Source: an uncultured bacterium
GTDB taxonomy: Bacteria; Eisenbacteria; RBG-16-71-46; CAIMUX01; WJJG01
DNA: 64,000 nucleotides
Reading direction: 5' to 3'
Assembly (NCBI GenBank): GCA_964603725.1
Contig: CAZRWW010000001.1
Span: forward strand, 69,634 to 133,633
Of this stretch, positions 1 to 64,000 are shown piece by piece. Every line of letters begins with the position of its first letter. Within the stretch, counting starts at the first letter, position 1. The notes under the pieces were generated by a model. That model saw only the letters and a program-made list of their open reading frames with translations. It was not told where the DNA came from and did no database searches. The position numbers and the translations under genes are program-made.

Positions 1-1110
1 CAGCGCCTTGCGCGTCCCCCGCGGCACGGGGTACTCGCCGAGGCGGGCGGGGTCGACCCAGCGAATCTCGGCCGGGCCCGCCCCCAGGCGACCCCGCTGA
101 TTCGTTTCGCCCTCGAAGAGCTGCAGCGTGACGCGGAAGTGCGTGTAGGCGTGCTCCACCTCGCCGAGCAGGCGCAGACCCCGGAGGCGATCGATGCCCG
201 CCTCCTCGCGCAGTTCGCGCCGCAGGGCGGCCGCGGCCTCTTCGCCCGGCTCGATCTTGCCGCCCGGCAGCTCCCACAGCCCGCCCAGGAAGCCGTCGTC
301 GGGACGCCGCGCCAGCAGAACGCGGCCGGCGCCGTCGCGCAGGTAGGCGATCGCCACCTGGTGATGCGGCCGTTGCGGGCGCGGCCGCATCCGGGGTCGG
401 GCCGCCACGGTGCCTGCCCGACGCGCGCGGCAGAAGCCCCGGATCGGGCAGTCCGGACAGAGGGGGTTGCGCGGCCGGCAGATCGTGGCGCCCATCTCCA
501 TGAGAGCCTGCGCCATGGCGCCGACCTGGGCCGGGCGCAGGCCGCCGAGCAAGGGCTCGCCGGCAGCGCGGTAATCCCGTTCGCGCAGCGTATCCAGGTC
601 ACACAGCCTCGACAGCACCCGGCGCACGTTGCCATCCAGCGGCAGGTGCGGCTCGCCGTGCGCGATGGACCACACCGCCGCCGCCGTGTAGTCCCCTACC
701 CCGGGCAAGCGACGGAAGGCCGCGTGCGCGGGCGGCAGGCCGCGGTGGTGGGCGATGCAGAATCGGGCCGCCGCCAGCAGGGCCCGGGCGCGCCGGTAGT
801 AACCCAACCCTTCCCAGGCCTTGAGCACCGCCTGCGGGGAAGCGGCGGCCAGCGTCGCCAGGTCCGGAAAGCGCTTCAAGAACGCATCATAGTAGCGCCG
901 GACCGTCTCGACCTGCGTCTGCTGCAGCATGACCTCGGACACCCAGATGCGATAGGGGTCGCGCGTGCGGCGCCAGGGCAGATCACGGGCCGCACGCGCA
1001 TACCAGGCGAGCAGGGCGCGCTGAATCCGCGGCGTCCGGCGCGGGGACCGGCCCGCGGCAGGGCGCCCGGGCCGGCGGGCGGGAGGCGCAGTGGGGCGGC
1101 TGGATGCCAT
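1..1110 (-). CDS. mutY: A/G-specific adenine DNA glycosylase MutY (HhH-GPD domain plus NUDIX-like C-terminal domain). The 3' end runs off the window.
   Basis: Minus-strand translation starts at ATG (complement of 1108..1110): [20 protein letters not shown]...[35 protein letters not shown]...[12 protein letters not shown]...[17 protein letters not shown]... and ends in a NUDIX-like [13 protein letters not shown]. The frame is open to position 1. The plus-strand ORF 139..1266 is its antisense artefact. Confidence 0.85.
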
Positions 1111-1431
1111 GACCGCAGCATAGGGCAGGCTCCTCGGCGGGCACAACGCCGCCGGGTCGGCGGGAGGCGCGCTACTGCCAGTCCGGTTCGGCCGCCGGAG
1201 CGGCCGGGGCCCACGGCCCGTTCCGGGGTATTCCTTGACCGGCAAGGTAGGGGAGGCCTAAGCTGATCGGTTCCGGCCTTGCACCAAGGCTCTGAGTCGG
1301 GCGGCGGCGGATGTGCCCGGCCTCCGCGGCGGCGGTTCGCCGGCGTCCCGGGGCCCGCGCGGCGTCCCAGGATCCGCGCTCAGGGCTTCCTTGGGGCCGG
1401 CCGTCGGGGCATTCGTACTGGAGGTTACACC

Positions 1432-5016
<3,585 letters not shown>

Positions 5017-5065
5017 GCGGCCGCTGGATGGCTGCCGCTGCGATACCTGCCAGGAGGGGACGATC

Positions 5066-6058
5066 ATGGACCTGTCGACGAACTACATGGGCCTGGAGCT
5101 CTCCAACCCGTTCATGCCGGGCTCCTCGCCGCTCGTCAAGAACCTCGACACCGTCAAGCGCCTGGAGGACGCCGGCGCGGCGGCCATCGTGATGAACTCG
5201 CTCTTCGAGGAGCAGATCATCGCCGAGGAGCAGGCGGCGGCGGGCGCGATCGACGCGCACACCGATTCCTTCGGGGAGGCGCTGTCGTATTTCCCGCGCG
5301 TCGAGGAATACCGCCTGGGCTCCGAGGAGTACCTGCACCAGATCCAACAGATCAAGAAGTCGGTCGCCATCCCGGTGATCGGCTCGTTGAACGGCGTGAG
5401 CTCGGGCGGCTGGGTCCGCTACGCCAAGCTGATCGCCGAAGCCGGCGCCGACGCCCTGGAGCTCAACGTGTACCATCTGGCCGCGGCCGATGACCGCTGC
5501 GGCGACGTGGTCGAAGTCAAGAGCCTCGATCTGGCCAAGGCGGTCGTGCAAGCGGTGCGGATCCCGGTGGCGGTGAAGGTCTCACCCCACTACACCTCGC
5601 TGCCCGCCTTTGCGCGCTGCATCGAGGACGCCGGCGTGCGGGCGCTGGTGCTGTTCAACCGCTTCTATCAGCCCGACATCGACATCGAGAAGCTGGAGGT
5701 GAAGCGGACGCTCGAGCTGTCGACCTCATCCGAGCTGCTGCTGCGCCTGCGCTGGCTGGCCATCCTGTCCGGACGCACCGGGCTGCACCTGAGCGCGACC
5801 GGCGGCGTGCACACCGCGACCGACGCGATCAAGGCGATCATGGCCGGCGCCGACAGCCTCCAGATGGTCTCGGCGCTGCTCACGCACGGGCCCAAGCACC
5901 TCCAGAAGGTGCGCACGGAGATGGTCTCCTGGATGGAGAAGCACGGCTACGAGTCGATCGCCCAGATGCGCGGCAGCATGAACCTGAAGAACAGCCCCGA
6001 TCCGAGCGCCTACGAGCGGGCGAACTACGTGCACATTCTGCAGACGTGGGAGGCGTAG
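5066..6058 (+). CDS. Dihydroorotate dehydrogenase-like (class 1 DHOD/DHPD family) TIM-barrel flavoprotein
   Basis: MDLSTNYMGLELSNPFMPGSSPL...AIPVIGSLNGVSSGGW...VAVKVSPH... lies immediately downstream of PFOR on the same strand. Confidence 0.8.
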   Translation: MDLSTNYMGLELSNPFMPGSSPLVKNLDTVKRLEDAGAAAIVMNSLFEEQIIAEEQAAAGAIDAHTDSFGEALSYFPRVEEYRLGSEEYLHQIQQIKKSVAIPVIGSLNGVSSGGWVRYAKLIAEAGADALELNVYHLAAADDRCGDVVEVKSLDLAKAVVQAVRIPVAVKVSPHYTSLPAFARCIEDAGVRALVLFNRFYQPDIDIEKLEVKRTLELSTSSELLLRLRWLAILSGRTGLHLSATGGVHTATDAIKAIMAGADSLQMVSALLTHGPKHLQKVRTEMVSWMEKHGYESIAQMRGSMNLKNSPDPSAYERANYVHILQTWEA

Positions 6059-6120
6059 GCCCGCGCGGGGATCGCCACGGCCGCACATCGCGACGGGCCG
6101 CTGCGCCGGGAGGAATCGCC

Positions 6121-8178
6121 ATGGCCGCACGGCGGCGCAGGTTGCGCCCGGATGATCTGTTTCGCCTGAGCATCCCCACCGGCCTCGACCTGGCGCCGGA
6201 CGGGAAGCGGGTGGCCTTCGCCCTCAAGGTCGTCAACGTCCGCGACAACGAGTACAACGCCCACCTCTTCGTGGCCGGGCCCCGCGGCGGCCGGCCCCGG
6301 CAGCTGGCGCGCGGCCGGACCGTCGACAGCGAGCCGCGCTGGTCCCCCGACGGCCGGCACATCGCCTACATTTCCAAGCCGCCGGACGGCATCCCCCAGG
6401 TGCGCATCCTGCCGCTGGAAGGGGGCGAGTCCTGGCAGCTCACGCGGCTCGCGGGCGGCCCCGTGCGACAGCTGAGCTGGTCGCCCGACGGGCGGGCGCT
6501 GCTCTTCTGCCATCGGACCCAGCCGCGGATCGACCCGGAGCAGCGCAAGCGTCGGGCCACGTACAAGCACATCACGCGCATCATGCACAAGCTCGACGGG
6601 GACGGGTTCTTCCCCGCCGAGCGCTGGCACATCTGGAAGGCCTCCTTCCCGGGCGGCCGCCTGCAGCAGCTCACCCGCGGCGAACAGGACGACCTGGAAC
6701 CCGTCTGGAGCCCCGATGGCCGCCGCATCGCCTTCGTCTCGAACAGGGTCCCCGAGGCGGACTATCACCCGGAGAACAGCGACCTCTTCATCATCGGCGC
6801 GGGCGGCCGGGGCCTGCGTCAGGTGACGCGCCGGTTCGGGCCCGTGTCGGCTCCGGCCTGGTCGCTCGACGGCCGCCGCCTGTACTACGTGGGGCACTTC
6901 GGGCCCGAAGGCGAATGGCTGCGCCACCCGCTGCACATCTACTCGATCCCGGCGAGCGGGGGCCGCGTGGTCGACTTGACGCCCGCGCTCGACAACTGGC
7001 CCGGCAACTGGCTGGCCTCGGACACCGCCGGCCCTGGACTGGGATACGTGCGGCTGTTGCCCTTTCAGGACCCCGCCGGCAACCCACCGCCGGGGACCCG
7101 GCCGCCGCGGGGCGCTCCGGTCGAAGCGTCATCCGCGGAGCGACTCGCGTTCCTGCTGAACGAGCACGGCGGCTGCCGGCTCTACTCCATCCCGGCAGGG
7201 GGCGGCCGGGCGCGCGCGGAGCTCGGGGGCCCGGTGAACATCATCGCCGCGGCGCTCCGGCCCGGCACGGGCGAAGCCGCCCTCGCCGTGACGCGCATGC
7301 TGGACTGCGGCGACATCTTCCGCCTGCGGCTGGACGGCGCCGCGGCGACTCGCCGGATCACCCACCTCAACGGCCCGCTGCTGAGCCGCCTGCGGTTGGC
7401 GGAGCCCGAGGAGGTGATCTTCGGCGGCGCCCGCAACCGCCACGTCCCCGTGCACGGCTGGATCCTCAAGCCCCCGGGGTTCCGACCCGGGCGGCGCTAT
7501 CCGCTGGTGCTCTACATTCACGGCGGGCCGATGGCGCAGTTCGGCTACGTCCTCTTCCATGAGCTGCACTTGCTGGCGGCGCAGGGGTACGTCGTCGTGT
7601 TCACCAATCCGCGCGGAAGCTCGGGCTACGGGCTGCGCTTCATGAACTGCATCGAGAACCGCTGGGGCACGGATGACTATGCCGACCTCATGGCCGTGGT
7701 CGACGAGATGGCGCGGGCGCCCTACGTGGACGCCCGGCGCCTCGGGGTGGCGGGCGGCAGCTACGGCGGCTTCATGACCACCTGGATGGTGGGGCACACC
7801 GATCGCTTCCGGGCCGCCGTGACGCAACGCCAGGCCTCCAATCTGCTGATCCAGGTCGGGTCATCCGACTTCGGCTTCCTGCGCACCTACCGGCGCGGGT
7901 CGACCCCCTGGCAGACTCCGATGAAGCACATCGCGGACTCGCCCAACTATTACGCCGACCGCATCCGCACGCCGCTGCTCATCATTCACAGCGAGGAGGA
8001 CCTGCGCTGCCCCATCGCGCAGAGCGAGGAGCTCTTCACCTTCCTGAAGCTGCAGCGCAAGACGGTGGAGATGGTCCGCTTCGAGGGCGAGTCCCACGGG
8101 CTCTCGCGCGGCGGCAAGCCCCGGAACCGCCTCGAGCGACTGGAGCGCATCCTGGACTGGTTCGCGCGCTATCTCTAG
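6121..8178 (+). CDS. S9 family serine peptidase (prolyl oligopeptidase or acylaminoacyl-peptidase type) with an N-terminal TolB-like beta-propeller
   Basis: WSPDGRHIAY and WSPDGRRIAF propeller repeats. The C-terminal alpha/beta hydrolase has GGSYGGFMT (GxSxG) and ends ...EDLRCP. GGGAGGAA lies upstream of the ATG at 6121 (MAARRRRL). Confidence 0.9.
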   Translation: MAARRRRLRPDDLFRLSIPTGLDLAPDGKRVAFALKVVNVRDNEYNAHLFVAGPRGGRPRQLARGRTVDSEPRWSPDGRHIAYISKPPDGIPQVRILPLEGGESWQLTRLAGGPVRQLSWSPDGRALLFCHRTQPRIDPEQRKRRATYKHITRIMHKLDGDGFFPAERWHIWKASFPGGRLQQLTRGEQDDLEPVWSPDGRRIAFVSNRVPEADYHPENSDLFIIGAGGRGLRQVTRRFGPVSAPAWSLDGRRLYYVGHFGPEGEWLRHPLHIYSIPASGGRVVDLTPALDNWPGNWLASDTAGPGLGYVRLLPFQDPAGNPPPGTRPPRGAPVEASSAERLAFLLNEHGGCRLYSIPAGGGRARAELGGPVNIIAAALRPGTGEAALAVTRMLDCGDIFRLRLDGAAATRRITHLNGPLLSRLRLAEPEEVIFGGARNRHVPVHGWILKPPGFRPGRRYPLVLYIHGGPMAQFGYVLFHELHLLAAQGYVVVFTNPRGSSGYGLRFMNCIENRWGTDDYADLMAVVDEMARAPYVDARRLGVAGGSYGGFMTTWMVGHTDRFRAAVTQRQASNLLIQVGSSDFGFLRTYRRGSTPWQTPMKHIADSPNYYADRIRTPLLIIHSEEDLRCPIAQSEELFTFLKLQRKTVEMVRFEGESHGLSRGGKPRNRLERLERILDWFARYL

Positions 8179-8199
8179 CCGGCAGCGCGGGGAGGCCGC

Positions 8200-9042
8200 A
8201 TGGGCCCCGACAGGGACAGGACAATCCCGGAGGAGCTGCTCCGGCAGCGCCTGGCCCGCTTGACGAAGGCGAGCGTGATCGACTGGCTCATTGAGCGCAG
8301 CCGTCTGGATGCCGCCCTGCGCCAGGATCTCGCCCAACTGGCCGGGCCCGCGCGCCTCCAGCCGCCCGCGCCCGAGTCGGCCAGCGAGCCTGTCCGACTG
8401 GCGCGCCGGATGCTCGCCGCCGGCCGGCCGGCCGACGCGCTGGAGCACCTCGACCGCCTGCGGGATGCCGATCCCCAGACTCGTGAGCCGGACGATGCGC
8501 CGGCGTTGCGCGGCGAGGCGCTCCTGGCGCTGGGGCGCCCGACCGAGGCCTTCGAGGTCCTGTGGGGGGCCTTCCGCCACACGCTCCGGGTGGGGTTCCT
8601 GCGCAGCGCCATCGCCCTGGCGCCGCGCGGTCGGGCCGCGCACATCGACGCCGACGCCCTGGACGAGGCCGAGGCCCATCCCGATGCCGACCTGGCCTTG
8701 GGGTTCCTGATCGCTCGCGGCGCGCTCGACCGGGCGGCTGGACTGATCGAGCGCCGGTTCGCCGAGCTCTCGGTGACCGCCCGCACGGGGCTGAAGCCGG
8801 TGGCCGCCGCGCTGCGCGAGGATGACCCGCGTCAGTCCTGGCAGCTCCTGCGGCTCATGCTGATCGACCTGCTGGAGACCGGCGGCGCCCGCTCCTATGC
8901 GCAGGCGAGCGATCAGCTCGGGCAGATGCGGCAGCTCGCCCGTAGCGGCGGCTTCGTCCGCGAGCACGACGCCTTCGTCGAGCAGCTTCGCCAGGACTAC
9001 CGGCGCAAGACGGCTTTCTGGCGCATGGCCTCCGCGGAGTGA
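8200..9042 (+). CDS. Hypothetical protein (helical, TPR-like?)
   Basis: The ORF starts 22 nt after the peptidase stop on the same strand. Composition is Ala/Leu/Arg/Asp-rich but not low-complexity. I recognise no family. Confidence 0.45.
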   Translation: MGPDRDRTIPEELLRQRLARLTKASVIDWLIERSRLDAALRQDLAQLAGPARLQPPAPESASEPVRLARRMLAAGRPADALEHLDRLRDADPQTREPDDAPALRGEALLALGRPTEAFEVLWGAFRHTLRVGFLRSAIALAPRGRAAHIDADALDEAEAHPDADLALGFLIARGALDRAAGLIERRFAELSVTARTGLKPVAAALREDDPRQSWQLLRLMLIDLLETGGARSYAQASDQLGQMRQLARSGGFVREHDAFVEQLRQDYRRKTAFWRMASAE

Positions 9043-9227
9043 GCTCCGCCGCGCGAGCCCCGGCGGCCCGAGCCGGCCGCGGGAGCCCAGCCGAGTGAGT
9101 TCTTTCGCCGCCGCTCGTTCTTCGGGTAGAGTCTCCCGCGTGCCATCCATCACCGTGCGGGGCGCCGGTCGCCCGGCGGCGATTCGGCCAGCGACCGGCA
9201 GAGGGGCCAGCAGGAAAGGGGACCGCT

Positions 9228-9947
9228 ATGAAGTGGAGGATTCTTGTCGCGGTGGGCGTGGCTGCGCTCGCGCTCCCGCTGTCGACCTGTACATCGGACA
9301 ACCAGGAGCCGGCGAAGATCGAGCTCGTCACCAATCAGGACAAGCTCAGCTATGCCTTCGGCATGAACATCGCCGAATCGCTGCAGCCGATGGTCGCTGA
9401 CATCAGGGTGGAGATTCTCCTGCGCGGACTCCAGGATGTGCTCGCGCAGCGCGAGCCCCTGATGACCTACGAGCAGGCCAGCGCGGTCATCTCCGAGTAC
9501 TCGGACCGGCGGCGCGCCGAAGGCGAGAAGGAGAGACGGGCCACGGGCGAGAAGAACCTGCAGGACGGGCAGGCCTTTCTGGCCGAGAACGCCAAGGTCG
9601 AGGGGGTCATCACCACCGCCAGCGGGCTGCAGTACCAGGTCATGCAGGAAGGCACCGGCCCGAAGCCGAAGGTCACCGACCGGGTGCGCGTGCACTACAA
9701 AGGCACGTTGATCGACGGCAAGGTCTTCGACAGCAGCTACGACCGGAACGAGCCGGCCGTGTTCGAGCTGAATCGCGTCATCCGGGGCTGGGTCGAGGGA
9801 GTCCAGTTGATGAGCGTGGGCAGCAAGTACAAGTTCTTCATTCCGTCCGAGCTGGCGTACGGAGAGTCGGGACCTCCCGGAATCGGTCCCAACGCCGTGC
9901 TCGTCTTCGAGGTGGAACTGCTGGGCATCGAGGGATCCTCGAACTGA
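9228..9947 (+). CDS. FKBP-type peptidyl-prolyl cis-trans isomerase, lipoprotein
   Basis: Signal peptide with lipobox MKWRILVAVGVAALALPLSTC. The FKBP domain has VHYKGTLIDGKVFDSSYDRNEPAVFELNRVIRGWVEGVQLMSVGSKYKFFIPSELAYGE. Confidence 0.92.
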   Translation: MKWRILVAVGVAALALPLSTCTSDNQEPAKIELVTNQDKLSYAFGMNIAESLQPMVADIRVEILLRGLQDVLAQREPLMTYEQASAVISEYSDRRRAEGEKERRATGEKNLQDGQAFLAENAKVEGVITTASGLQYQVMQEGTGPKPKVTDRVRVHYKGTLIDGKVFDSSYDRNEPAVFELNRVIRGWVEGVQLMSVGSKYKFFIPSELAYGESGPPGIGPNAVLVFEVELLGIEGSSN

Positions 9948-9957
9948 CGTGGGCGAC

Positions 9958-11334
9958 ATGAGCGCGAGCGGCCCCGCACGGCTGTTCAACCGGAACTTCA
10001 CGCTGCTCTGGCAGGCCCAGTTGGTCAGCCAGATTGGCAACCAGCTCCACGCGGTGGCGATGATGTTCTGGGTCAAGCACGCCACCGGGTCCGCCACGCT
10101 GATGGGCACGCTCATGATGGTCGCGATGCTGCCTGGGGTGCTGCTCGGGCCCCTGGGCGGCACGCTGGCCGATCGCTTCTCGCGCCGTTCGATCATCATC
10201 GCCAGCGACCTGGCGCGAGGCTTGCTCGTGCTCTCGCTGGCGGCGCTCCTGTTCCTCCGGCCGCAGGCGACCGGCCAGCAGGTGGTGTGGCTCTTCTTCA
10301 TCGGGATCAGCGCGGCGGTGCTGGGCGCCTTCTTCCGTCCGGCGGTCAGCGCCGCCGTACCCGATCTGGTGCCACGCGAGCGGCTGGCGGCGGCGAACTC
10401 CCTGCTGCAATCGAGCTACCAGCTCACCACCTTCGTCGGCCAGGGAATCGGCGGCACGCTCTTTCGTTTGCTGGGCGCGCCGGCGCTCTTCCTTATCGAC
10501 GGGCTCACTTACATCGCCTGCGCCATCGCCGAGTGCTTCGTGCGGATACCCCAGAGCCTGCCCGAGCGGGCGGGCAGCGCGCGGGAGTTCTTCGCCAAGT
10601 TCGCCGCCGAGACGCGCGCGGGCTTCCGCTACGTCTGGAGGCAACGCGGGCTGCGCAGCCTCTTCGGCGCGGCGGCGCTACTCAACTTCCTCTTCTCGCC
10701 GCTGGTGGTCATGCTGCCCTTCTATGTCGAAGATCATCTGCTCACCGCGCCGGGGGTGCGCGCCACGCCGGACTGGCTGGGATTCCTGCTGGCCGCCATG
10801 GGTATCGGCGCCCTGATCGGCTACGGCCTGGCGGGCGCGCTGCGCCTGCCCGGCCGCCGGCGGGCGGCGCTGTCGATCGGGTCGCTGTGGCTGGTCTGCG
10901 CGGCCATGGGCGCGGCGGGTCTGACCGACCGCGCGATCGTGGCGCTGGCCCTCTTCCTGCTCATGGGGGCCGCCAGCGGCATCGTCAACATCGGCATCGC
11001 GACGACCTTGCAGCTCACCACGCCCGGCGAGATCCGCGGGCGCGTCTTCGGGCTGCTGGGCACGCTCGCCGGCGGGCTCGCCCCGATCGGCATGGGCTTG
11101 GCGGGGATCGTCGTCGACGCGGTGGGACACGACATCCCGCTCATCCTGCGCGCGTGCGGGCTGGCCGCCGTGCTCGCCATGGTGCCGATCGCGCTCGATC
11201 GCTCGCTCTGGTCGTTCCTGGCCTACGAAGCACCGGCGCAGTCAGGCCCGGCCGCGGAGACCGGAGGGGCGGCGCCGGCCGCCTCGGCCTCGGATGCGGC
11301 CCGCGCCGGCGGTTCTACAGACTCCCGAGCTTGA
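9958..11334 (+). CDS. MFS transporter (EntS/YbdA-like efflux family)
   Basis: NFTLLWQAQLVSQIGNQLH... and multiple TM helices. A GxLaDRxgrR motif is GGTLADRFSRR. The track start GTG at 9949 is in frame, and ATG at 9958 is preferred. The low-complexity C-tail overlaps the convergent CHAT gene by about 20 nt. Confidence 0.88.
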   Translation: MSASGPARLFNRNFTLLWQAQLVSQIGNQLHAVAMMFWVKHATGSATLMGTLMMVAMLPGVLLGPLGGTLADRFSRRSIIIASDLARGLLVLSLAALLFLRPQATGQQVVWLFFIGISAAVLGAFFRPAVSAAVPDLVPRERLAAANSLLQSSYQLTTFVGQGIGGTLFRLLGAPALFLIDGLTYIACAIAECFVRIPQSLPERAGSAREFFAKFAAETRAGFRYVWRQRGLRSLFGAAALLNFLFSPLVVMLPFYVEDHLLTAPGVRATPDWLGFLLAAMGIGALIGYGLAGALRLPGRRRAALSIGSLWLVCAAMGAAGLTDRAIVALALFLLMGAASGIVNIGIATTLQLTTPGEIRGRVFGLLGTLAGGLAPIGMGLAGIVVDAVGHDIPLILRACGLAAVLAMVPIALDRSLWSFLAYEAPAQSGPAAETGGAAPAASASDAARAGGSTDSRA

Positions 11335-14242
11335 CCGCGTACGCGGCCCACGTGAACGGGTGCCGGGCGCCCCGGGAACCCTGCAGGTAGGCGCGCTGGG
11401 CCTCGGACAGCGCCTGTTCGGGCGGGGCTCCGTTTCCGGCCCACGCTTGGATGAACCCCCGCATGAGCTCGGCGGCCTCGTCGTCGCGCACGCGCCAGTA
11501 GGTGTCGACCACCGCGGCCGCGCCCGCATCGACGAGCGCGTCGCCCAGGCCCGGCGTGGTCTTCCCGGCTGCTGCATAGGGCGCGCCGCTGGCGCACCCG
11601 GAGAGAACGACCAGCCGGCAGCGCCGCAGATCCCCGGCCCGCACGTCGTCGATGTCCAGATAGGACGCCTCGATCTGCGCTGTGTCCGCGGCCGGGGAGA
11701 GCGGCAGAAAGGTGAGGTACGGCAGCTCCGGGTCGCGGATGAAATGCGCCGCGGCGTAGATGAACGACGCCTGTTCCCAGACCGCAAAGAGAGCCGGCTT
11801 GGTGGCGTCCGCCCCGGTGAAAGTCCGCGCTCCCGGCCGGAGCGCCGCCAGCAGCCTGACCTCGCTCTGCGCCGCCCCCAAGCCGGCCAGGGCCGGGTAG
11901 CGGCGCCGGATCGCGGCGGCGGGCTGCGGATCCGACAGGATCACGCCGGGCCCGGCCGAGTTGGCCGGCCCGCCGCCGCGCTCGAGCCGCAACTGCGCCA
12001 CGGCGTAGCGGGCCACCAGGGGCTCGTAGCCATCGCCGGTGTTCAAGTTGTACGCGGCGAAGGGCAGCAAGCCCAGGAAACCATCCGGCGAGACGATGAC
12101 CTCCGCGATCTCGCGCGGCCCGGCCGCCAGTGAGACCTCGCGCGGCGCGGCCGGCAGCAGGATCTCGGGCGGCAGCAAGGTGGCGGCGATCCCGTGCAGC
12201 AGGCGGGTCAACTCGGGCCCGGGAGGCGCCTCGACGTCCCCCGGATCCTGCGACACCAGCGTCAAGGCTCGGGCCACCTCGGCTCGCAGCTCCTCGGCGG
12301 CGACCGCCAGCGTATCCAGGCGCACGCCGCCCGGACCGGCGCTCCAGCGCAGGAGCGCCCCCGGCGCGATGAGGTAGACGAGGTGCGCCGCGCGCCGCTC
12401 CCGCAGGCGCGCCAGCACGGGAGCGATCAGCGGCTGCACCTGGCCCGCACCCTCGAGGATCCGGCCCGGCTCCGGCCATCGTTCGGGCCGCCCGAAGGCT
12501 GCCGCGCGCGCCGGTCCGGCGGGAACGCCGTTCGGCATGCCTGGCCGGCGGGCGTCGCGCCCCCAGCCCGGGCTCTCCCCCTCGCCCAGAATCAGCGGCA
12601 GCTGCCGCCAGGAGAGCTCGAGCGCGTAGCCGGCAGCCGGATCGTCGCGCAGGAGCTCGTGCAGCGCGTAGCGCAGCTCATCGCAGACGTTCAGGAAGCC
12701 GTAGCCCTGGGCGCCGGCCTCGGCGTGCGCGAGGAACCCTCGCATGCGCGTCAAACCCGCGCGCAGGACCGCGCGCGCGGCCGGGCGGTCGTTCTCGGCC
12801 AGGTGGATTCTCGCCAGGCACGCGTCGTGGAAGATCCAGGCCTCCCGCAGCGCGCGCTCGCCGCCGGGCCCCAGCTCGGCGGCCTGCCGGCGGAAGTCGC
12901 CAAGCGTCTGCAGCGCGGCCGCTTGGTTGCCGAGGTCGCGCAGCGCGAGGGCCAGCACGATGAGGAATCGTCCGCGCGTGGCCGGCAAGGGGCCCGCGGC
13001 GCTCTGCACCAGCCCACGGCCGATGACGGGCAGCGCCGGGCCGGGACGCCCGTTGGCGAGCAGGCCCTGACTCCACGCGTAGAGCAGCTGCAAGTAGTCG
13101 TAGCGGTTGGGCAGCCCGCGCAGCTCGCGCTCGAGGCGCTCGAAGATCGGCAGCGCCTCGTCGACGCGGCCGAGGGACATCAGGTATCGCGCTTCCATCT
13201 CGTCCAGCCGCAGTCCGATGACCCGCTGCTCGACGACGCGCGGCGAGCGGACCGACTCGCGTTGGAGCACGCGCGCCCGTTGGAGCAGCTGCTCGACCAC
13301 CTGCAGGCGGCCGTGCTCGGCGTGGAAGAAGAGCGTCGCCAGGATGAAGCGCAGCTCCAGGTAGCCGCCCTTGTACTCCCGGCAGATTTCCTGGGCCGCG
13401 GTGTGCCGATCGGCCGCCAGCGCCAGGCGGCCCAGGCTGGCGTAGTAGTCGGCGTAATTGGACATGACCGCGGCCGCATGCTCCGGCAGCCGGTGGCGCG
13501 TCGCGATGACCATCGATTCGTTCCAGGTCACGGCCATGGAGTCGATGCGCCCCGCCTCGCGGTGAAACGAGCCCAGCGCTCCCAGGATCTGGGCGGTCAT
13601 GATCGTCAGATCCCCGCGCCGCGCGGCATCCAGCGCGCGGTGCAGGAAGCGCGCGCGCTCCGGCTCGTTGCCCAGCGATGCCATGAACTCCGCCACGGCG
13701 AAGTCGGCCACCGCGGCGGTCATCCAGTCGCCGGCCGATCGGAAGCGCTCCCCGTACGCCCGGAGCAGATCCGTCTTCTCGCCCAGGAGCAGCTCGGGGT
13801 CGAGGTAGACCGCGTTCATCTCCATCTCGAGCCGGCCCAGCTCCGCGCCGGCCTCGGCCGGCAACCCCATCCAGAAGTGATCGTCGCGCAGGAACTCGAC
13901 ACAGCCGTACTGGGAGGCGAGCTGCTGGGACAGGCGGCCGATGTGGGGCATGAGGGCGCGAACGCTGCGCGCGTAGCTCTCGGCGGTGTCGAAAACCAGC
14001 GCATGCCGGAGCGCCAGACGGGCGTCGATCAGCTCCTTGATGCCGGTGTCCGAGCAATAGCGCGCGAAGTCCTCGTCGGCGTCGTGAACCAGCCGCCGCG
14101 CCATGACGGGGTCCAGTTCGGGCGCCAGGGCGAGCAGGCGGTCGGCGGCGTCGTTGGCGCATCCGCACAGCGCGGCGAGGCAGCCGAGCAGCACCAGGCG
14201 GAGGACCGCCTCGAACTTGCGCGCAGCGTCTGGAATCCCCAT
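11315..14242 (-). CDS. CHAT-domain (caspase-like) protease with N-terminal TPR repeats; a probable secreted lipoprotein
   Basis: The C-terminus has RCRLVVLSGCASG...GLGDALVDAGAAAVVDTYWRVRDDEAAELMRGFI, the CHAT catalytic region. TPR-like repeats lie upstream. The likely start is MGIPDAARKFEAVLRLVLLGCLAALCGC (signal plus lipobox LLGC). The track ORF extends to 14446. Confidence 0.8.
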   Translation of the reverse strand: MGIPDAARKFEAVLRLVLLGCLAALCGCANDAADRLLALAPELDPVMARRLVHDADEDFARYCSDTGIKELIDARLALRHALVFDTAESYARSVRALMPHIGRLSQQLASQYGCVEFLRDDHFWMGLPAEAGAELGRLEMEMNAVYLDPELLLGEKTDLLRAYGERFRSAGDWMTAAVADFAVAEFMASLGNEPERARFLHRALDAARRGDLTIMTAQILGALGSFHREAGRIDSMAVTWNESMVIATRHRLPEHAAAVMSNYADYYASLGRLALAADRHTAAQEICREYKGGYLELRFILATLFFHAEHGRLQVVEQLLQRARVLQRESVRSPRVVEQRVIGLRLDEMEARYLMSLGRVDEALPIFERLERELRGLPNRYDYLQLLYAWSQGLLANGRPGPALPVIGRGLVQSAAGPLPATRGRFLIVLALALRDLGNQAAALQTLGDFRRQAAELGPGGERALREAWIFHDACLARIHLAENDRPAARAVLRAGLTRMRGFLAHAEAGAQGYGFLNVCDELRYALHELLRDDPAAGYALELSWRQLPLILGEGESPGWGRDARRPGMPNGVPAGPARAAAFGRPERWPEPGRILEGAGQVQPLIAPVLARLRERRAAHLVYLIAPGALLRWSAGPGGVRLDTLAVAAEELRAEVARALTLVSQDPGDVEAPPGPELTRLLHGIAATLLPPEILLPAAPREVSLAAGPREIAEVIVSPDGFLGLLPFAAYNLNTGDGYEPLVARYAVAQLRLERGGGPANSAGPGVILSDPQPAAAIRRRYPALAGLGAAQSEVRLLAALRPGARTFTGADATKPALFAVWEQASFIYAAAHFIRDPELPYLTFLPLSPAADTAQIEASYLDIDDVRAGDLRRCRLVVLSGCASGAPYAAAGKTTPGLGDALVDAGAAAVVDTYWRVRDDEAAELMRGFIQAWAGNGAPPEQALSEAQRAYLQGSRGARHPFTWAAYAVKLGSL

Positions 14243-14354
14243 CCCCGGGATCGTATCAGAAGGCCAGGAGCCGCAGAATCTCGAACCTACCGCTTGCCTG
14301 GACCCTGGCAGCGCCCTAGGCTGATCAAGGAGCCGGGGCCGAACGGGGCCGACC

Positions 14355-15212
14355 GTGGACACAGACGTCACACCCAAAGTCAGCCAGGATCTGGAGCTCG
14401 TCCGGCGCATCCTGGACGGTTCGCAAGATGCGTGGGAGCAGTTCATCTTGCGCTACTCCGGCCTGATCCACTCCGTCGTGCGCCGGTACCTGTTCGAGCC
14501 CGAGCAAGTGCGCGATGTCTATGTCGAGGTGCTGAGTCGGCTCTACGAAGGCCGCCTGGGCACCTACGAGGGGCGCTCGGCGTTGTCGACCTGGTTGGTG
14601 CTGGTGGCGCGCAGCGTGGCGCTCGACAACCTGCGCCGCCGCTTCGGACGCCGCGAGGTGCCCGGCGGCATCCAGCGCCTGCGCAAGCGCGATCAGCGCG
14701 TCTTCCAGCTCTACTACATCGACGGCCTGAGCTTCGATGCCGTGCGCCACTGGATGTCGCAGCACGGCGAGTCGATCAGCGCTGATGAGCTGGCCGCCGG
14801 CCTGGAGCGCATCGAGAGCTGCATCGACCATCGCACGCTCAAGAGGATCATCTACGACCTGCACGCCCCCTCCGTGGGCGCCGCGTCGGGCCGCATGATG
14901 GAGTTTCTGGATTGGCACCGGGACCGCCAGGAGCGCCTGCGGCGGGAGCGCAATCCGGAGCAGATCTTGATCGACAAGGAGGCCCGCGCCACCGCCGAGC
15001 GCGTACGGGAGCTGCTGGCCGAGCTGCCCGAGGAAGAGCGCCGGGTCCTGACCCTCCGATTCGACCACGGCCGGACGGCGGTGCAGATCGCCGCCGAGAT
15101 GGGATTCGAGAGCCCTCGTCGCTCTTACACCGTTATCGAAAAGGGATTACGGCGCCTGCGCCGTCTGCTGGGAGCTGAGAAGGGCTGTCAGCGGGGGGGC
15201 CAGAAAGGCTGA
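14355..15212 (+). CDS. RNA polymerase sigma-70 family (ECF-like) sigma factor
   Basis: Region 2 is FILRYSGLIHSVVRRYL...LSTWLVLVARSVALDNLRRR. Region 4 is EERRVLTLRFDHGRTAVQIAAEMGFESPRRSYTVIEKGLRRLRR. GTG start per track. Confidence 0.85.
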   Translation: MDTDVTPKVSQDLELVRRILDGSQDAWEQFILRYSGLIHSVVRRYLFEPEQVRDVYVEVLSRLYEGRLGTYEGRSALSTWLVLVARSVALDNLRRRFGRREVPGGIQRLRKRDQRVFQLYYIDGLSFDAVRHWMSQHGESISADELAAGLERIESCIDHRTLKRIIYDLHAPSVGAASGRMMEFLDWHRDRQERLRRERNPEQILIDKEARATAERVRELLAELPEEERRVLTLRFDHGRTAVQIAAEMGFESPRRSYTVIEKGLRRLRRLLGAEKGCQRGGQKG

Positions 15213-15325
15213 TAGTATAGGCGGGTGGCCCGGGAAAGGGTAGTCCCGCCGACGTCTATTCCGTGTGATTCGGCGCTAGGATCCGCCGGGGCGGTGGGTG
15301 GGGCCCACCGGCGGAGAGTGGGAGC

Positions 15326-16270
15326 ATGCTCATGGCCTACCAGGAACACCTCTCGGATGACACCTTGGCCGCCTTGGTGGAGGGCGGGCTGTGCGGCGAA
15401 GAGCAGGCCCGGGCCCGGGAGCACCTCGCCCGGTGCCGGACCTGCATGGCGGCTTACTCCGAGGCGGCCCGCGTCCAGTCGATCTGGCTCGATGAGCCCG
15501 AGATCTTCACCCCGGCCGACGACATCGTGCGCCTCGGCGTCGTTGTGGGGGCGGCCCGTCACGATGCGCTCGCGTCGCGGCCTCCCCGCCGCGTGCCTCG
15601 CCACCGGCAAGCGCCCAGCGGACTGCGGCCGGCTGTGCTCACCTTGGGAGGCGCGGCCGTGGGGCTGGTCGCGGTGCTGATGTGGCTCAGGCCGGGCCTC
15701 CTCGCCCCGGGCCCTCTGCCCGACCGCGGCGTGGTCGCGCTCGTCGAGCGGGCGGCCCAGCGGACGTCGGCCCACGGTATGGTGCTTCCGTTTGGCGACG
15801 GCTTCACGGTCGAGGACATGACCATCTACCGGGCGGGCGCATCCGAGGCCGACCCGGCGCTCAACAGCGCCATTGCGGCCCTCATCGAGAGCTATGAGCG
15901 GACCGAATCCTCGGAGCGCGCCGCGTGCCTGCTGGTCGCCGGCCAGATCGCCGCCGGGCAGCTCGGCAACGCCCGCGCCTTCGTCGCCGAAGCGCTGCGG
16001 CAGCATCCCGGCGATCCTTGCTTGACCACGCTGGCGGCCATCATCGCGTTCCGCGAGAATGATCTGGCGCGCGCCGAGGCGTTGCTCCGCGACGTCGTGG
16101 CGCGCGACCCCGGAAACCTCGTCGCCGGATTCAACCTGGGCCTGCTGCTCACTGAAAGCGGGCGCGCCCATGAAGCGCGGCCCTTCCTCGAGGCGGTCGC
16201 GAGGGCCCGCGCCGGCACGCCTCTCTCCAGTCGCGCCGAGAGTCTCCTCGAGGGTCGCGTTCCCCGTTGA
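15326..16270 (+). CDS. Anti-sigma factor (zinc-finger ZAS type) with one TM helix and C-terminal TPR repeats
   Basis: HxxxCxxC motif EHLARCRTCM. TM segment AVLTLGGAAVGLVAVLMWL. The C-terminus has TPR-like repeats. It lies directly downstream of the sigma factor. Confidence 0.75.
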   Translation: MLMAYQEHLSDDTLAALVEGGLCGEEQARAREHLARCRTCMAAYSEAARVQSIWLDEPEIFTPADDIVRLGVVVGAARHDALASRPPRRVPRHRQAPSGLRPAVLTLGGAAVGLVAVLMWLRPGLLAPGPLPDRGVVALVERAAQRTSAHGMVLPFGDGFTVEDMTIYRAGASEADPALNSAIAALIESYERTESSERAACLLVAGQIAAGQLGNARAFVAEALRQHPGDPCLTTLAAIIAFRENDLARAEALLRDVVARDPGNLVAGFNLGLLLTESGRAHEARPFLEAVARARAGTPLSSRAESLLEGRVPR

Positions 16271-16361
16271 CGATCGCTGAAGGTCTGCCCGCGAGCGGAC
16301 GCCCACCCCGCAGACGACCCGTCGCGCCGCGGGAGCGACCACGCGGGCGCGGCGCCGTGCG

Positions 16362-16400
16362 CCCAAAAGCCAGACGCGCACCCCCGAGAGGGCGCGCGTC
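16362..16400 (-). terminator. Intrinsic terminator downstream of paralog 1
   Basis: GC hairpin GACGCGC(ACCC)...(GGGC)GCGCGTC. On the minus strand it is followed by GGCUUUUGGGCG. Confidence 0.6.
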
Positions 16401-16426
16401 TGATTCACTCAGCTTCAGTCCCAGGA

Positions 16427-17233
16427 CTACTGGAAGAGAGCCTTCACCTGACCCCACGTCGAGCTCTCGACCGGCGAGATGCCGCCGCTGCCCTCGAGGA
16501 TGAAGGGCACGCCCTGCGGGGCGCCGCTGCCGGTGTCGATGAGCTGCTGCCACAGGCCGGAGGCGTACTGCAACGCATCACCCGTCGTGGTCTGGCCCAG
16601 GAAGACGATCGGGTTGCCCCAAGGTCCCGAGGCCAGCGTGCCTGTGTGATCGTAGGCGATCCAGTACCAGCCCGCACTGAGGACGAGCGGCGGACTGAAA
16701 GCGCACACGTTGGCCATGATTGGGCGGTTGGTGTCCATCATGGCGGTGTCGAGCACCCGATAGCAGCCCGACCACGCGGTCGTCACCAACCGGTTGGTGA
16801 CCTGATCCCCGTAGATGACCGTGCCGCCGGGAGGCGCGTCATCCAAGATCTCGAAGTACGCGCCCGTGAAGGTGGACGTCGTCGAGGATCCGGTCTGATA
16901 GCCGAAGAACGTGACCTGGTTGATCGTCCAGGTGCAGCCCGTGGGAACCACGAAGTCGTCGGCAAAGCGATAGGGAATCGTGTGGTTGAAGTTGAAGCCG
17001 TAGACCGACATGCCAAGGGCCGTCTGGACCACCGACGCGTTGGCGCCGCCGTAGCCGCCGCCCGGATGCGTGACGAACGGGCCGTTGTCATACAGGACAT
17101 CCCGCGAGGGAGTCCAGACCGGGCCGCCGTTGGGCGCGATGAAGCCCGTGACCGCCTCGGTGTCAACGGCGAGGTCCGCGAACACTGGGGCAGCTAGGAC
17201 TGCCAGCGCGAACAACACTGCAAAGCTGCGCAT
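16427..17233 (-). CDS. Secreted hypothetical protein, paralog 1 of 3, ending in the WGQVKALFQ C-terminal tag
   Basis: Signal peptide MRSFAVLFALAVLAAPVFA. It is about 85% identical to the two upstream paralogs and ends ...SSTWGQVKALFQ*. AGGAGG lies upstream of the ATG. Confidence 0.8.
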   Translation of the reverse strand: MRSFAVLFALAVLAAPVFADLAVDTEAVTGFIAPNGGPVWTPSRDVLYDNGPFVTHPGGGYGGANASVVQTALGMSVYGFNFNHTIPYRFADDFVVPTGCTWTINQVTFFGYQTGSSTTSTFTGAYFEILDDAPPGGTVIYGDQVTNRLVTTAWSGCYRVLDTAMMDTNRPIMANVCAFSPPLVLSAGWYWIAYDHTGTLASGPWGNPIVFLGQTTTGDALQYASGLWQQLIDTGSGAPQGVPFILEGSGGISPVESSTWGQVKALFQ

Positions 17234-17363
17234 CTTCTAACCTCCTGTCGACTTTGCACCGCCGCAGGGAACAGCGACTCCTGGTTTCGCACCAAGCACT
17301 GCGCACCCGCGGCCGCGCACTCACTGAACACAAGGTTTGATGCAGCGGCCGGATCACTCTGCT

Positions 17364-17402
17364 GTGAGACCCTTTCCCATTGCTGGGCGACCTGACTCTC
17401 AC
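17364..17402 (-). promoter_or_regulatory. Conserved inverted-repeat element at the predicted 5' end of the paralog transcripts (copy 1)
   Basis: GTGAGA-N27-TCTCAC with an internal CCCA-GCAA-UGGG (GNRA-capped) hairpin. It starts 5-8 nt after the -10 box. Copies lie at 18562..18600 and 19761..19798. Confidence 0.5.
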
Positions 17403-17404
17403 AT

Positions 17405-17440
17405 CCATAATGATACCGACGACCTGTAGCTGTGTTCAAG
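17405..17440 (-). promoter_or_regulatory. Putative sigma70-like promoter for paralog 1
   Basis: Minus strand TTGAAC-N18-TATCAT. A homologous TTGAAT-N18-TAGGAT lies at 18608..18637, and TTGAAG-N18-TAGAAT at 19806..19835. Confidence 0.45.
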
Positions 17441-17554
17441 CACAATGACAGTGATTCGGGTGTCCCCTCCACGGGGTTCATCCAGCTGACGGGGGAGTGC
17501 CGGAAGCGCGGCCTGATCATCAATTCTGTTTACGGCCGTAACCAGTCACGCGCG

Positions 17555-17591
17555 CCCAAAAGCAGACGCGCGCCCCTCGGGGGCGCGCGTC
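17555..17591 (-). terminator. Intrinsic terminator downstream of paralog 2
   Basis: Perfect 12-bp stem GACGCGCGCCCC/GGGGCGCGCGTC with a 3-4 nt loop. On the minus strand it is followed by UGCUUUUGGG. Confidence 0.75.
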
Positions 17592-17619
17592 CGACGGAAC
17601 TCGGCTTCCGTTCCTCAAG

Positions 17620-18432
17620 CTACTGGAACAGAGCCTTCACCTGACCCCACGTCGAGCTCTCGACCGGCGAGATGCCGCCGCTGCCCTCGAGAATGAAGGG
17701 CACGCCCTGGCCGGTGCCAGTGCCGGTGTCGATGAGCTGATTCCACATCCCCGAGGACGCGGTGTACTGGAGGCCGTCACCCGTCGTCGTCATGCCCAGG
17801 ATCGTGACCGGCGGGCACCAGGGCCCGGAGGCCAGCGTTCCCGTGCAATCGAACGCGATGTAGTACCAGCCGGGTCCCAGGACCAGGGGCGGAGTGACCG
17901 CGCACACGTTCGCCATAACCGGACGGTTGGTGTCCATCATGGCGGTGTCGAGCACGCGGTACATGTTCGCCCAGGCCGTCGTGACCAGGCGGTTGGTCAC
18001 CGTGTCACCCCAGATCACGGCGCCGCCGGGAGGCACGTCATCGAAGATCCGGATGTACGCACCCGTGTAGCTGGATGTCGTCCCGGAGCCTGTCTGATAG
18101 CCGAAGATCGTGACCTGGTTGATCGTCCAGGTGCAGCCCTGGGGAACCACAAAGTCATCGGCCATCGTGTTCGGCAGCGTGTGCTGGAAGCCGAAGCCGT
18201 ACGTCGACAGCCCCAGAGCGGTCTGGAGCACCGACGCGTTGGCGCCGCCGTAGCCGCCACCCGGGTGGGTGACCAGCGGGCCGTTGTCGTACAGGACATC
18301 CCGTGAGGGAGTCCAAATCGGGCCGCCGTTGGGCGCGATGAAGCCCGTGACCGTCTCGGTGTCGGCTTCGAAGTCCGCCAGCACCGGAGCGACCAAGGCT
18401 GCCAGCGCGAACAACACTGCAAAGCTGCGCAT
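17620..18432 (-). CDS. Secreted hypothetical protein, paralog 2 of 3, ending in the WGQVKALFQ tag
   Basis: MRSFAVLFALAALVAPVLA signal. Same family as 16427..17233. Ends ...SSTWGQVKALFQ*. Confidence 0.8.
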   Translation of the reverse strand: MRSFAVLFALAALVAPVLADFEADTETVTGFIAPNGGPIWTPSRDVLYDNGPLVTHPGGGYGGANASVLQTALGLSTYGFGFQHTLPNTMADDFVVPQGCTWTINQVTIFGYQTGSGTTSSYTGAYIRIFDDVPPGGAVIWGDTVTNRLVTTAWANMYRVLDTAMMDTNRPVMANVCAVTPPLVLGPGWYYIAFDCTGTLASGPWCPPVTILGMTTTGDGLQYTASSGMWNQLIDTGTGTGQGVPFILEGSGGISPVESSTWGQVKALFQ

Positions 18433-18561
18433 CTTCTAACCTCCTGTCGACACTTGCACGCTACAGAGATTGTCGCCCTGTGGCTTCCTGCCCAGTGACA
18501 CATCCCCGTAGCCGCGCACTCACTGAACGTAAGGTTGATGCAGCGGCCGGATCACTCTGCT

Positions 18562-18600
18562 GTGAGACCCTTTCCCATTGCTGGGTGACCTGGTTCTCAC
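18562..18600 (-). promoter_or_regulatory. Conserved inverted-repeat 5' element, copy 2
   Basis: Homologous to 17364..17402 with 3 substitutions. Confidence 0.5.
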
Positions 18601-18607
18601 ACCAGCG

Positions 18608-18637
18608 ATCCTAATGGCACTTGAGAGCTGCATTCAA
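18608..18637 (-). promoter_or_regulatory. Putative sigma70-like promoter for paralog 2
   Basis: Minus strand TTGAAT-N18-TAGGAT, at the same relative position as in the other copies. Confidence 0.4.
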
Positions 18638-18751
18638 GCGCCTTTTTGCAGTAACTCGGGAGCCCCCTCCACGGGGTCCATCCGACGGCCGGGAGAGCAC
18701 CGGGAGTGCGGTCTGGTCGTCATTTTGGTTTACGGTTGTAACTAACCGTCC

Positions 18752-18793
18752 TCGCCTAAATGCAGACGCGCACCCCCGAGGGGCGCGCGTCTG
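18752..18793 (-). terminator. Intrinsic terminator downstream of paralog 3
   Basis: Stem CAGACGCGCACCC/GGGCGCGCGTCTG with one mismatch. On the minus strand it is followed by CAUUUAGG. Confidence 0.55.
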
Positions 18794-18817
18794 ATTCACT
18801 CAGCCTCAGTCCCAGGA

Positions 18818-19630
18818 CTACTGGAACAGAGCCTTCACCTGACCCCAGGTCGAGCACTCGACCGGCGAGCAGCCGCCCGTGCCCTCGAGAATGAAGGGCA
18901 CGCCCTGGCCGGTGCCAGTGCCGCTGTCGATGGCCTGATTCCACATGCCCGAGGACGCGGTGTACTGGAGAGCGTCACCCGTCGTCGTGATGCCCAGGAT
19001 CGAGACCGGCGGGCACCAGGGCCCGGAGGACAGCGTTCCCGTGCAATCGAAGGCGATGTAGTACCAGCCCGCGCTCAGAACCAGAGGCGGATCCACGGCG
19101 CACACGTTCGCCATGACCGGACGGTTGGTGTCCATCATGGACGTGTCGAGCACGCGGTACATGTTCGCCCAGGCCGTCGTGACCAGGCGGTTGGTGACCG
19201 TGTCACCCCAGATCACGGCGCCGCCGGGAGGCGCATCGTCGAAGATACGGATGTACGCACCCGTGAAGCTCGACGTCGTCCCGGAGCCGGTCTGGTAACC
19301 GAAGATCGTGACCTGGTTGATGGTCCAGGTCTGGCCCTGGGGAACCACGAAGTCATCGGCCATCGTGTTCGGCAGCGTGTGCTGGAAACCGAAGCCGTAC
19401 AACGAAAGTCCCAGAGCGGTCTGGAGCACCGACGCGTCCGCGCCGCCGTAGCCGCCACCCGGGTGGGTGACCAGCGGGCCGTTGTCGTACAGGACATCCC
19501 GTGAGGGAGTCCAAATCGGGCCGCCGTTGGGCGCGATGAAGCCCGTGACCGTCTCGGTGTCGGCTTCGAAGTCCGCCAGCACCGGAGCGACCAAGGCTGC
19601 CAGCGCGAACAACACTGCAAAGCTGCGCAT
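18818..19630 (-). CDS. Secreted hypothetical protein, paralog 3 of 3, ending in the WGQVKALFQ tag
   Basis: MRSFAVLFALAALVAPVLA signal. Ends ...CSTWGQVKALFQ*. Confidence 0.8.
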   Translation of the reverse strand: MRSFAVLFALAALVAPVLADFEADTETVTGFIAPNGGPIWTPSRDVLYDNGPLVTHPGGGYGGADASVLQTALGLSLYGFGFQHTLPNTMADDFVVPQGQTWTINQVTIFGYQTGSGTTSSFTGAYIRIFDDAPPGGAVIWGDTVTNRLVTTAWANMYRVLDTSMMDTNRPVMANVCAVDPPLVLSAGWYYIAFDCTGTLSSGPWCPPVSILGITTTGDALQYTASSGMWNQAIDSGTGTGQGVPFILEGTGGCSPVECSTWGQVKALFQ

Positions 19631-19760
19631 CTTCTAACCTCCTGTCGACTCCCGCGCCGCCACAGAAACCAACGTCCCCCGGCTTGCTGCCAGGGGGCGC
19701 TTCCCTGCGGCCGCGCACTCACAGAACCACATGTTGTTGCAGCGGCCAGAACACTCTACC

Positions 19761-19798
19761 GTGAGACCCTTCCCATTGCTGGGTGACCTGGCTCTCAC
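19761..19798 (-). promoter_or_regulatory. Conserved inverted-repeat 5' element, copy 3
   Basis: Homologous to 17364..17402 with a 1-nt deletion. Confidence 0.5.
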
Positions 19799-19805
19799 AC
19801 CCAAG

Positions 19806-19835
19806 ATTCTACCTTGTCCCGGGCGCTCTCTTCAA
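19806..19835 (-). promoter_or_regulatory. Putative sigma70-like promoter for paralog 3
   Basis: Minus strand TTGAAG-N18-TAGAAT. Confidence 0.45.
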
Positions 19836-19965
19836 GCCCTTTCTGCGCCTTTGTGGCGTGCCGTAAATGAGTGTTTCAAATTGCCTAAAGTGTTCTTATA
19901 TAATTGGTTGTGTGCCTTGTGGTCACCGGTCGCCACCGCCCGGAACCCTGGTCCGGGGCAGCCAC

Positions 19966-22512
19966 CTACTCCCACCAACGAATCAGTCGGGTAACGTGAC
20001 GATTACCCATGTCAACATGGCTGGGCATGACCCGCACCGCGAATCCCTCGCGCCCGCTGCGCCGGCACTCGATCTCGCCCCGGAACAGGTGTACGCGCTC
20101 ACCCTCGTGACCCTCGAGGCGCATCACGACGGTCTCAGGCCCGGCGAGCTGGCCGCGAGCATCGAGATGCCCGGTCACGATCTCGACGACCACGTCATCC
20201 GGCTGGAGCGCGCCGAGCTCGATCTGGCACCAGACGCCGATCTCCTGGCCGACCTTGGCCTCCTCGGTCCCGCTGGCGTGGACGCTGCGAATGCGCACGT
20301 TGTGCCATTCGCGCCCGACCCGCTCCTGCCAGGCGGCCAGCGCCCGGGCCCGCGCCCCCTTCTCGGCGGTGAGCGTCTGGTACCGCTCGGCGGTGGCCGC
20401 GTAGTACTGGCTCACGTAGTCGCACACCATGCGATTGGTGTTGAAGACCGGGCAGAGCTGGCCCATCGCCGCCTTCATCTTGGCGATCCACCCGCGCGGC
20501 AGGCCATCCTTGCCGCGGGCGTAGAACAGCGGCACGATGTCGTTCTCCAGCAGATCGTAGATCGACGCCGACTCGACCGCATCCTGGTAGTCCTCGTCCT
20601 GGTACTCCTCCCCGTGGCCGATCGCCCAGCCCACCTCGCGCGTGTAGGCCTCATCCCACCAGCCGTCCAGCACGCTCAGGTTCGGCGCCCCGTTGGCCAC
20701 CGCCTTCATGCCGCTCGTGCCGCTGGCCTCGCGCGGCCGGCGGGGCGTGTTGAGCCAGACGTCGCACCCCTGCACGAGATAGCGCGCGATCGCCATGTCG
20801 TAGTTCTCGAGGAAGATCACCCGGCGCCGGATGCGCTCATCGCGCACGTGGTGGATCAGATCGCGAATCAGTCGCTTGCCATTGTCGTCCTGCGGATGCG
20901 CCTTGCCCGCGAAGATGATCTGCACGGGCGTCTCGGGATGGCAGAGGATGCGCACCAGCCGCTCGAAATCGCGGAACAGCAGGGTGCCCCGCTTGTACGG
21001 CGCGAATCTCCGGGCGAATCCGATCGTCAGCGTGCGCGGATCGAGCACCTCGCCGGCCATGCGGATCTCGTTGTCGGGCGCGCCGCGGTTCTCGAGCTGG
21101 CGCGCCAGCGTCTTGCGGGCGAAGGCCACCAGCCGCTCGCGCCGCCGCTCGTGCGTGCGCCAGAGCTCCTCATCGGGAATCTCCGCCACGCCTTCCCAGA
21201 CCGACTGGTCGGACGGATCCTCTGTCCAGCGCGGCCCGAGGTAGCGATCGAAGAGCGAGGCCAGGTCGAAGGAGATCCAGGAGCGGGCGTGAACGCCGTT
21301 GGTGATGTGGCCGATGGGGAGCTCCTCCTCCGGGGCGCCCGGCCACAGGTGGGCGAACATCCGCCGCGAGACCTGCCCGTGCAGGCGGCTGACGCCGTTG
21401 ACGCAGTTGGCCAGCCGAATCGCCAGTACGGCCATGCTGAACTCGTCGCGCCGGACGTCGCGGCCGAGGTCGACCAGCCGCTCGACCGCAACGCCCATCC
21501 GATCGGCATAGGGCTTCAAGTAGACCTGCACGAGCGGCACCGGGAAGACGTCGATTCCCGCCGGCACCGGCGTGTGCGTCGTGAAGACATTGCCCGCTTC
21601 GGCCGCCAGACGCGCCTCCTCGAACGAGAGCCCCGCCGTCTCCATCAGCGCGCGAATGCGCTCGATGGCCAGGAAGGCCGAATGGCCCTCGTTCATGTGA
21701 CACACGGTCGGCCGGATGCCCAGCGCCTCGAGGGCCCGCAGGCCCCCCACGCCGAGCAGCAACTCCTGGCGGATGCGCATCTCCTTGTCGCCGCCGTAGA
21801 GCTCGTCCGCGATGTCCTGATCGGCCTGGCTGTTGGCGGGGACATTGGTATCGAGCAGGATCAGCGGAATCCGGCCGACCTGCGCCCGCCAGACCTGCGC
21901 CACCACCTGGCGATCGGCCATGTCGACCAGCACGCGCAGCGGCGACCCGTCGGCCTTGCGCTCGAGGCTGATCGGCATCGTCGGGAAATCGTTGACCGGG
22001 TAGCTCTCATGCTGCCACCCGTCGTTGGTCAGGTACTGCCGGAAGTAGCCCTTCTGATACAGCAGGCCGACGCCTACCAGCGGGATGCCCAGCTCGGAGG
22101 CCGCCTTCAGGTGATCGCCGGCCAGGATGCCCAGGCCGCCCGAGTAGATCGGCATGCACTCGGTGATCGCGAACTCGGCCGAGAAGTAGGCGACGTTGCA
22201 CTGGTCTCCGTGCCGCAATCCCTCGCACATCCAGCCCTGGCGCTCCAGGTGGCGATGGAGCTCGCCCGCGACGCGCCCCATGTGGACGTGGAAGCCGTCG
22301 TCCTTGGCAAGTTGTTCGAGCCGGTGCTGGTCGACGTCGCCCAGCATCTTCACGGGATTGTGGCCGGAGGTCTCCCAAAGGTTCTTGTCGATGCGCCGAA
22401 AAAGCTCGATGCTGTCGTGGTCCCAGGCCCAGCGCAGGTTGTAGGCGATTTCCTTCAAGGGCAGAAGGGAATCGGGCAGGGCCGGGGTGACGTGGAACTG
22501 CTGAATACGCAT
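19966..22512 (-). CDS. glgP: Alpha-glucan phosphorylase (GlgP family, about 850 aa, PLP-dependent)
   Basis: MRIQQFHVTPALPDSLLPLKEIAYNLRWAWDHDSIELFRRID...FSAEFAITECMPIYSGGLGILAGDHLKAASELGIPLVGVGLLYQKGYFRQ... and PLP-site GTSGMKAVANGAPNLSVLDGWWDEAY. Confidence 0.95.
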   Translation of the reverse strand: MRIQQFHVTPALPDSLLPLKEIAYNLRWAWDHDSIELFRRIDKNLWETSGHNPVKMLGDVDQHRLEQLAKDDGFHVHMGRVAGELHRHLERQGWMCEGLRHGDQCNVAYFSAEFAITECMPIYSGGLGILAGDHLKAASELGIPLVGVGLLYQKGYFRQYLTNDGWQHESYPVNDFPTMPISLERKADGSPLRVLVDMADRQVVAQVWRAQVGRIPLILLDTNVPANSQADQDIADELYGGDKEMRIRQELLLGVGGLRALEALGIRPTVCHMNEGHSAFLAIERIRALMETAGLSFEEARLAAEAGNVFTTHTPVPAGIDVFPVPLVQVYLKPYADRMGVAVERLVDLGRDVRRDEFSMAVLAIRLANCVNGVSRLHGQVSRRMFAHLWPGAPEEELPIGHITNGVHARSWISFDLASLFDRYLGPRWTEDPSDQSVWEGVAEIPDEELWRTHERRRERLVAFARKTLARQLENRGAPDNEIRMAGEVLDPRTLTIGFARRFAPYKRGTLLFRDFERLVRILCHPETPVQIIFAGKAHPQDDNGKRLIRDLIHHVRDERIRRRVIFLENYDMAIARYLVQGCDVWLNTPRRPREASGTSGMKAVANGAPNLSVLDGWWDEAYTREVGWAIGHGEEYQDEDYQDAVESASIYDLLENDIVPLFYARGKDGLPRGWIAKMKAAMGQLCPVFNTNRMVCDYVSQYYAATAERYQTLTAEKGARARALAAWQERVGREWHNVRIRSVHASGTEEAKVGQEIGVWCQIELGALQPDDVVVEIVTGHLDARGQLAGPETVVMRLEGHEGERVHLFRGEIECRRSGREGFAVRVMPSHVDMGNRHVTRLIRWWE

Positions 22513-22808
22513 GCGGGTAGCTCCTCATACGTCGGCGTGTGCCAGTCGAATCGGACCCCTCGATCCGCGGTCGGGGCCTGGGCGGGTCATCCGGCGCGAA
22601 GGGTCTGCAGGCCCGGAGGGTCCGCCGACGCACGCAGGCTACCCCAATGCAACGGTTCGGTCAAACGCAGCGCGGATCGCCAAGCGGTCTTCACCAGCCC
22701 CCACACTATCGCGGGGCCCTCGCCCGGACGAAGGCGGGCGCCGCGGCACCGGGGCATCGGGGCATCGGGGCACCGGGCGGGATTCGAGCAACGGCGGGAG
22801 GGCTGACC

Positions 22809-24347
22809 ATGCTCAGGCGAGCAGGGTCCCGGATGGCAGCGGAGCTGACGGCGGCGGGGATCGTGGCGATCCTGTGGGCGGGGTGCGACAGCAGCGACCC
22901 TTGTAGCTGCGTCCAGGCCGATCGCACCCCTCCGGCGGCGATCACCGACCTGACGATCGAGGGGGGCGCGGCCGCGCACCTCGACTACTTCACCCTGCGC
23001 TGGACGGCCACCGGCGACGATCACGACGTCGGCACGGCGGCCGCGTACGACCTGCGCTACAGCCGCACCGAGATCGTCGGGGACACGGAATGGTCGCGGG
23101 CCACCGCGTTGACCGGGCTCCCCGCGCCCAGCGCAGCGGGCACGCCGGAAGCGCACGAGGTGCACGACCTGGCGCCGGGCACCTACTACTTCGCCCTCAA
23201 GGCGCGCGATGAGTTCGGCAACTGGTCGCTCAGGTCGAACAGCGTCTCGGGCGAGCTGGCCGCGCCGGCCGACACGATCCCGCCAGCGGCCATCGAGGAT
23301 TTGCGCCTGGACATCGCCGCGACGACCGCCACCAGCCTCAGACTGATCTGGACCGCCGCCGGCGACGACAGCACGACCGGCACGGCGGCGGCCTACGATG
23401 TGCGCTACAACACGACCGGCATCGCAGGCGAGCCCGACTGGGCGTCGGCGACCCAGGTGTCGCATCCGCCGGCCCCGGGCGCAGCCGGGACGACCGAGGG
23501 TCTGACAGTCGCGGGACTCGATCCCGGGACCCTGTATTACTTCGCCATCAAGGTCGTGGACGACGCCCAGCTAAGCTCCGCCCTGTCGAACGTGGCCTCC
23601 GGGGCCACGCTGGGATCGCGTCGCTGGCGCGTGAATCCGGATGGATCGGGGGACTTCACGCGGATCTCCCCCGCGATCGCGGCGGCCGCGGATCTCGACA
23701 CCATCGCGATCGCCGCCGGCGCCTACAGCGACACGCTGCTCATCAGCGGCAAGTCGCTGGTCCTTCTGGGCGCGGGGGCGGACCGCTGCGTCGTCTCGCA
23801 CCCGACGCAGTCCGAGCTCGTGCTCACGATCGAAGACGCGTCCGGCGTCCTCCTGCGGGGCCTGGCCTTCACGCAGCAGAGGACCGCGTGCAGCAACGCG
23901 GTTGTCATCCGGAACTCCCAGGCGGTCGTGTTCGAAGATTGCGCCCTGTACCACTGCGGGCTGACGTCCGAGGAGGAGTCGGAGGTTTCGCTGCTGCGTT
24001 GCACGCTCGACGGGCAATGCGAGTACCTCTGCGACATGGCGATCTCCCTGATCGAGATCTACTCGGGACAGGCTCGGTTCGAGAACTGCATTCTCTCCAC
24101 CCAGACGGGCGGATCCACGAAGATCACGTGCGGCGAGGCCACCGATCTGACGTTCAAGTGCTGCGACATCCTGGCCGAGCTGGACGGATGCGGGGATCCC
24201 CTCGGGCACGATGGCAACTTCGCCGCGGACCCCCTGTACGTCGACGCCCAGAACCGCGACTTCCGCCTGCAGCCGGGCTCGCCCTGCCTGGCCGGGGCCT
24301 CGCCCGCGGGATGCGGGCTGGTGGGCGCGTTCGGGGCGGCCGAGTAG
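22809..24347 (+). CDS. Secreted lipoprotein with two fibronectin-III-like repeats and a right-handed parallel beta-helix domain
   Basis: MLRRAGSRMAAELTAAGIVAILWAGC (signal plus lipobox). Two repeats of W(T/I)A(T/A)GDD...GTAAAYD(L/V)RY(S/N)...PGTYYFA(L/I)K. The C-terminus has beta-helix-like NAVVIRNSQAVVFEDCALYHCG... GGGAGGG lies 7 nt upstream of the ATG at 22809. The track ORF starts at 22539. Confidence 0.75.
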   Translation: MLRRAGSRMAAELTAAGIVAILWAGCDSSDPCSCVQADRTPPAAITDLTIEGGAAAHLDYFTLRWTATGDDHDVGTAAAYDLRYSRTEIVGDTEWSRATALTGLPAPSAAGTPEAHEVHDLAPGTYYFALKARDEFGNWSLRSNSVSGELAAPADTIPPAAIEDLRLDIAATTATSLRLIWTAAGDDSTTGTAAAYDVRYNTTGIAGEPDWASATQVSHPPAPGAAGTTEGLTVAGLDPGTLYYFAIKVVDDAQLSSALSNVASGATLGSRRWRVNPDGSGDFTRISPAIAAAADLDTIAIAAGAYSDTLLISGKSLVLLGAGADRCVVSHPTQSELVLTIEDASGVLLRGLAFTQQRTACSNAVVIRNSQAVVFEDCALYHCGLTSEEESEVSLLRCTLDGQCEYLCDMAISLIEIYSGQARFENCILSTQTGGSTKITCGEATDLTFKCCDILAELDGCGDPLGHDGNFAADPLYVDAQNRDFRLQPGSPCLAGASPAGCGLVGAFGAAE

Positions 24348-24350
24348 CCG

Positions 24351-25874
24351 TCAGGGGGCGCGGCGCCCGGTCTCCCCGCGCTCCGCGACGCGCTGATCGA
24401 CAGGCGCCCCCGCGGCGACGGGATCGCCCTGGCTCAGCGAGTCGATGAAGGCTTCCAGGGTCTGGGTCAGCACGCGATATCCATCCTGATTGGGCCACGG
24501 GCCCGATCCCGCGAACTCCCGCCGCAGGTAGTTGTGATCGCCGACCAGAGGCGCAAAGAGGTCGACAACCGGCCAGCCCATGCGTTCGCCGAGCTCCTTG
24601 AGACCCCGGTTCACCTTCGCGATGCGCCCCACATAGGTCCCAGCGGCCGAGTCCGACTCGGCCGCGATCGGGGGAATGGTGGCCAGAATGGGCAGGATCC
24701 CACAGTCCAGCACGGCCTCGCCGAGGATGCGCGTTTGGAGCAGAAGCTGCTGCGGCTTGACGACGTCGCGTAGCGGCGGCAACAGCACGAACTGCATGGG
24801 CACCAGCGAGACGACGTCCTGTTCGGCGCGCAGCATGAGCTGAATCATGTTCTGGCCGCTGATGGAACGATTGACGATGTTCTTCTCACGCAGCGCGCGC
24901 AGCAGCTTCCACTCGGCGCCCACGTCGGCGCCGTAGACGATCGTCAGCGCCCCGCGCCGGTAGCGGCCTTCCTGCATCAGCTTGAGGTTGGACTCGCGGA
25001 AATGGCTCACGTTGGCCGGATCCCTCGCGATTCGGCTCAGCTCCTCGATCCGCGTGCGGTACTCGTTCGCTTTCAGGACGGTGGCGAGACTGAGCGCCAA
25101 GGAGAGCACCGCGGCGGCCGTCATCACCGGAAGAGCCGTGGGGATCTTCCTGGGCGCGGGGGGCCTGAACGCCGGGAGACGACGGCGAGGGGCAGGATCA
25201 CGGTCCGGCGCGGGCGCGGAATCGGGCTCGGGCTCCTCGCCGGGCTCGAGCCCGGCGGGGGGCGCTGGCTCCTCGACAGGCTCGGCTGCAGCGAAGGGCG
25301 CTGGCTCCTCGTCGGGCTCGGCCTCGGCGGCGGGCGCTGGCTCCTCGTCGGGCTCGGCCTCGGCGGCGGGCCCTGGCTCGGCGACAGGCTCGGCTGCAGC
25401 GGTGGGCGCTGGCTCGGCGACAGGCTCGTCCTCGGCCGGAGGCTTGGCGCCGACTTCAGGCCCGGGCTCGGCCAGGATATCAATCCCGGCCAGCTCCTCG
25501 AGCTCGGCAATGACATCGGGGTCCAGGGCGGGCTCGGCCGCAGGCGGCTCCTCCATCGCCGGCGGCGCCTCGGCGGCCGCAGGCGGCTCCTCCACCGCCG
25601 GCGGCGCATCGGCGGCCAAAGGCGGCTCCTCCACCCCCGGCGGGGTCTCGGCCGCAGGCGGCTCCTCCACCGCCGGCGGCGCATCGGCGCCGGGTGACGG
25701 GCCGGCCTCGGGCGCGATGCCCTCGTCCAGCTTGGCCTCCGCGAGCGCCCGGATCATGTCATCCACAGCGGCCGGCGACTCTGCGTCGGCTCCCGCCGCA
25801 GGCGGGCCGCCTTCGGGCGGGATCGCTCCCTCGGAGCCCTCGGGGGGCCGGTCGATCTCGTTGGGCTCGGTCAC
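24351..25874 (-). CDS. Single-pass membrane protein with an N-terminal acidic Pro/Ala/Glu-rich repeat region and a C-terminal SGNH/GDSL-like (tentative) domain
   Basis: PPAVEEPPAAAEAPPAMEEPPAAE repeats encoded by 36-bp DNA repeats. TM helix ALPVMTAAAVLSLALSLATVL. A C-terminal domain of about 260 aa. GAGAGGA lies upstream of the ATG. Confidence 0.6.
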   Translation of the reverse strand: MTEPNEIDRPPEGSEGAIPPEGGPPAAGADAESPAAVDDMIRALAEAKLDEGIAPEAGPSPGADAPPAVEEPPAAETPPGVEEPPLAADAPPAVEEPPAAAEAPPAMEEPPAAEPALDPDVIAELEELAGIDILAEPGPEVGAKPPAEDEPVAEPAPTAAAEPVAEPGPAAEAEPDEEPAPAAEAEPDEEPAPFAAAEPVEEPAPPAGLEPGEEPEPDSAPAPDRDPAPRRRLPAFRPPAPRKIPTALPVMTAAAVLSLALSLATVLKANEYRTRIEELSRIARDPANVSHFRESNLKLMQEGRYRRGALTIVYGADVGAEWKLLRALREKNIVNRSISGQNMIQLMLRAEQDVVSLVPMQFVLLPPLRDVVKPQQLLLQTRILGEAVLDCGILPILATIPPIAAESDSAAGTYVGRIAKVNRGLKELGERMGWPVVDLFAPLVGDHNYLRREFAGSGPWPNQDGYRVLTQTLEAFIDSLSQGDPVAAGAPVDQRVAERGETGRRAP

Positions 25875-26206
25875 GCGTTCCTCTCAAGCTGGTCGCCCGG
25901 GCAGGCGCCCGGGGACTCTTCCCGGCCGCGTCCCACCGGGCCGGCGCCCGGGATTCCCCTGGGCCGGCGCTGGGGCGGACGCGACACAACGCCCGGTCTG
26001 ACTATCGGCATCGGGGAGGGCCATCATTCGAAGCCGCACCCGATCTTGATTCGCCCGGAGCGCCGGCCGGAATGCCGGCAGCAAACCCGCCAGAGGGTGC
26101 CGGGCGGACCGGCGCTGTGCTAGGTTGCAGCTGGCCGGCACCGCCGGCCGGGAGCTCGGGTGGCGCTCCCAACGCAGAGCGGCGGCAACTGGTTGGCGAG
26201 ATCAGC

Positions 26207-27428
26207 GATGAGAAGCTCACGGTGGCCGGAATCGGCCGGACGACTGATCGACCGGGCCGTGAACCTGCTCGATCAGGAAGGCCTCCGCATCCTGGACGAG
26301 GACGCCCGGCTGCTGCTGGACGCGAGCGGCGCCGTCCGCCAGGCGCGCCAGGAGCGCTTGCGCCTGCGCCCGGGGTTCGTGCGCAGATCTCTGCTGGACC
26401 TGCCCGCCGCTTTCAGCCTCTACGATCGCGATGGGAGGCGGGCGTGCTCTGTGGCGGGCGGATTCGTCCCCGGCCGGCTGATGACCCTGCACGCCACACT
26501 CACCAGCGCCCGGGCCCTCGGGGCCGGCCAGACACCGGAGTCGAGCGCGCCCCACCCCGGAGCGCGGCTGCCGGGCAGCGTCGCGGAAGGCATCGGCGCC
26601 TTCGATCTGGTGGGCTGTGCCCCTCCGCTGGAGGAGACGAACGCGACCCACGGCTACTTGCACCGGCTCTTCACGAATCTGATCGCGGCCCCGCGGCCGC
26701 AGCTCATGCGCCCGAGCGCGGCGGGCGTCCTGGACGGCCTGGGGCGCTTCCTGGCCAGGCTCCGCGGCTCCCAGGAAGCGGCCGAGGCCAGGCCGTACGT
26801 CATCTGCGAAGCTGTCGCCGACGGCCCGCTGTCCTGGGGGGAAGCGGCGGCCCGCGAGATCGTGCAGGCCGCCCGCCAGGGCGTGCCGGTGGCGCCTGTC
26901 GCCGGCCCGCCGGCGGAGGAGGAGGAACTCGATCGGTGGGTGATCGAGGCCACTGCCGGTCTCCTGGGCGCCCTGGTGCTGAACCGCTGCGGGCGTCGCG
27001 GCGCGCCCGTCCTCTGGGGGGTGCCCCTGCCGCAGCTCTTCAGCCGTCGGCCGGAGACGGTGGTGGCCCTGCGACTCCTGCTGGAGGCCGGCCGCGAGAT
27101 CGGCGTTCCCACCCTCGCCACGGTCGTCCCGGCGGATGATGATCGGGCCGGTCCGAGCCCCGGCGAGCTTGCCCCGCTCTGGGCGGCGCAGGCGGCCGCC
27201 CAGGGCGCCGCCATCGTGGCCTGGGGCGGCCTCGGTGACGAGGGCCGTACGCTCGACCTGGGGCGGCTGGCCCATCACGCGCGTCAGGTCCCCGCCCTGC
27301 GCCAGGTCCTCGGTGATGCCGCCCCATGGTCCCCGCCGTCACCCCGCGACCCGGGCCCGGTCGACCCCGCGCTCCTGCAAGCGCTGGCGGACGTCGTGCG
27401 CGACGCATCGTTGGAGACACGAGATTGA
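26207..27428 (+). CDS. MttB-superfamily (trimethylamine/glycine-betaine methyltransferase-like) protein, tentative
   Basis: The N-terminus RLIDRAVNLLDQEGLRILDEDARLLLDASGAVRQ...RLRPGFVRRSL resembles the MttB N-terminal region. There is no corrinoid partner nearby. Its stop overlaps the next gene's TTG start. Confidence 0.4.
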
Positions 27429-28360
27429 TCATCGGTTGTACAGCGGACTTGCACTACGGCATCACCGCCGCTGTGTCCCGGCGGGTGGAGTCCTTCCTCG
27501 AGCGCGTGGTGGCGCCCGCGGGGCTAGACGTGCTCCTCATCGCGGGCGATGTGGCCGAAACGGGCGGGCTCTCGTACGCCGAGGTCGGGCGGCATCACGA
27601 GCGCCTGCTGACCCTGGCGCGCGATGCCGCCGGCTGCCCGGTCGCCTTCTGCGCCGGCAACCACGACATCTGGACGACCGATCCGTGGCTCGACTCCGCC
27701 ACGATTCACGAGCAGCTGCTCGCGGACGCGGGCGCCCGCGCCGGTGCGACCTATCTCGACGGCGGCAACCTGACCGTGGGCGAGGTCGTGATCGCGGGGT
27801 GCTACGGTCATTACGATTACTCCCTGCGGACGCCGAACCTCGTGTTCAACGGCCAGGCGGTGACCGACGAGCACTACCGCGCGCAGCGCCTGCCGGGCGG
27901 CGCCGACGTCGTCTGGATGGACGCGCTGCGCATCCATTGGGGATGGAACGACGAGCAGGCGTGCGCGCTCATCTGCGACGCGGGCCGGCGGCGCGTCGAG
28001 GCGGGACTGGCCGAGCGCCGGGATCTCGTTCTGGTCTCGCACACCGTGCCGCGGGCGGAGGTCAACGGCCACACCGGCAGCCGGCAGCCGGTGAGTCTCT
28101 TCTTGAACGCCTTCAGCGGCACGCTGCGGCTCGAGGAGATCCTGCGGCAGGCCGCGGCGCGGGGTGGCCGCGTGCTGTCGGTCTCGGGGCACACGCACCT
28201 GCGCGTGCCCCCCACGGCGATCGACGGTCGCGAGTATCTCAACGTCGGAGGCAACTACGGCGCGCCGCGCCTCGAGATCCTGCACTGGCCGGAACGGCAG
28301 AGGGCGTGTACCGTTGCGGCGAGCGCGCAGCCGGCGCCGCCGGCGGACGGCGGTCGCTGA
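27424..28360 (+). CDS. Metallophosphoesterase (calcineurin-like)
   Basis: Motifs GCTADLHYG, GDVAETG, GNHD and SGHTH. A proposed TTG start overlaps the upstream TGA (gaTTGAtc). The track ORF starts at 27326 in frame. Confidence 0.8.
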
Positions 28361-28409
28361 GCGGGCAGGGGGCGAGCCGCCGGCGGGTGGCCAGCGCCCA
28401 GAGGTCCGG

Positions 28410-29363
28410 ATGCCCACGGGAGGTGCGATGCCGCCGTTGTTGAGGATCCCGCCGCGAGCTGGTCCGGCCGGATTGCTGGCGCGCGGTGACAACCTGGCGC
28501 TGCTGGCGGCGCTGCCGGCCGGATCGGTCGATCTCGTCGTGACCGACCCGCCCTTCTTCACCGGCCGCTGGCGCACGGCGCCGGGCGCCTCGCGCGCGCG
28601 CCCCACCGCGCCGGCCGCGGGGATGGGATTTGACGACCGCTGGGCCAGCCTGGCCGCCTATCTGGAGTTCCTGCGACCGCGTCTGACCGCTATCCACCGG
28701 GTGCTCGCGCCGCGCGGATCGGCTGTGCTGCACCTGGACTACCGCGTGGTGCACGACGTCAAGCTGGAGATGGACCGCATCTTCGGGCGCGAGCGCTTCA
28801 TCAACGAGATCATCTGGCATTACACCGGCGGCGGGCGTTCGCGGCGCTGCTTCTCCCGCAAGCACGACACGTTGCTCTGGTATGCGCGCGGCCGGCAGTG
28901 GACCTTTCACATCGATGCCGTGCGGCAGCCGTACAAGCCCACCAGCGGCTACGCCCGCGGCGGCATCGTCGGGCCCAGCGGCAAGCATTACCGCCCGCAC
29001 CCGGACGGCACGCCGGCCGACGACGTATGGGATATCCCGATGGTGAATCCCCTTTCGCCTGAGCGCTGCGGCTTTCCGACCCAGAAGCCCGAGCGCCTGC
29101 TCGAGCGGATCATCCTGGCCCTGAGCAGTCCGGGCGATGTGGTGCTCGATCCGTTCTGCGGCAGCGGCACGACGGCGGTCGTCGCGCAGCGGCACGCGCG
29201 GCGGTGGATCGCCTGCGACGCGACCGCCGCGGCCGTCGCTGCCACGGAGCGGCGCCTGCGGAGACTGCCGGCCTCCCCGGGCGGTTCGGCGACGGCACCG
29301 CCCTTCGTCAAGGTCGCCCTGGCCGGCGACGGGCGAGCCAAGGAGCTGCCGTGGAGCCGTTGA
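28410..29363 (+). CDS. DNA methyltransferase, N4/N6 beta-class (PF01555-like), orphan
   Basis: Motif IV VVTDPPFF precedes motif I DPFCGSGTT. No adjacent endonuclease. ATG at 28410 has AGAGG upstream; the alternative ATG at 28428 has GGGAGG upstream. Confidence 0.85.
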   Translation: MPTGGAMPPLLRIPPRAGPAGLLARGDNLALLAALPAGSVDLVVTDPPFFTGRWRTAPGASRARPTAPAAGMGFDDRWASLAAYLEFLRPRLTAIHRVLAPRGSAVLHLDYRVVHDVKLEMDRIFGRERFINEIIWHYTGGGRSRRCFSRKHDTLLWYARGRQWTFHIDAVRQPYKPTSGYARGGIVGPSGKHYRPHPDGTPADDVWDIPMVNPLSPERCGFPTQKPERLLERIILALSSPGDVVLDPFCGSGTTAVVAQRHARRWIACDATAAAVAATERRLRRLPASPGGSATAPPFVKVALAGDGRAKELPWSR

Positions 29364-31144
29364 TCCTCGCCCTGATCATCGCCGGCAGCCTGGCGTTGTT
29401 CGTCTCCCGGCTGGTGCCCTACGAGATCACCGCGATCCTGATCGTCACCGCCTTGGCGGCCAGCGGCATCCTGAGTCCGGCCGAGGCTCTGCTGGGGTTC
29501 TCGAGCACCGCCACCATCACGATCGCGGCGATGTTCGTGGTGGGCGCGGGCCTGGGGCGCACCGGGGCGGTGGACGCGCTCGCCGCGGGCTTGTCCCGCC
29601 GCGCCCCCCGGAGCCTGACCAAGCTGCTCCTCATGCTGGCCGGCATCGTGGGTCTGACCAGCGCCTTCGTCAACAACACGCCGGTGGTCGTGATCATGGT
29701 GCCCGTGCTGCTCAGCATCTGCCGGAAGGGCTGGGTCCTCCCGAGCCGGCTGTTCTTGCCGATGAGCTACTTTGCGATCCTCGGCGGGACGTGCACGCTC
29801 ATCGGCACGAGCACCAACATCCTGATCGACGACCTCTTTCGCCGGGCCGGCGGACCGGGCTTCCACATCTTCGACTTCACGCCGGTGGGCGTCGTCTACC
29901 TGATCGTGGGCGTCCTGGCCGTCGTCCTGTTGGCTCGGCACACGCTGCCCGAACGAGCGTCGCTGGCGAGCCTGATCCCCGCTGAACGCAAGGCGCGCTT
30001 CGTCACCGAGCTGGTGGTGACGCCTGCGGCCCCGATCGCTCATCGTCGCGTGGGAGAGATCTTCAAGCCCGACAGCCCGGTGCGGCTGTTGGAGCTGATC
30101 CGCGGCGAGGAGATCTTCCTGGCCGGGCGCGCCGGCGAGCAACAGCTCCAGCCGGACGACGCCCTCATCGTGGAGGGCACCCCGCAGGAGATATCCGCGT
30201 TCCTGTCGCGCTTCGCCGGCGTCGAGCTGGCTTCCGTCGTCGAGGACGAGCAGCGGGTCCCGATGAAGACGCTGCAGCTCAGGCTCGTCGAGGCCGTGGT
30301 CCTGCCCGATGCGCCCTTCGTCGGCCGCTACGTGCGTGATCTCGGCCTCAACCGGCTCTACGGCGTCAAGGTCATGGCGGTTCAGCGCCACGGCCGGCAG
30401 CACCGTTACCAGATCCGCGCCATGCGCCTGCACGGCGGCGATGTCATGCTGCTCCAGGCGGACGACCACGGCCTGGCGGCGCTGCGCGAGCAGGGCGCCC
30501 TGATGATCGTCGAGGGCGTGGAAGAGACCGTTCACCTCCGCCGCAAGCTGCCCATCGCGGTGGCCATCATGGCCGCGCTCGTCATCGCCACCGGGTTCTT
30601 CCGCGTCCCGCTGGTGGTGGCCGCCCTGCTGGGCGCGGCTCTGATGGTGATGACGCGCTGTCTGCGCATGGACGAGGCGGTCCGGTCGCTGGATTTCTCC
30701 ACGCTGCTGCTCCTGGCGGGGACGATTCCCCTGGGCGTCGCGATGCTGAAGACCGGGCTGGCCCCCGTCATCGTCCGGGCGACCCTGGACCTGGTGGGCC
30801 ACTCGCCGCCCTGGGTGCTGCTCTCCACCTTGTACATCATCACGGGGATCCTGACCGCCTTTCTCTCGAATCACGCCGCGGCCGTGTTGCTGACGCCGAT
30901 CGCCATCGACATGGCCGCCCGGCTCGGCCTCGATCCGCGGCCACTGCTCATCGCCGTGGCGTTCGGCGCCAGCGCCTGCTTCAGCACGCCGATCGGCTAT
31001 CAGACCAATGCCATCGTCATGGGGCCCGGCGGTTACACGTTCAGCGACTATCTGCGGATCGGGCTCCCGCTGACGCTGATCATGTGGATCACCGCAACGG
31101 TTCTGATCCCCCTGTTCTGGCCGCTGGCCCCCGTCGGGCCGTGA
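29351..31144 (+). CDS. SLC13/DASS-family anion permease with two internal TrkA-C domains
   Basis: VEPLILALIIAGSLALFV... with multiple TM helices and a central soluble RCK-C-like pair (ELIRGEEIFLAGRAG...LHGGDVMLLQADDHG). GTG start with AGGAG upstream. Overlaps the methyltransferase end by 13 nt. Confidence 0.85.
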   Translation: MEPLILALIIAGSLALFVSRLVPYEITAILIVTALAASGILSPAEALLGFSSTATITIAAMFVVGAGLGRTGAVDALAAGLSRRAPRSLTKLLLMLAGIVGLTSAFVNNTPVVVIMVPVLLSICRKGWVLPSRLFLPMSYFAILGGTCTLIGTSTNILIDDLFRRAGGPGFHIFDFTPVGVVYLIVGVLAVVLLARHTLPERASLASLIPAERKARFVTELVVTPAAPIAHRRVGEIFKPDSPVRLLELIRGEEIFLAGRAGEQQLQPDDALIVEGTPQEISAFLSRFAGVELASVVEDEQRVPMKTLQLRLVEAVVLPDAPFVGRYVRDLGLNRLYGVKVMAVQRHGRQHRYQIRAMRLHGGDVMLLQADDHGLAALREQGALMIVEGVEETVHLRRKLPIAVAIMAALVIATGFFRVPLVVAALLGAALMVMTRCLRMDEAVRSLDFSTLLLLAGTIPLGVAMLKTGLAPVIVRATLDLVGHSPPWVLLSTLYIITGILTAFLSNHAAAVLLTPIAIDMAARLGLDPRPLLIAVAFGASACFSTPIGYQTNAIVMGPGGYTFSDYLRIGLPLTLIMWITATVLIPLFWPLAPVGP

Positions 31145-31205
31145 ACCGCGCCCGGGCGCCGGCGGCGGCGAGAGCGCGCCCGGGTCGTTCAGAGGAGGAC
31201 CCATC

Positions 31206-31790
31206 ATGTCGGACAGAGCCAAGATCCTGGCCCTGGCGGGCAGCACGCGCGAGGGATCGTACAACCGGCGCCTGCTGGCGGCGGCCGTCCGGGGAGCCGC
31301 GGACGCCGGGGCCGCGGTCACCCTGATCGACCTGCGAGACTACCCGCTGCCCCTTTACGACGCCGACCTCGAGTCCCGCGAGGGGCTGCCGGCGGCGGCG
31401 CAAGCCCTGAAGGACCTGCTCCTGGAGCATCAGGGCCTGCTCATCGCCGCGCCCGAGTATAACGGCTCGATCAGCGGGGTGCTCAAGAACGCGCTCGATT
31501 GGGCATCGCGCCCCGCGGAGCGCGGCAGCGGCCTGGAGGGCTTCCGCGGCAAGGTGGTCGCGCTGCTGAGCGCCTCCACCGGGCGCTGGGGCGGCGCGCG
31601 CGGGCTGGCCCACGTGCGCGACATTCTCGGGATCATCGGCTGCCTGGTCTTGGCCGATCAGATCACGATCTCGTTCGCCGGCAAGTCGTTCACGGAGGCC
31701 GGCGAGCTCGCCGACCCGAAGGAGCGCGAGCGCGCCGAGGCGCTGGGCGCCGCGCTGGCGCGGACCATCGCGCGCCTGCACGGCGCTTAG
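31206..31790 (+). CDS. NAD(P)H-dependent FMN reductase (SsuE/ChrR/YieF-like)
   Basis: MSDRAKILALAGSTREGSYNRRLL...IAAPEYNGSISGVLKNALDWAS. Confidence 0.9.
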   Translation: MSDRAKILALAGSTREGSYNRRLLAAAVRGAADAGAAVTLIDLRDYPLPLYDADLESREGLPAAAQALKDLLLEHQGLLIAAPEYNGSISGVLKNALDWASRPAERGSGLEGFRGKVVALLSASTGRWGGARGLAHVRDILGIIGCLVLADQITISFAGKSFTEAGELADPKERERAEALGAALARTIARLHGA

Positions 31791-31838
31791 TCGCTGCGGA
31801 GCCCCGATGGACGCCCGGGAGGGGGGAAGGAGCTTCAC

Positions 31839-33077
31839 ATGGCGAACCTGATCACGCAGAAGCTGGCCCAGGCGGCGGCGCTGGTCGCGGCCAGCGACGC
31901 CGACATCTGGATGACCTTTGTCCGCGAGACGGCGGAGGCCGGTGATCCCGTGCTGCCGTTGATCCTCGCGGGCGGACTCACCTGGCAGAGCGCGCTGATC
32001 ATCGCCCGCGACGGCCGGCGCGTCGCCGTGGTCGGGAACTTCGACGCCGACCCCTTGCGCGCCGCGGGCCACTGGGATGAGGTCGTGCCCTATGTGCAAG
32101 GCATTCGCGACCCGCTGCTCGAGGTTCTCGGGAGGCTCGTCCCGCCCGATCGGGCGCAGCCGCGCATCGCGGTCAACTTCTCCACCGACGATCCCAAGGC
32201 CGACGGGTTGACCCACGGCATGTACCGTCTGCTCGAGGGCTATCTGGCCGGCACGCGCTTCGCCGGCAGCCTCGTGTGCGCCGAGTCGATCGCCTCGCCG
32301 CTCCGGTCGTGCAAGATCCCGGAGGAGGTCGCGCGGATTCGAGCGGCGATTGCCGCCACCGAGGAGATCTTCACCCAGGTGGCGGCCTTCGCCCGTCCGG
32401 GCCGGACCGAGCGGGAGATCTACGATTTCGTGCAGGCGCGGATCGACGAGCGGGGGCTGGGGTACGGCTGGGATCGCGCCGGCAACCCGATCGTCAACAC
32501 CGGCCCCGATTCGATGGTGGGCCACGGCATTCCCTCGGAGACGATCGCCGTGGCGCCGGGGCACATCCTGCACATGGACCTGGGTGTCATCGTGGCCGGT
32601 TACAGCTCCGACATCCAGCGCTGCTGGTATGTGCCGCGCCAGGGCGAAACGGACCTGCCCGCCGAAATCGAGCGCGCCCGCGCGGCGGTGGCCGGCGCCA
32701 TTCAAGCCGGCGCGCGGGCGCTCGCGCCGGGCGCGGAGGGCTGGCAAGTCGATCAGGCCGCCCGCGACTACCTCGTCGCGCGGGGCTACCCCGAGTACCT
32801 GCATGCGCTGGGGCACCAAGTCGGACGCCGGGCGCACGATGGCGGCGGGATTCTGGGGCCGCGCTGGGAGCGCTACGGCCGCACGCCCACCCTGCCCGTG
32901 CTGGCGGGGCAGGTCTACACCCTGGAGCTGGGCGTCATGGTCCCGGGCTGCGGCTACCTGGGCCTCGAGGAGATGGTGCTGGTCACGCGCGGGGGCTGCG
33001 ACTGGCTGACGCAACCCCCGCGCGGGCTGCCGCTGCTGGGCCGGAGCTTGTCCGAACCACCGGCCCCGCGCGGCTAG
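31839..33077 (+). CDS. M24 family metallopeptidase (Xaa-Pro aminopeptidase/prolidase-like)
   Basis: Pita-bread fold motifs [27 protein letters not shown] and [22 protein letters not shown]. Confidence 0.9.
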
Positions 33078-34906
33078 ACCTTGAACTGCCCGACCAGCTC
33101 GCGCAGGCGGGCCGCCATGCGGGCCAGCTCCTCGGCGCTGGCGTTGGTCTCGGTGGCGCCCGAGGCCGATTCCTGGGCGGACTTGTTCACGCCCTGGATG
33201 TTGGACGCAATCTCGTTCGAGGCCGCCGAGATCTGCTGGATGTTCTTGGCGATGTCGGTCGCGGCGCGCGAGGCCCCGCCGATGTTGGACGCGATCTCGT
33301 TGGTCGTGGCGGACTGCTCTTCCACCGCGCTGGCGATGGTCTGCGTGATCTCGCTGACCTCCCGGATGATCCCGGAGATGTCGCGGATGGCCGCCACCGC
33401 GCTACCGGTGTTGGCCTGCATCTCCTCGATCTGCCGGCTGATCTGCTCGGTGGCGACGGCCGTCTGCTTGGCCAGCTCCTTTACCTCGTTGGCCACGACC
33501 GCGAAGCCCTTGCCCGCCTCGCCGGCCGAGGCCGCCTCGATCGTCGCATTGAGCGCGAGCAGGTTCGTCTGATCGGCGATGTCGCTGATCGTGTCGAGCA
33601 CCTTGCCGATCTCGGACGACGAGGCGTTGAGCCGCTCCATCGTCTCTCCGGTCGCGCCGGCCTTGGAATCGGCGCTGGCCGCGACGTGCGCTGCCTGTGT
33701 GCAGTTGCGTGCCACCTCGCTGAGCGACGAGCTCATCTCCTCGATGGCCGCGGCGACCGTGTTGACCGAGGTCGACATCTCCTCGGCCCCCGCCGAAACA
33801 CCGGTCACGCTGGTCGACATCTCCTCGGTGGCCGCCGCCACGCCATTGGCCTGCTCGAGCATCTTCTCCGAGCCCGACGCCAGCATGCTCGAGGTGGCCG
33901 ACATCTCCTCGGCGGAGGCCCCCACCGTGGTGCTGTGCTGGGCAACCTCGGCCATGATCCCGCGGAGCTTGCCGACGAACTCGTTGAAGTAGCGCGCCAT
34001 GGCGCCGATCTCGTCGTTCGTGTTGACCTGAAGCTGCACGGTGAGGTCACCTTGGCCGCTGGAGATGTCCTTGAGCATCTCGGTCGCCCGGCGGATAGGC
34101 TGGACGACGCGCCGGGTCGTCACGACCACCAGCCCGATCACGAGCCCCGTGGTGCAGAGCGTGATGATGAGCATCGTGGTCACCAGCGCGCGCGCCTGGC
34201 GCTGGGCCTGAGCGGCCAGCTCGGCCACCTGGGCATCGATGAAGTCGACGTACTCGCCGCTCCCGAACACCCACCCGCGGGCCGGGTCCAGCTTGACATA
34301 GGAGATCTTGGGATAGCCCTCCGGGGTGACGCTGCCGTCGCTCTTGGGCTTGGGCCAGTAGTAGGTGATCAGGCCGCTGCCCTCGCGCGCGCAGAGATGG
34401 TTCATGTCGACGAACAGGTTGGTTTCCTTGATCTGCGACACGGCCGGGTCGTTCTTGTCGTAAGCGCGGCCGTTGAAGTAGATCTTCTCGAAGCGCTTCT
34501 TGTCCCGGAAGTCGGAGACCTCCGTGCCGTCGAGCTTCGGGATGGTGGGATGCATGACCATGATCGGCCGGTCGACTTGCGAGCGATCGAGGCCGTGGAT
34601 CCAGACGTACGACGATCCGAAGGTCAGGTCGCGCACCCGCGCCTGGCACTCCTCGTCGCTGAGTCCCGCCGCGGCGCCCGCCTCGACGGAGGCCATGGCT
34701 TGCTCGACCTGGGCCTTGAGCCGATCCGCAACGGCGGCGATCTGCTGCTCGCGGATCTGCTCCATGCGCGCCTTGTTCTGATTACCCGTCAACGTGATGA
34801 GCACCGCGGTCATGGCGGTCATTCCGACCACGAGCGGTACGGTGACCCCCAAGAGGATCTTGGCGCCAATGGTCACGCTGCGGTGATTGCCTTGCCTGTC
34901 GTGCAT
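33074..34906 (-). CDS. Methyl-accepting chemotaxis protein with a periplasmic Cache-like sensor, HAMP domain and MA domain
   Basis: The N-terminal TM is followed by a sensor domain, a second TM, HAMP, and the MCP signalling domain ...[31 protein letters not shown]... Confidence 0.95.
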
Positions 34907-35248
34907 GCCGCACCTCCATCGCTGGCCAGCTCGAGAGCCGCTCTACCGGCTGCGTCACCCCCTGCCAGGGTGGCGCGGGAGAACCTGCCGGAACCCCGCG
35001 AGCCGCTGCCGGGCGCATCGCAAGCGAATGCGTACGTCCGTTACTCCCCTGATATCGACCGCGGCGCCGCTCGACCGAGCCGTTTGGGGGCACCCAACCC
35101 TGTTGGCTGAGATCCAGCACGCTCGGCTGGACGGCGCCCGCGGCAGCAAGGCATTGAATCAGAGGCCATTGCCGGCCAGCGCCTGCCCTCGGGCGGCGCT
35201 CTCGCCAGCCAGGCCTCTGGTTGCTTTCCTCCAGTCGACGGCGCCGGG

Positions 35249-35302
35249 ATGCCCAAAGGGAGACGGGTGCCCAAAGGGAGACGGGTGCCCAAAGGGAGGA
35301 TT
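35249..35302. repeat. 18-bp tandem repeat x3 (GTGCCCAAAGGGAGACGG) in the MCP/scramblase divergent intergenic region
   Basis: Direct reading: gatgcccaaagggagacgg gtgcccaaagggagacgg gtgcccaaagggagg. Confidence 0.9.
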
Positions 35303-35442
35303 GAGGCGTCGCCGATCGCGTGGCAGGATCCCCGCGCCGGCGGCCGCCTGGATCCCGGCAACCCTCGCCCCCGCGCCGAGCACCGGCGCGCGGCGCGGGT
35401 CTTGAGTGGACCGTCGGCCGGGAAACCCGGGAGGATGGACTC

Positions 35443-36039
35443 ATGGAGCGAATGGCCGACACGCGGGCCCTGGCGGTCCGCCAGCGCAAGGAGTGGGGCG
35501 AGATCCTCACGGGCTTCGAAGCCCGGAACCGCTACGGGATCCAGGACGCCGACGGCCGGGAGGTCTACCTGGCCGCGGAGATCGCCGGCTCGTTCCTGGC
35601 GCGCATGTTCCTGGGCCGCGTGCGGCCCTTCGAGATCCAGGTGGTCAGTCCCGACGGCGTCGGGGTCTGCACGATCAAGCGCCCCTTCCGCTGGTTCTTG
35701 CACGAGGTGCACGTGAGCGGCGCCGGCGGGCGCCCGCTGGGCAGCGTCAAGCAGCGCTTCGCCTGGTTGCGCCGGCGGTTCAGCGTGCGCGACGCCTCCG
35801 GCCTGGAGTTCTGCGAGCTGTACGGCCCGATCCTCCACCCCTGGACCTTCGAGATCCGCGAGGGCGAGCGCGCGCTGGGGCGCATCGTCAAGCGTTGGAG
35901 CGGCACCGGCAAGGAACTCTTCACGGATGCCGACAACTTCGGTGTCGAGTTCCCGCGCGGATGGGAAGTGAGTCGCAAGGCGATCCTTCTTGCCGCGGTG
36001 TTTCTCATCGATTTCTTGTACTTTGAACGCTCGGGATAG
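35443..36039 (+). CDS. Phospholipid scramblase-family (PLSCR/LURP-one-related) protein
   Basis: MERMADTRALAVRQRKEWGEILTGFEARNRYGIQDADGREVYLAAE...FEIREGERALGRIVKRW. GGGAGG lies 9 nt upstream of the ATG at 35443. The track ORF starts at 35320. Confidence 0.7.
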   Translation: MERMADTRALAVRQRKEWGEILTGFEARNRYGIQDADGREVYLAAEIAGSFLARMFLGRVRPFEIQVVSPDGVGVCTIKRPFRWFLHEVHVSGAGGRPLGSVKQRFAWLRRRFSVRDASGLEFCELYGPILHPWTFEIREGERALGRIVKRWSGTGKELFTDADNFGVEFPRGWEVSRKAILLAAVFLIDFLYFERSG

Positions 36040-36063
36040 AACCGATCGCCCGGGAGCGCCGCG

Positions 36064-36702
36064 ATGAAGAGGTTCAGGACCTTCCTCCACACCTCGTTGC
36101 TCGGCGGTGTCGTGGTCATCCTCCCCGTCGCCGTGACGTTCCTCGTGTTTCGCTGGATCTTCGGCGTGGTCACAGGCCTGATCGCCCCGTTCGTGCGCAT
36201 GCTGGGGCTCGTCCTGGAGATCGAGACGAAGACCCAGACCATCCTGGCGCACTTCGTGGTGCTGGCGGTGATCGTCGCGGCGTGCTTCCTGGTCGGCGTG
36301 GCGGTGCGCACGCGCCTGGGCGCCCTGGCGTACCGCGGCCTGGAGAGGCGCGTGCTGCGCGTCGCCCCGGGATACTCGATCATCAAGGAGACCGTCTCCC
36401 AGCTCCTGGGCAGCCAGCGGGCCCCCTTCTCCACGGTGGCGATCGTGCGGCTCGGCGAGAATCTGAAGGCAACCGCATTCGTCACCGAATCGCACCCCGA
36501 CGGCACCCAGACGGTCTTCGTGCCAACCGGACCGAATCCGACCTCGGGCTTCATCCTGCATGTGCCGGCCGCGCAGGTGGAGGTCGTCAAGGCGCCCGTC
36601 GAGAAGGTCATCCGTTCGATCATCAGCTGCGGGGTCGGTTCCGGCGCGGTGCTTGGGGCCCCGCGCGAGCAGCCCGGTCGCCCTCCCGTGTCAGCCGAAT
36701 AG
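36064..36702 (+). CDS. DUF502 family membrane protein
   Basis: MKRFRTFLHTSLLGGVVVILPVAVTFLVFRWIFGVVTGLIAP...GFILHVPAAQVEVV. Confidence 0.85.
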   Translation: MKRFRTFLHTSLLGGVVVILPVAVTFLVFRWIFGVVTGLIAPFVRMLGLVLEIETKTQTILAHFVVLAVIVAACFLVGVAVRTRLGALAYRGLERRVLRVAPGYSIIKETVSQLLGSQRAPFSTVAIVRLGENLKATAFVTESHPDGTQTVFVPTGPNPTSGFILHVPAAQVEVVKAPVEKVIRSIISCGVGSGAVLGAPREQPGRPPVSAE

Positions 36703-37016
36703 GGCGCGCGGAGGGTTCCGGCGGCGCGCCGGCCGAGTAGGGCGCGCAGAGGGCACGGGCGGCGCGCAAGGACCGGTCCGGGCTGCATGCACAGTTCCCC
36801 GCGCAACACGATTGCATCGGCTTTGCTCTGGCGCCACCTCGATGCCGAAATCGTCCGCGGCGTGGGAACCGGGCCCTCTCGGCATGGTTGGAGCGAAAAG
36901 AGCAGGCGACCGAGTGAGGGTTCTTTCGGACGGTCCGCGCTGCTGGATGGAGATGGCCACCACGGGCCCGATCCGGGGATCTCCGATCCCCCTCGTGCAT
37001 AGAACGGAGGTGCGCG

Positions 37017-37658
37017 ATGAGCAAGCACACGTTGGGAAAGCTGCCCTATGCATACGACGCGCTCGAGCCCTACATCGATGCGCTCACGATGGAGATCCAT
37101 CACGGCAAGCACCATCAGGCGTATGTCAACAATCTGAACGCGGCGCTGGAAGGGCACGACACCCTGCGGCAGAAGACGGTCGAGGAGTTGCTGGGCGACC
37201 TGACCGCCCTGCCCGAGGCGATCCGGGAGGCGGTGCGCAACAACGGCGGCGGGCACTGGAACCACAGCTTCTTCTGGCCTCTGCTCAAGAAGGGGTCGGC
37301 CCCCCAGGGCGACGTCGTGGAAGCCCTCAAGCGTGAATTCGGGAACTTCGACGAATTCAAGGCGCGTTTCTCGAAGGCGGCCGCCACGCGCTTCGGCAGC
37401 GGCTGGGCCTGGGTGGCGCTCAAGCGAGACAAGCTCGAGATCCTGAGCACCCCCAATCAGGACACGCCGATCAGTCAGGGGATGATTCCCCTTTTGGGGC
37501 TGGATGTCTGGGAGCACGCGTACTATCTGAAGTACCAGAACCGCCGGCCCGAATACATCGAGGCTTTCTTCAGTGTGATCAATTGGGAGCGGGTCAACGA
37601 CCTCTACGTTGCCGCGCGCGAGGGCCGGTCAACCTTCGCGGTCAGCGAAACGCGGTGA
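37017..37658 (+). CDS. sodA: Fe/Mn superoxide dismutase
   Basis: [33 protein letters not shown]...[11 protein letters not shown]...GSGWAWV...[19 protein letters not shown]. Confidence 0.97.
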
Positions 37659-37977
37659 TCGAACCCGGACCCTCTTGGTCCATTCTTCCTCCTGTACGGA
37701 CAATCCGGGCCCGCGGCCGAAAGGTCGCGGGCCCGATTCTTTGTACCCCAGACTCCTCGCGCGCTGGACGCGCGCCGTCCCGTGAGCGAGGATCCCGCGC
37801 GGCGGGCAGCATGAATCATCGCCGGGCCGGAAGCGTACATCCGGCCGTGGATGCCCGGGCTTCTCTGACAGGCGGTGGAAGCCATGGACGAGGCACGCGG
37901 CGCGGGGCTGACCGCCGGCCCTGCGAGGCGACCGCGGGCCCTCCAAGGTCGCGGATCTGGCGAGTGGAGGAAGACCG

Positions 37978-38322
37978 ATGTTCGTTCCCGTCATCGTCCC
38001 GACGCAGGATGCGTCGCCGCACGCGCAAGAGCTGGGCCGGCGCATCGCCGCGCTCATTCGCGACTACCGCCTCCAACACCAGGACGCGAGCGCGACGGAT
38101 GTGCACTTCGCCCTGCGCATCGCCGCCGAGGAGGCAGGCGGCGTCGAGCGCCGGCGCCGGATGATCCTGCTGGGCGGCGTGCTGGCGGCCATCCTGGGCG
38201 CCGGCCTGGTCTTCTTCGCGCGCGCCGGACGGGGTGAGGCCGCGTTTCCGCTGGTCTTCGTCGCGGCGCTCATCCTGGTCGTGCTGCTCGTTGTGGTCGC
38301 GCTCAAGAGCCGGATCGGGTAA
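37978..38322 (+). CDS. Small hypothetical membrane protein (114 aa, one or two TM helices)
   Basis: The ORF is in a clean gap on the operon strand. C-terminus LLGGVLAAILGAGLVFF...LVFVAALILVVLLVVVAL. Confidence 0.5.
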   Translation: MFVPVIVPTQDASPHAQELGRRIAALIRDYRLQHQDASATDVHFALRIAAEEAGGVERRRRMILLGGVLAAILGAGLVFFARAGRGEAAFPLVFVAALILVVLLVVVALKSRIG

Positions 38323-38415
38323 TCGGGGCGGCACGCCGCCGCCGGACATGCGGCGGCGGACATGTGGAGGCGCGCCCCGGCTGGCGCGCCGCTGCTGGAA
38401 CGGGAGGCAGCGCCG

Positions 38416-39603
38416 ATGACAGCTCCACGCCTGCGCTTCGTGGGCGCGCCCGTTGCGCGACCCACGCCCATCCTCGATGCGACCAGGGTGCGCGCCAACA
38501 TCGCGCGCATGGCGGCCAAGGCCCGCGCGAGCGGCGTCCGGCTGCGCCCGCACTTCAAGACCCATCAGTCGGCCGAGATCGGCGACTGGTTCCGCGAGCA
38601 CGGGGTGAGCGCCATCACCGTCTCGTCGCTGCGCATGGCGCGCTACTTCGCCGGCCACGGCTGGCAGGACATCACCGTCGCCTTTCCCGCCAATCTGCGG
38701 GAGGTCGAGGAGATCGCCGCGCTCGCCCACGCGATCAGGCTGGGTCTGCTGGCCGACGACCCGGCGGCGGTGCACGCGCTGGCAGGCGCCCTGTCCGGCC
38801 TCCCGGCGGGCTCCGGGCGAGCGTGGGTCAAGATCGACACCGGCCTCGGTCGGGTGGGCGTGCGGTGGGACGATCAGTCCCGCCTGAGCGCCGTGGCCGA
38901 GGCCCTGCGATCGCAGGCGGGGCTCGCGTACGCCGGCGCCCTGACCCACGCCGGCCACAGTTACGGCGCGCGCACGCGCGCGGAGCTGGCCGCGATTCAC
39001 TCGGAGAGCGTCGCGCGCCTGCGGGCGGCGCGCGACCTCTTGGACGCGACCATCGGGCGCCCGGGCGAGCTGTCGATCGGCGACACCCCGACGTGCAGCA
39101 CCGTCGAGAGCTTCGAGGGCGTCGACGAGATCCGTCCCGGGAACTTCGTCTTCTACGACCTGATGCAGCTCGCCATCGGATCGTGTCGCGCGGAGGATCT
39201 CGCCGTCGCGATCGCCTGCCCGGTGGTGGGCAAGTACGCGCGGCGCGGCGAGATCGTGATCTACGGCGGGGCGGTCCACCTGTCGAAGGAGGCGCTGGCG
39301 GATGGGAGGGCGTCGGGCGAGGACGCGGCAGTCGCGGCGGCTCGCCCCGGCGCTTCCACGTACGGGTGCCTCGCCATCGATCCGGGCGCAGGCCTGGGGC
39401 GCCCCGAGCCCCGCGCGCCGGTGATCGCGTTGTCGCAGGAGCACGGCATCGTGCGCCTGCCGAGCGATCTGTGGGACGCCATCGGCGTGGGCGATCTCGT
39501 GCTGGTCTATCCCGTCCATGCCTGCCTGGCGTGCGATCTGCACGCCGCCTACGTCACCACCGATGGCCGGACGATCCCGCGGCTGACGCCGAGCGGCGCG
39601 TGA
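38416..39603 (+). CDS. PLP-dependent alanine-racemase-fold enzyme of the D-serine dehydratase-like / D-threonine aldolase (DSD1) family
   Basis: LRPHFKTHQSAEIGDWF (PLP lysine), an alanine racemase N-domain, and a C-terminal D-serine-dehydratase-like domain. GGGAGG lies 8 nt upstream of the ATG at 38416. Confidence 0.8.
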   Translation: MTAPRLRFVGAPVARPTPILDATRVRANIARMAAKARASGVRLRPHFKTHQSAEIGDWFREHGVSAITVSSLRMARYFAGHGWQDITVAFPANLREVEEIAALAHAIRLGLLADDPAAVHALAGALSGLPAGSGRAWVKIDTGLGRVGVRWDDQSRLSAVAEALRSQAGLAYAGALTHAGHSYGARTRAELAAIHSESVARLRAARDLLDATIGRPGELSIGDTPTCSTVESFEGVDEIRPGNFVFYDLMQLAIGSCRAEDLAVAIACPVVGKYARRGEIVIYGGAVHLSKEALADGRASGEDAAVAAARPGASTYGCLAIDPGAGLGRPEPRAPVIALSQEHGIVRLPSDLWDAIGVGDLVLVYPVHACLACDLHAAYVTTDGRTIPRLTPSGA

Positions 39604-39699
39604 TTGCCGTGACCCGGTGCCAGGTCTCGTCCGATGGACCGCCCGGCGCCCGCGACCGGCGCGAGGCATCGGCCTGACTCTCCAAGGCTGGGCGCAAGT

Positions 39700-40323
39700 A
39701 TGGGCCTGCAACGGACAGCGACTTCGTGGAGATGTCTCCTCGCCCTGGCGTGGATCTGCCCGGCGACCTTGTCGGCCTCATCCGCGGATGATCGGGATCA
39801 CGAAGACGGAGCCCTCCTGCGACTCTGGGTGGGTGTGGGCGGCGCCCATTCGGAGCGCCAGACCTCGTGGGGGAAGCTCCGATTCTCAGGCAGGGCGTCG
39901 GAGGTGAACTTCGCGGTTGGGGGAATCGTCAGCCCGAATCTCGCGCTGCACGCCACGTTGTACGGATGGACGGTCAACCACCCCGACGCGGAACTCGGTG
40001 GGGTGGCCACCGCCGTGCATGGGGACTTCGATCTGACCGCCGTCGGCGGCGGAGTGACTTACTATCTCATGCCGCTGAATGTGTACTTCTCCGGAACGCT
40101 CGGCTGCGGTTCCCTGCGGCTCGAGCACACCGCCACCGGGAGCAGCACGACCGGCATCGGTCTCGTCACCGACGCGGCGGTCGGCAAGGAGTGGTGGATC
40201 GCGCGACAATGGGGCCTGGGCGGCGCGGTGGGATTTGGCTACCACAACCTCCCACTGGAGGACAGCAGCGTGCGCTGGCGCGGAAGCTCGCTCACCATGC
40301 GCCTCAGCCTGACGATGAACTGA
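39700..40323 (+). CDS. Secreted or outer-membrane hypothetical protein
   Basis: Signal peptide MGLQRTATSWRCLLALAWICPATLSASSA. Gly/aromatic-rich with alternating pattern (GGAVGFGYHN). The track ORF starts at 39634. Confidence 0.5.
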   Translation: MGLQRTATSWRCLLALAWICPATLSASSADDRDHEDGALLRLWVGVGGAHSERQTSWGKLRFSGRASEVNFAVGGIVSPNLALHATLYGWTVNHPDAELGGVATAVHGDFDLTAVGGGVTYYLMPLNVYFSGTLGCGSLRLEHTATGSSTTGIGLVTDAAVGKEWWIARQWGLGGAVGFGYHNLPLEDSSVRWRGSSLTMRLSLTMN

Positions 40324-40390
40324 CCATCGGCCTCCCGCGCGCCACGGTCGATCATCAGCAGCCATTCGCGAGCGGGCGCTGTCGGGCAGG

Positions 40391-41365
40391 TTACCGGATC
40401 TTCCCCTCCAGGAACGGCACCTCGTAGACCTTGTCGTGCTGGATCGGGCCATGGCCGAAGTAGCCGTTCTCGCCGAAGAGCTCGCCGTGGTCGGCCGTCA
40501 CGGTGATGTAGGTGTTCTTCGGCACCATGTCGTACAGGCGCTCGAAGACCCCTTCCAGGTACTGCACCGTGTCGATCTGCCGCCCGCGCAGGATGTCGAG
40601 CTTCTCCTGGTCGAAGAAGGGCTCCGTCTTGGCATCGGTCTTGAGCTTGCCGTCCACCACCGCGTCATCGAGGTGCTTGAACACGCCGTGCACGCCGCTC
40701 AGCCGGGGCCAGAGGTCCTTGGGCTCGGTCGGACGGGCGTATGGGTAGTGGGTTTCGCCCACGTTGAAGATGAAGAACGACGGACGCTCCGGCGAGAATG
40801 TCATCTCGTCGAGCATCGCGTTCATGTCGTTGTGCTTCTCCATCAACTTGAACGTGTCGAAGTCCTTGTTGATCGCCGTCTTGGGGTTCAGCACCGGCAG
40901 CGACACCTTGGCGTGCGTGAAGTACCCCAGGGTGTTGCGCAAGTAGGTCGGCAGATAGAGGTGCGGCACAAAGCTCGCGAACTCGATGTCGCGGGCGCCG
41001 AAGCGCTCGTTGAACCTGAGGAAGTCCTGCTTGTAGTAGTCCGAAGCGTAGACGTGCGGGGGGCTCGTGTGCGGCAGCAAGCCCATGAGCAGATTGTAGT
41101 GCGAGGGCGCCGTCCACGAGGCATAGCTCCAGCGCGACTCGACCGCGCCCAGCTTGGTGATGATCTTGGGCTTGGCCGCCAGGAACGAGTCGTACCGGCA
41201 GCTATCGAGGATCACGATGATGTAGTTGTTCATGTTGTCGAACGGCGGGTCGGGCCGCTTGGCGGGCGCGCCGGGGACCATCACCGGTCGGGGCGGCGCG
41301 GCCGCTCGGGAAGGACCGCCTGGCTGCGCGGGTTTCTTGCCGATGAGCTTGTCGAAGAGACCCAT
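40391..41365 (-). CDS. Alkaline phosphatase superfamily (sulfatase/phosphotransferase-like) metalloenzyme
   Basis: NYIIVILDSCRYDSF and TADHGELFGENGYFGHG. The gene is Lys-rich and has lower GC (about 58-60%) than its surroundings. Confidence 0.8.
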   Translation of the reverse strand: MGLFDKLIGKKPAQPGGPSRAAAPPRPVMVPGAPAKRPDPPFDNMNNYIIVILDSCRYDSFLAAKPKIITKLGAVESRWSYASWTAPSHYNLLMGLLPHTSPPHVYASDYYKQDFLRFNERFGARDIEFASFVPHLYLPTYLRNTLGYFTHAKVSLPVLNPKTAINKDFDTFKLMEKHNDMNAMLDEMTFSPERPSFFIFNVGETHYPYARPTEPKDLWPRLSGVHGVFKHLDDAVVDGKLKTDAKTEPFFDQEKLDILRGRQIDTVQYLEGVFERLYDMVPKNTYITVTADHGELFGENGYFGHGPIQHDKVYEVPFLEGKIR

Positions 41366-41548
41366 GTTCGACTCCTTGGTCCGTGATCCTCAACCCGTGA
41401 TCGGCGATCCGCGCTCCTCGATGCCCGATCGGTTGCCCCGATCCGCGGCCCTTGTCGCGGGGTCGCATCCTCCCGCCGGCTCGAGCCCCCCCGCCCGCCA
41501 TGAGCCGGGTCGGGCGAGCGGAAGCCGATATTCTACCCCATTCGGGCG

Positions 41549-41644
41549 CACGACGCCGCAGCCCTGGCTGCCCACGACGCCGCAGCCCTGGCTGCCCACG
41601 ACGCCGCAGCCCTGGCTGCCCACGATGCCGCAGCCCTGGCTGCC
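41549..41644. repeat. 24-bp tandem repeat x4 (CACGACGCCGCAGCCCTGGCTGCC), intergenic
   Basis: Four consecutive copies, the last with a GAT variant. It lies between the divergent alkaline-phosphatase-like gene and the ALDH gene. Confidence 0.9.
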
Positions 41645-41857
41645 CCCTCCTCCGGCGCACCGGCTGGAGGAGGCGCCGACCGCGCCGCGCATCTGCTTGC
41701 AGGGGCTACCCTTCCTGGGTGTTCGGCTCCGGCGGCCCTCTTCTCTACCCGATCTCCGCTCCGGGTAGGCGCGGGCGCGTCCGACAATAGGAACACGGGA
41801 CGGGGCCCGGCAACAGCGGCCCGAGCGCCGATGCGCATTCCCGCGGAGAGGACGCCC

Positions 41858-43285
41858 ATGGAGCCGCGCGGCCCCATCATCGGTCTGGAACGTCTGGACT
41901 GGGGATCGCCCCGTCAGATCCGCAGCCCCTACGACCAGCGCATCGTGAGCGAGGTGCGCTTCGGCGATCGGCGCGCGCTCGATACCGCCATTGCGGTTGC
42001 CGAGCTCTCCTATCCCCCCTTCCGCCGCGAGCCCGTCCACCGGCGGGCGGCCTGGCTGCGCGCCATGGCGGCCGGCATCCGCCGCCGCGGCGAAGAGCTG
42101 GCGCAGGCGATCTCGCTGGAGGCCGGCAAGCCCATCCGCCTCGCCCGGCTCGAGGTCGACGGCGCGGCGGAGACCTGCTTGCTGGCGGCCGAGGAAGCCG
42201 GCCGCATCGCCGGGGACCTGGCGCCGCTCGACGGAACGCCCGACGGCGAGGGCCGGACATGCCTCGTGCGCAGATTCCCCATCGGGCCCGTCGCCGCGAT
42301 CACGACGTTCGACCAGCCGCTGCACCTGGCCGCCCGCCGCATGTCGGCCGCCGTCGCCGCGGGCAACACGATGGTCCTGAAGCCCGCCTCGCAGACGCCC
42401 ACGGCGGCCATCCTGCTCGGGCTCATCGCGCTTGAGGCCGGCGTGCCCGAGGGCGTGCTCAGCGTCGTGCCCTGCGACGCGAGCGACGCGGCCCCACTGA
42501 TCGAGGACGGGCGCCTGCGGATGCTCTGCTTCACGGGCAGCTCCGAGGTCGGCTGGCTGCTCAGAGCGCGCGCCGGCCGCAAGAAGGTCGCGCTGGAACT
42601 GGGCGGCAACGCGGCCGCGATCGTGGAGCCCGACGTGGACGTCGACGTTGCCGCGCGGCGCCTGGCCATGAGCGCCTTCGGCTTCGCGGGCCAGTCGAGC
42701 ACGTCGGTGCAGCGCATCTATGTCCACGAGCGCGTGACGCGGCGGTTCCTCGATGAGCTGATCCAGACGGCCACGCTGCGGATTCCAGTGGGCGACCCGG
42801 CTCATGAGGATGTGCTCTGCGGGCCCGTCGTCGACACCGCCAGCGCCGGGCGCATCCAGGAGTGGATCGACCAGGCCATCTCGGCCGCGGCCGTGCCCCT
42901 GCTCGAAGCCAAGCGCGAGGGCAACGTGCTCACGCCGGCGGTGCTCACCCAGGTCAAGGAGGATCTGCCTCTCGCGGCCCGTGAGGCGTTCGGGCCGGTC
43001 GTGGTCGTGGAGACCTACCGCGGCATCAACCGGGCCATCGAGCTGGCCGGGCGAACATCCTACGGGCTCCAGACCGCGATCTACAGCAACGACATTCGCA
43101 AGGTCATGCTCGCCTTCCAGGAAATCGAGGCGGGTGTGCTCATCCACAACGACTACCCGTCCTACCGCGTCGAGGCGATGCCCTGCGGCGGCGTCAAGGC
43201 TTCGGGGATGGGACGCGGCGGGGCGCGCCAGGCGATCGAGGAGATGACGCAGGCGCGGGTGCTGGTGGTGGATGCGCGGATCTGA
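41858..43285 (+). CDS. Aldehyde dehydrogenase superfamily protein with catalytic Cys replaced by Ser
   Basis: VALELGGNAAAIV (general-base Glu present). The nucleophile motif reads FGFAGQSSTSVQRIYV (DNA ggc cag tcg agc acg tcg) instead of GQ-C. GGAGAGG lies 7 nt upstream of the ATG at 41858. The track ORF starts at 41831. Confidence 0.85.
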   Translation: MEPRGPIIGLERLDWGSPRQIRSPYDQRIVSEVRFGDRRALDTAIAVAELSYPPFRREPVHRRAAWLRAMAAGIRRRGEELAQAISLEAGKPIRLARLEVDGAAETCLLAAEEAGRIAGDLAPLDGTPDGEGRTCLVRRFPIGPVAAITTFDQPLHLAARRMSAAVAAGNTMVLKPASQTPTAAILLGLIALEAGVPEGVLSVVPCDASDAAPLIEDGRLRMLCFTGSSEVGWLLRARAGRKKVALELGGNAAAIVEPDVDVDVAARRLAMSAFGFAGQSSTSVQRIYVHERVTRRFLDELIQTATLRIPVGDPAHEDVLCGPVVDTASAGRIQEWIDQAISAAAVPLLEAKREGNVLTPAVLTQVKEDLPLAAREAFGPVVVVETYRGINRAIELAGRTSYGLQTAIYSNDIRKVMLAFQEIEAGVLIHNDYPSYRVEAMPCGGVKASGMGRGGARQAIEEMTQARVLVVDARI

Positions 43286-43351
43286 AACGGCGAGCATAAG
43301 CGAAGGTCTCCGCCTGGCCGGTATGGGGCGGACCGGTGCGGCGGCGGCCTG

Positions 43352-44320
43352 TCAGATGGCGAGCTCCCTCAGCGCCCCCGCCAGCTCCCGGTGGGCGAAC
43401 TCGTACCCGCTCGCGAGCGCCCCTCTCGGCACCACACGCTGACTCGCCGTGAGCATCGCGCCCATCTCGCCGAAGACGACCCGCAGCGCGGCCGCGGGCA
43501 CGGGCACGAGGGCCGGCCGACGCACGGCCCGCGCGAGCGCCCGCGTGAACTCCGCGTTGGTCACCGGCTCGGGCGCGGCGGCGTTGAACGCGCCGGCCAG
43601 ATCGTCCCGCCGGAGCAGGCGCGCGATCAGACCGATCACATCCTGCCGGTGGATCCACGGCATCCACTGCCGGCCGCTCCCCAGCCGGCCGCCCAACCCG
43701 GCGCGGAAGAGCGGCACGAGGCGCCCGAGCAGACCACCGCCGGGGCCGAGGACGAGGCCCAGGCGCACGATGCACACGCGCACCCGCCCGCCTGCGCCGC
43801 CGGAGGCGCCCGGCTCGCGGGGGCTGCCGGCGGAGGCGCCCGCCTCGCCCGGGCTGCGGGCGGCGAGCGCGACCTGCTCCCAGTCGCGGCACAGCTCGGC
43901 GAGAAACCCGCTGCCGACGGGCGCGGACTCGTCCAGCTCGCGGTCCCCAGCATCGCCGTAATAGCCGGAGGCCGAGGCGCTGACCAACACCGCCGGCCTC
44001 GCGGGCGAGCGCCCCATCAAGTCGACCAGCTCGCTGGTGAAGTCCACCCGGCTCGCGCGCAGGATGCGCTTGCGCTCGGCTGTCCAGCGTCCTTCCGCGA
44101 TCGGAGCGCCCGCCAGATTGACCACCGCATCGTAGGGTGTCGCTGTACAAGCGGCCCAGGCAGCGGCGAGCCCGCCATGCACCGTGATCCCGGATCCGAG
44201 GCGCCCCGCCGCGGCGAGCGGGTCGCGCGAGACCGCGCCGACCTCATGACCGGCGTCCGCGAGGTGGCGGCACAGCGGGCGCCCGATGAACCCGGTCGCA
44301 CCGGTGATCAGGATGCGCAT
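43352..44320 (-). CDS. TIGR01777/YfcH-like NAD-dependent epimerase/dehydratase family oxidoreductase (DUF1731 C-terminus)
   Basis: MRILITGATGFIGRPLCRHLADAGHEV... The C-terminus has WMPWIHRQDVIGLI. An internal SPGEAGASAGSPREPGASGG duplication comes from a 27-bp DNA repeat. Confidence 0.88.
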   Translation of the reverse strand: MRILITGATGFIGRPLCRHLADAGHEVGAVSRDPLAAAGRLGSGITVHGGLAAAWAACTATPYDAVVNLAGAPIAEGRWTAERKRILRASRVDFTSELVDLMGRSPARPAVLVSASASGYYGDAGDRELDESAPVGSGFLAELCRDWEQVALAARSPGEAGASAGSPREPGASGGAGGRVRVCIVRLGLVLGPGGGLLGRLVPLFRAGLGGRLGSGRQWMPWIHRQDVIGLIARLLRRDDLAGAFNAAAPEPVTNAEFTRALARAVRRPALVPVPAAALRVVFGEMGAMLTASQRVVPRGALASGYEFAHRELAGALRELAI

Positions 44321-44763
44321 CCCGCGCCTCCGCTCGGGGTGATGCCGTGCTCCGCCAGCAGATCCAGCAGCAAGGCGGCCGTGCGCCCCGTGAGCTCCTC
44401 GCAGCGGGACCAGTCATCCTGTGGCCCGAAGGCGTCGAGCAAGGCCTGACAGCGCGTCGAGCCGTTGCGGGCGACGAAGCGGCTGCGCAGCTCGGTTGCG
44501 ATCTGCTTGACGCGCTCGACGTCGGCGCCGGGCTCCATCCGGCCGATGAGGAGGCCGATCGCCATGACGCCGCCCGCGAGCGCGCCGCAGAGCTCCTCGT
44601 GCGTGCCGCCCACCCCGCCGCCAAAGGCCGTCGCGACGCGGGGAATGCACGCGTGGCGCTGCCCGAAGGCGTCCTCGATGATCGACCTGAGCACCGACTC
44701 CGCGCAGTTGAACCCCGATGCGAAGTGGGCGGAAGCCCTGCCGGCAATCTGCTCGTGTTCCAT
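44308..44763 (-). CDS. C_GCAxxG_C_C family protein
   Basis: MEHEQIAGRASAHFASGFNCAESVL...GGGVGGTHEELCGALAGGVMAIG...RCQALL...SRCEEL. The track ORF extends to 44970 through the 15-bp repeat tract. Confidence 0.8.
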   Translation of the reverse strand: MEHEQIAGRASAHFASGFNCAESVLRSIIEDAFGQRHACIPRVATAFGGGVGGTHEELCGALAGGVMAIGLLIGRMEPGADVERVKQIATELRSRFVARNGSTRCQALLDAFGPQDDWSRCEELTGRTAALLLDLLAEHGITPSGGAGCAS

Positions 44764-44823
44764 CGCGTTCTTCCCTCGGATCCCCGGCCTGCTGCCGGCG
44801 GGGCGCCACCCCCCGCTGGTCAT

Positions 44824-44928
44824 CCCGTGCGCGGCAATCCCGTGCGCGGCAATCCCGTGCGCGGCAATCCCGTGCCCGGCATTCCCATGCTCGGCCATCC
44901 CGTGCGCGGCAATTCCGTGCCCGGCGGC
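44824..44928. repeat. 15-bp tandem repeat x7 (CCCGTGCGCGGCAAT) immediately upstream of, or in the 5' extension of, the C_GCAxxG_C_C gene
   Basis: Seven head-to-tail copies with a few substitutions. If translated on the minus strand they encode (HGIAA)n. Confidence 0.9.
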
Positions 44929-45131
44929 CTTGTGCCTGGACTCGAGCCCACAGGATAGGCCCCCGCGCAAGGGGCGTCATCTGCTTGCGGCGTCACGCGT
45001 GGGGTCCCCCCCGTGGCGTCACCCGCATAGCATGCCACCGCGCCCCCCTGCGGCGGGGCCCGAAAAAAACCGCAAACCCGGGTTGCGCCCCGATGCCGTC
45101 CTGGGGCACTATCCCTGGGTCATTCCGGACC

Positions 45132-45737
45132 ATGGACACACAAGGAGTAGTGTTGCTCCCGAAGAACGCAGGGCGCGGCGAAGGCCGTCGGAACAACATT
45201 CCCCCCCGTTGGATAGGGGTCTCGCTGGCCGGACTGACCACCTTCCTCCTTGCTGCCGGCTGCGCCGGCGGCAAGCCCGCGGCGCTGCCGATGATCCCGC
45301 CGACCGCCCGGCCGGCCATCCTGCCGGGCGCCACGCAGACCGGGCTGGCCCTGGCCAGCGCGTTCAGCCTGGAGAACGAGCTGCGCGGCAAGGTCAACTT
45401 CTGGCTCGGGACTCCCTACCGGCGCGGGGGCACGTCCCGCCGGGGCGTCGACTGCTCGGGGTTCGTGCAGCAGATCGTCCGCGATGTCTTCGCGATCGAC
45501 TTGCCGCGCACGTCCGGCGAACAGGCGCGCTGCGGGGCGCCGGTCGAGCCGGCGGAGCTGCGGCCGGGCGACTTGCTCGTCTTCACGATCCGCGGGGTCA
45601 GGAATCACATGGCCGTCTACTTGGGCGACAACGAGTTCGCCCACGCTTCGCCCAGCCGTGGCATCACCATCGCCTCCCTGAGCGAGTCCTACTGGCGCCG
45701 GGCGTTCCGCGCCGCCCGGCGGCTCACGTCGGGCTGA
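45132..45737 (+). CDS. NlpC/P60 (C40) family cell-wall peptidase, lipoprotein
   Basis: Lipobox FLLAAGC; VDCSGFVQQIVRDVF (catalytic Cys); NHMAVYLGDNEFAHAS (His). The track ORF starts at 44718. Confidence 0.85.
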   Translation: MDTQGVVLLPKNAGRGEGRRNNIPPRWIGVSLAGLTTFLLAAGCAGGKPAALPMIPPTARPAILPGATQTGLALASAFSLENELRGKVNFWLGTPYRRGGTSRRGVDCSGFVQQIVRDVFAIDLPRTSGEQARCGAPVEPAELRPGDLLVFTIRGVRNHMAVYLGDNEFAHASPSRGITIASLSESYWRRAFRAARRLTSG

Positions 45738-45792
45738 CCGACCGCGGGAATCCTCCGCGCGCCCGGCCGGGCTGCGCGGCCCCGGGGAACGT

Positions 45793-47358
45793 TCATCGCG
45801 GCCGCGTGCGCGCGCGAATCCAATCGCGAACGGTCCTGAGCGCCCGGGGATCGATCGTCTCCTCGATCTGCGCGTATTCCTCGGGCGCCCCCGTGGTCGC
45901 CTTCTGGAAGAGATGATTGAGCTGCGGAAACGTCGTTGCGGTCACATCCTCATTGCCCGCTTCCATGAGCGCCGTGCGGATCTCGGGCAGGTTCTGGGCC
46001 GGATCGACCTGCAGATCCAGCTCCCCTCCCAGCGCCAGGACCGGCATCGTCAGCTTCAGCAGCACCGGGCGCGGATCGAAGGCGACGAAGGAGGCATAGG
46101 GCCGGCTGGCCAGGACGCGCATCTGTTGGGCGACTTGCGCCTCGATCTCGCTGTCCGGTGGCACCTTGCCGTCGGGACTGGCCATCGCCTCGGCTCGCAG
46201 GACCCGCCGCACCTCCGCGTGCAGTTTGGCGCTGTCGGCCCCCGCGGCCACGAGCTTCATGATCTTCTTCTGGGCCTCGGTCTGGCGCTGCACCTCGCTC
46301 GGCCCCGCGCCGCCGGCCGCGCTGAGCCGCTCCACCTGCCGGACGATCACCTCGGCGCCCCGGACGCCGGGGGCCGCCAGCAGCACCACGAACGCCACGC
46401 CGGGCTGCCGGGCAGCGGCCAGGCACGCCACGGCCCCGCCCAGGCTGTGACCGAGCAGGCCGATGCGCGTCGAGTCGATCGCCGCGTGCCGCCGCAGGAA
46501 GGCGATGCAGCTCAGGGCGTCGGCGGCCAGATCGGCGAGCGTGGTCTCATCAGGGTCGCCGCCCGAGCCTCCGATCCCCCGATCGTCCACTCTCAACACG
46601 GCGATGCCCGCGCGCGTCAGGTCATCGGCGATCACGAGGAACGGCTTGTGATAGAAGATCTCCTCGTTGCGGTCCTGGGTCCCGCTCCCCGAGAGGAGCA
46701 GGACCGCGGGGAAGGGACCTTCCCCCGCCGGGATCGTCAGGGTGCCCGCCAGGTTCACCTCGCCGCTGGCGACGGAGACTTCCTCCTCGGCGTAGGGAAA
46801 GGGCGGCTTGGGCTCCTGGGGACGCTTCGGCAGCTCCAGCGCTTCGCGGCGCAGGGTGAGGGGCAGGGCGTGACCGGACTGAGAGAAGGTGCCCTCGATG
46901 CGCCCCGCCACCAGCTCGCCCTCGTAGCGGGGCTCGCCGGGCACGCCGCCCAGCGTGAATCTGAGCTTCGCGCCGTCGACCTCCACGCTCGACAGGCGCA
47001 GCCCTCTGGCGCCCTGCATCGGACTGTCGAGCGCGCCGGACCATCGGCCGTTCGCGAAATCGAGATGAACGACCAGCGGAATCTCCGCCCCGGGCACGGT
47101 CAGCTTTCCGCTCCACTCACCGACGAAATCGCTTGGCTCCTGGGCGGCGGCCGTAACCGCCGATGCAAGGAGCGCGATGACAGCCAACCCCGCGATGAAA
47201 CGTGCCCGCGCGACCGCGCGCACCGCACGCGCATTCGCCCGCTGTCCCTGCGCATTCGCCCGCTGTCCCTGCGCATCCGCGCGCTGCCCCCGCGCATTCG
47301 CCCGCTCGATCCTTCGCCGCCGGCCGCCGAGCCTGGGCCGTGATTTCGCCGTATTCAT
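45793..47358 (-). CDS. Secreted alpha/beta hydrolase (GHSLGG nucleophile elbow)
   Basis: The N-terminal signal region contains (ANARGQR)n from a 21-bp DNA repeat at about 47205..47290. LLSGSGTQDRNEE...LLGHSLGGAVA. The preferred start MNTAKSRP is at 47358. Confidence 0.8.
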   Translation of the reverse strand: MNTAKSRPRLGGRRRRIERANARGQRADAQGQRANAQGQRANARAVRAVARARFIAGLAVIALLASAVTAAAQEPSDFVGEWSGKLTVPGAEIPLVVHLDFANGRWSGALDSPMQGARGLRLSSVEVDGAKLRFTLGGVPGEPRYEGELVAGRIEGTFSQSGHALPLTLRREALELPKRPQEPKPPFPYAEEEVSVASGEVNLAGTLTIPAGEGPFPAVLLLSGSGTQDRNEEIFYHKPFLVIADDLTRAGIAVLRVDDRGIGGSGGDPDETTLADLAADALSCIAFLRRHAAIDSTRIGLLGHSLGGAVACLAAARQPGVAFVVLLAAPGVRGAEVIVRQVERLSAAGGAGPSEVQRQTEAQKKIMKLVAAGADSAKLHAEVRRVLRAEAMASPDGKVPPDSEIEAQVAQQMRVLASRPYASFVAFDPRPVLLKLTMPVLALGGELDLQVDPAQNLPEIRTALMEAGNEDVTATTFPQLNHLFQKATTGAPEEYAQIEETIDPRALRTVRDWIRARTRPR

Positions 47359-47363
47359 CGGAT

Positions 47364-48386
47364 TCACCCCCGTGCCGCCCTGGGCATTTCCTCCGCGCCG
47401 CGGCGCATCAGCTCGGGGATCGTGAGCTGGTAGGGACACCGCTCGACGCACACCCCGCACGCCACGCAGTCCTCATACGACTTCTCCATCCCTTGCAGGC
47501 GCTCGACGGCCCAGTCGCGCAGCTCGTAGCGCTCCCAGTAGCCCTGGAGCAGGAGCAGCATGGGAATCTGCAGGCCGTTCGGACAGGGCATGCAATAGCC
47601 GCAGCGCCGGCAGAAGCGATTGCCCCACAGCTCCCGATCGGCCTCGAGCTGGCGCAGCTCTTCCTTGTCGGGCGCGCGCAGATCCATCCCCACGGCGGCG
47701 TTCGCGTCGACCTGCGCCAGGCTGTCCATGCCGGGGATGACGACGTCCATCCCCGCGGCCAGCTCGAAGCGCAGCGCCGCGGGCACGTTGCGCAGGGCGC
47801 CGCCGGCGGCGGGCTTCATGGTGATCAGCCCCAGTCCGGCGGCCTTGGCGGCCGGGATCACGTCGTCGCGCCACTCGGTCTCGATCGGGTTGAAGGGGTG
47901 CTGCACCGTGTCGAAGGCGCCGGTTTCGATCGCCTTCAGCAGCGTCGCGCGGCTGTGGCCCGTGATGCCGATGAAGCGGATCTTGCCCTGTGACCGGGCG
48001 CGTCGGAGGGCCTCGTACGCGCCGCCGGGCCCCAGCACGCGCTCGAGCTGCTTCTCCGAGCCGACCGCGTGGAGCTGGTAGAGGTCTATGCAGTCCGTGC
48101 GCAGGTTGCGCAGGCTCGTCTCGAGCTCGGTCGCCATGCCCTCGGCGTCGCGCACGAGGGACTTGCTGGCGAGCCAGAACTCCCCGCGCCGGCCGCCCAG
48201 GGCGCGGCCGATCTTCTCCTCGCTATCGGTATAGCCCCGGGCGGTATCGAAGAAGTTGATCCCGCGATCGAGGGCGCGCTGGAGCACTCGCTCAGCCTCG
48301 GCGAAATCCACGCCTTGAATGGGGATGCCGCCGAAGCCGATGACCGAGACCTGCAAGCCTGTTCTGCCAAGGGTTCGTGTTTGCAT
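47364..48386 (-). CDS. Aldo/keto reductase with a C-terminal 4Fe-4S ferredoxin-like domain
   Basis: MQTRTLGRTGLQVSVIGFGGIPIQ... followed by CRRCGYCMPCP and CVACGVCVERCP. It is tightly linked to the hydrolase, 5 nt apart. Confidence 0.88.
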   Translation of the reverse strand: MQTRTLGRTGLQVSVIGFGGIPIQGVDFAEAERVLQRALDRGINFFDTARGYTDSEEKIGRALGGRRGEFWLASKSLVRDAEGMATELETSLRNLRTDCIDLYQLHAVGSEKQLERVLGPGGAYEALRRARSQGKIRFIGITGHSRATLLKAIETGAFDTVQHPFNPIETEWRDDVIPAAKAAGLGLITMKPAAGGALRNVPAALRFELAAGMDVVIPGMDSLAQVDANAAVGMDLRAPDKEELRQLEADRELWGNRFCRRCGYCMPCPNGLQIPMLLLLQGYWERYELRDWAVERLQGMEKSYEDCVACGVCVERCPYQLTIPELMRRGAEEMPRAARG

Positions 48387-48567
48387 GGGTAGGAGGATAC
48401 CCCACCGGTCTGCGGAACGCCACCGGGAGCCTCCCGCCAGGCGCCGCCTCCGCCGCGTGCTGCCGACCTCTGGATCCCGATCGGCCATGGGAGTGCTATA
48501 CTGGGAGTCGTGATTCATGTGCTTCGCAGGGGATGATGGGCTCTCGTAGTGACAGGGAGGTGATCCT

Positions 48568-49344
48568 ATGCGACGCGCTCTGACGATCATCGCAACACTC
48601 GTGGTCTTCTCCACCCTCGCCCACGGCGATCCGCATATCCTGGCCAGCGGGGCGTTGATCACGCACTCGATGAGCTATGGGCGTTACCCACCGCAATGCT
48701 ACACCTACTATCAGTACAATCCGATCTCGAGCTGCAACGAACAGAACGCCACCATGTCTTGGGGTAGGCACGCGTGGTTCGTCATCGCAGCGTTCGACGA
48801 GGAGAAGCAGTGGTGCGGCGTCGAGTTCGGGTTCAACGATTTCAACCCCGAGCCCTTCGACTTCTGGGGGGCGGACCCGTGCTTCCCGGTGGGCGGACTG
48901 GAGATTCCATCCGCAAACTGGCCGGGCCCGCTCCAGGGCACAGCCTTCGTGACGACCGGCACGCCGTGGACGGGCAACTTCGTGCCGGTCTACTGCTTCT
49001 ACGGGTATGCCTACGACTACTACGGATCCACGATCCTGCAGCTCACGCCCAATCCGGCGAGCGGTTTCGGCGGCTTCGCCAACTGCACGACGCCGCCGGA
49101 GTTGTACGAGGCCGCCCTGGGTGGGATGGGGGTCAACTGCCCGGGCGTGGAGGTGTGCTGGGGCTGGCAGGAGTTCGTCTGCTGCGTGGGCACCGAATGC
49201 GTGCTGGTGCACGGCCAGGAGGAGTGCACGGCCCTGGGCGGCATCTTCCACGCCGAGTGGGATAGCTGCGGGCCCCCGAATCCGTGCGACGTGACGCCGG
49301 CCATCCGGTCGAGCTGGGGACGCGTCAAGGCGCTGTACCGTTGA
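48568..49344 (+). CDS. Secreted Cys-rich hypothetical protein ending in the SSWGRVKALYR C-terminal tag
   Basis: Signal peptide MRRALTIIATLVVFSTLAHG. More than 14 Cys residues. Its mature domain is unrelated to the tandem paralogs but it carries the same C-terminal motif. Confidence 0.7.
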   Translation: MRRALTIIATLVVFSTLAHGDPHILASGALITHSMSYGRYPPQCYTYYQYNPISSCNEQNATMSWGRHAWFVIAAFDEEKQWCGVEFGFNDFNPEPFDFWGADPCFPVGGLEIPSANWPGPLQGTAFVTTGTPWTGNFVPVYCFYGYAYDYYGSTILQLTPNPASGFGGFANCTTPPELYEAALGGMGVNCPGVEVCWGWQEFVCCVGTECVLVHGQEECTALGGIFHAEWDSCGPPNPCDVTPAIRSSWGRVKALYR

Positions 49345-49434
49345 TCCCGCGCTCGTGGATTTGGCGAGCTCGCCCAACGGATCCGAGGTCGTCAGGCTTC
49401 CCGCGCACGCCGCGCGCCCTGAGCGCGGTGGAGG

Positions 49435-51180
49435 ATGCTGCCCGCAGTGGCAAGCACTGACCGGCGAAACACGCCATCGCTATGGCTCCTGGGCGCGCTC
49501 CTGCTGGCCGCTGCCACTGCGCGGTTGTTTGCCCTGGGCCATGAGGGCCTCTGGTGCGACGAGGCCTACACGGCCTTTACGGTGCGCCTGCCGGTGGGCG
49601 AGATGATCGCCAGGCTCCTGCGCACCGACGATGCTCCTCCGCTCTTCTATCTACTCGTGAAGCTGAGCGCCTGGATCGCCGGCGATTCGGAGGCCGCCCT
49701 GCGAGCCGTGTCGGCGTTGGCAGGCATCGCCGTGGTGGCGCTCCTGCTGTGGCGGGCCTATCGGCGCGGCACTCGGGAAGAGGCCTGGAGCGCGCTCTTC
49801 GTGGCCGTCGCCGCCTTCGGCATCTTTCACGCTCGGCAGGCGCGCTCGTACGGGCTCTTGATCCTGCTGGCCATGGCATTCGTGCTGAGCGCCAGGGATC
49901 TTCTGCTCGGACGGCGGCGCACGGGGCCCTGTCTGGCGATCTGCGGCACGCTGCTGTGGCTGACCCACCATGCGGCGGTCGCGCTCGTCCTGTCCAGCTT
50001 GCCCCTGTGGTGGCTGGGCGCGCGCGAACGACCGCGCCTGCGCGCGTGGGTGCTCTGGCACGCCGCGCCGCTCGCGCTCTGGGCCGGCTACTGGATCGTC
50101 GCGCGGGCGCAGCTCGAGATCCACGCGGCGCTCAATCCCTGGACCACGGAGTACTGGCAGGCGCACCCCCTCGCGCTCGCGCCGCTTTTCTCGCTGGGCG
50201 CGTTCATCCCCGGGGGCTTGCCTCCGACCCAGCTCAGCACGGGCTTCGCCTTGCTGGGGCGCCTCTCGCCCCACTGGAGCGTCCTGTCGATGTCGCTGGC
50301 GTCCGTGTGCGTCCTGGCCGCCGCTCGGCGCGCCCGGCGCCGGCCGGCCGGCGCGCAGCCGGCTGCAGGCCGCGCGGTCGCGCTGGAGGCCTCGTTCGCG
50401 CTGGAGGCCTCGTTCGCGCTGCTGCCGCTCCTGGCCCTGCTCGCGGCGTCGCTCATCGCCAACCCGGTCTACGTCCTCACGCGAACCGACGTCATCGCCT
50501 TCCCCGCCTTTGCGCTCCTGATGGGGCGCGGGCTGGCCGCGTTGCCCCGCCGCGCGGCGGCCGGCATCGCGCTCTTCTGGCTCGCGCTCTCCCTGGTCGC
50601 GCTGGCGCCCACCTATGGCCTGGGCGACCCGGCCCTGGCGAAGGGCAACGACCGCCGCGTGGCGCGCGCGCTGGCCGCTGGCGACCTGGCCCGCGACGAT
50701 TGGGTCGTTCACACGTACATGACCGCCCCGTCCATCGAGTACTACCTGGGTCGCATGGGCGCCGATCACCACCCGGCCTGGTTCCCCCGGATAGCCGGCC
50801 GCAACATCGCATCGGCCTGGCCCGCGCTCCCCGATTCGCTCGAAGCCTATCTCGGTGAGGCGCTGGAGCTGCGCCGCGCGATGGAGCTCGCCCTGCCCGA
50901 GGACGGCGCTGTCTGGATCTTCAGCCCGGTCGAGACGCGCACTGCCGAGGCCATCCAGCGGGGGGACGGGCCGCAGGCGCTGACGGTCGAGCAGCTCGGC
51001 TACCCGGTCACCGCGCTCGTCTACACCCTCGTGGGCACGCGGCCCCTCGAGCCGGTGGCCATCTACACCCAGGATTGGGTATCGGGACTGCAAGCCCTGC
51101 TGCGGATCCCGCGCGGGAGCTGGCTGCCGCTCGAGGAGCTGCCGCGAATCGAGGGCGGCGCCCCAGACGCCTCGCAGTAG
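49435..51180 (+). CDS. GT-C fold glycosyltransferase of the ArnT/PMT (GT39/GT83-like) family
   Basis: About 12 TM helices. The first-loop motif is GLWCDEAYTAFTV. A large C-terminal soluble domain follows. Confidence 0.7.
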   Translation: MLPAVASTDRRNTPSLWLLGALLLAAATARLFALGHEGLWCDEAYTAFTVRLPVGEMIARLLRTDDAPPLFYLLVKLSAWIAGDSEAALRAVSALAGIAVVALLLWRAYRRGTREEAWSALFVAVAAFGIFHARQARSYGLLILLAMAFVLSARDLLLGRRRTGPCLAICGTLLWLTHHAAVALVLSSLPLWWLGARERPRLRAWVLWHAAPLALWAGYWIVARAQLEIHAALNPWTTEYWQAHPLALAPLFSLGAFIPGGLPPTQLSTGFALLGRLSPHWSVLSMSLASVCVLAAARRARRRPAGAQPAAGRAVALEASFALEASFALLPLLALLAASLIANPVYVLTRTDVIAFPAFALLMGRGLAALPRRAAAGIALFWLALSLVALAPTYGLGDPALAKGNDRRVARALAAGDLARDDWVVHTYMTAPSIEYYLGRMGADHHPAWFPRIAGRNIASAWPALPDSLEAYLGEALELRRAMELALPEDGAVWIFSPVETRTAEAIQRGDGPQALTVEQLGYPVTALVYTLVGTRPLEPVAIYTQDWVSGLQALLRIPRGSWLPLEELPRIEGGAPDASQ

Positions 51181-51306
51181 TGGCCCAACGCCCTTCTGGC
51201 GATTGCCACCGGGCTCCGCGCCCCGGAACAATGCCCCGTGCCGCCGACCGTAGTTGACGCTATATTTCACGAGGTCGAATTCACCCCCCTGAGACAGGCG
51301 CCATCC

Positions 51307-53700
51307 ATGGAGCCCATGGGAGGGAGACGCACGTCGAGAAGGATCGCAGCGGGGCTCGTCCTGGCGGCTCTGGCGGCACCTGTCGCGGGAGCGCGCATCA
51401 CTGCATCCGCCGGCGCCGAGCCCGCGCCGCAGATCTATGCCGTGCGCCCCCCCGATCTCTTCTACCACACCGCCGGGGCCCTGCGGCTCATGGTCACCAA
51501 CATGGGGATTCTCGGGAACCCGCAGCTCGGGGTAGACAGCTACGGCGCGGGCTGGCAAGGCCGGGAGTACCTGCGCACGGCCGAGCTCTGGGTCGGCGCC
51601 GTGGCGGGCGACAACCTCGAGCACGTGTCCACGGGCCTCGAGTTCCGACCCAGCCTCGACCCGCGGGATACGATCTACCTGACCCACGAGGGCGCCCCGG
51701 GCGGCAACCGGATCGGTTTCGCGAACGATTGCGGGGACGACGACCGCGATGGGCGCCGCGACGAGGACTTTCTCAACGGCAAGGACGACGACCTCGATGG
51801 GCGCATCGACGAGGACTTCGAGGCAATCGGCCAGGAGATGTTCAGCTGCGAGTACTGGGATGACAGCGAGGCATCCCTGGATGCGATGCCCGACCACCGG
51901 CCCCTGCACTTGAAGGTCCGCCAGCGCACGTTCGCCTGGTCCGAGGAGCGCTATGACTCCTGCATCGGGATCGACCTGGAGATCGTCAATGAGGGTTTCG
52001 AGGCCCTGCGCGATGTCTACGTGGGCTGGCTCGTCGACGCCGATGTGGGACGCAGCGATGCGCTGGGCTACTGGCGCGACGACCTGGGCCTGGCGGCCCG
52101 CGTGGACACGACCTTCCTGGACGAAGCGATCACCTACCGGTGCGAGGACCGCTGGCATCAGTGGCACGACTGCCGGCCGCGGTCGCTCGGTTTCGATGTG
52201 GCCTGCATTCGCGACGCCAAGGGCGCCGAGGGCGGCCAGTACGGCGATGACGAGGAAGGCGAGGCCGATGGCTGGCTCGGCTTCATCCTGCTGGACCACA
52301 CCACCGACGAGAAGGGCGAGCGGGCGCCGGCCGGCGTGCGGCTCTGCACCCGCCGGTTCATGACGCAGCGCTGGAGCTACGAGCTCCTGGATCTCACCCG
52401 CTACCAGTGGCTGGCTTCCCACCAGCTTCTGCCCGACACGACGGCCTTGCCTTCGGACTACGCGCTGCTGGCGGTCATCGGACCGTTCCCGGAGCTGCTG
52501 CCCGGCGAGGTGATCAACTCGCAGTGGATGCTGGTCGTCGGGCCCGGGTGGTCGGGGCTGCGGGAAGAGGCCTTCTTCGCCATGCGCGTCTATGAGGGCG
52601 AGTGGCGCGACACCGATCTCGACCCGGAAACGGGCAGCGAGGGGCGCGAGCGGTGCCTGCAGGTGGAGGCCGACGGCCTGCCGATCGTCTGGCGCGATCC
52701 GTGCGTGCAACTGGGGGACATCAAGAAGGTCAGGGTCACTGACTGCTCGAACCCCGACAACTGGGTCGATGATGACTGCAATTGCTGTACGCCCGTGCAA
52801 GAGCCGCGACTCAACGAATGGGGCCGCGACACCATCGTGAAATGGGTCGGCCGCGTGGGCCCGCCTCCGCCGAGCACGAGCACGCTCGATCCTCAGCGGC
52901 AGATTCAGTTGGTCGGCGATCGCAGGGTGATCGTCGAGTGGGACAACGCGCCGGAGCTCGTCTACATCCCGTCGGATAGCGGCGCGGTCTTCTCCGGCTA
53001 CCGGATCTGGCGCGTCGAGGGATGGACGCGCCCGTTCGGCTCCCCGGGTCCCGACGCGACTCAGTGGGAACGCATCGCCGACCTGGCGATCGATCCGGTG
53101 GGCACTCAGCTCCGACTGCAGGAGTACACCAATCCCGTGGCCCGCGTCCTGGAGTACGTGCCGTCGGCGGTCGATCCCGACGTACGGCTGCCGCTCTATG
53201 AGGTTGGACGATACTTCTATGAGGACGTCTCGGGGCTCAAGAACGGCATGCTCTACTTCTACGACGTCACCAGTTACGCGACCTGGATTGATGATCACGG
53301 CCGCCGGCGTGAGATCGGCCAGCCGCCGGCGGCGCTGGAGGGCGAGGCCGTGCGACCGCGCTGCGAGGCGATCGCCGGCTCGGGCTGGAAGGACCAGGTG
53401 GCCGTCGTCCCCAACCCCTATCGCGGGGGGGCCGAATGGGACCTCCATCCCAACGCGGCCGATCCCCTGGGAACGCACATCAGCTTCATCGGCCTCCCGG
53501 ATCGGGAATGCGACATACGCATCTACACGCTCGCCGGCGACCTGGTGCAGACCCTGCGCCATACGCCTGTCAACGGACGAGGCGAGGCTTCGTGGGACCT
53601 GATCTCGCGCAATCACCAGCAGATCGTCAGCGGGATCTATCTCTATGCGGTGACGTGCGGTGGGGAGACCGTCGTCGGCCGGTTCACGGTCGTGCTCTGA
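51307..53700 (+). CDS. Large secreted protein with a type-A T9SS C-terminal sorting domain
   Basis: Signal peptide MEPMGGRRTSRRIAAGLVLAALAAPVAGA. An acidic DxDxDG-rich calcium-binding-like region. The C-terminal roughly 90 aa reads VVPNPYRGG...DIRIYTLAGDLVQTLRH...ASWDLISRNHQQIVSGIYLYAVTCGGETVVGRFTVVL, a canonical T9SS CTD pattern. The track ORF starts at 51238. Confidence 0.85.
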   Translation: MEPMGGRRTSRRIAAGLVLAALAAPVAGARITASAGAEPAPQIYAVRPPDLFYHTAGALRLMVTNMGILGNPQLGVDSYGAGWQGREYLRTAELWVGAVAGDNLEHVSTGLEFRPSLDPRDTIYLTHEGAPGGNRIGFANDCGDDDRDGRRDEDFLNGKDDDLDGRIDEDFEAIGQEMFSCEYWDDSEASLDAMPDHRPLHLKVRQRTFAWSEERYDSCIGIDLEIVNEGFEALRDVYVGWLVDADVGRSDALGYWRDDLGLAARVDTTFLDEAITYRCEDRWHQWHDCRPRSLGFDVACIRDAKGAEGGQYGDDEEGEADGWLGFILLDHTTDEKGERAPAGVRLCTRRFMTQRWSYELLDLTRYQWLASHQLLPDTTALPSDYALLAVIGPFPELLPGEVINSQWMLVVGPGWSGLREEAFFAMRVYEGEWRDTDLDPETGSEGRERCLQVEADGLPIVWRDPCVQLGDIKKVRVTDCSNPDNWVDDDCNCCTPVQEPRLNEWGRDTIVKWVGRVGPPPPSTSTLDPQRQIQLVGDRRVIVEWDNAPELVYIPSDSGAVFSGYRIWRVEGWTRPFGSPGPDATQWERIADLAIDPVGTQLRLQEYTNPVARVLEYVPSAVDPDVRLPLYEVGRYFYEDVSGLKNGMLYFYDVTSYATWIDDHGRRREIGQPPAALEGEAVRPRCEAIAGSGWKDQVAVVPNPYRGGAEWDLHPNAADPLGTHISFIGLPDRECDIRIYTLAGDLVQTLRHTPVNGRGEASWDLISRNHQQIVSGIYLYAVTCGGETVVGRFTVVL

Positions 53701-53796
53701 TCCGCCGTGAAACCCTCCGCGGGCACAACGGCGTAGGTCGACGCGAGCGTTCTCACCCCCCTGAGAGCCTCTACCCCCGAGAGGCCGCGAGTCGCC

Positions 53797-56034
53797 ATGA
53801 ACGAGCGCATGCACAGCAACGGCTCGAGCGCCGCGTCCGCGCGGGCGGACCAGGCGGCCCCCTTCCGGCTGGGCGAATGGGCCGTCCACCCGGCGCTGAA
53901 TCGCGTCGCCCTGGGAGACACCTGGGTCCAGGTCGAGCCGCGCGTGATGCACGTTCTGGCGTGCCTGGCCAGCCGGCCCGGGGAGGTCTTCTCGCGCGAG
54001 AGACTGCTGGCGATCGTCTGGAACGACCTGGTGGTCTGCGAGGAGGCGCTCACGCGGACGATCTCGGAGCTGCGCCGCATCTTCCACGACGATCCGCGCA
54101 CGCCGCGGTTCATCGAGACCATCCGCAAGGGCGGGTATCGCCTGATCGCCCCCGTCTCCCCGCTGATCGAGCCGGCGCCACCGGCGCGCGGCAACCTGCC
54201 GCCGGTCGAGCCGGGGCAGTCGCGGCCCGCGGGCAGCGGTGCCCCGCTCGCCGCTCGCGAGCTCATCCCGGACGCATCGGCCCCGGCCCGCGATGTCCGA
54301 CGCCGGCCGCCCGCGCGCCTGAGGATGGTTGTCTACGCGGTCATGGTCGTGCTGACCGTAGCGGCGGGAACCCTCGCCGCCCAGCGGCTGCGCTCTCGGA
54401 CCGCGGGGCCGAGCACGCTGGACGGCGTGCCCTTCACGACCTATCCGGGAGCCGAACGATTCCCGGCGCTGTCGCCCGACGGCACGCAGGTAGCCTTCGC
54501 CTGGAACGGCGGCCAGGACGGCCGGTTTTCGATCTACGTCAAGCAGAGCAACACCGAATCGCCGCTGCGCCTCACGAACGGCGCCACAGATGACAGCCAT
54601 CCGGCCTGGTCCCCGGACGGCAGCGCCATTGCCTTCATCCGCCGCGACACCCAGGGCTACGGCATCTACACCGTGCCGTCGATCGGCGGCGTGCCGCGGC
54701 GGTTGATCCCGCTCGCCGCGGAGCCGCGCGGCCTGGACTGGTCGCCGGACGGCGCCTGGGTCGCCGTCGGGGACGCGCCCGCGGCGGGGCGGGCCGCGGG
54801 GATCACGCTGCTCGCACTGGAGTCTCTGGAAACTCGCCGAATCACCGACCCGCCGGCGCACTTCGGCGGCGATGGGCTGCCGGCCTTCTCACCCGACGGA
54901 CGGTCGCTCGCCTTCTCGCGCGTCGACGCCGCCGGCATGAGTCGCTTGTACATCGTCGCGACCGGCGGGGGCGAGCCGAGGCCCTTGACGCCCGCGCAGG
55001 AGGCGATCAGCGGTGTCGACTGGACGGCGGACGGCCGCGCGATCATCTTCGCGGCGACGTCGAACGGCAGCTGCACACTGGCGCGTCTGGCCCTCCGGTC
55101 CGGCACCCTCACGCGCTTGATCACCAGGGGCGCGGAGGCGCGGTGCCCGTCGCTCTCGGCAGCGAGCGGCCGGCTGGTCTACGAGGAGGCGTCGCAGCGC
55201 GCGGACGTCTACCGGGTCGAGCTCGATGCGGCGCGCCGCCCCGGCCCGCCGCGGCCGCTGATCGCATCGACGCGGGCGGACGCGGACGCGCACTTCTCGC
55301 CGGACGGGTCCCGGCTGGCTTTCCTGTCCGATCGCGCCGGCTCGCGCGAGGTGTGGATCTGTGACGCCGGCGGCGGCAATGCGCGCCAGCTCACCCGCCT
55401 GGGCGGACCGTGCATGAGCACGCCGTGCTGGTCGCCGGATGGCCGGCGGCTGGCCTTCTCCGCCGCCGACTCCGGCGGATGCTTCATGATCCACGTGGTC
55501 GAGGCCGAGGGAGGGCAGCCCCATCGCCTTCCCGGCGCCGGCGGCCATGAGATCGCCTCGCTCTGGTCGCGCGACGGGCAGTGGATCTACTTCGACGCGG
55601 AGCGCGCGGGCGGCTGGGACATCCGGCGCGTGCGCCCGGACGGCCGCGACGCGGCGACCGTCGTGGCCGGGGGGCGCCGCGTCATGGCGCAATCGCCCGA
55701 CGGCGAGCTGATTTACCACCTCGCCCCTGGCGACGGCGGCATTCAGTGCTCGACGCCCGGTGGCGAGCCGCGCGGGACCCTCGTGGACGGCGCGTCGGCG
55801 CAGCCGTGGCGAGCCATTGCGCTCGGCCCCGGCGGCGCCTACTTCACGCGGCCGAGCGGCGCCGGTTGTCTGCTCGGGTTCTGTGATTTCCAAACCGGAC
55901 GAATGGACTCGCTCCTGCAGTTGCCCCCGCTCTGTGGCGCGCACCTCTCGCTCTCGCCGGATGGCCGGACGCTCATCTACGACCAGATCGATCAGGTGGC
56001 CGGCGACCTGATGCTGGTCGAGGGCCTTCGCTGA
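53797..56034 (+). CDS. CadC/ToxR-like membrane-bound transcriptional regulator (OmpR-type winged helix) with a periplasmic TolB-like beta-propeller
   Basis: FRLGEWAVHPALNRVALGDTWVQVEPRVMHVLACLASRPGEVFSRERLL...TIRKGGYRLIA, then a TM helix, then repeats SPDGTQVAFAW, WSPDGSAIAFI and WSPDGAWVAV. Confidence 0.85.
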   Translation: MNERMHSNGSSAASARADQAAPFRLGEWAVHPALNRVALGDTWVQVEPRVMHVLACLASRPGEVFSRERLLAIVWNDLVVCEEALTRTISELRRIFHDDPRTPRFIETIRKGGYRLIAPVSPLIEPAPPARGNLPPVEPGQSRPAGSGAPLAARELIPDASAPARDVRRRPPARLRMVVYAVMVVLTVAAGTLAAQRLRSRTAGPSTLDGVPFTTYPGAERFPALSPDGTQVAFAWNGGQDGRFSIYVKQSNTESPLRLTNGATDDSHPAWSPDGSAIAFIRRDTQGYGIYTVPSIGGVPRRLIPLAAEPRGLDWSPDGAWVAVGDAPAAGRAAGITLLALESLETRRITDPPAHFGGDGLPAFSPDGRSLAFSRVDAAGMSRLYIVATGGGEPRPLTPAQEAISGVDWTADGRAIIFAATSNGSCTLARLALRSGTLTRLITRGAEARCPSLSAASGRLVYEEASQRADVYRVELDAARRPGPPRPLIASTRADADAHFSPDGSRLAFLSDRAGSREVWICDAGGGNARQLTRLGGPCMSTPCWSPDGRRLAFSAADSGGCFMIHVVEAEGGQPHRLPGAGGHEIASLWSRDGQWIYFDAERAGGWDIRRVRPDGRDAATVVAGGRRVMAQSPDGELIYHLAPGDGGIQCSTPGGEPRGTLVDGASAQPWRAIALGPGGAYFTRPSGAGCLLGFCDFQTGRMDSLLQLPPLCGAHLSLSPDGRTLIYDQIDQVAGDLMLVEGLR

Positions 56035-56109
56035 GCAGGGATGCCCCGCGGCGCGACGATGCGGCGCTCGCCGGCCGGGCATGCCCGCGGCGCGAGCGCC
56101 GCGCGGGAT

Positions 56110-58263
56110 TCAGGGCTTGCGATCGGGCAGCAGCCCCAGCTCCGCCAGAGCCGCGCGCGCGAGCGCGTGGCGCCGGCTCATGACCTGCTCGAAGGTCGGG
56201 CTGTCAAAGTTGAGCGCGTAGAAGTAGACCTCCGCATCACGCTCCACGTAGCCCACGAGCCACCCGACGAAGCTTCCATCCGGCTGGCGGCCCGTCCCGC
56301 TCTTCCCGCTCAGCCGATAGCCCTCCCCCTCCTCGAGCACGATCAGGCGCTTGACGAGGTCGGTGGCGGCCGGGGAGGCGCCGAGTTGACCGCGATAGAA
56401 CCGCTCGAGGAAGCGGATCTGCTCGTCAGCCGAGATGGTCAGGGAGTTGGCCAGCCAGAACCGGTCGACCCCGCCCGAGATGTCCCGATTGCCGTAATCG
56501 TAGCGCTCGAGATAGCGCGGATAGGCATCGTCTCCGATGCGCCGCGCGATCTCCTGGTAGAACCAGACGACCGAGTGGCGCATGGCCGAGGCGAGGCCCT
56601 GGTCCGCGTCCCAGCCCTCCGGCCATCCGGGCTGCCGCGGGTCACGCCGGGGGTCCCAGGCCAGGCGGAACTCTTCGCCCGTGATCACGCCGGTCTCAAG
56701 ACCGATGAGCGTGTTGGGGATCTTGAACGTCGAGCAGGGCGAGAAGCGCCGGGCGCAGCGCTCCGGATCATGGCGCACGTGGCGATGGCGCTGAGGATCA
56801 TAGAGGGCGAATGCGATCCAGGCGCTGTCGGGCACGGCGCCGGGTTGTCCGGAAGCAGTGTCGGGCGCCCCCCCGAGGGTGGCGGAAACCGTATCAGGCG
56901 CCTCGCCGAGCCGGTCGGGGGCCGCGGCGGGAGCCGCGCCGGGAGCCGCGCCGGGGGCCGCGGCGGGAGCCGCGCCGGGAGCCGCGCCGGGAGCCGCGCC
57001 GATGTCGGCGAAGGCCGCCGCGAGCCGGTCGTGGAGCGCCCCCTGCCCCGAGATGATCCAGTCGCGCGTGCCGTCGCCGTAAGCGCGGTAGAAGTCGTTG
57101 CCCAGGACGAACAGACACTGGTCGCGCAACTCGGGCTGCGCAAAGGTGACATTGAGCGGGATGACGCGCCCGCCGAAGGTGGGCTCGATCCAGTCGTGGC
57201 GCGTGTGGCCCACGATCACGCGCGACGCGTCGTAGCGAGCCAGCACCTCGCTCAGCTCAGCCGCCGTGATCCGCTGGTACCGCTTCGCATGGACGAAGTA
57301 GCCCCGGTACCAGAGGGGCCCCAGGGACCCGAACAGCAGCTCGGCCGCTTCGTCTGCGGGGCAAGCCCCCTTCTCCAGGCAGCGGCGAACGATGGCGTTG
57401 AGGTCGTCGATGGTCTGGCCCGATCGCGCCACCTCGGGCGACAGCCCGCCGTGCACGCAGAGCAGATCGCCCAGACGGATGACCGCCGGCCACGCGCGCA
57501 CCCATCGCCCCAGCTCGGTGCGCGGACCGAAGAGCTCTTCGTAGGCGATTCCCAGCGCATCGCACAGGTAGAGCTGCGCGCAGGCCACGTAGCGCCGGTC
57601 ACCGTTCAGGGCCCTGTGCTCGTGGTTGCCCAGCAGGCAGTGGACCCGGCCGCCGGCCGGCGCGGCCTGCTGTTCGAGCTTGCGGATCAGCCACAGGCAG
57701 TCCGTCACGCCGGCGCCGCGGTCGAAGACGTCGCCGCAGAAGACGAGGTGTCCGCGGCCGAACGCCCAGTCGCCCCGCTCGTCGATGATGCCGCAGCTGC
57801 GCAAGAGCGCGACCGCACTGCCGTACTCGCCGTGCAGGTCGCCCACAAAGCAGATCGACTCGGGCCGGGCCTGCACTGCCTCGGGCACCGGGAGCGAGGC
57901 GCCGATCAGGAACCTGCGCTCGTCCCCGGCGAATCCCCGCAGCTCGAAGGGAACCCGCCCGGCGTCCGCCGACTCGGCGGCCCGCCCGGGATCCACGGCG
58001 AGCGTCTGCTCGATGATCTCATCGGCGCCGCGCTGCGAATCGCGGACGAGGTAGATCAGCCGCACGCGGCGATCGTCGTCCCAGAAGACGTGCGGTCCGT
58101 CGCGCAGGCTGGCAATGCTGTCGGCGGGCGGGATGCGGCCGAAGCAGCCCGGGTCGCGGGCCTGGGTGGTCCCACGTTCCTGAGCGCCGGCAGTCGGCCA
58201 GCCGGCGCAGATGACCAGCGTCAGCGCGGACGTCCAGGCCGCGCGCCTGCTTGATGCGATCAT
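56110..58263 (-). CDS. Periplasmic fusion protein: N-terminal calcineurin-like metallophosphoesterase plus C-terminal class D beta-lactamase/BlaR-sensor-like transpeptidase-fold domain
   Basis: Signal MIASSRRAAWTSALTLVICAGWPTAGA. Phosphoesterase motifs GDLHG, GDVFDRG and GNHE. A linker of (APGAA)n comes from a 15-bp DNA repeat at about 56925..57000. The OXA-like domain has STFK, YGN and KSGTG motifs. Confidence 0.8.
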   Translation of the reverse strand: MIASSRRAAWTSALTLVICAGWPTAGAQERGTTQARDPGCFGRIPPADSIASLRDGPHVFWDDDRRVRLIYLVRDSQRGADEIIEQTLAVDPGRAAESADAGRVPFELRGFAGDERRFLIGASLPVPEAVQARPESICFVGDLHGEYGSAVALLRSCGIIDERGDWAFGRGHLVFCGDVFDRGAGVTDCLWLIRKLEQQAAPAGGRVHCLLGNHEHRALNGDRRYVACAQLYLCDALGIAYEELFGPRTELGRWVRAWPAVIRLGDLLCVHGGLSPEVARSGQTIDDLNAIVRRCLEKGACPADEAAELLFGSLGPLWYRGYFVHAKRYQRITAAELSEVLARYDASRVIVGHTRHDWIEPTFGGRVIPLNVTFAQPELRDQCLFVLGNDFYRAYGDGTRDWIISGQGALHDRLAAAFADIGAAPGAAPGAAPAAAPGAAPGAAPAAAPDRLGEAPDTVSATLGGAPDTASGQPGAVPDSAWIAFALYDPQRHRHVRHDPERCARRFSPCSTFKIPNTLIGLETGVITGEEFRLAWDPRRDPRQPGWPEGWDADQGLASAMRHSVVWFYQEIARRIGDDAYPRYLERYDYGNRDISGGVDRFWLANSLTISADEQIRFLERFYRGQLGASPAATDLVKRLIVLEEGEGYRLSGKSGTGRQPDGSFVGWLVGYVERDAEVYFYALNFDSPTFEQVMSRRHALARAALAELGLLPDRKP

Positions 58264-58432
58264 GGCTCCTCCGGCGGCGCGGGCTGAGGTTGGAGCCGCA
58301 CCGTGCCGGAGAGCTTAGCGAAGGCTCCCACTGGGCGCAGGAGAAAAGATGGCGCCCCGCCTGGTAGCCAAGCGGGGCGCCTCAGATCCCAGCCGCGTGG
58401 ACCTCCGACGCGCGGCCCGGGCTACTGAGAGA

Positions 58433-59224
58433 CTACTCGAAGAACGCCTTGATCTGACCCCACGTGGTGGGATCGGCCGGGCTGGGAGGACCCGCCAGCA
58501 GCAGGCACTCCACCAAGCGACTGAACCCCGCGTTCGTGTAGGGACAGATCGCGGCCGGATTCGGATGGCCGAACTCCACCAGGCAGGCCCCGTGACCGTA
58601 GTCGGCGATGAACACGCAGGGCAGGCCGGTCACCGGACCTTGCCCGACGATGTGCCACTCGGCGCCCATTTGCAGCACGGTGTCGCCTGCAAACGGCAGG
58701 TCCGCGCCGGTGATGCCCTGGGCAATGCAGTGCGTTGGATCGACGATCACCGTGGGACAGTCGGCGCCGTTGTACGCGTTGTTGACCATCAAGTCATAGG
58801 GCGCCCAGGTGATGTCGGCGTTGTTCCCGGGCATCTGATAGGGATTCGGCTGGCCGATCCACAGCTTGCCGCCGCCGTTGACGTAGGCGTGGTAGTCCTG
58901 CGCCAGCCCGTCCAGCGTGTAGTAGTAGGCGGGCGCGGCGTGCGACACCGGCAGAATCACGATGTCGTACTGGCTCAAGACGCTGAGGTTCGAGGTCGCG
59001 GGAATGATCGTCGAGCCGTAGCCAACGGCCGTCAGGCGGTCCTGGAAGTTCGAGATGCCGCCGCCGGCGTCGACGATGGCGACCGTGGCGTCGGCGTACG
59101 ACCACGGGCTGGGCACGACGCTGTCGTCGAGCCCATCCTGGTTGACGTCCTCAGCCAGAGCAGGCGCGGCCTGCCAGCCGAGACACAGACAGACGAGTAA
59201 CACGGGTGCGAACACGGATCTCAT
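58433..59224 (-). CDS. Secreted hypothetical protein ending in the TTWGQIKAFFE C-terminal tag
   Basis: Signal MRSVFAPVLLVCLCLGWQAAPALA. GGGAGGAG lies upstream of the ATG. Its mature domain is unrelated to the other tag-bearing proteins. The track ORF extends to 59338. Confidence 0.7.
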   Translation of the reverse strand: MRSVFAPVLLVCLCLGWQAAPALAEDVNQDGLDDSVVPSPWSYADATVAIVDAGGGISNFQDRLTAVGYGSTIIPATSNLSVLSQYDIVILPVSHAAPAYYYTLDGLAQDYHAYVNGGGKLWIGQPNPYQMPGNNADITWAPYDLMVNNAYNGADCPTVIVDPTHCIAQGITGADLPFAGDTVLQMGAEWHIVGQGPVTGLPCVFIADYGHGACLVEFGHPNPAAICPYTNAGFSRLVECLLLAGPPSPADPTTWGQIKAFFE

Positions 59225-59778
59225 GGCGGGCTCCTCCCTCAGTGGCTTCCCGAGGCTGCCGAATGCACCGAGACGATGATCGGCGAGAACGGACGCGGTG
59301 GCCTGTTTGTCTCGAGGCTCTGTCTCGCCCGGACACAAGCACGATGAGCTGGTCGCTACTGGTATTCTGCCTCAGCACGGGGGGGGAATCAAGCGCTGCT
59401 CATGGCGCGCGCTCGGCGCTGCCTGCCGAGGAACCCTACGGCTCGACAAGGCGAACGGTCGTAAGCAATGAATCGTAACGGTCGGAACTGCCCGGCCCTC
59501 ACCCCCGGAGGGAATGAGGGCCGGAATACAGAGACAGATGTCACCGCCCGCGGGACCCGGTTCGAACACCACGTGCACCGTTCTCACTCGGGACCCGCAG
59601 GCTCCTGGGCCTGACCGGAGAGGTCCCCGGCAGGCCCGCTCCGGAAACACTGGCGGCCGCGCCGTGTTCCCGAAAAACCACGCGCTCTTGCTCGGTCGCG
59701 CAGGCGAGGCAGTCCTACCGGTTGCATCTCGGCGCCCGCGGGGCCGGCTCACTCTCGCCACGATGGCAGATGCGCCCC

Positions 59779-60561
59779 TCAGGCGCCGAACTCGCTGGAC
59801 GTGGGCCGCCCGTCCTGGGCAAGGCCCTCGCGCGCCAGGACGCCCGCCAGGCCGGGAAAGAGCGCCAGGCGCTCGGGCGTGACCACCGCCGGATCCAGGT
59901 GGCTGGGGCGGATGTGCAGGCCGAGCACTTCCTGGATGCCGCGGGGGGTGCTGATGATGTCGATCGGCAGGTCGGTGTTCTCACGCGCCCCGGGCTCCTC
60001 GCAGATCTGCATGTCGTGCACGATGACCGCGACCGGAGTCTCCTCACCGAGAAAGCGCCGGCTGCGACCCAGCGCGTAGACGATGTCGGCTTCGCCGGTC
60101 CCCTTGCCGACACGCGTGCCACGCGGGTCGACGCACACGGCGCCCACCACCATCAAGTCCACGGGGTCGGTCTGGCGGCCGTACAAGCAGCGCACGCCCG
60201 GAGGCGGATCGACGCGGGTGGCGTCGAAGGAGGTGGCCAACGCGATCGCTTGCTCGGGCTCCATCTGAGCAGGATCGATCTCCACGATCCAGCCCGTGGT
60301 CCGCGCGAGATCGGGAACGATCAGCGTCTTGCCATCGGCCACAACCGCCCGGCGCACGGGCGTCAGCACCGGTTCGCGCAACACGAGAACGCGCCGGGCC
60401 GCGCGCCAGGCCGTGTGAGCCTGCAGGTGTTCGACCGCCTGACCGGCCGCAGCGAAGGTCGGCGTCCGGCCGTGCGCGCCGGGAAAGCCGGCCACTCCGG
60501 CCCGCGTGAGCAGATCCCAGATGCGCCCGCGGATCTGGGCTTTGACGATCGAGCCTGGCAT
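59779..60561 (-). CDS. 5-formyltetrahydrofolate cyclo-ligase family protein
   Basis: MPGSIVKAQIRGRIWDLL...ADGKTLIVPDL...LMVVGAVCVDPRGTRVGKGTGEADI. The track ORF extends to 60828. Confidence 0.75.
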   Translation of the reverse strand: MPGSIVKAQIRGRIWDLLTRAGVAGFPGAHGRTPTFAAAGQAVEHLQAHTAWRAARRVLVLREPVLTPVRRAVVADGKTLIVPDLARTTGWIVEIDPAQMEPEQAIALATSFDATRVDPPPGVRCLYGRQTDPVDLMVVGAVCVDPRGTRVGKGTGEADIVYALGRSRRFLGEETPVAVIVHDMQICEEPGARENTDLPIDIISTPRGIQEVLGLHIRPSHLDPAVVTPERLALFPGLAGVLAREGLAQDGRPTSSEFGA

Positions 60562-60608
60562 ACCGTTCCTCCGCTCCGAGCATAGCGCCTGTGCAGGCGT
60601 GACGCCAG

Positions 60609-60684
60609 GGGTCGGAATCGCCTGGGCGCAGGCCTGCCGGGGTCGGAATCGCCTGGGCGCAGGCCTGCCGGGGTCGGAATCGCC
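60609..60684. repeat. 32-bp tandem repeat, about 2.4 copies (GGGTCGGAATCGCCTGGGCGCAGGCCTGCCGG)
   Basis: Two full copies plus a partial third, upstream of the arylsulfotransferase-like gene. Confidence 0.9.
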
Positions 60685-60699
60685 GTAACGAACCGGCGG

Positions 60700-62459
60700 C
60701 GTCGGCTGTCTCGATACGCAGCGGGGCCTGCCGGTCGCTGGTCTGTCTCGGCGGCTGCCAGGAAGACCAGTCCGGCGGCACCTCCCCCGGCGACACCACA
60801 GCCCCCGCGGCCATATGCGACCTGGCATGCGCGTCCGTGAGTGCCCGCGCGGCGGTCCTGGTCTGGACGGCGCCCGGCGACGACGAGGCAGAGGGCCAGG
60901 CCGCGACCTATGACCTGCGTCGGGCCGCCGGGTCAGCCGCGGAGTTTCGGTGGGACGAGGCCGGCCAGATCGTCGCTCGGTCGAGCCCCCGGTCCGCCGG
61001 AATCCGGGAGAGCCTCACCGTCGCGGACCTCGACCCTGCCGTGCGCTAAACCTTTGCCGTGAAGACCGCGGACGAGGAGGGCAACTGGTCGGCGATCTCC
61101 AACCTCCTCGAGATCGAGACGAGCGACGTTCCCGGCGAATGCTCCATCACTCCCTCGGCGCTCGACTTCGGGTCGGTCGTCGCCGGCTCGTATGGCGATG
61201 CGACCTTCACAATCGCCAATCGCGGGGCCGTGGATCTGCGCGGCACGCTCGGCGGGGACGCCGGCGCCTTCAGCATCATCCAGGGCGGCGGGGACTACAC
61301 GCTGGCCCCGGGCGAGTCGCTGGAGGTGGCCGTTCGCTACTCCCCGGCCGCGGCGGGCGCCCACAGCGGCGTGATCGAGACCGGCGACGACGCCTGCACC
61401 GACGTCGCCTGCACGGGTACCTCGGTCGCCCCGTCCTCCGCGGGCTGTACGCTCTTCTCGGTCAACGGCTCGCGGCAGACCTTGCTCGTCGACATGGACA
61501 AGACGGTCGTTCACGGCTGGTCGCACAGTCGCTCGGGAGGCTACTCCGCCTACCTGCTCGAGGACGGCAGCCTCCTGCGAACCGCCATGGGGGGCAGTTC
61601 CGCGATGAACGCCGGTGGAGCCCAGGGCGTGGTGGAGCGCGTGGGACCCACCGGCACGATGCTATGGGAGTACACATACAGCACCAACGCCCACCGCGCC
61701 CACCATGACATCGAGCCCATGCCCAACGGCAACGTGCTCATGATCGCCTGGGAGCGCAAGACCGCCGCCCAGGCCGCCCAGGCCGGCCGAGCCCGGGCGG
61801 CCGAGATCTGGCCCGACCACATCATCGAGGTTCAGCCTTCGGGTTCGAGTGGCGGCGCGATCGTCTGGGAATGGCACGCCTGGGACCACCTGATCCAGGA
61901 CCGGGACCCCACGAAGGGCAACTACGGGGTCGTCGCCGATCACCCCGAGCTGCTCGATGTCAACATGGGCAGCGCCAGCGGCCGGGGCGGCGACATCCTC
62001 TACCGCTGGGGCTGCCCCGCCAACTACGATGCCCCGGGCACCCGCGTCTTCGATGTCGCCCACTGCGCCGTGTGGGTTCCCGACGGATGTCCCGGCGCCG
62101 GGAACATCCTCGTCTTCAACAATCGCGAGCACCAGGGCACCTCCGCCGTCATCGAGCTCGTGCCGCCCGCGGACGGCCTGGGCAACTACTACCGCGAGAT
62201 CGGCGCCGCCTATGGTCCGGCCGTGCCGGCGTGGTCTTATACCGCGGCTGGCTTCTACTCGGCCCACCTGGGCGGCTGCCAGCGGCTCCCCGGCGGGAAC
62301 ACGCTGATCGTGGAGTCGGTCGCGGGCAACATCTTGGAGGTCGACGGCACCGGGGCAGTCCAGTGGAGCTATGCGCGCGGAGGGGAGATCGCCCGCGCGC
62401 TGCGATATGGCCGGGAGTACGCGGGGTTGGCGGTGCTGGGAGTGGGCGGGGGCGAGTGA
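60700..62459 (+). pseudogene. Arylsulfotransferase (ASST)-family beta-propeller protein with an N-terminal FN3-like domain and a choice-of-anchor-D-like domain, interrupted by an in-frame TAA
   Basis: LVWTAPGDDEAEGQAATYDLRRA...LTVADLDPAVR*TFAVKTADEEGNWSAISN. The TAA at 61047..61049 replaces the Tyr codon of the conserved (Y)YFAxK motif seen in the 22809 protein. Downstream are DFGSVVAGSYGDATFTIANRG and the ASST motif HRAHHDIEPMPNGNVLMIAW. The N-terminal start is unclear, since the frame is open far upstream. Confidence 0.6.
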
Positions 62460-62470
62460 GCCGGGGCGGT

Positions 62471-64000
62471 CTAGCGCAGCCGCAGGATCCGCCCCACGGC
62501 GTCGCCGGCAGGCGCGTTCAGCCGGAGCAGATAGACGCCCGCCGGCGCTTCCCGTCCCGCGGCGTCGCGGCCGTCCCAGATGAGACGATGCGTCCCGGCG
62601 GCAAGGCGCCCGTCGGCCAGCGTCCGCACGACGCGGCCGTCCACCGCCAGCACCCGCAGGACGCCCTCGGTCGCCCGCGGCAGGTCGAGCCGGATCGCGG
62701 TGGCGTCCGCGAACGGGTTGGGCGCGGAACGAAGACGGATGCGGCGAAGACGCGGCGGCGCGTCCACGCCTTGCAGGCCGCTCTCGATCGAGACGATCTC
62801 AACATCGTCGACCGCCCCTTCGATGTTGGAGGCGTGTAGGTAGTCCGACGCCACGAAGCGCAGCTGGACCTGGGCGGGCAGGTCGACGTACGCGCCGAGC
62901 TCGAACACCTGCGCGACCCAGGCCGCCACGCCGGCGTAGGTGTGCTCGAGCGAGACCCAGTTCGTGCCATCGCCGGTGATGTCCACCTGCCAGCAGTCTT
63001 CGCCCGCCCACTGGCCGGCGTCATTGGTGTACCAGCGGTAGTAGGTCAGCGTGGCCGCCTCGGCCGACCCGAGATCCACTACCGGCGAGAGCAGCGTCGT
63101 GCGGCCGCCATCGACGTCGTGGTCCCAGAAGCTGGCGCCCGCGGCGCATCCGGTGCAGTAGCAGAGCTCGCCCGGCGCGGGCGTATGGTCCTCGCCCGGA
63201 TTGCCCTGGCGACCCATGGCGCCGTAGGTGGCCTCGGGACTCCCCCGCTCCCAAATGCCGCCCGTGGCGTCGTCGCCGGGCGCGCCACAGGTCCAGTCCG
63301 CCAGCGTCTCGACATCGTCGCTGAAGAAGGTCCGCAGGATGCGGAAACTGTGCACGCGCCCGGGCGCGCCGTCCGGGTCGACGTCGCCGAAACCGGTGAT
63401 GTCCACGGCGGACAGCCAGTATTCGACGGTCGCGCCCAGCGGCCGTGGCGGAATCTGAGCCCGGTAGCTTTGCGTCTCGCCCGGGCGCAGCGGCGTCATC
63501 GGCACCTCGCTCCAGTCCGCGCCAACGCGGTAGTGCAGCCTCACGCGCTCGGGGTCGATGGAAAAGTGACGCGAGTGGACCTCGCACTGCACGTCATAGG
63601 GTTCGGTGGTGTTGTCGGTGTCGGGCAGCGGACAATGCCGGATCTCCACGGCGCCCGGGCCGCCGTAGAGGATCTCCTGGGCGAAGGCGCCGATGTTGCA
63701 CGATCCGTAGCCGGCATAGAAGTACCCGCCCTCTCCCCAGCCCGGGCCCCAGCTGTTCTTGGCGATCCAGGCGCCGCGGCCGTCGCACAGGCCATCGTCC
63801 CACCCGACCAAGAGCACGATGTGGTTGACGGGCGCGGTCGGGCTGTTTTCGTAGCAGCCGCCCGTGTAGGAGTAGAATTCCTCCGTGACCGTGCAGGCGA
63901 CGGTGATGGGGTGATCGAGGATCTTCTCCTTCAGTGTCGTGATATCGCTCCCCACCAGGCGGTGTCCATCCACGGTGTCCACGAACTCGCAGCTATCCTG
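62471..64000 (-). CDS. Papain-like (C1 family) cysteine peptidase with a type-A T9SS C-terminal sorting domain; the 5' end runs off the window
   Basis: HIVLLVGWDDG...WIAKNSWGPGWGEGGYF (His/Asn region of C1 peptidases). The C-terminus SAPNPFADATAIRLDLPRATEGVLRVLAVDGRVVRTLADGRLAAGTHRLIWDGRDAAGREAPAGVYLLRLNAPAGDAVGRILRLR is a canonical T9SS CTD. The open frame continues past 64000. Confidence 0.88.
   Translation of the reverse strand, partial: QDSCEFVDTVDGHRLVGSDITTLKEKILDHPITVACTVTEEFYSYTGGCYENSPTAPVNHIVLLVGWDDGLCDGRGAWIAKNSWGPGWGEGGYFYAGYGSCNIGAFAQEILYGGPGAVEIRHCPLPDTDNTTEPYDVQCEVHSRHFSIDPERVRLHYRVGADWSEVPMTPLRPGETQSYRAQIPPRPLGATVEYWLSAVDITGFGDVDPDGAPGRVHSFRILRTFFSDDVETLADWTCGAPGDDATGGIWERGSPEATYGAMGRQGNPGEDHTPAPGELCYCTGCAAGASFWDHDVDGGRTTLLSPVVDLGSAEAATLTYYRWYTNDAGQWAGEDCWQVDITGDGTNWVSLEHTYAGVAAWVAQVFELGAYVDLPAQVQLRFVASDYLHASNIEGAVDDVEIVSIESGLQGVDAPPRLRRIRLRSAPNPFADATAIRLDLPRATEGVLRVLAVDGRVVRTLADGRLAAGTHRLIWDGRDAAGREAPAGVYLLRLNAPAGDAVGRILRLR

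What the first reader, a model, noticed from the sequence alone, without database searches (positions are those of the whole stretch)
56110..58263. Unusual domain fusion: calcineurin-like metallophosphoesterase joined to a class D beta-lactamase/BlaR-sensor-like domain by an (APGAA)n linker
A signal peptide is followed by a phosphoesterase domain with an intact metal-ligand motif set (GDLHG, GDVFDRG, GNHE). Next comes a roughly 25-aa Ala/Pro/Gly repeat linker encoded by a 15-bp tandem repeat. The C-terminal domain has the three active-site motifs of OXA-type enzymes or BlaR sensors: STFK, YGN and KSGTG. OXA-like sensor domains are normally fused to BlaR metalloprotease modules. A periplasmic phosphatase partner is not a combination I recognise. 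It might couple beta-lactam or peptidoglycan-fragment sensing to dephosphorylation. The repeat linker could vary in length.
Basis: partly seen in the sequence, partly recalled or inferred. Interest (0 to 1): 0.65.

Follow-up and report, generated by a model that had tools for sequence, protein, structure and literature searches.

The report
Phosphatase fused to class D beta-lactamase
A secreted protein from an uncultured, probably Eisenbacteria-type bacterium joins an intact protein-phosphatase-type enzyme to an intact OXA-type beta-lactamase through a variable repeat linker; the combination is real and extremely rare, but the evidence points to two ordinary enzymes on one chain rather than a new antibiotic-sensing device.

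Summary
Window 56110..58263 (-) is one uninterrupted 717-aa ORF. It encodes a signal peptide, a Shewanella-like PPP phosphatase (E 2e-55 to PDB 1V73), a disordered Ala/Pro/Gly linker of about 59 aa, and a complete class D beta-lactamase domain (E 1e-44 to OXA-48). All catalytic residues of both domains are present. One detail is wrong: the repeat unit is 12 bp (AAPG/AAPA, with a 36-bp higher-order unit), not 15 bp.

The fusion is not an artefact. Three other assemblies carry it, with linkers of about 0, 12 and 22 aa, and both domains are under purifying selection.

It is very rare. Only one full-length two-domain cluster exists among 1.84 billion cluster representatives, all in one narrow lineage.

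The sensor interpretation is not supported. Motif 2 is S-V-V (enzyme type, not BlaR's S-x-N). There is no membrane or M56 module. The nearest relatives are stand-alone lactamases of about 260 aa. Linker length is unconstrained. A close relative carries an in-frame amber stop.

The best reading is a bifunctional exported hydrolase whose two domains act independently. Related class D domains are fused to several other enzymes in metagenomes. This is a new domain architecture of known enzyme kinds, of moderate interest.

The parts
56110..58263 (-). Complete fusion gene, 717 codons plus a TGA stop
   Evidence: Single ORF. GC3 is 0.88, coding-like. Orthologues P0001, P0002 and L005 align end to end.
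58266..58272 (-). Shine-Dalgarno sequence GGAGGAG ending 2 nt (two unpaired bases) upstream of the ATG
   Evidence: Read directly from the sequence. It supports the chosen start codon.
58341..58381 (-). Terminator-like hairpin (14-bp stem with 12 G-C pairs, 3-nt loop, then ATCTTTTCTC) between the upstream gene and the fusion gene
   Evidence: Consensus scan and sequence. It suggests, as an inference, that the fusion gene is transcribed on its own. One site was found against 1.3 expected in shuffles, so this rests on stem strength alone.
58180..58263 (-). Signal peptide, residues 1-28 (MIASSRRAAWTSALTLVICAGWPTAGA|Q). An RR pair makes Tat export possible but it is not conserved in the orthologues.
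   Evidence: Inspection of the sequence. AlphaFold models a lone helix at 2-21 followed by a low-pLDDT stretch at 22-37. Orthologue N-termini are equally hydrophobic. No signal-peptide predictor was available.
57859..58116 (-). N-terminal beta-subdomain of the Shelph-type phosphatase fold, residues about 50-135
   Evidence: Beta strands at residues 55-120 with pLDDT mostly 74-94, dipping to about 60 over residues 91-100. The whole 331-residue 1V73 structure maps onto the N-terminal half of the model of orthologue P0002 with target-normalised TM 0.90. Stand-alone homologues align from residue about 50. Constraint is weak, dN/dS 0.5-0.7.
57004..57858 (-). PPP-family (Shewanella-like, 'Shelph') phosphatase catalytic core, residues 136-420, with D142, H144, D178, R182, N213, H214, H271 and H353
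   Evidence: Pfam Metallophos. 1V73 at E 2.4e-55. Catalytic columns are invariant or nearly so in 124 homologues. pLDDT is above 90. dN/dS is 0.28-0.35.
56827..57003 (-). Disordered Ala/Pro/Gly-rich interdomain linker, residues 421-479
   Evidence: pLDDT 29-36 with no secondary structure. Composition over residues 419-482, the 64-aa stretch counted: A 23, P 11, G 10. It is absent or much shorter in orthologues.
56908..57001 (.). In-frame tandem repeat, 12 bp x 7.9 copies (36-bp higher-order unit x 2.6), encoding (AAPG AAPG AAPA)n
   Evidence: TRF scores 146 and 161. Sequence. An independent Logan assembly of what looks like the same sample (its neighbouring regulator is identical to the window's) ends just 3' of the repeat.
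56113..56826 (-). Class D (OXA-type) beta-lactamase domain, residues 480-717, with S511-T-F-K514, S564-V-V566, Y590-G-N592, W603, K654-S-G656 and R698
   Evidence: Pfam Transpeptidase. NCBIfam class D models at 207-210 bits. It aligns across the whole mature OXA-48 and OXA-10. Motif columns are conserved in 129 homologues. dN/dS is 0.15-0.21. Foldseek matches OXA-48 at TM about 0.70.

Best explanation
The gene encodes an exported, presumably periplasmic, bifunctional hydrolase. It arose by fusion of two formerly separate genes in one narrow lineage of uncultured, probably Candidatus Eisenbacteria, bacteria.

After export and signal-peptide cleavage, the N-terminal half is an active dinuclear-metal PPP-family phosphatase of the Shewanella-like type. 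It most plausibly removes phosphate from phosphoproteins, phosphopeptides or other organic phosphomonoesters in the envelope. The C-terminal half is a true class D beta-lactamase: Ser511 is acylated by a beta-lactam and the acyl-enzyme is hydrolysed with the help of carboxylated Lys514. The two domains act independently ('beads on a string'). The linker is only a spacer. In this genome it has grown by in-frame slippage of a 12-bp unit.

Shown here: the continuous ORF, the identity of both domains, intact catalytic residues, conservation of the fusion, purifying selection on both halves, a variable and dispensable linker, and rarity.

Inferred: export, both enzymatic activities, the substrates, and independence of the two domains.
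For: 1. It is a real fusion. There is one ORF here. The same architecture occurs in P0001 (671 aa), P0002 (639 aa) and L005/P0121+P0122, from different samples, with the same upstream neighbours (5-formyl-THF cyclo-ligase plus a secreted protein of about 262 aa).

2. Both active sites are complete. The PPP signature GDxHG / GDxxDRG / GNHE (as defined in PMC535813) and the two further His ligands are present. The class D set SxxK, SxV, YGN, omega-loop Trp, K(S/T)G and Arg250-equivalent is present.

3. Both halves are under purifying selection. dN/dS is 0.28-0.35 for the phosphatase and 0.15-0.21 for class D in three pairwise comparisons.

4. The class D domain is of the enzyme type, not the sensor type. 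Motif 2 is S-V-V. The nearest relatives are stand-alone class D proteins of 259-285 aa at 54-58% identity. The class_D_main model scores higher than blaR1_generic (206.9 against 183.8 bits).

5. Junction length runs from about 0 aa (P0002) to 59 disordered aa here, so no fixed interdomain geometry is conserved.

6. Related class D domains (45-52% identity) are fused to quite different partners: a DNA-alkylation repair enzyme, SnoaL/DUF4440, an MBL fold, and class A plus DUF6454. Class C-class D fusions with two working domains are published (LRA-13, PMC5967600). The class D domain is therefore a promiscuous fusion module.

7. A stand-alone homologue of the phosphatase sits in a SusC/SusD/NAGPA nutrient-uptake cluster. 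That fits an envelope scavenging hydrolase better than a signalling enzyme.
Against: No activity was measured for either domain.

The C-terminal domain scores below NCBI's curated cut-off for class D lactamases (206.9 against 250 bits).

The bacterial PPP motif (I/L/V)D(S/T)G reads L-N-V-T. The Asp is said to be replaceable only by Glu (PMC535813), although 8 of 124 homologues, including the nearest stand-alone ones, also have Asn.

AlphaFold pTM is 0.76-0.79 for both the linker-less and the long-linker protein. That is higher than I would expect for two freely tethered domains and could mean a defined interface.

A close relative carries an in-frame amber stop in the phosphatase half, so the protein may be dispensable or decaying.

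No reason for the fusion is evident. Stand-alone phosphatase and class D genes were never adjacent in the 10 loci examined.
Confidence: 0.6

Rival explanations
1. Beta-lactam-gated (or muropeptide-gated) phosphatase. The class D domain is a covalent sensor, as in BlaR1/MecR1, and its acylation allosterically switches the attached periplasmic phosphatase, which acts on an envelope phosphoprotein or phospholipid.
For: BlaR1 sensor domains are structural homologues of class D enzymes and share the SxxK and K(T/S)G motifs (PMC5957439). The blaR1_generic model scores 183.8 bits over the sensor region. pTM of 0.76-0.79 hints at a possible defined interdomain arrangement. The fusion is kept under purifying selection in several genomes.
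Against: Motif 2 is S-V-V (enzyme type), whereas BlaR homologues have a polar third residue and an M56 peptidase domain (PMC9045261). There are no TM helices beyond the signal peptide and no BlaI-like repressor. The nearest relatives are stand-alone lactamases. The junction varies from 0 to 59 disordered residues. The neighbouring ToxR/CadC-like regulator is absent from relative L005. No periplasmic phospho-substrate is known or encoded nearby.
Confidence: 0.1
2. A near-neutral or decaying fusion. An accidental deletion joined two neighbouring genes. At least one half is now functionally unimportant (a pseudo-enzyme or mere carrier) and the gene is being lost in part of the lineage.
For: A close relative (PFOR 94% identical) has a CAG-to-TAG nonsense codon at the Gln330 position. 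The gene is called in two pieces on both contigs that carry it, the 59.6-kb contig read here and a 307-kb contig, and the stop leaves the class D part without a signal peptide. The fusion is confined to one cluster among 1.84 billion representatives. The protein evolves fast (76% identity where PFOR is 94%). There is a D-to-N change in the fourth PPP motif. The class D score is below the NCBIfam cut-off.
Against: dN/dS is well below 1 in both catalytic domains in all three comparisons, and strong GC3 bias probably makes these values conservative. Every catalytic residue is retained in all full-length copies. The amber allele has only that one lesion, so it is recent and says little about the intact copies.
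Confidence: 0.15
3. Two-pronged cell-wall-antibiotic defence. The phosphoesterase half also inactivates or counteracts an antibiotic, for example a phosphate-containing peptidoglycan-synthesis inhibitor, so that one exported protein protects against two classes of natural products.
For: Several other class D fusions pair it with a known or plausible resistance or detoxification enzyme: class C (LRA-13), and class A, an MBL fold and an AlkD-like DNA-alkylation repair protein. This pattern is only suggestive.
Against: Shelph-type PPP enzymes are known as protein/pNPP phosphomonoesterases (PMC535813). No antibiotic-modifying member is known to me. No resistance genes are nearby. A stand-alone homologue lies in a nutrient-uptake locus.
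Confidence: 0.05
4. Artefact: an assembly chimera at the repeat, or a sequencing frameshift that falsely joins two genes.
For: An independent Logan assembly of what looks like the same sample (L004 encodes the neighbouring regulator with exactly the window's sequence) stops at the repeat, so the repeat is hard to assemble. The exact 717-aa sequence is not on record although its neighbours are.
Against: Four independent assemblies join the same two domains in the same order and frame. Three of them have no tandem repeat at all, and P0002 has no linker.
Confidence: 0.02

Closest known systems
Class D (OXA) beta-lactamases, e.g. OXA-48 (PDB 3HBR/4WMC) and OXA-10 (1K4E)
   Same: About 36-40% identity across the whole mature enzyme. 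The motifs are the same: STFK, S-x-V, YGN, omega-loop Trp, K(T/S)G and the Arg250 equivalent. The fold is the same. Both are exported.
   Different: Here it is the C-terminal domain of a 717-aa protein, not a protein of about 265 aa with its own signal peptide. It has KSG rather than KTG, and Trp rather than Pro after S-V-V. It scores below the NCBIfam equivalog cut-off. Substrate profile and activity are unknown.
Shewanella cold-active protein-tyrosine phosphatase (PPI/CAPTPase, PDB 1V73, 2Z72); the 'Shelph' clade of PPP phosphatases
   Same: E 2.4e-55 and TM 0.90 over the entire solved structure, including the N-terminal beta-subdomain. All metal ligands and the catalytic His are present.
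   Different: It carries a C-terminal lactamase domain. The fourth bacterial PPP motif has Asn in place of Asp. The N-terminal region is longer and poorly conserved. Other bacterial relatives are fused to ankyrin repeats instead.
BlaR1/MecR1 beta-lactam sensor-transducers
   Same: They are multi-domain proteins whose extracytoplasmic C-terminal domain is a class D homologue that is acylated by beta-lactams (PMC5957439).
   Different: BlaR1 has four TM helices and a cytoplasmic M56 zinc protease, a polar S-x-N motif 2, and a bla/mec operon with a repressor (PMC9045261). None of these is present here.
Bifunctional or fused class D proteins: the LRA-13 class C-class D fusion, and the rare crotonase fusion seen in RefSeq
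   Same: A class D domain is joined to a second, unrelated catalytic domain on one exported chain. In LRA-13 both domains work independently (PMC5967600; PMC9045261).
   Different: Here the partner is a metallophosphatase, not a second lactamase. This partner was not reported in the RefSeq survey of 24,916 OXA-domain proteins. It was not found outside one cluster in 1.84 billion representatives.

Membership tests
Class D (OXA) beta-lactamase | Motif 1, S-x-x-K (nucleophilic Ser and the Lys that becomes carboxylated) | tested here: met
   S511-T-F-K514. The column is invariant for S and K in 129 homologues and aligns with OXA-48 S70/K73.
Class D (OXA) beta-lactamase | Motif 2, S-x-V with a hydrophobic third residue | tested here: met
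   S564-V-V566, as in OXA-48 (SVV). All four fused orthologues have SVV. The criterion comes from PMC9045261.
Class D (OXA) beta-lactamase | Y/F-G-N motif and K-T/S-G motif | tested here: met
   Y590-G-N592 and K654-S-G656. The orthologues have KTG.
Class D (OXA) beta-lactamase | Omega-loop Trp that stabilises the carboxylated lysine | tested here: met
   W603 in F-W-L, invariant in 129 of 129 sequences, aligned with OXA-48 W157 and OXA-10 W154.
Class D (OXA) beta-lactamase | Score above the curated NCBIfam equivalog cut-off (bla_class_D_main, 250 bits) | tested here: not met
   206.9 bits against a cut-off of 250. The best subfamily model (OXA-1089-like) gives 209.9 against 580. It is a divergent member of the superfamily clade, not of any named OXA family.
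Class D (OXA) beta-lactamase | Catalytic turnover of beta-lactams and CO2-dependent lysine carboxylation | not testable with these tools
   This needs enzyme assays with bicarbonate.
BlaR1/MecR1 sensor-transducer | N-terminal four-helix membrane domain with an M56 zinc-protease module | tested here: not met
   Pfam finds only Metallophos and Transpeptidase. The only predicted hydrophobic helix is the signal peptide.
BlaR1/MecR1 sensor-transducer | Polar third residue in motif 2 (S-x-N) | tested here: not met
   S-V-V. The criterion comes from PMC9045261 and PMC5957439.
BlaR1/MecR1 sensor-transducer | Curated NCBIfam cut-off (blaR1_generic, 400 bits) and an adjacent BlaI/MecI-type repressor | tested here: not met
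   183.8 bits, covering the sensor region only. The neighbours are a CadC/ToxR-like wHTH-TM-PD40 protein, a secreted hypothetical protein and a 5-FTHF cyclo-ligase. There is no BlaI.
BlaR1/MecR1 sensor-transducer | Long-lived acyl-enzyme through lysine decarboxylation | not testable with these tools
   This needs kinetic measurement.
PPP-family phosphatase, Shewanella-like (Shelph) clade | [quoted passage not shown] | tested here: met
   GDLHG (141-145), GDVFDRG (177-183) and GNHE (212-215). The definition comes from PMC535813.
PPP-family phosphatase, Shewanella-like (Shelph) clade | Remaining metal ligands (His of H-G-G and His of G-H) | tested here: met
   H271 is conserved in 124 of 124 sequences and H353 in 111 of 124.
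PPP-family phosphatase, Shewanella-like (Shelph) clade | Bacterial-type (I/L/V)D(S/T)G motif with an acidic second residue | tested here: not met
   It reads L-N-V-T in all fused copies. Asn also occurs in 8 of 124 homologues, including the nearest stand-alone ones. PMC535813 says only Glu substitutes for this Asp.
PPP-family phosphatase, Shewanella-like (Shelph) clade | Sequence and fold match to the founding member (Shewanella PPI, 1V73) | tested here: met
   phmmer E 2.4e-55. Foldseek E 1e-30, with TM 0.90 normalised to the target.
PPP-family phosphatase, Shewanella-like (Shelph) clade | Phosphomonoesterase activity and substrate class (pTyr, pSer/pThr or small molecules) | not testable with these tools
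   This needs assays.
Bifunctional beta-lactamase fusions (LRA-13 type) | Two beta-lactamase domains on one chain | tested here: not met
   The second domain is a metallophosphatase. Only the principle of a class D fusion is shared.

The most novel reading that the evidence does not exclude
The protein is a soluble, one-chain envelope signalling device. Covalent acylation of the class D domain by a beta-lactam, or binding of a peptidoglycan fragment, switches the attached PPP phosphatase on or off, linking detection of cell-wall antibiotics to dephosphorylation of a periplasmic target. This would be a BlaR1-like logic with a completely different output. The unexpectedly high pTM of both models is the only positive hint, and no result strictly excludes it.
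Probability: 0.07. Interest if true: 0.8.

Novelty: new variant of a known kind. Interest (0 to 1): 0.38.

Why it matters
If both halves are active, this is a domain architecture for a class D beta-lactamase that I did not find described.

It also offers a natural test case, because linker variants of 0 to 59 aa already exist. These could show whether fusing an exported lactamase to another hydrolase has any functional consequence.

The practical significance is modest. The gene is chromosomal, sits in an uncultured lineage, is not associated with mobile elements in this window, and is already inactivated in one relative.

Tried and rejected
1. Frameshift or chimera: rejected, because four assemblies share the fusion.

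2. Wider distribution:
- The genome-contig scan and the metagenome-contig scan found only phosphatase-only relatives at 36-38%.
- The exhaustive representative search found one fused cluster plus fragments.

3. 'Rosetta-stone' adjacency of separate phosphatase and class D genes: not seen in 6 phosphatase-only loci or in 4 class-D-only loci (the latter representing 2 distinct contexts). The sample is small.

4. The neighbouring CadC/ToxR-like wHTH-TM-PD40 regulator as a functional partner: rejected as obligatory, because it is convergent and absent from L005.

5. The conserved upstream 264-aa secreted protein: no Pfam, NCBIfam or PDB sequence match. A strong hairpin separates it from the fusion gene.

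6. Deep combined alignment A2 for structure prediction: MAFFT misaligned all the phosphatase-only sequences, so it was discarded. A3 and A4, without class D homologues, were used instead. As a result the class D half of both models has only moderate confidence.

7. AFDB fold search for any two-domain match: the library was unavailable.

8. Kumarasiri et al. 2012 (PMC3318726), on the BlaR1 N439 versus class D Val position, is not held. The criterion is cited through PMC9045261 and PMC5957439.

9. Lipoprotein anchoring: rejected by eye. The Cys in LVIC is not in a canonical lipobox and is not conserved across all orthologues (absent from P0001 and L005).

10. Literature searches for this architecture, or for beta-lactamases in Eisenbacteria, found nothing.
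Full report
**Observation.** The window has 70% G+C, so long spurious ORFs abound. One example is the 737-aa antisense ORF at 56041..58254 (+).

- The minus-strand ORF 56110..58263 (717 aa, ATG to TGA) has the codon-position GC pattern of real genes here, 0.73/0.54/0.88. A GGAGGAG Shine-Dalgarno ends 2 nt (two unpaired bases) before the ATG.
- Pfam finds Metallophos (residues 137-354) and Transpeptidase (502-692), both far above their gathering scores.
- Against solved structures, the N-terminal half matches the Shewanella cold-active protein-tyrosine phosphatase (1V73/2Z72, E 2e-55, residues 137-403). The C-terminal half matches OXA-48 and OXA-10 (E about 1e-43/1e-44) across the whole mature enzyme.
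- The one factual error concerns the repeat. TRF and the sequence show a 12-bp unit x 7.9 copies, organised as a 36-bp unit x 2.6, encoding AAPG-AAPG-AAPA. It is not a 15-bp (APGAA) unit.
- The repeat gives about 29 aa of a 59-aa Ala/Pro/Gly-rich linker (residues 421-479). AlphaFold models the linker as disordered, pLDDT about 30.

**Is the fusion real?** Yes.

- A word-indexed search of 5.8 billion proteins returned two full-length proteins with the same two Pfam domains: P0001 (671 aa) and P0002 (639 aa). In alignment they are 70% and 67% identical to the window protein.
- A fourth copy lies on JGI contigs (L005; P0122+P0121).
- All four share the upstream genes, a 5-formyl-THF cyclo-ligase and a secreted protein of about 262 aa.
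- The junction differs in each. P0002 is a direct join (...DRLAAVF|DSQAVAF...). P0001 has about 12 aa, L005 has about 22 non-repetitive aa, and the window has 59 aa.
- The tandem repeat is therefore a recent, lineage-specific expansion. It cannot be the cause of a chimeric join.
- An independent Logan assembly of what looks like the same sample (L004, which encodes the neighbouring regulator with exactly the window's sequence) ends just at the 3' edge of the repeat. That shows only that the repeat is hard to assemble.

**How rare, and where?**

- HMMER read all 1.84 billion 50%-identity cluster representatives. It found 8,702 relatives of one domain or the other, but only one full-length two-domain cluster (P0002) plus fragments of orthologues. 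Any protein with both domains scoring about 100 bits each would have ranked in the list shown.
- Scans of GTDB species genomes and of JGI metagenome contigs found only phosphatase-only relatives at 36-38% identity.
- The window comes from a 151-kb NCBI contig.
- Its PFOR is 74-78% identical to the named Candidatus Eisenbacteria MAG proteins, which are the best named hits. It is 94% identical to the PFOR of the 307-kb contig that carries the L005-type allele.
- The surrounding genes are ordinary chromosomal genes: PFOR, DHODH, peptidases, an MFS transporter, an MCP and glucan phosphorylase. None of the window ORFs scanned with Pfam matched a transposase or other mobile-element family.

**Are the domains functional?**

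- Phosphatase: D142, H144, D178, R182, N213, H214, H271 and H353 occupy columns that are invariant or nearly so in 124 homologues. These make up the PPP signature defined in PMC535813.
- The fourth 'bacterial' motif (I/L/V)D(S/T)G reads LNVT. The paper says the Asp tolerates only Glu. However, Asn is also found in the closest stand-alone homologues (8 of 124), so it is a subclade trait and not a fusion-specific lesion.
- The model of the linker-less orthologue P0002 superposes on the whole 1V73 structure, including its N-terminal beta-subdomain, with TM 0.90.
- Class D: S511-T-F-K514, S564-V-V566, Y590-G-N592, W603, K654-S-G656 and R698 align with the catalytic set of OXA-48 and OXA-10. They are conserved across 129 homologues.
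- Nei-Gojobori dN/dS among the window, L001 and L005 genes is 0.28-0.35 for the phosphatase core, 0.15-0.21 for class D, and 0.5-0.7 for the first 135 residues. Strong GC3 bias probably depresses dS, so these are conservative signs of purifying selection on both catalytic halves.

**Sensor or enzyme?** A survey of 24,916 OXA-domain proteins states that BlaR homologues are marked by a polar third residue in motif 2 and an N-terminal M56 peptidase domain, whereas class D enzymes have S-x-V. It also states that class D proteins longer than 350 aa are very rare: three class C fusions, three N-terminal extensions and one crotonase fusion (PMC9045261). S. aureus BlaR1 has S437-V-N439 (PMC5957439).

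- Here motif 2 is S-V-V.
- There is no membrane or protease module.
- The class D model outscores the BlaR1 model.
- The closest relatives of the C-terminal domain are stand-alone proteins of 259-285 aa at 54-58% identity, annotated as class D beta-lactamase.
- I therefore read the domain as a hydrolysing enzyme. One reservation remains: it is divergent enough to fall below NCBI's curated cut-off (206.9 against 250 bits).

**Is there evidence for functional coupling?** Little.

- The junction ranges from none to a 59-aa disordered tether.
- The only regulator nearby is a convergent CadC/ToxR-like wHTH-TM-TolB-propeller protein at 53797..56034. It is missing from the L005 locus.
- A strong hairpin plus T-run separates the upstream gene from the fusion gene.
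- Stand-alone phosphatase and class D homologues were never neighbours in the ten loci examined.
- One Bacteroidota homologue of the phosphatase lies in a SusC/SusD/NAGPA cluster. That suggests an envelope nutrient-scavenging role for this phosphatase clade.
- Class D domains 45-52% identical to this one are fused to other partners in metagenomes: a DNA-alkylation repair domain, SnoaL/DUF4440 domains, an MBL-fold domain, and a class A lactamase plus DUF6454. The class C-class D fusion LRA-13 is published as two independently working domains (PMC5967600). The class D domain thus seems to be a frequent passenger in gene fusions.
- One point speaks the other way. AlphaFold pTM is 0.76 (P0002) and 0.79 (window), which is higher than I expect for two unconnected domains. 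PAE was not available and the class D half was modelled from a shallow alignment, so I leave this unexplained.

**Dispensability.** In L005 the orthologous ORF is intact except for a single CAG-to-TAG change at the Gln330 position.

- The change splits the gene into the two called proteins P0122 and P0121, which are in the same frame.
- Two contigs, the 59.6-kb contig read here and a 307-kb contig, carry the downstream 336-aa call P0121, so the gene is split in both.
- The stop removes the end of the phosphatase and leaves the lactamase part without a signal peptide, so that allele is probably null. Having only one lesion, it must be recent.

**Conclusion.** The finding is a real, conserved and extremely rare domain architecture.

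- The best-supported mechanism (confidence about 0.6) is an exported bifunctional protein. A Shelph-type metallophosphatase and a class D beta-lactamase work independently, joined by a spacer of no fixed length that has expanded here by in-frame repeat slippage.
- A beta-lactam-gated phosphatase remains possible but has no positive support beyond the pTM hint (about 0.07-0.1).
- A near-neutral fusion in decay is the main sober rival (about 0.15).
- It is a new variant of known kinds. It is interesting as part of a broader, under-described pattern of class D fusions, but it does not in itself indicate a new mechanism.

Noticed in passing
L005 9971-9973 (JGI 3300005254 contig Ga0068714_10000706); corresponds to window 57274-57276: In a close relative the fusion gene carries one in-frame amber codon (window TAC CAG CGG, relative TAT TAG CGT) and is otherwise intact. 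It was therefore called as two proteins, P0122 (322 aa) and P0121 (336 aa). Two contigs carry the downstream 336-aa call. This is probably a recent null allele.
   Followed up: partly
window 48568-49344 (+), 58433-59227 (-), 16427-17233 (-), 17620-18432 (-), 18818-19630 (-): Five secreted proteins with no family match all end in the same tail, (S/T)(S/T)WG(Q/R)(V/I)KA(L/F)(F/Y)(Q/E/R)-stop, with the Trp exactly 9 residues from the stop. It looks like a lineage-specific C-terminal sorting tag. One of the five is the conserved upstream neighbour of the fusion gene. The fusion protein itself lacks the tail.
   Followed up: partly
window 16427-19630 (-): Three tandem paralogous genes (268-270 aa, 78-93% identical to one another), each with a signal peptide and the C-terminal tail above. 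They have no Pfam hit.
   Followed up: partly
window 53797-56034 (+): A one-component membrane regulator: a CadC/ToxR-like winged-helix DNA-binding domain, one TM helix, then a TolB-like PD40 beta-propeller. It is convergent with the fusion gene, with the 3' ends 75 bp apart. It is present next to the fusion in P0001's contig, and a partial opposite-strand gene in the same position on L001 was not identified, but it is absent from L005.
   Followed up: partly
L004 5389 (Logan ERR4534291 contig end); window about 56898: An independent assembly of what looks like the same sample (its neighbouring regulator is identical to the window's) terminates just at the 3' edge of the 12/36-bp repeat. In addition, the exact 717-aa protein is not on record in the protein collection, although its neighbours from the same 151-kb NCBI contig are. 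The repeat copy number in the window may therefore be uncertain or heterogeneous.
   Followed up: partly
P0124, P0138, P0147, P0165, P0182, P0204 (metagenomic proteins): Class D domains 45-52% identical to this one are fused to other partners: a DNA-alkylation repair domain, DUF4440/SnoaL domains, an MBL-fold domain, and a class A beta-lactamase plus DUF6454. I did not find this diversity of class D fusions reported in the RefSeq survey I read.
   Followed up: partly
L010 (Logan SRR25229951) 1-8300; P0003-P0032: A stand-alone homologue of the phosphatase (P0007) sits directly after SusC-like, SusD-like and NAGPA genes. Many other Bacteroidota homologues carry N-terminal ankyrin repeats. This hints at envelope scavenging or protein-binding roles for bacterial Shelph phosphatases.
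   Followed up: no
models m0b92aed5dba9 (P0002) and md71ec632146a (window protein): pTM is 0.76 and 0.79 despite the two-domain architecture, and in the window protein despite a 50-residue disordered linker. This may indicate a predicted interdomain interface. It could not be checked without PAE or coordinates.
   Followed up: no
window 56041-58254 (+): A 737-aa ORF lies antisense to the fusion gene. It is a typical high-GC artefact, not a gene, because its codon-position GC pattern did not pass the coding filter.
   Followed up: yes
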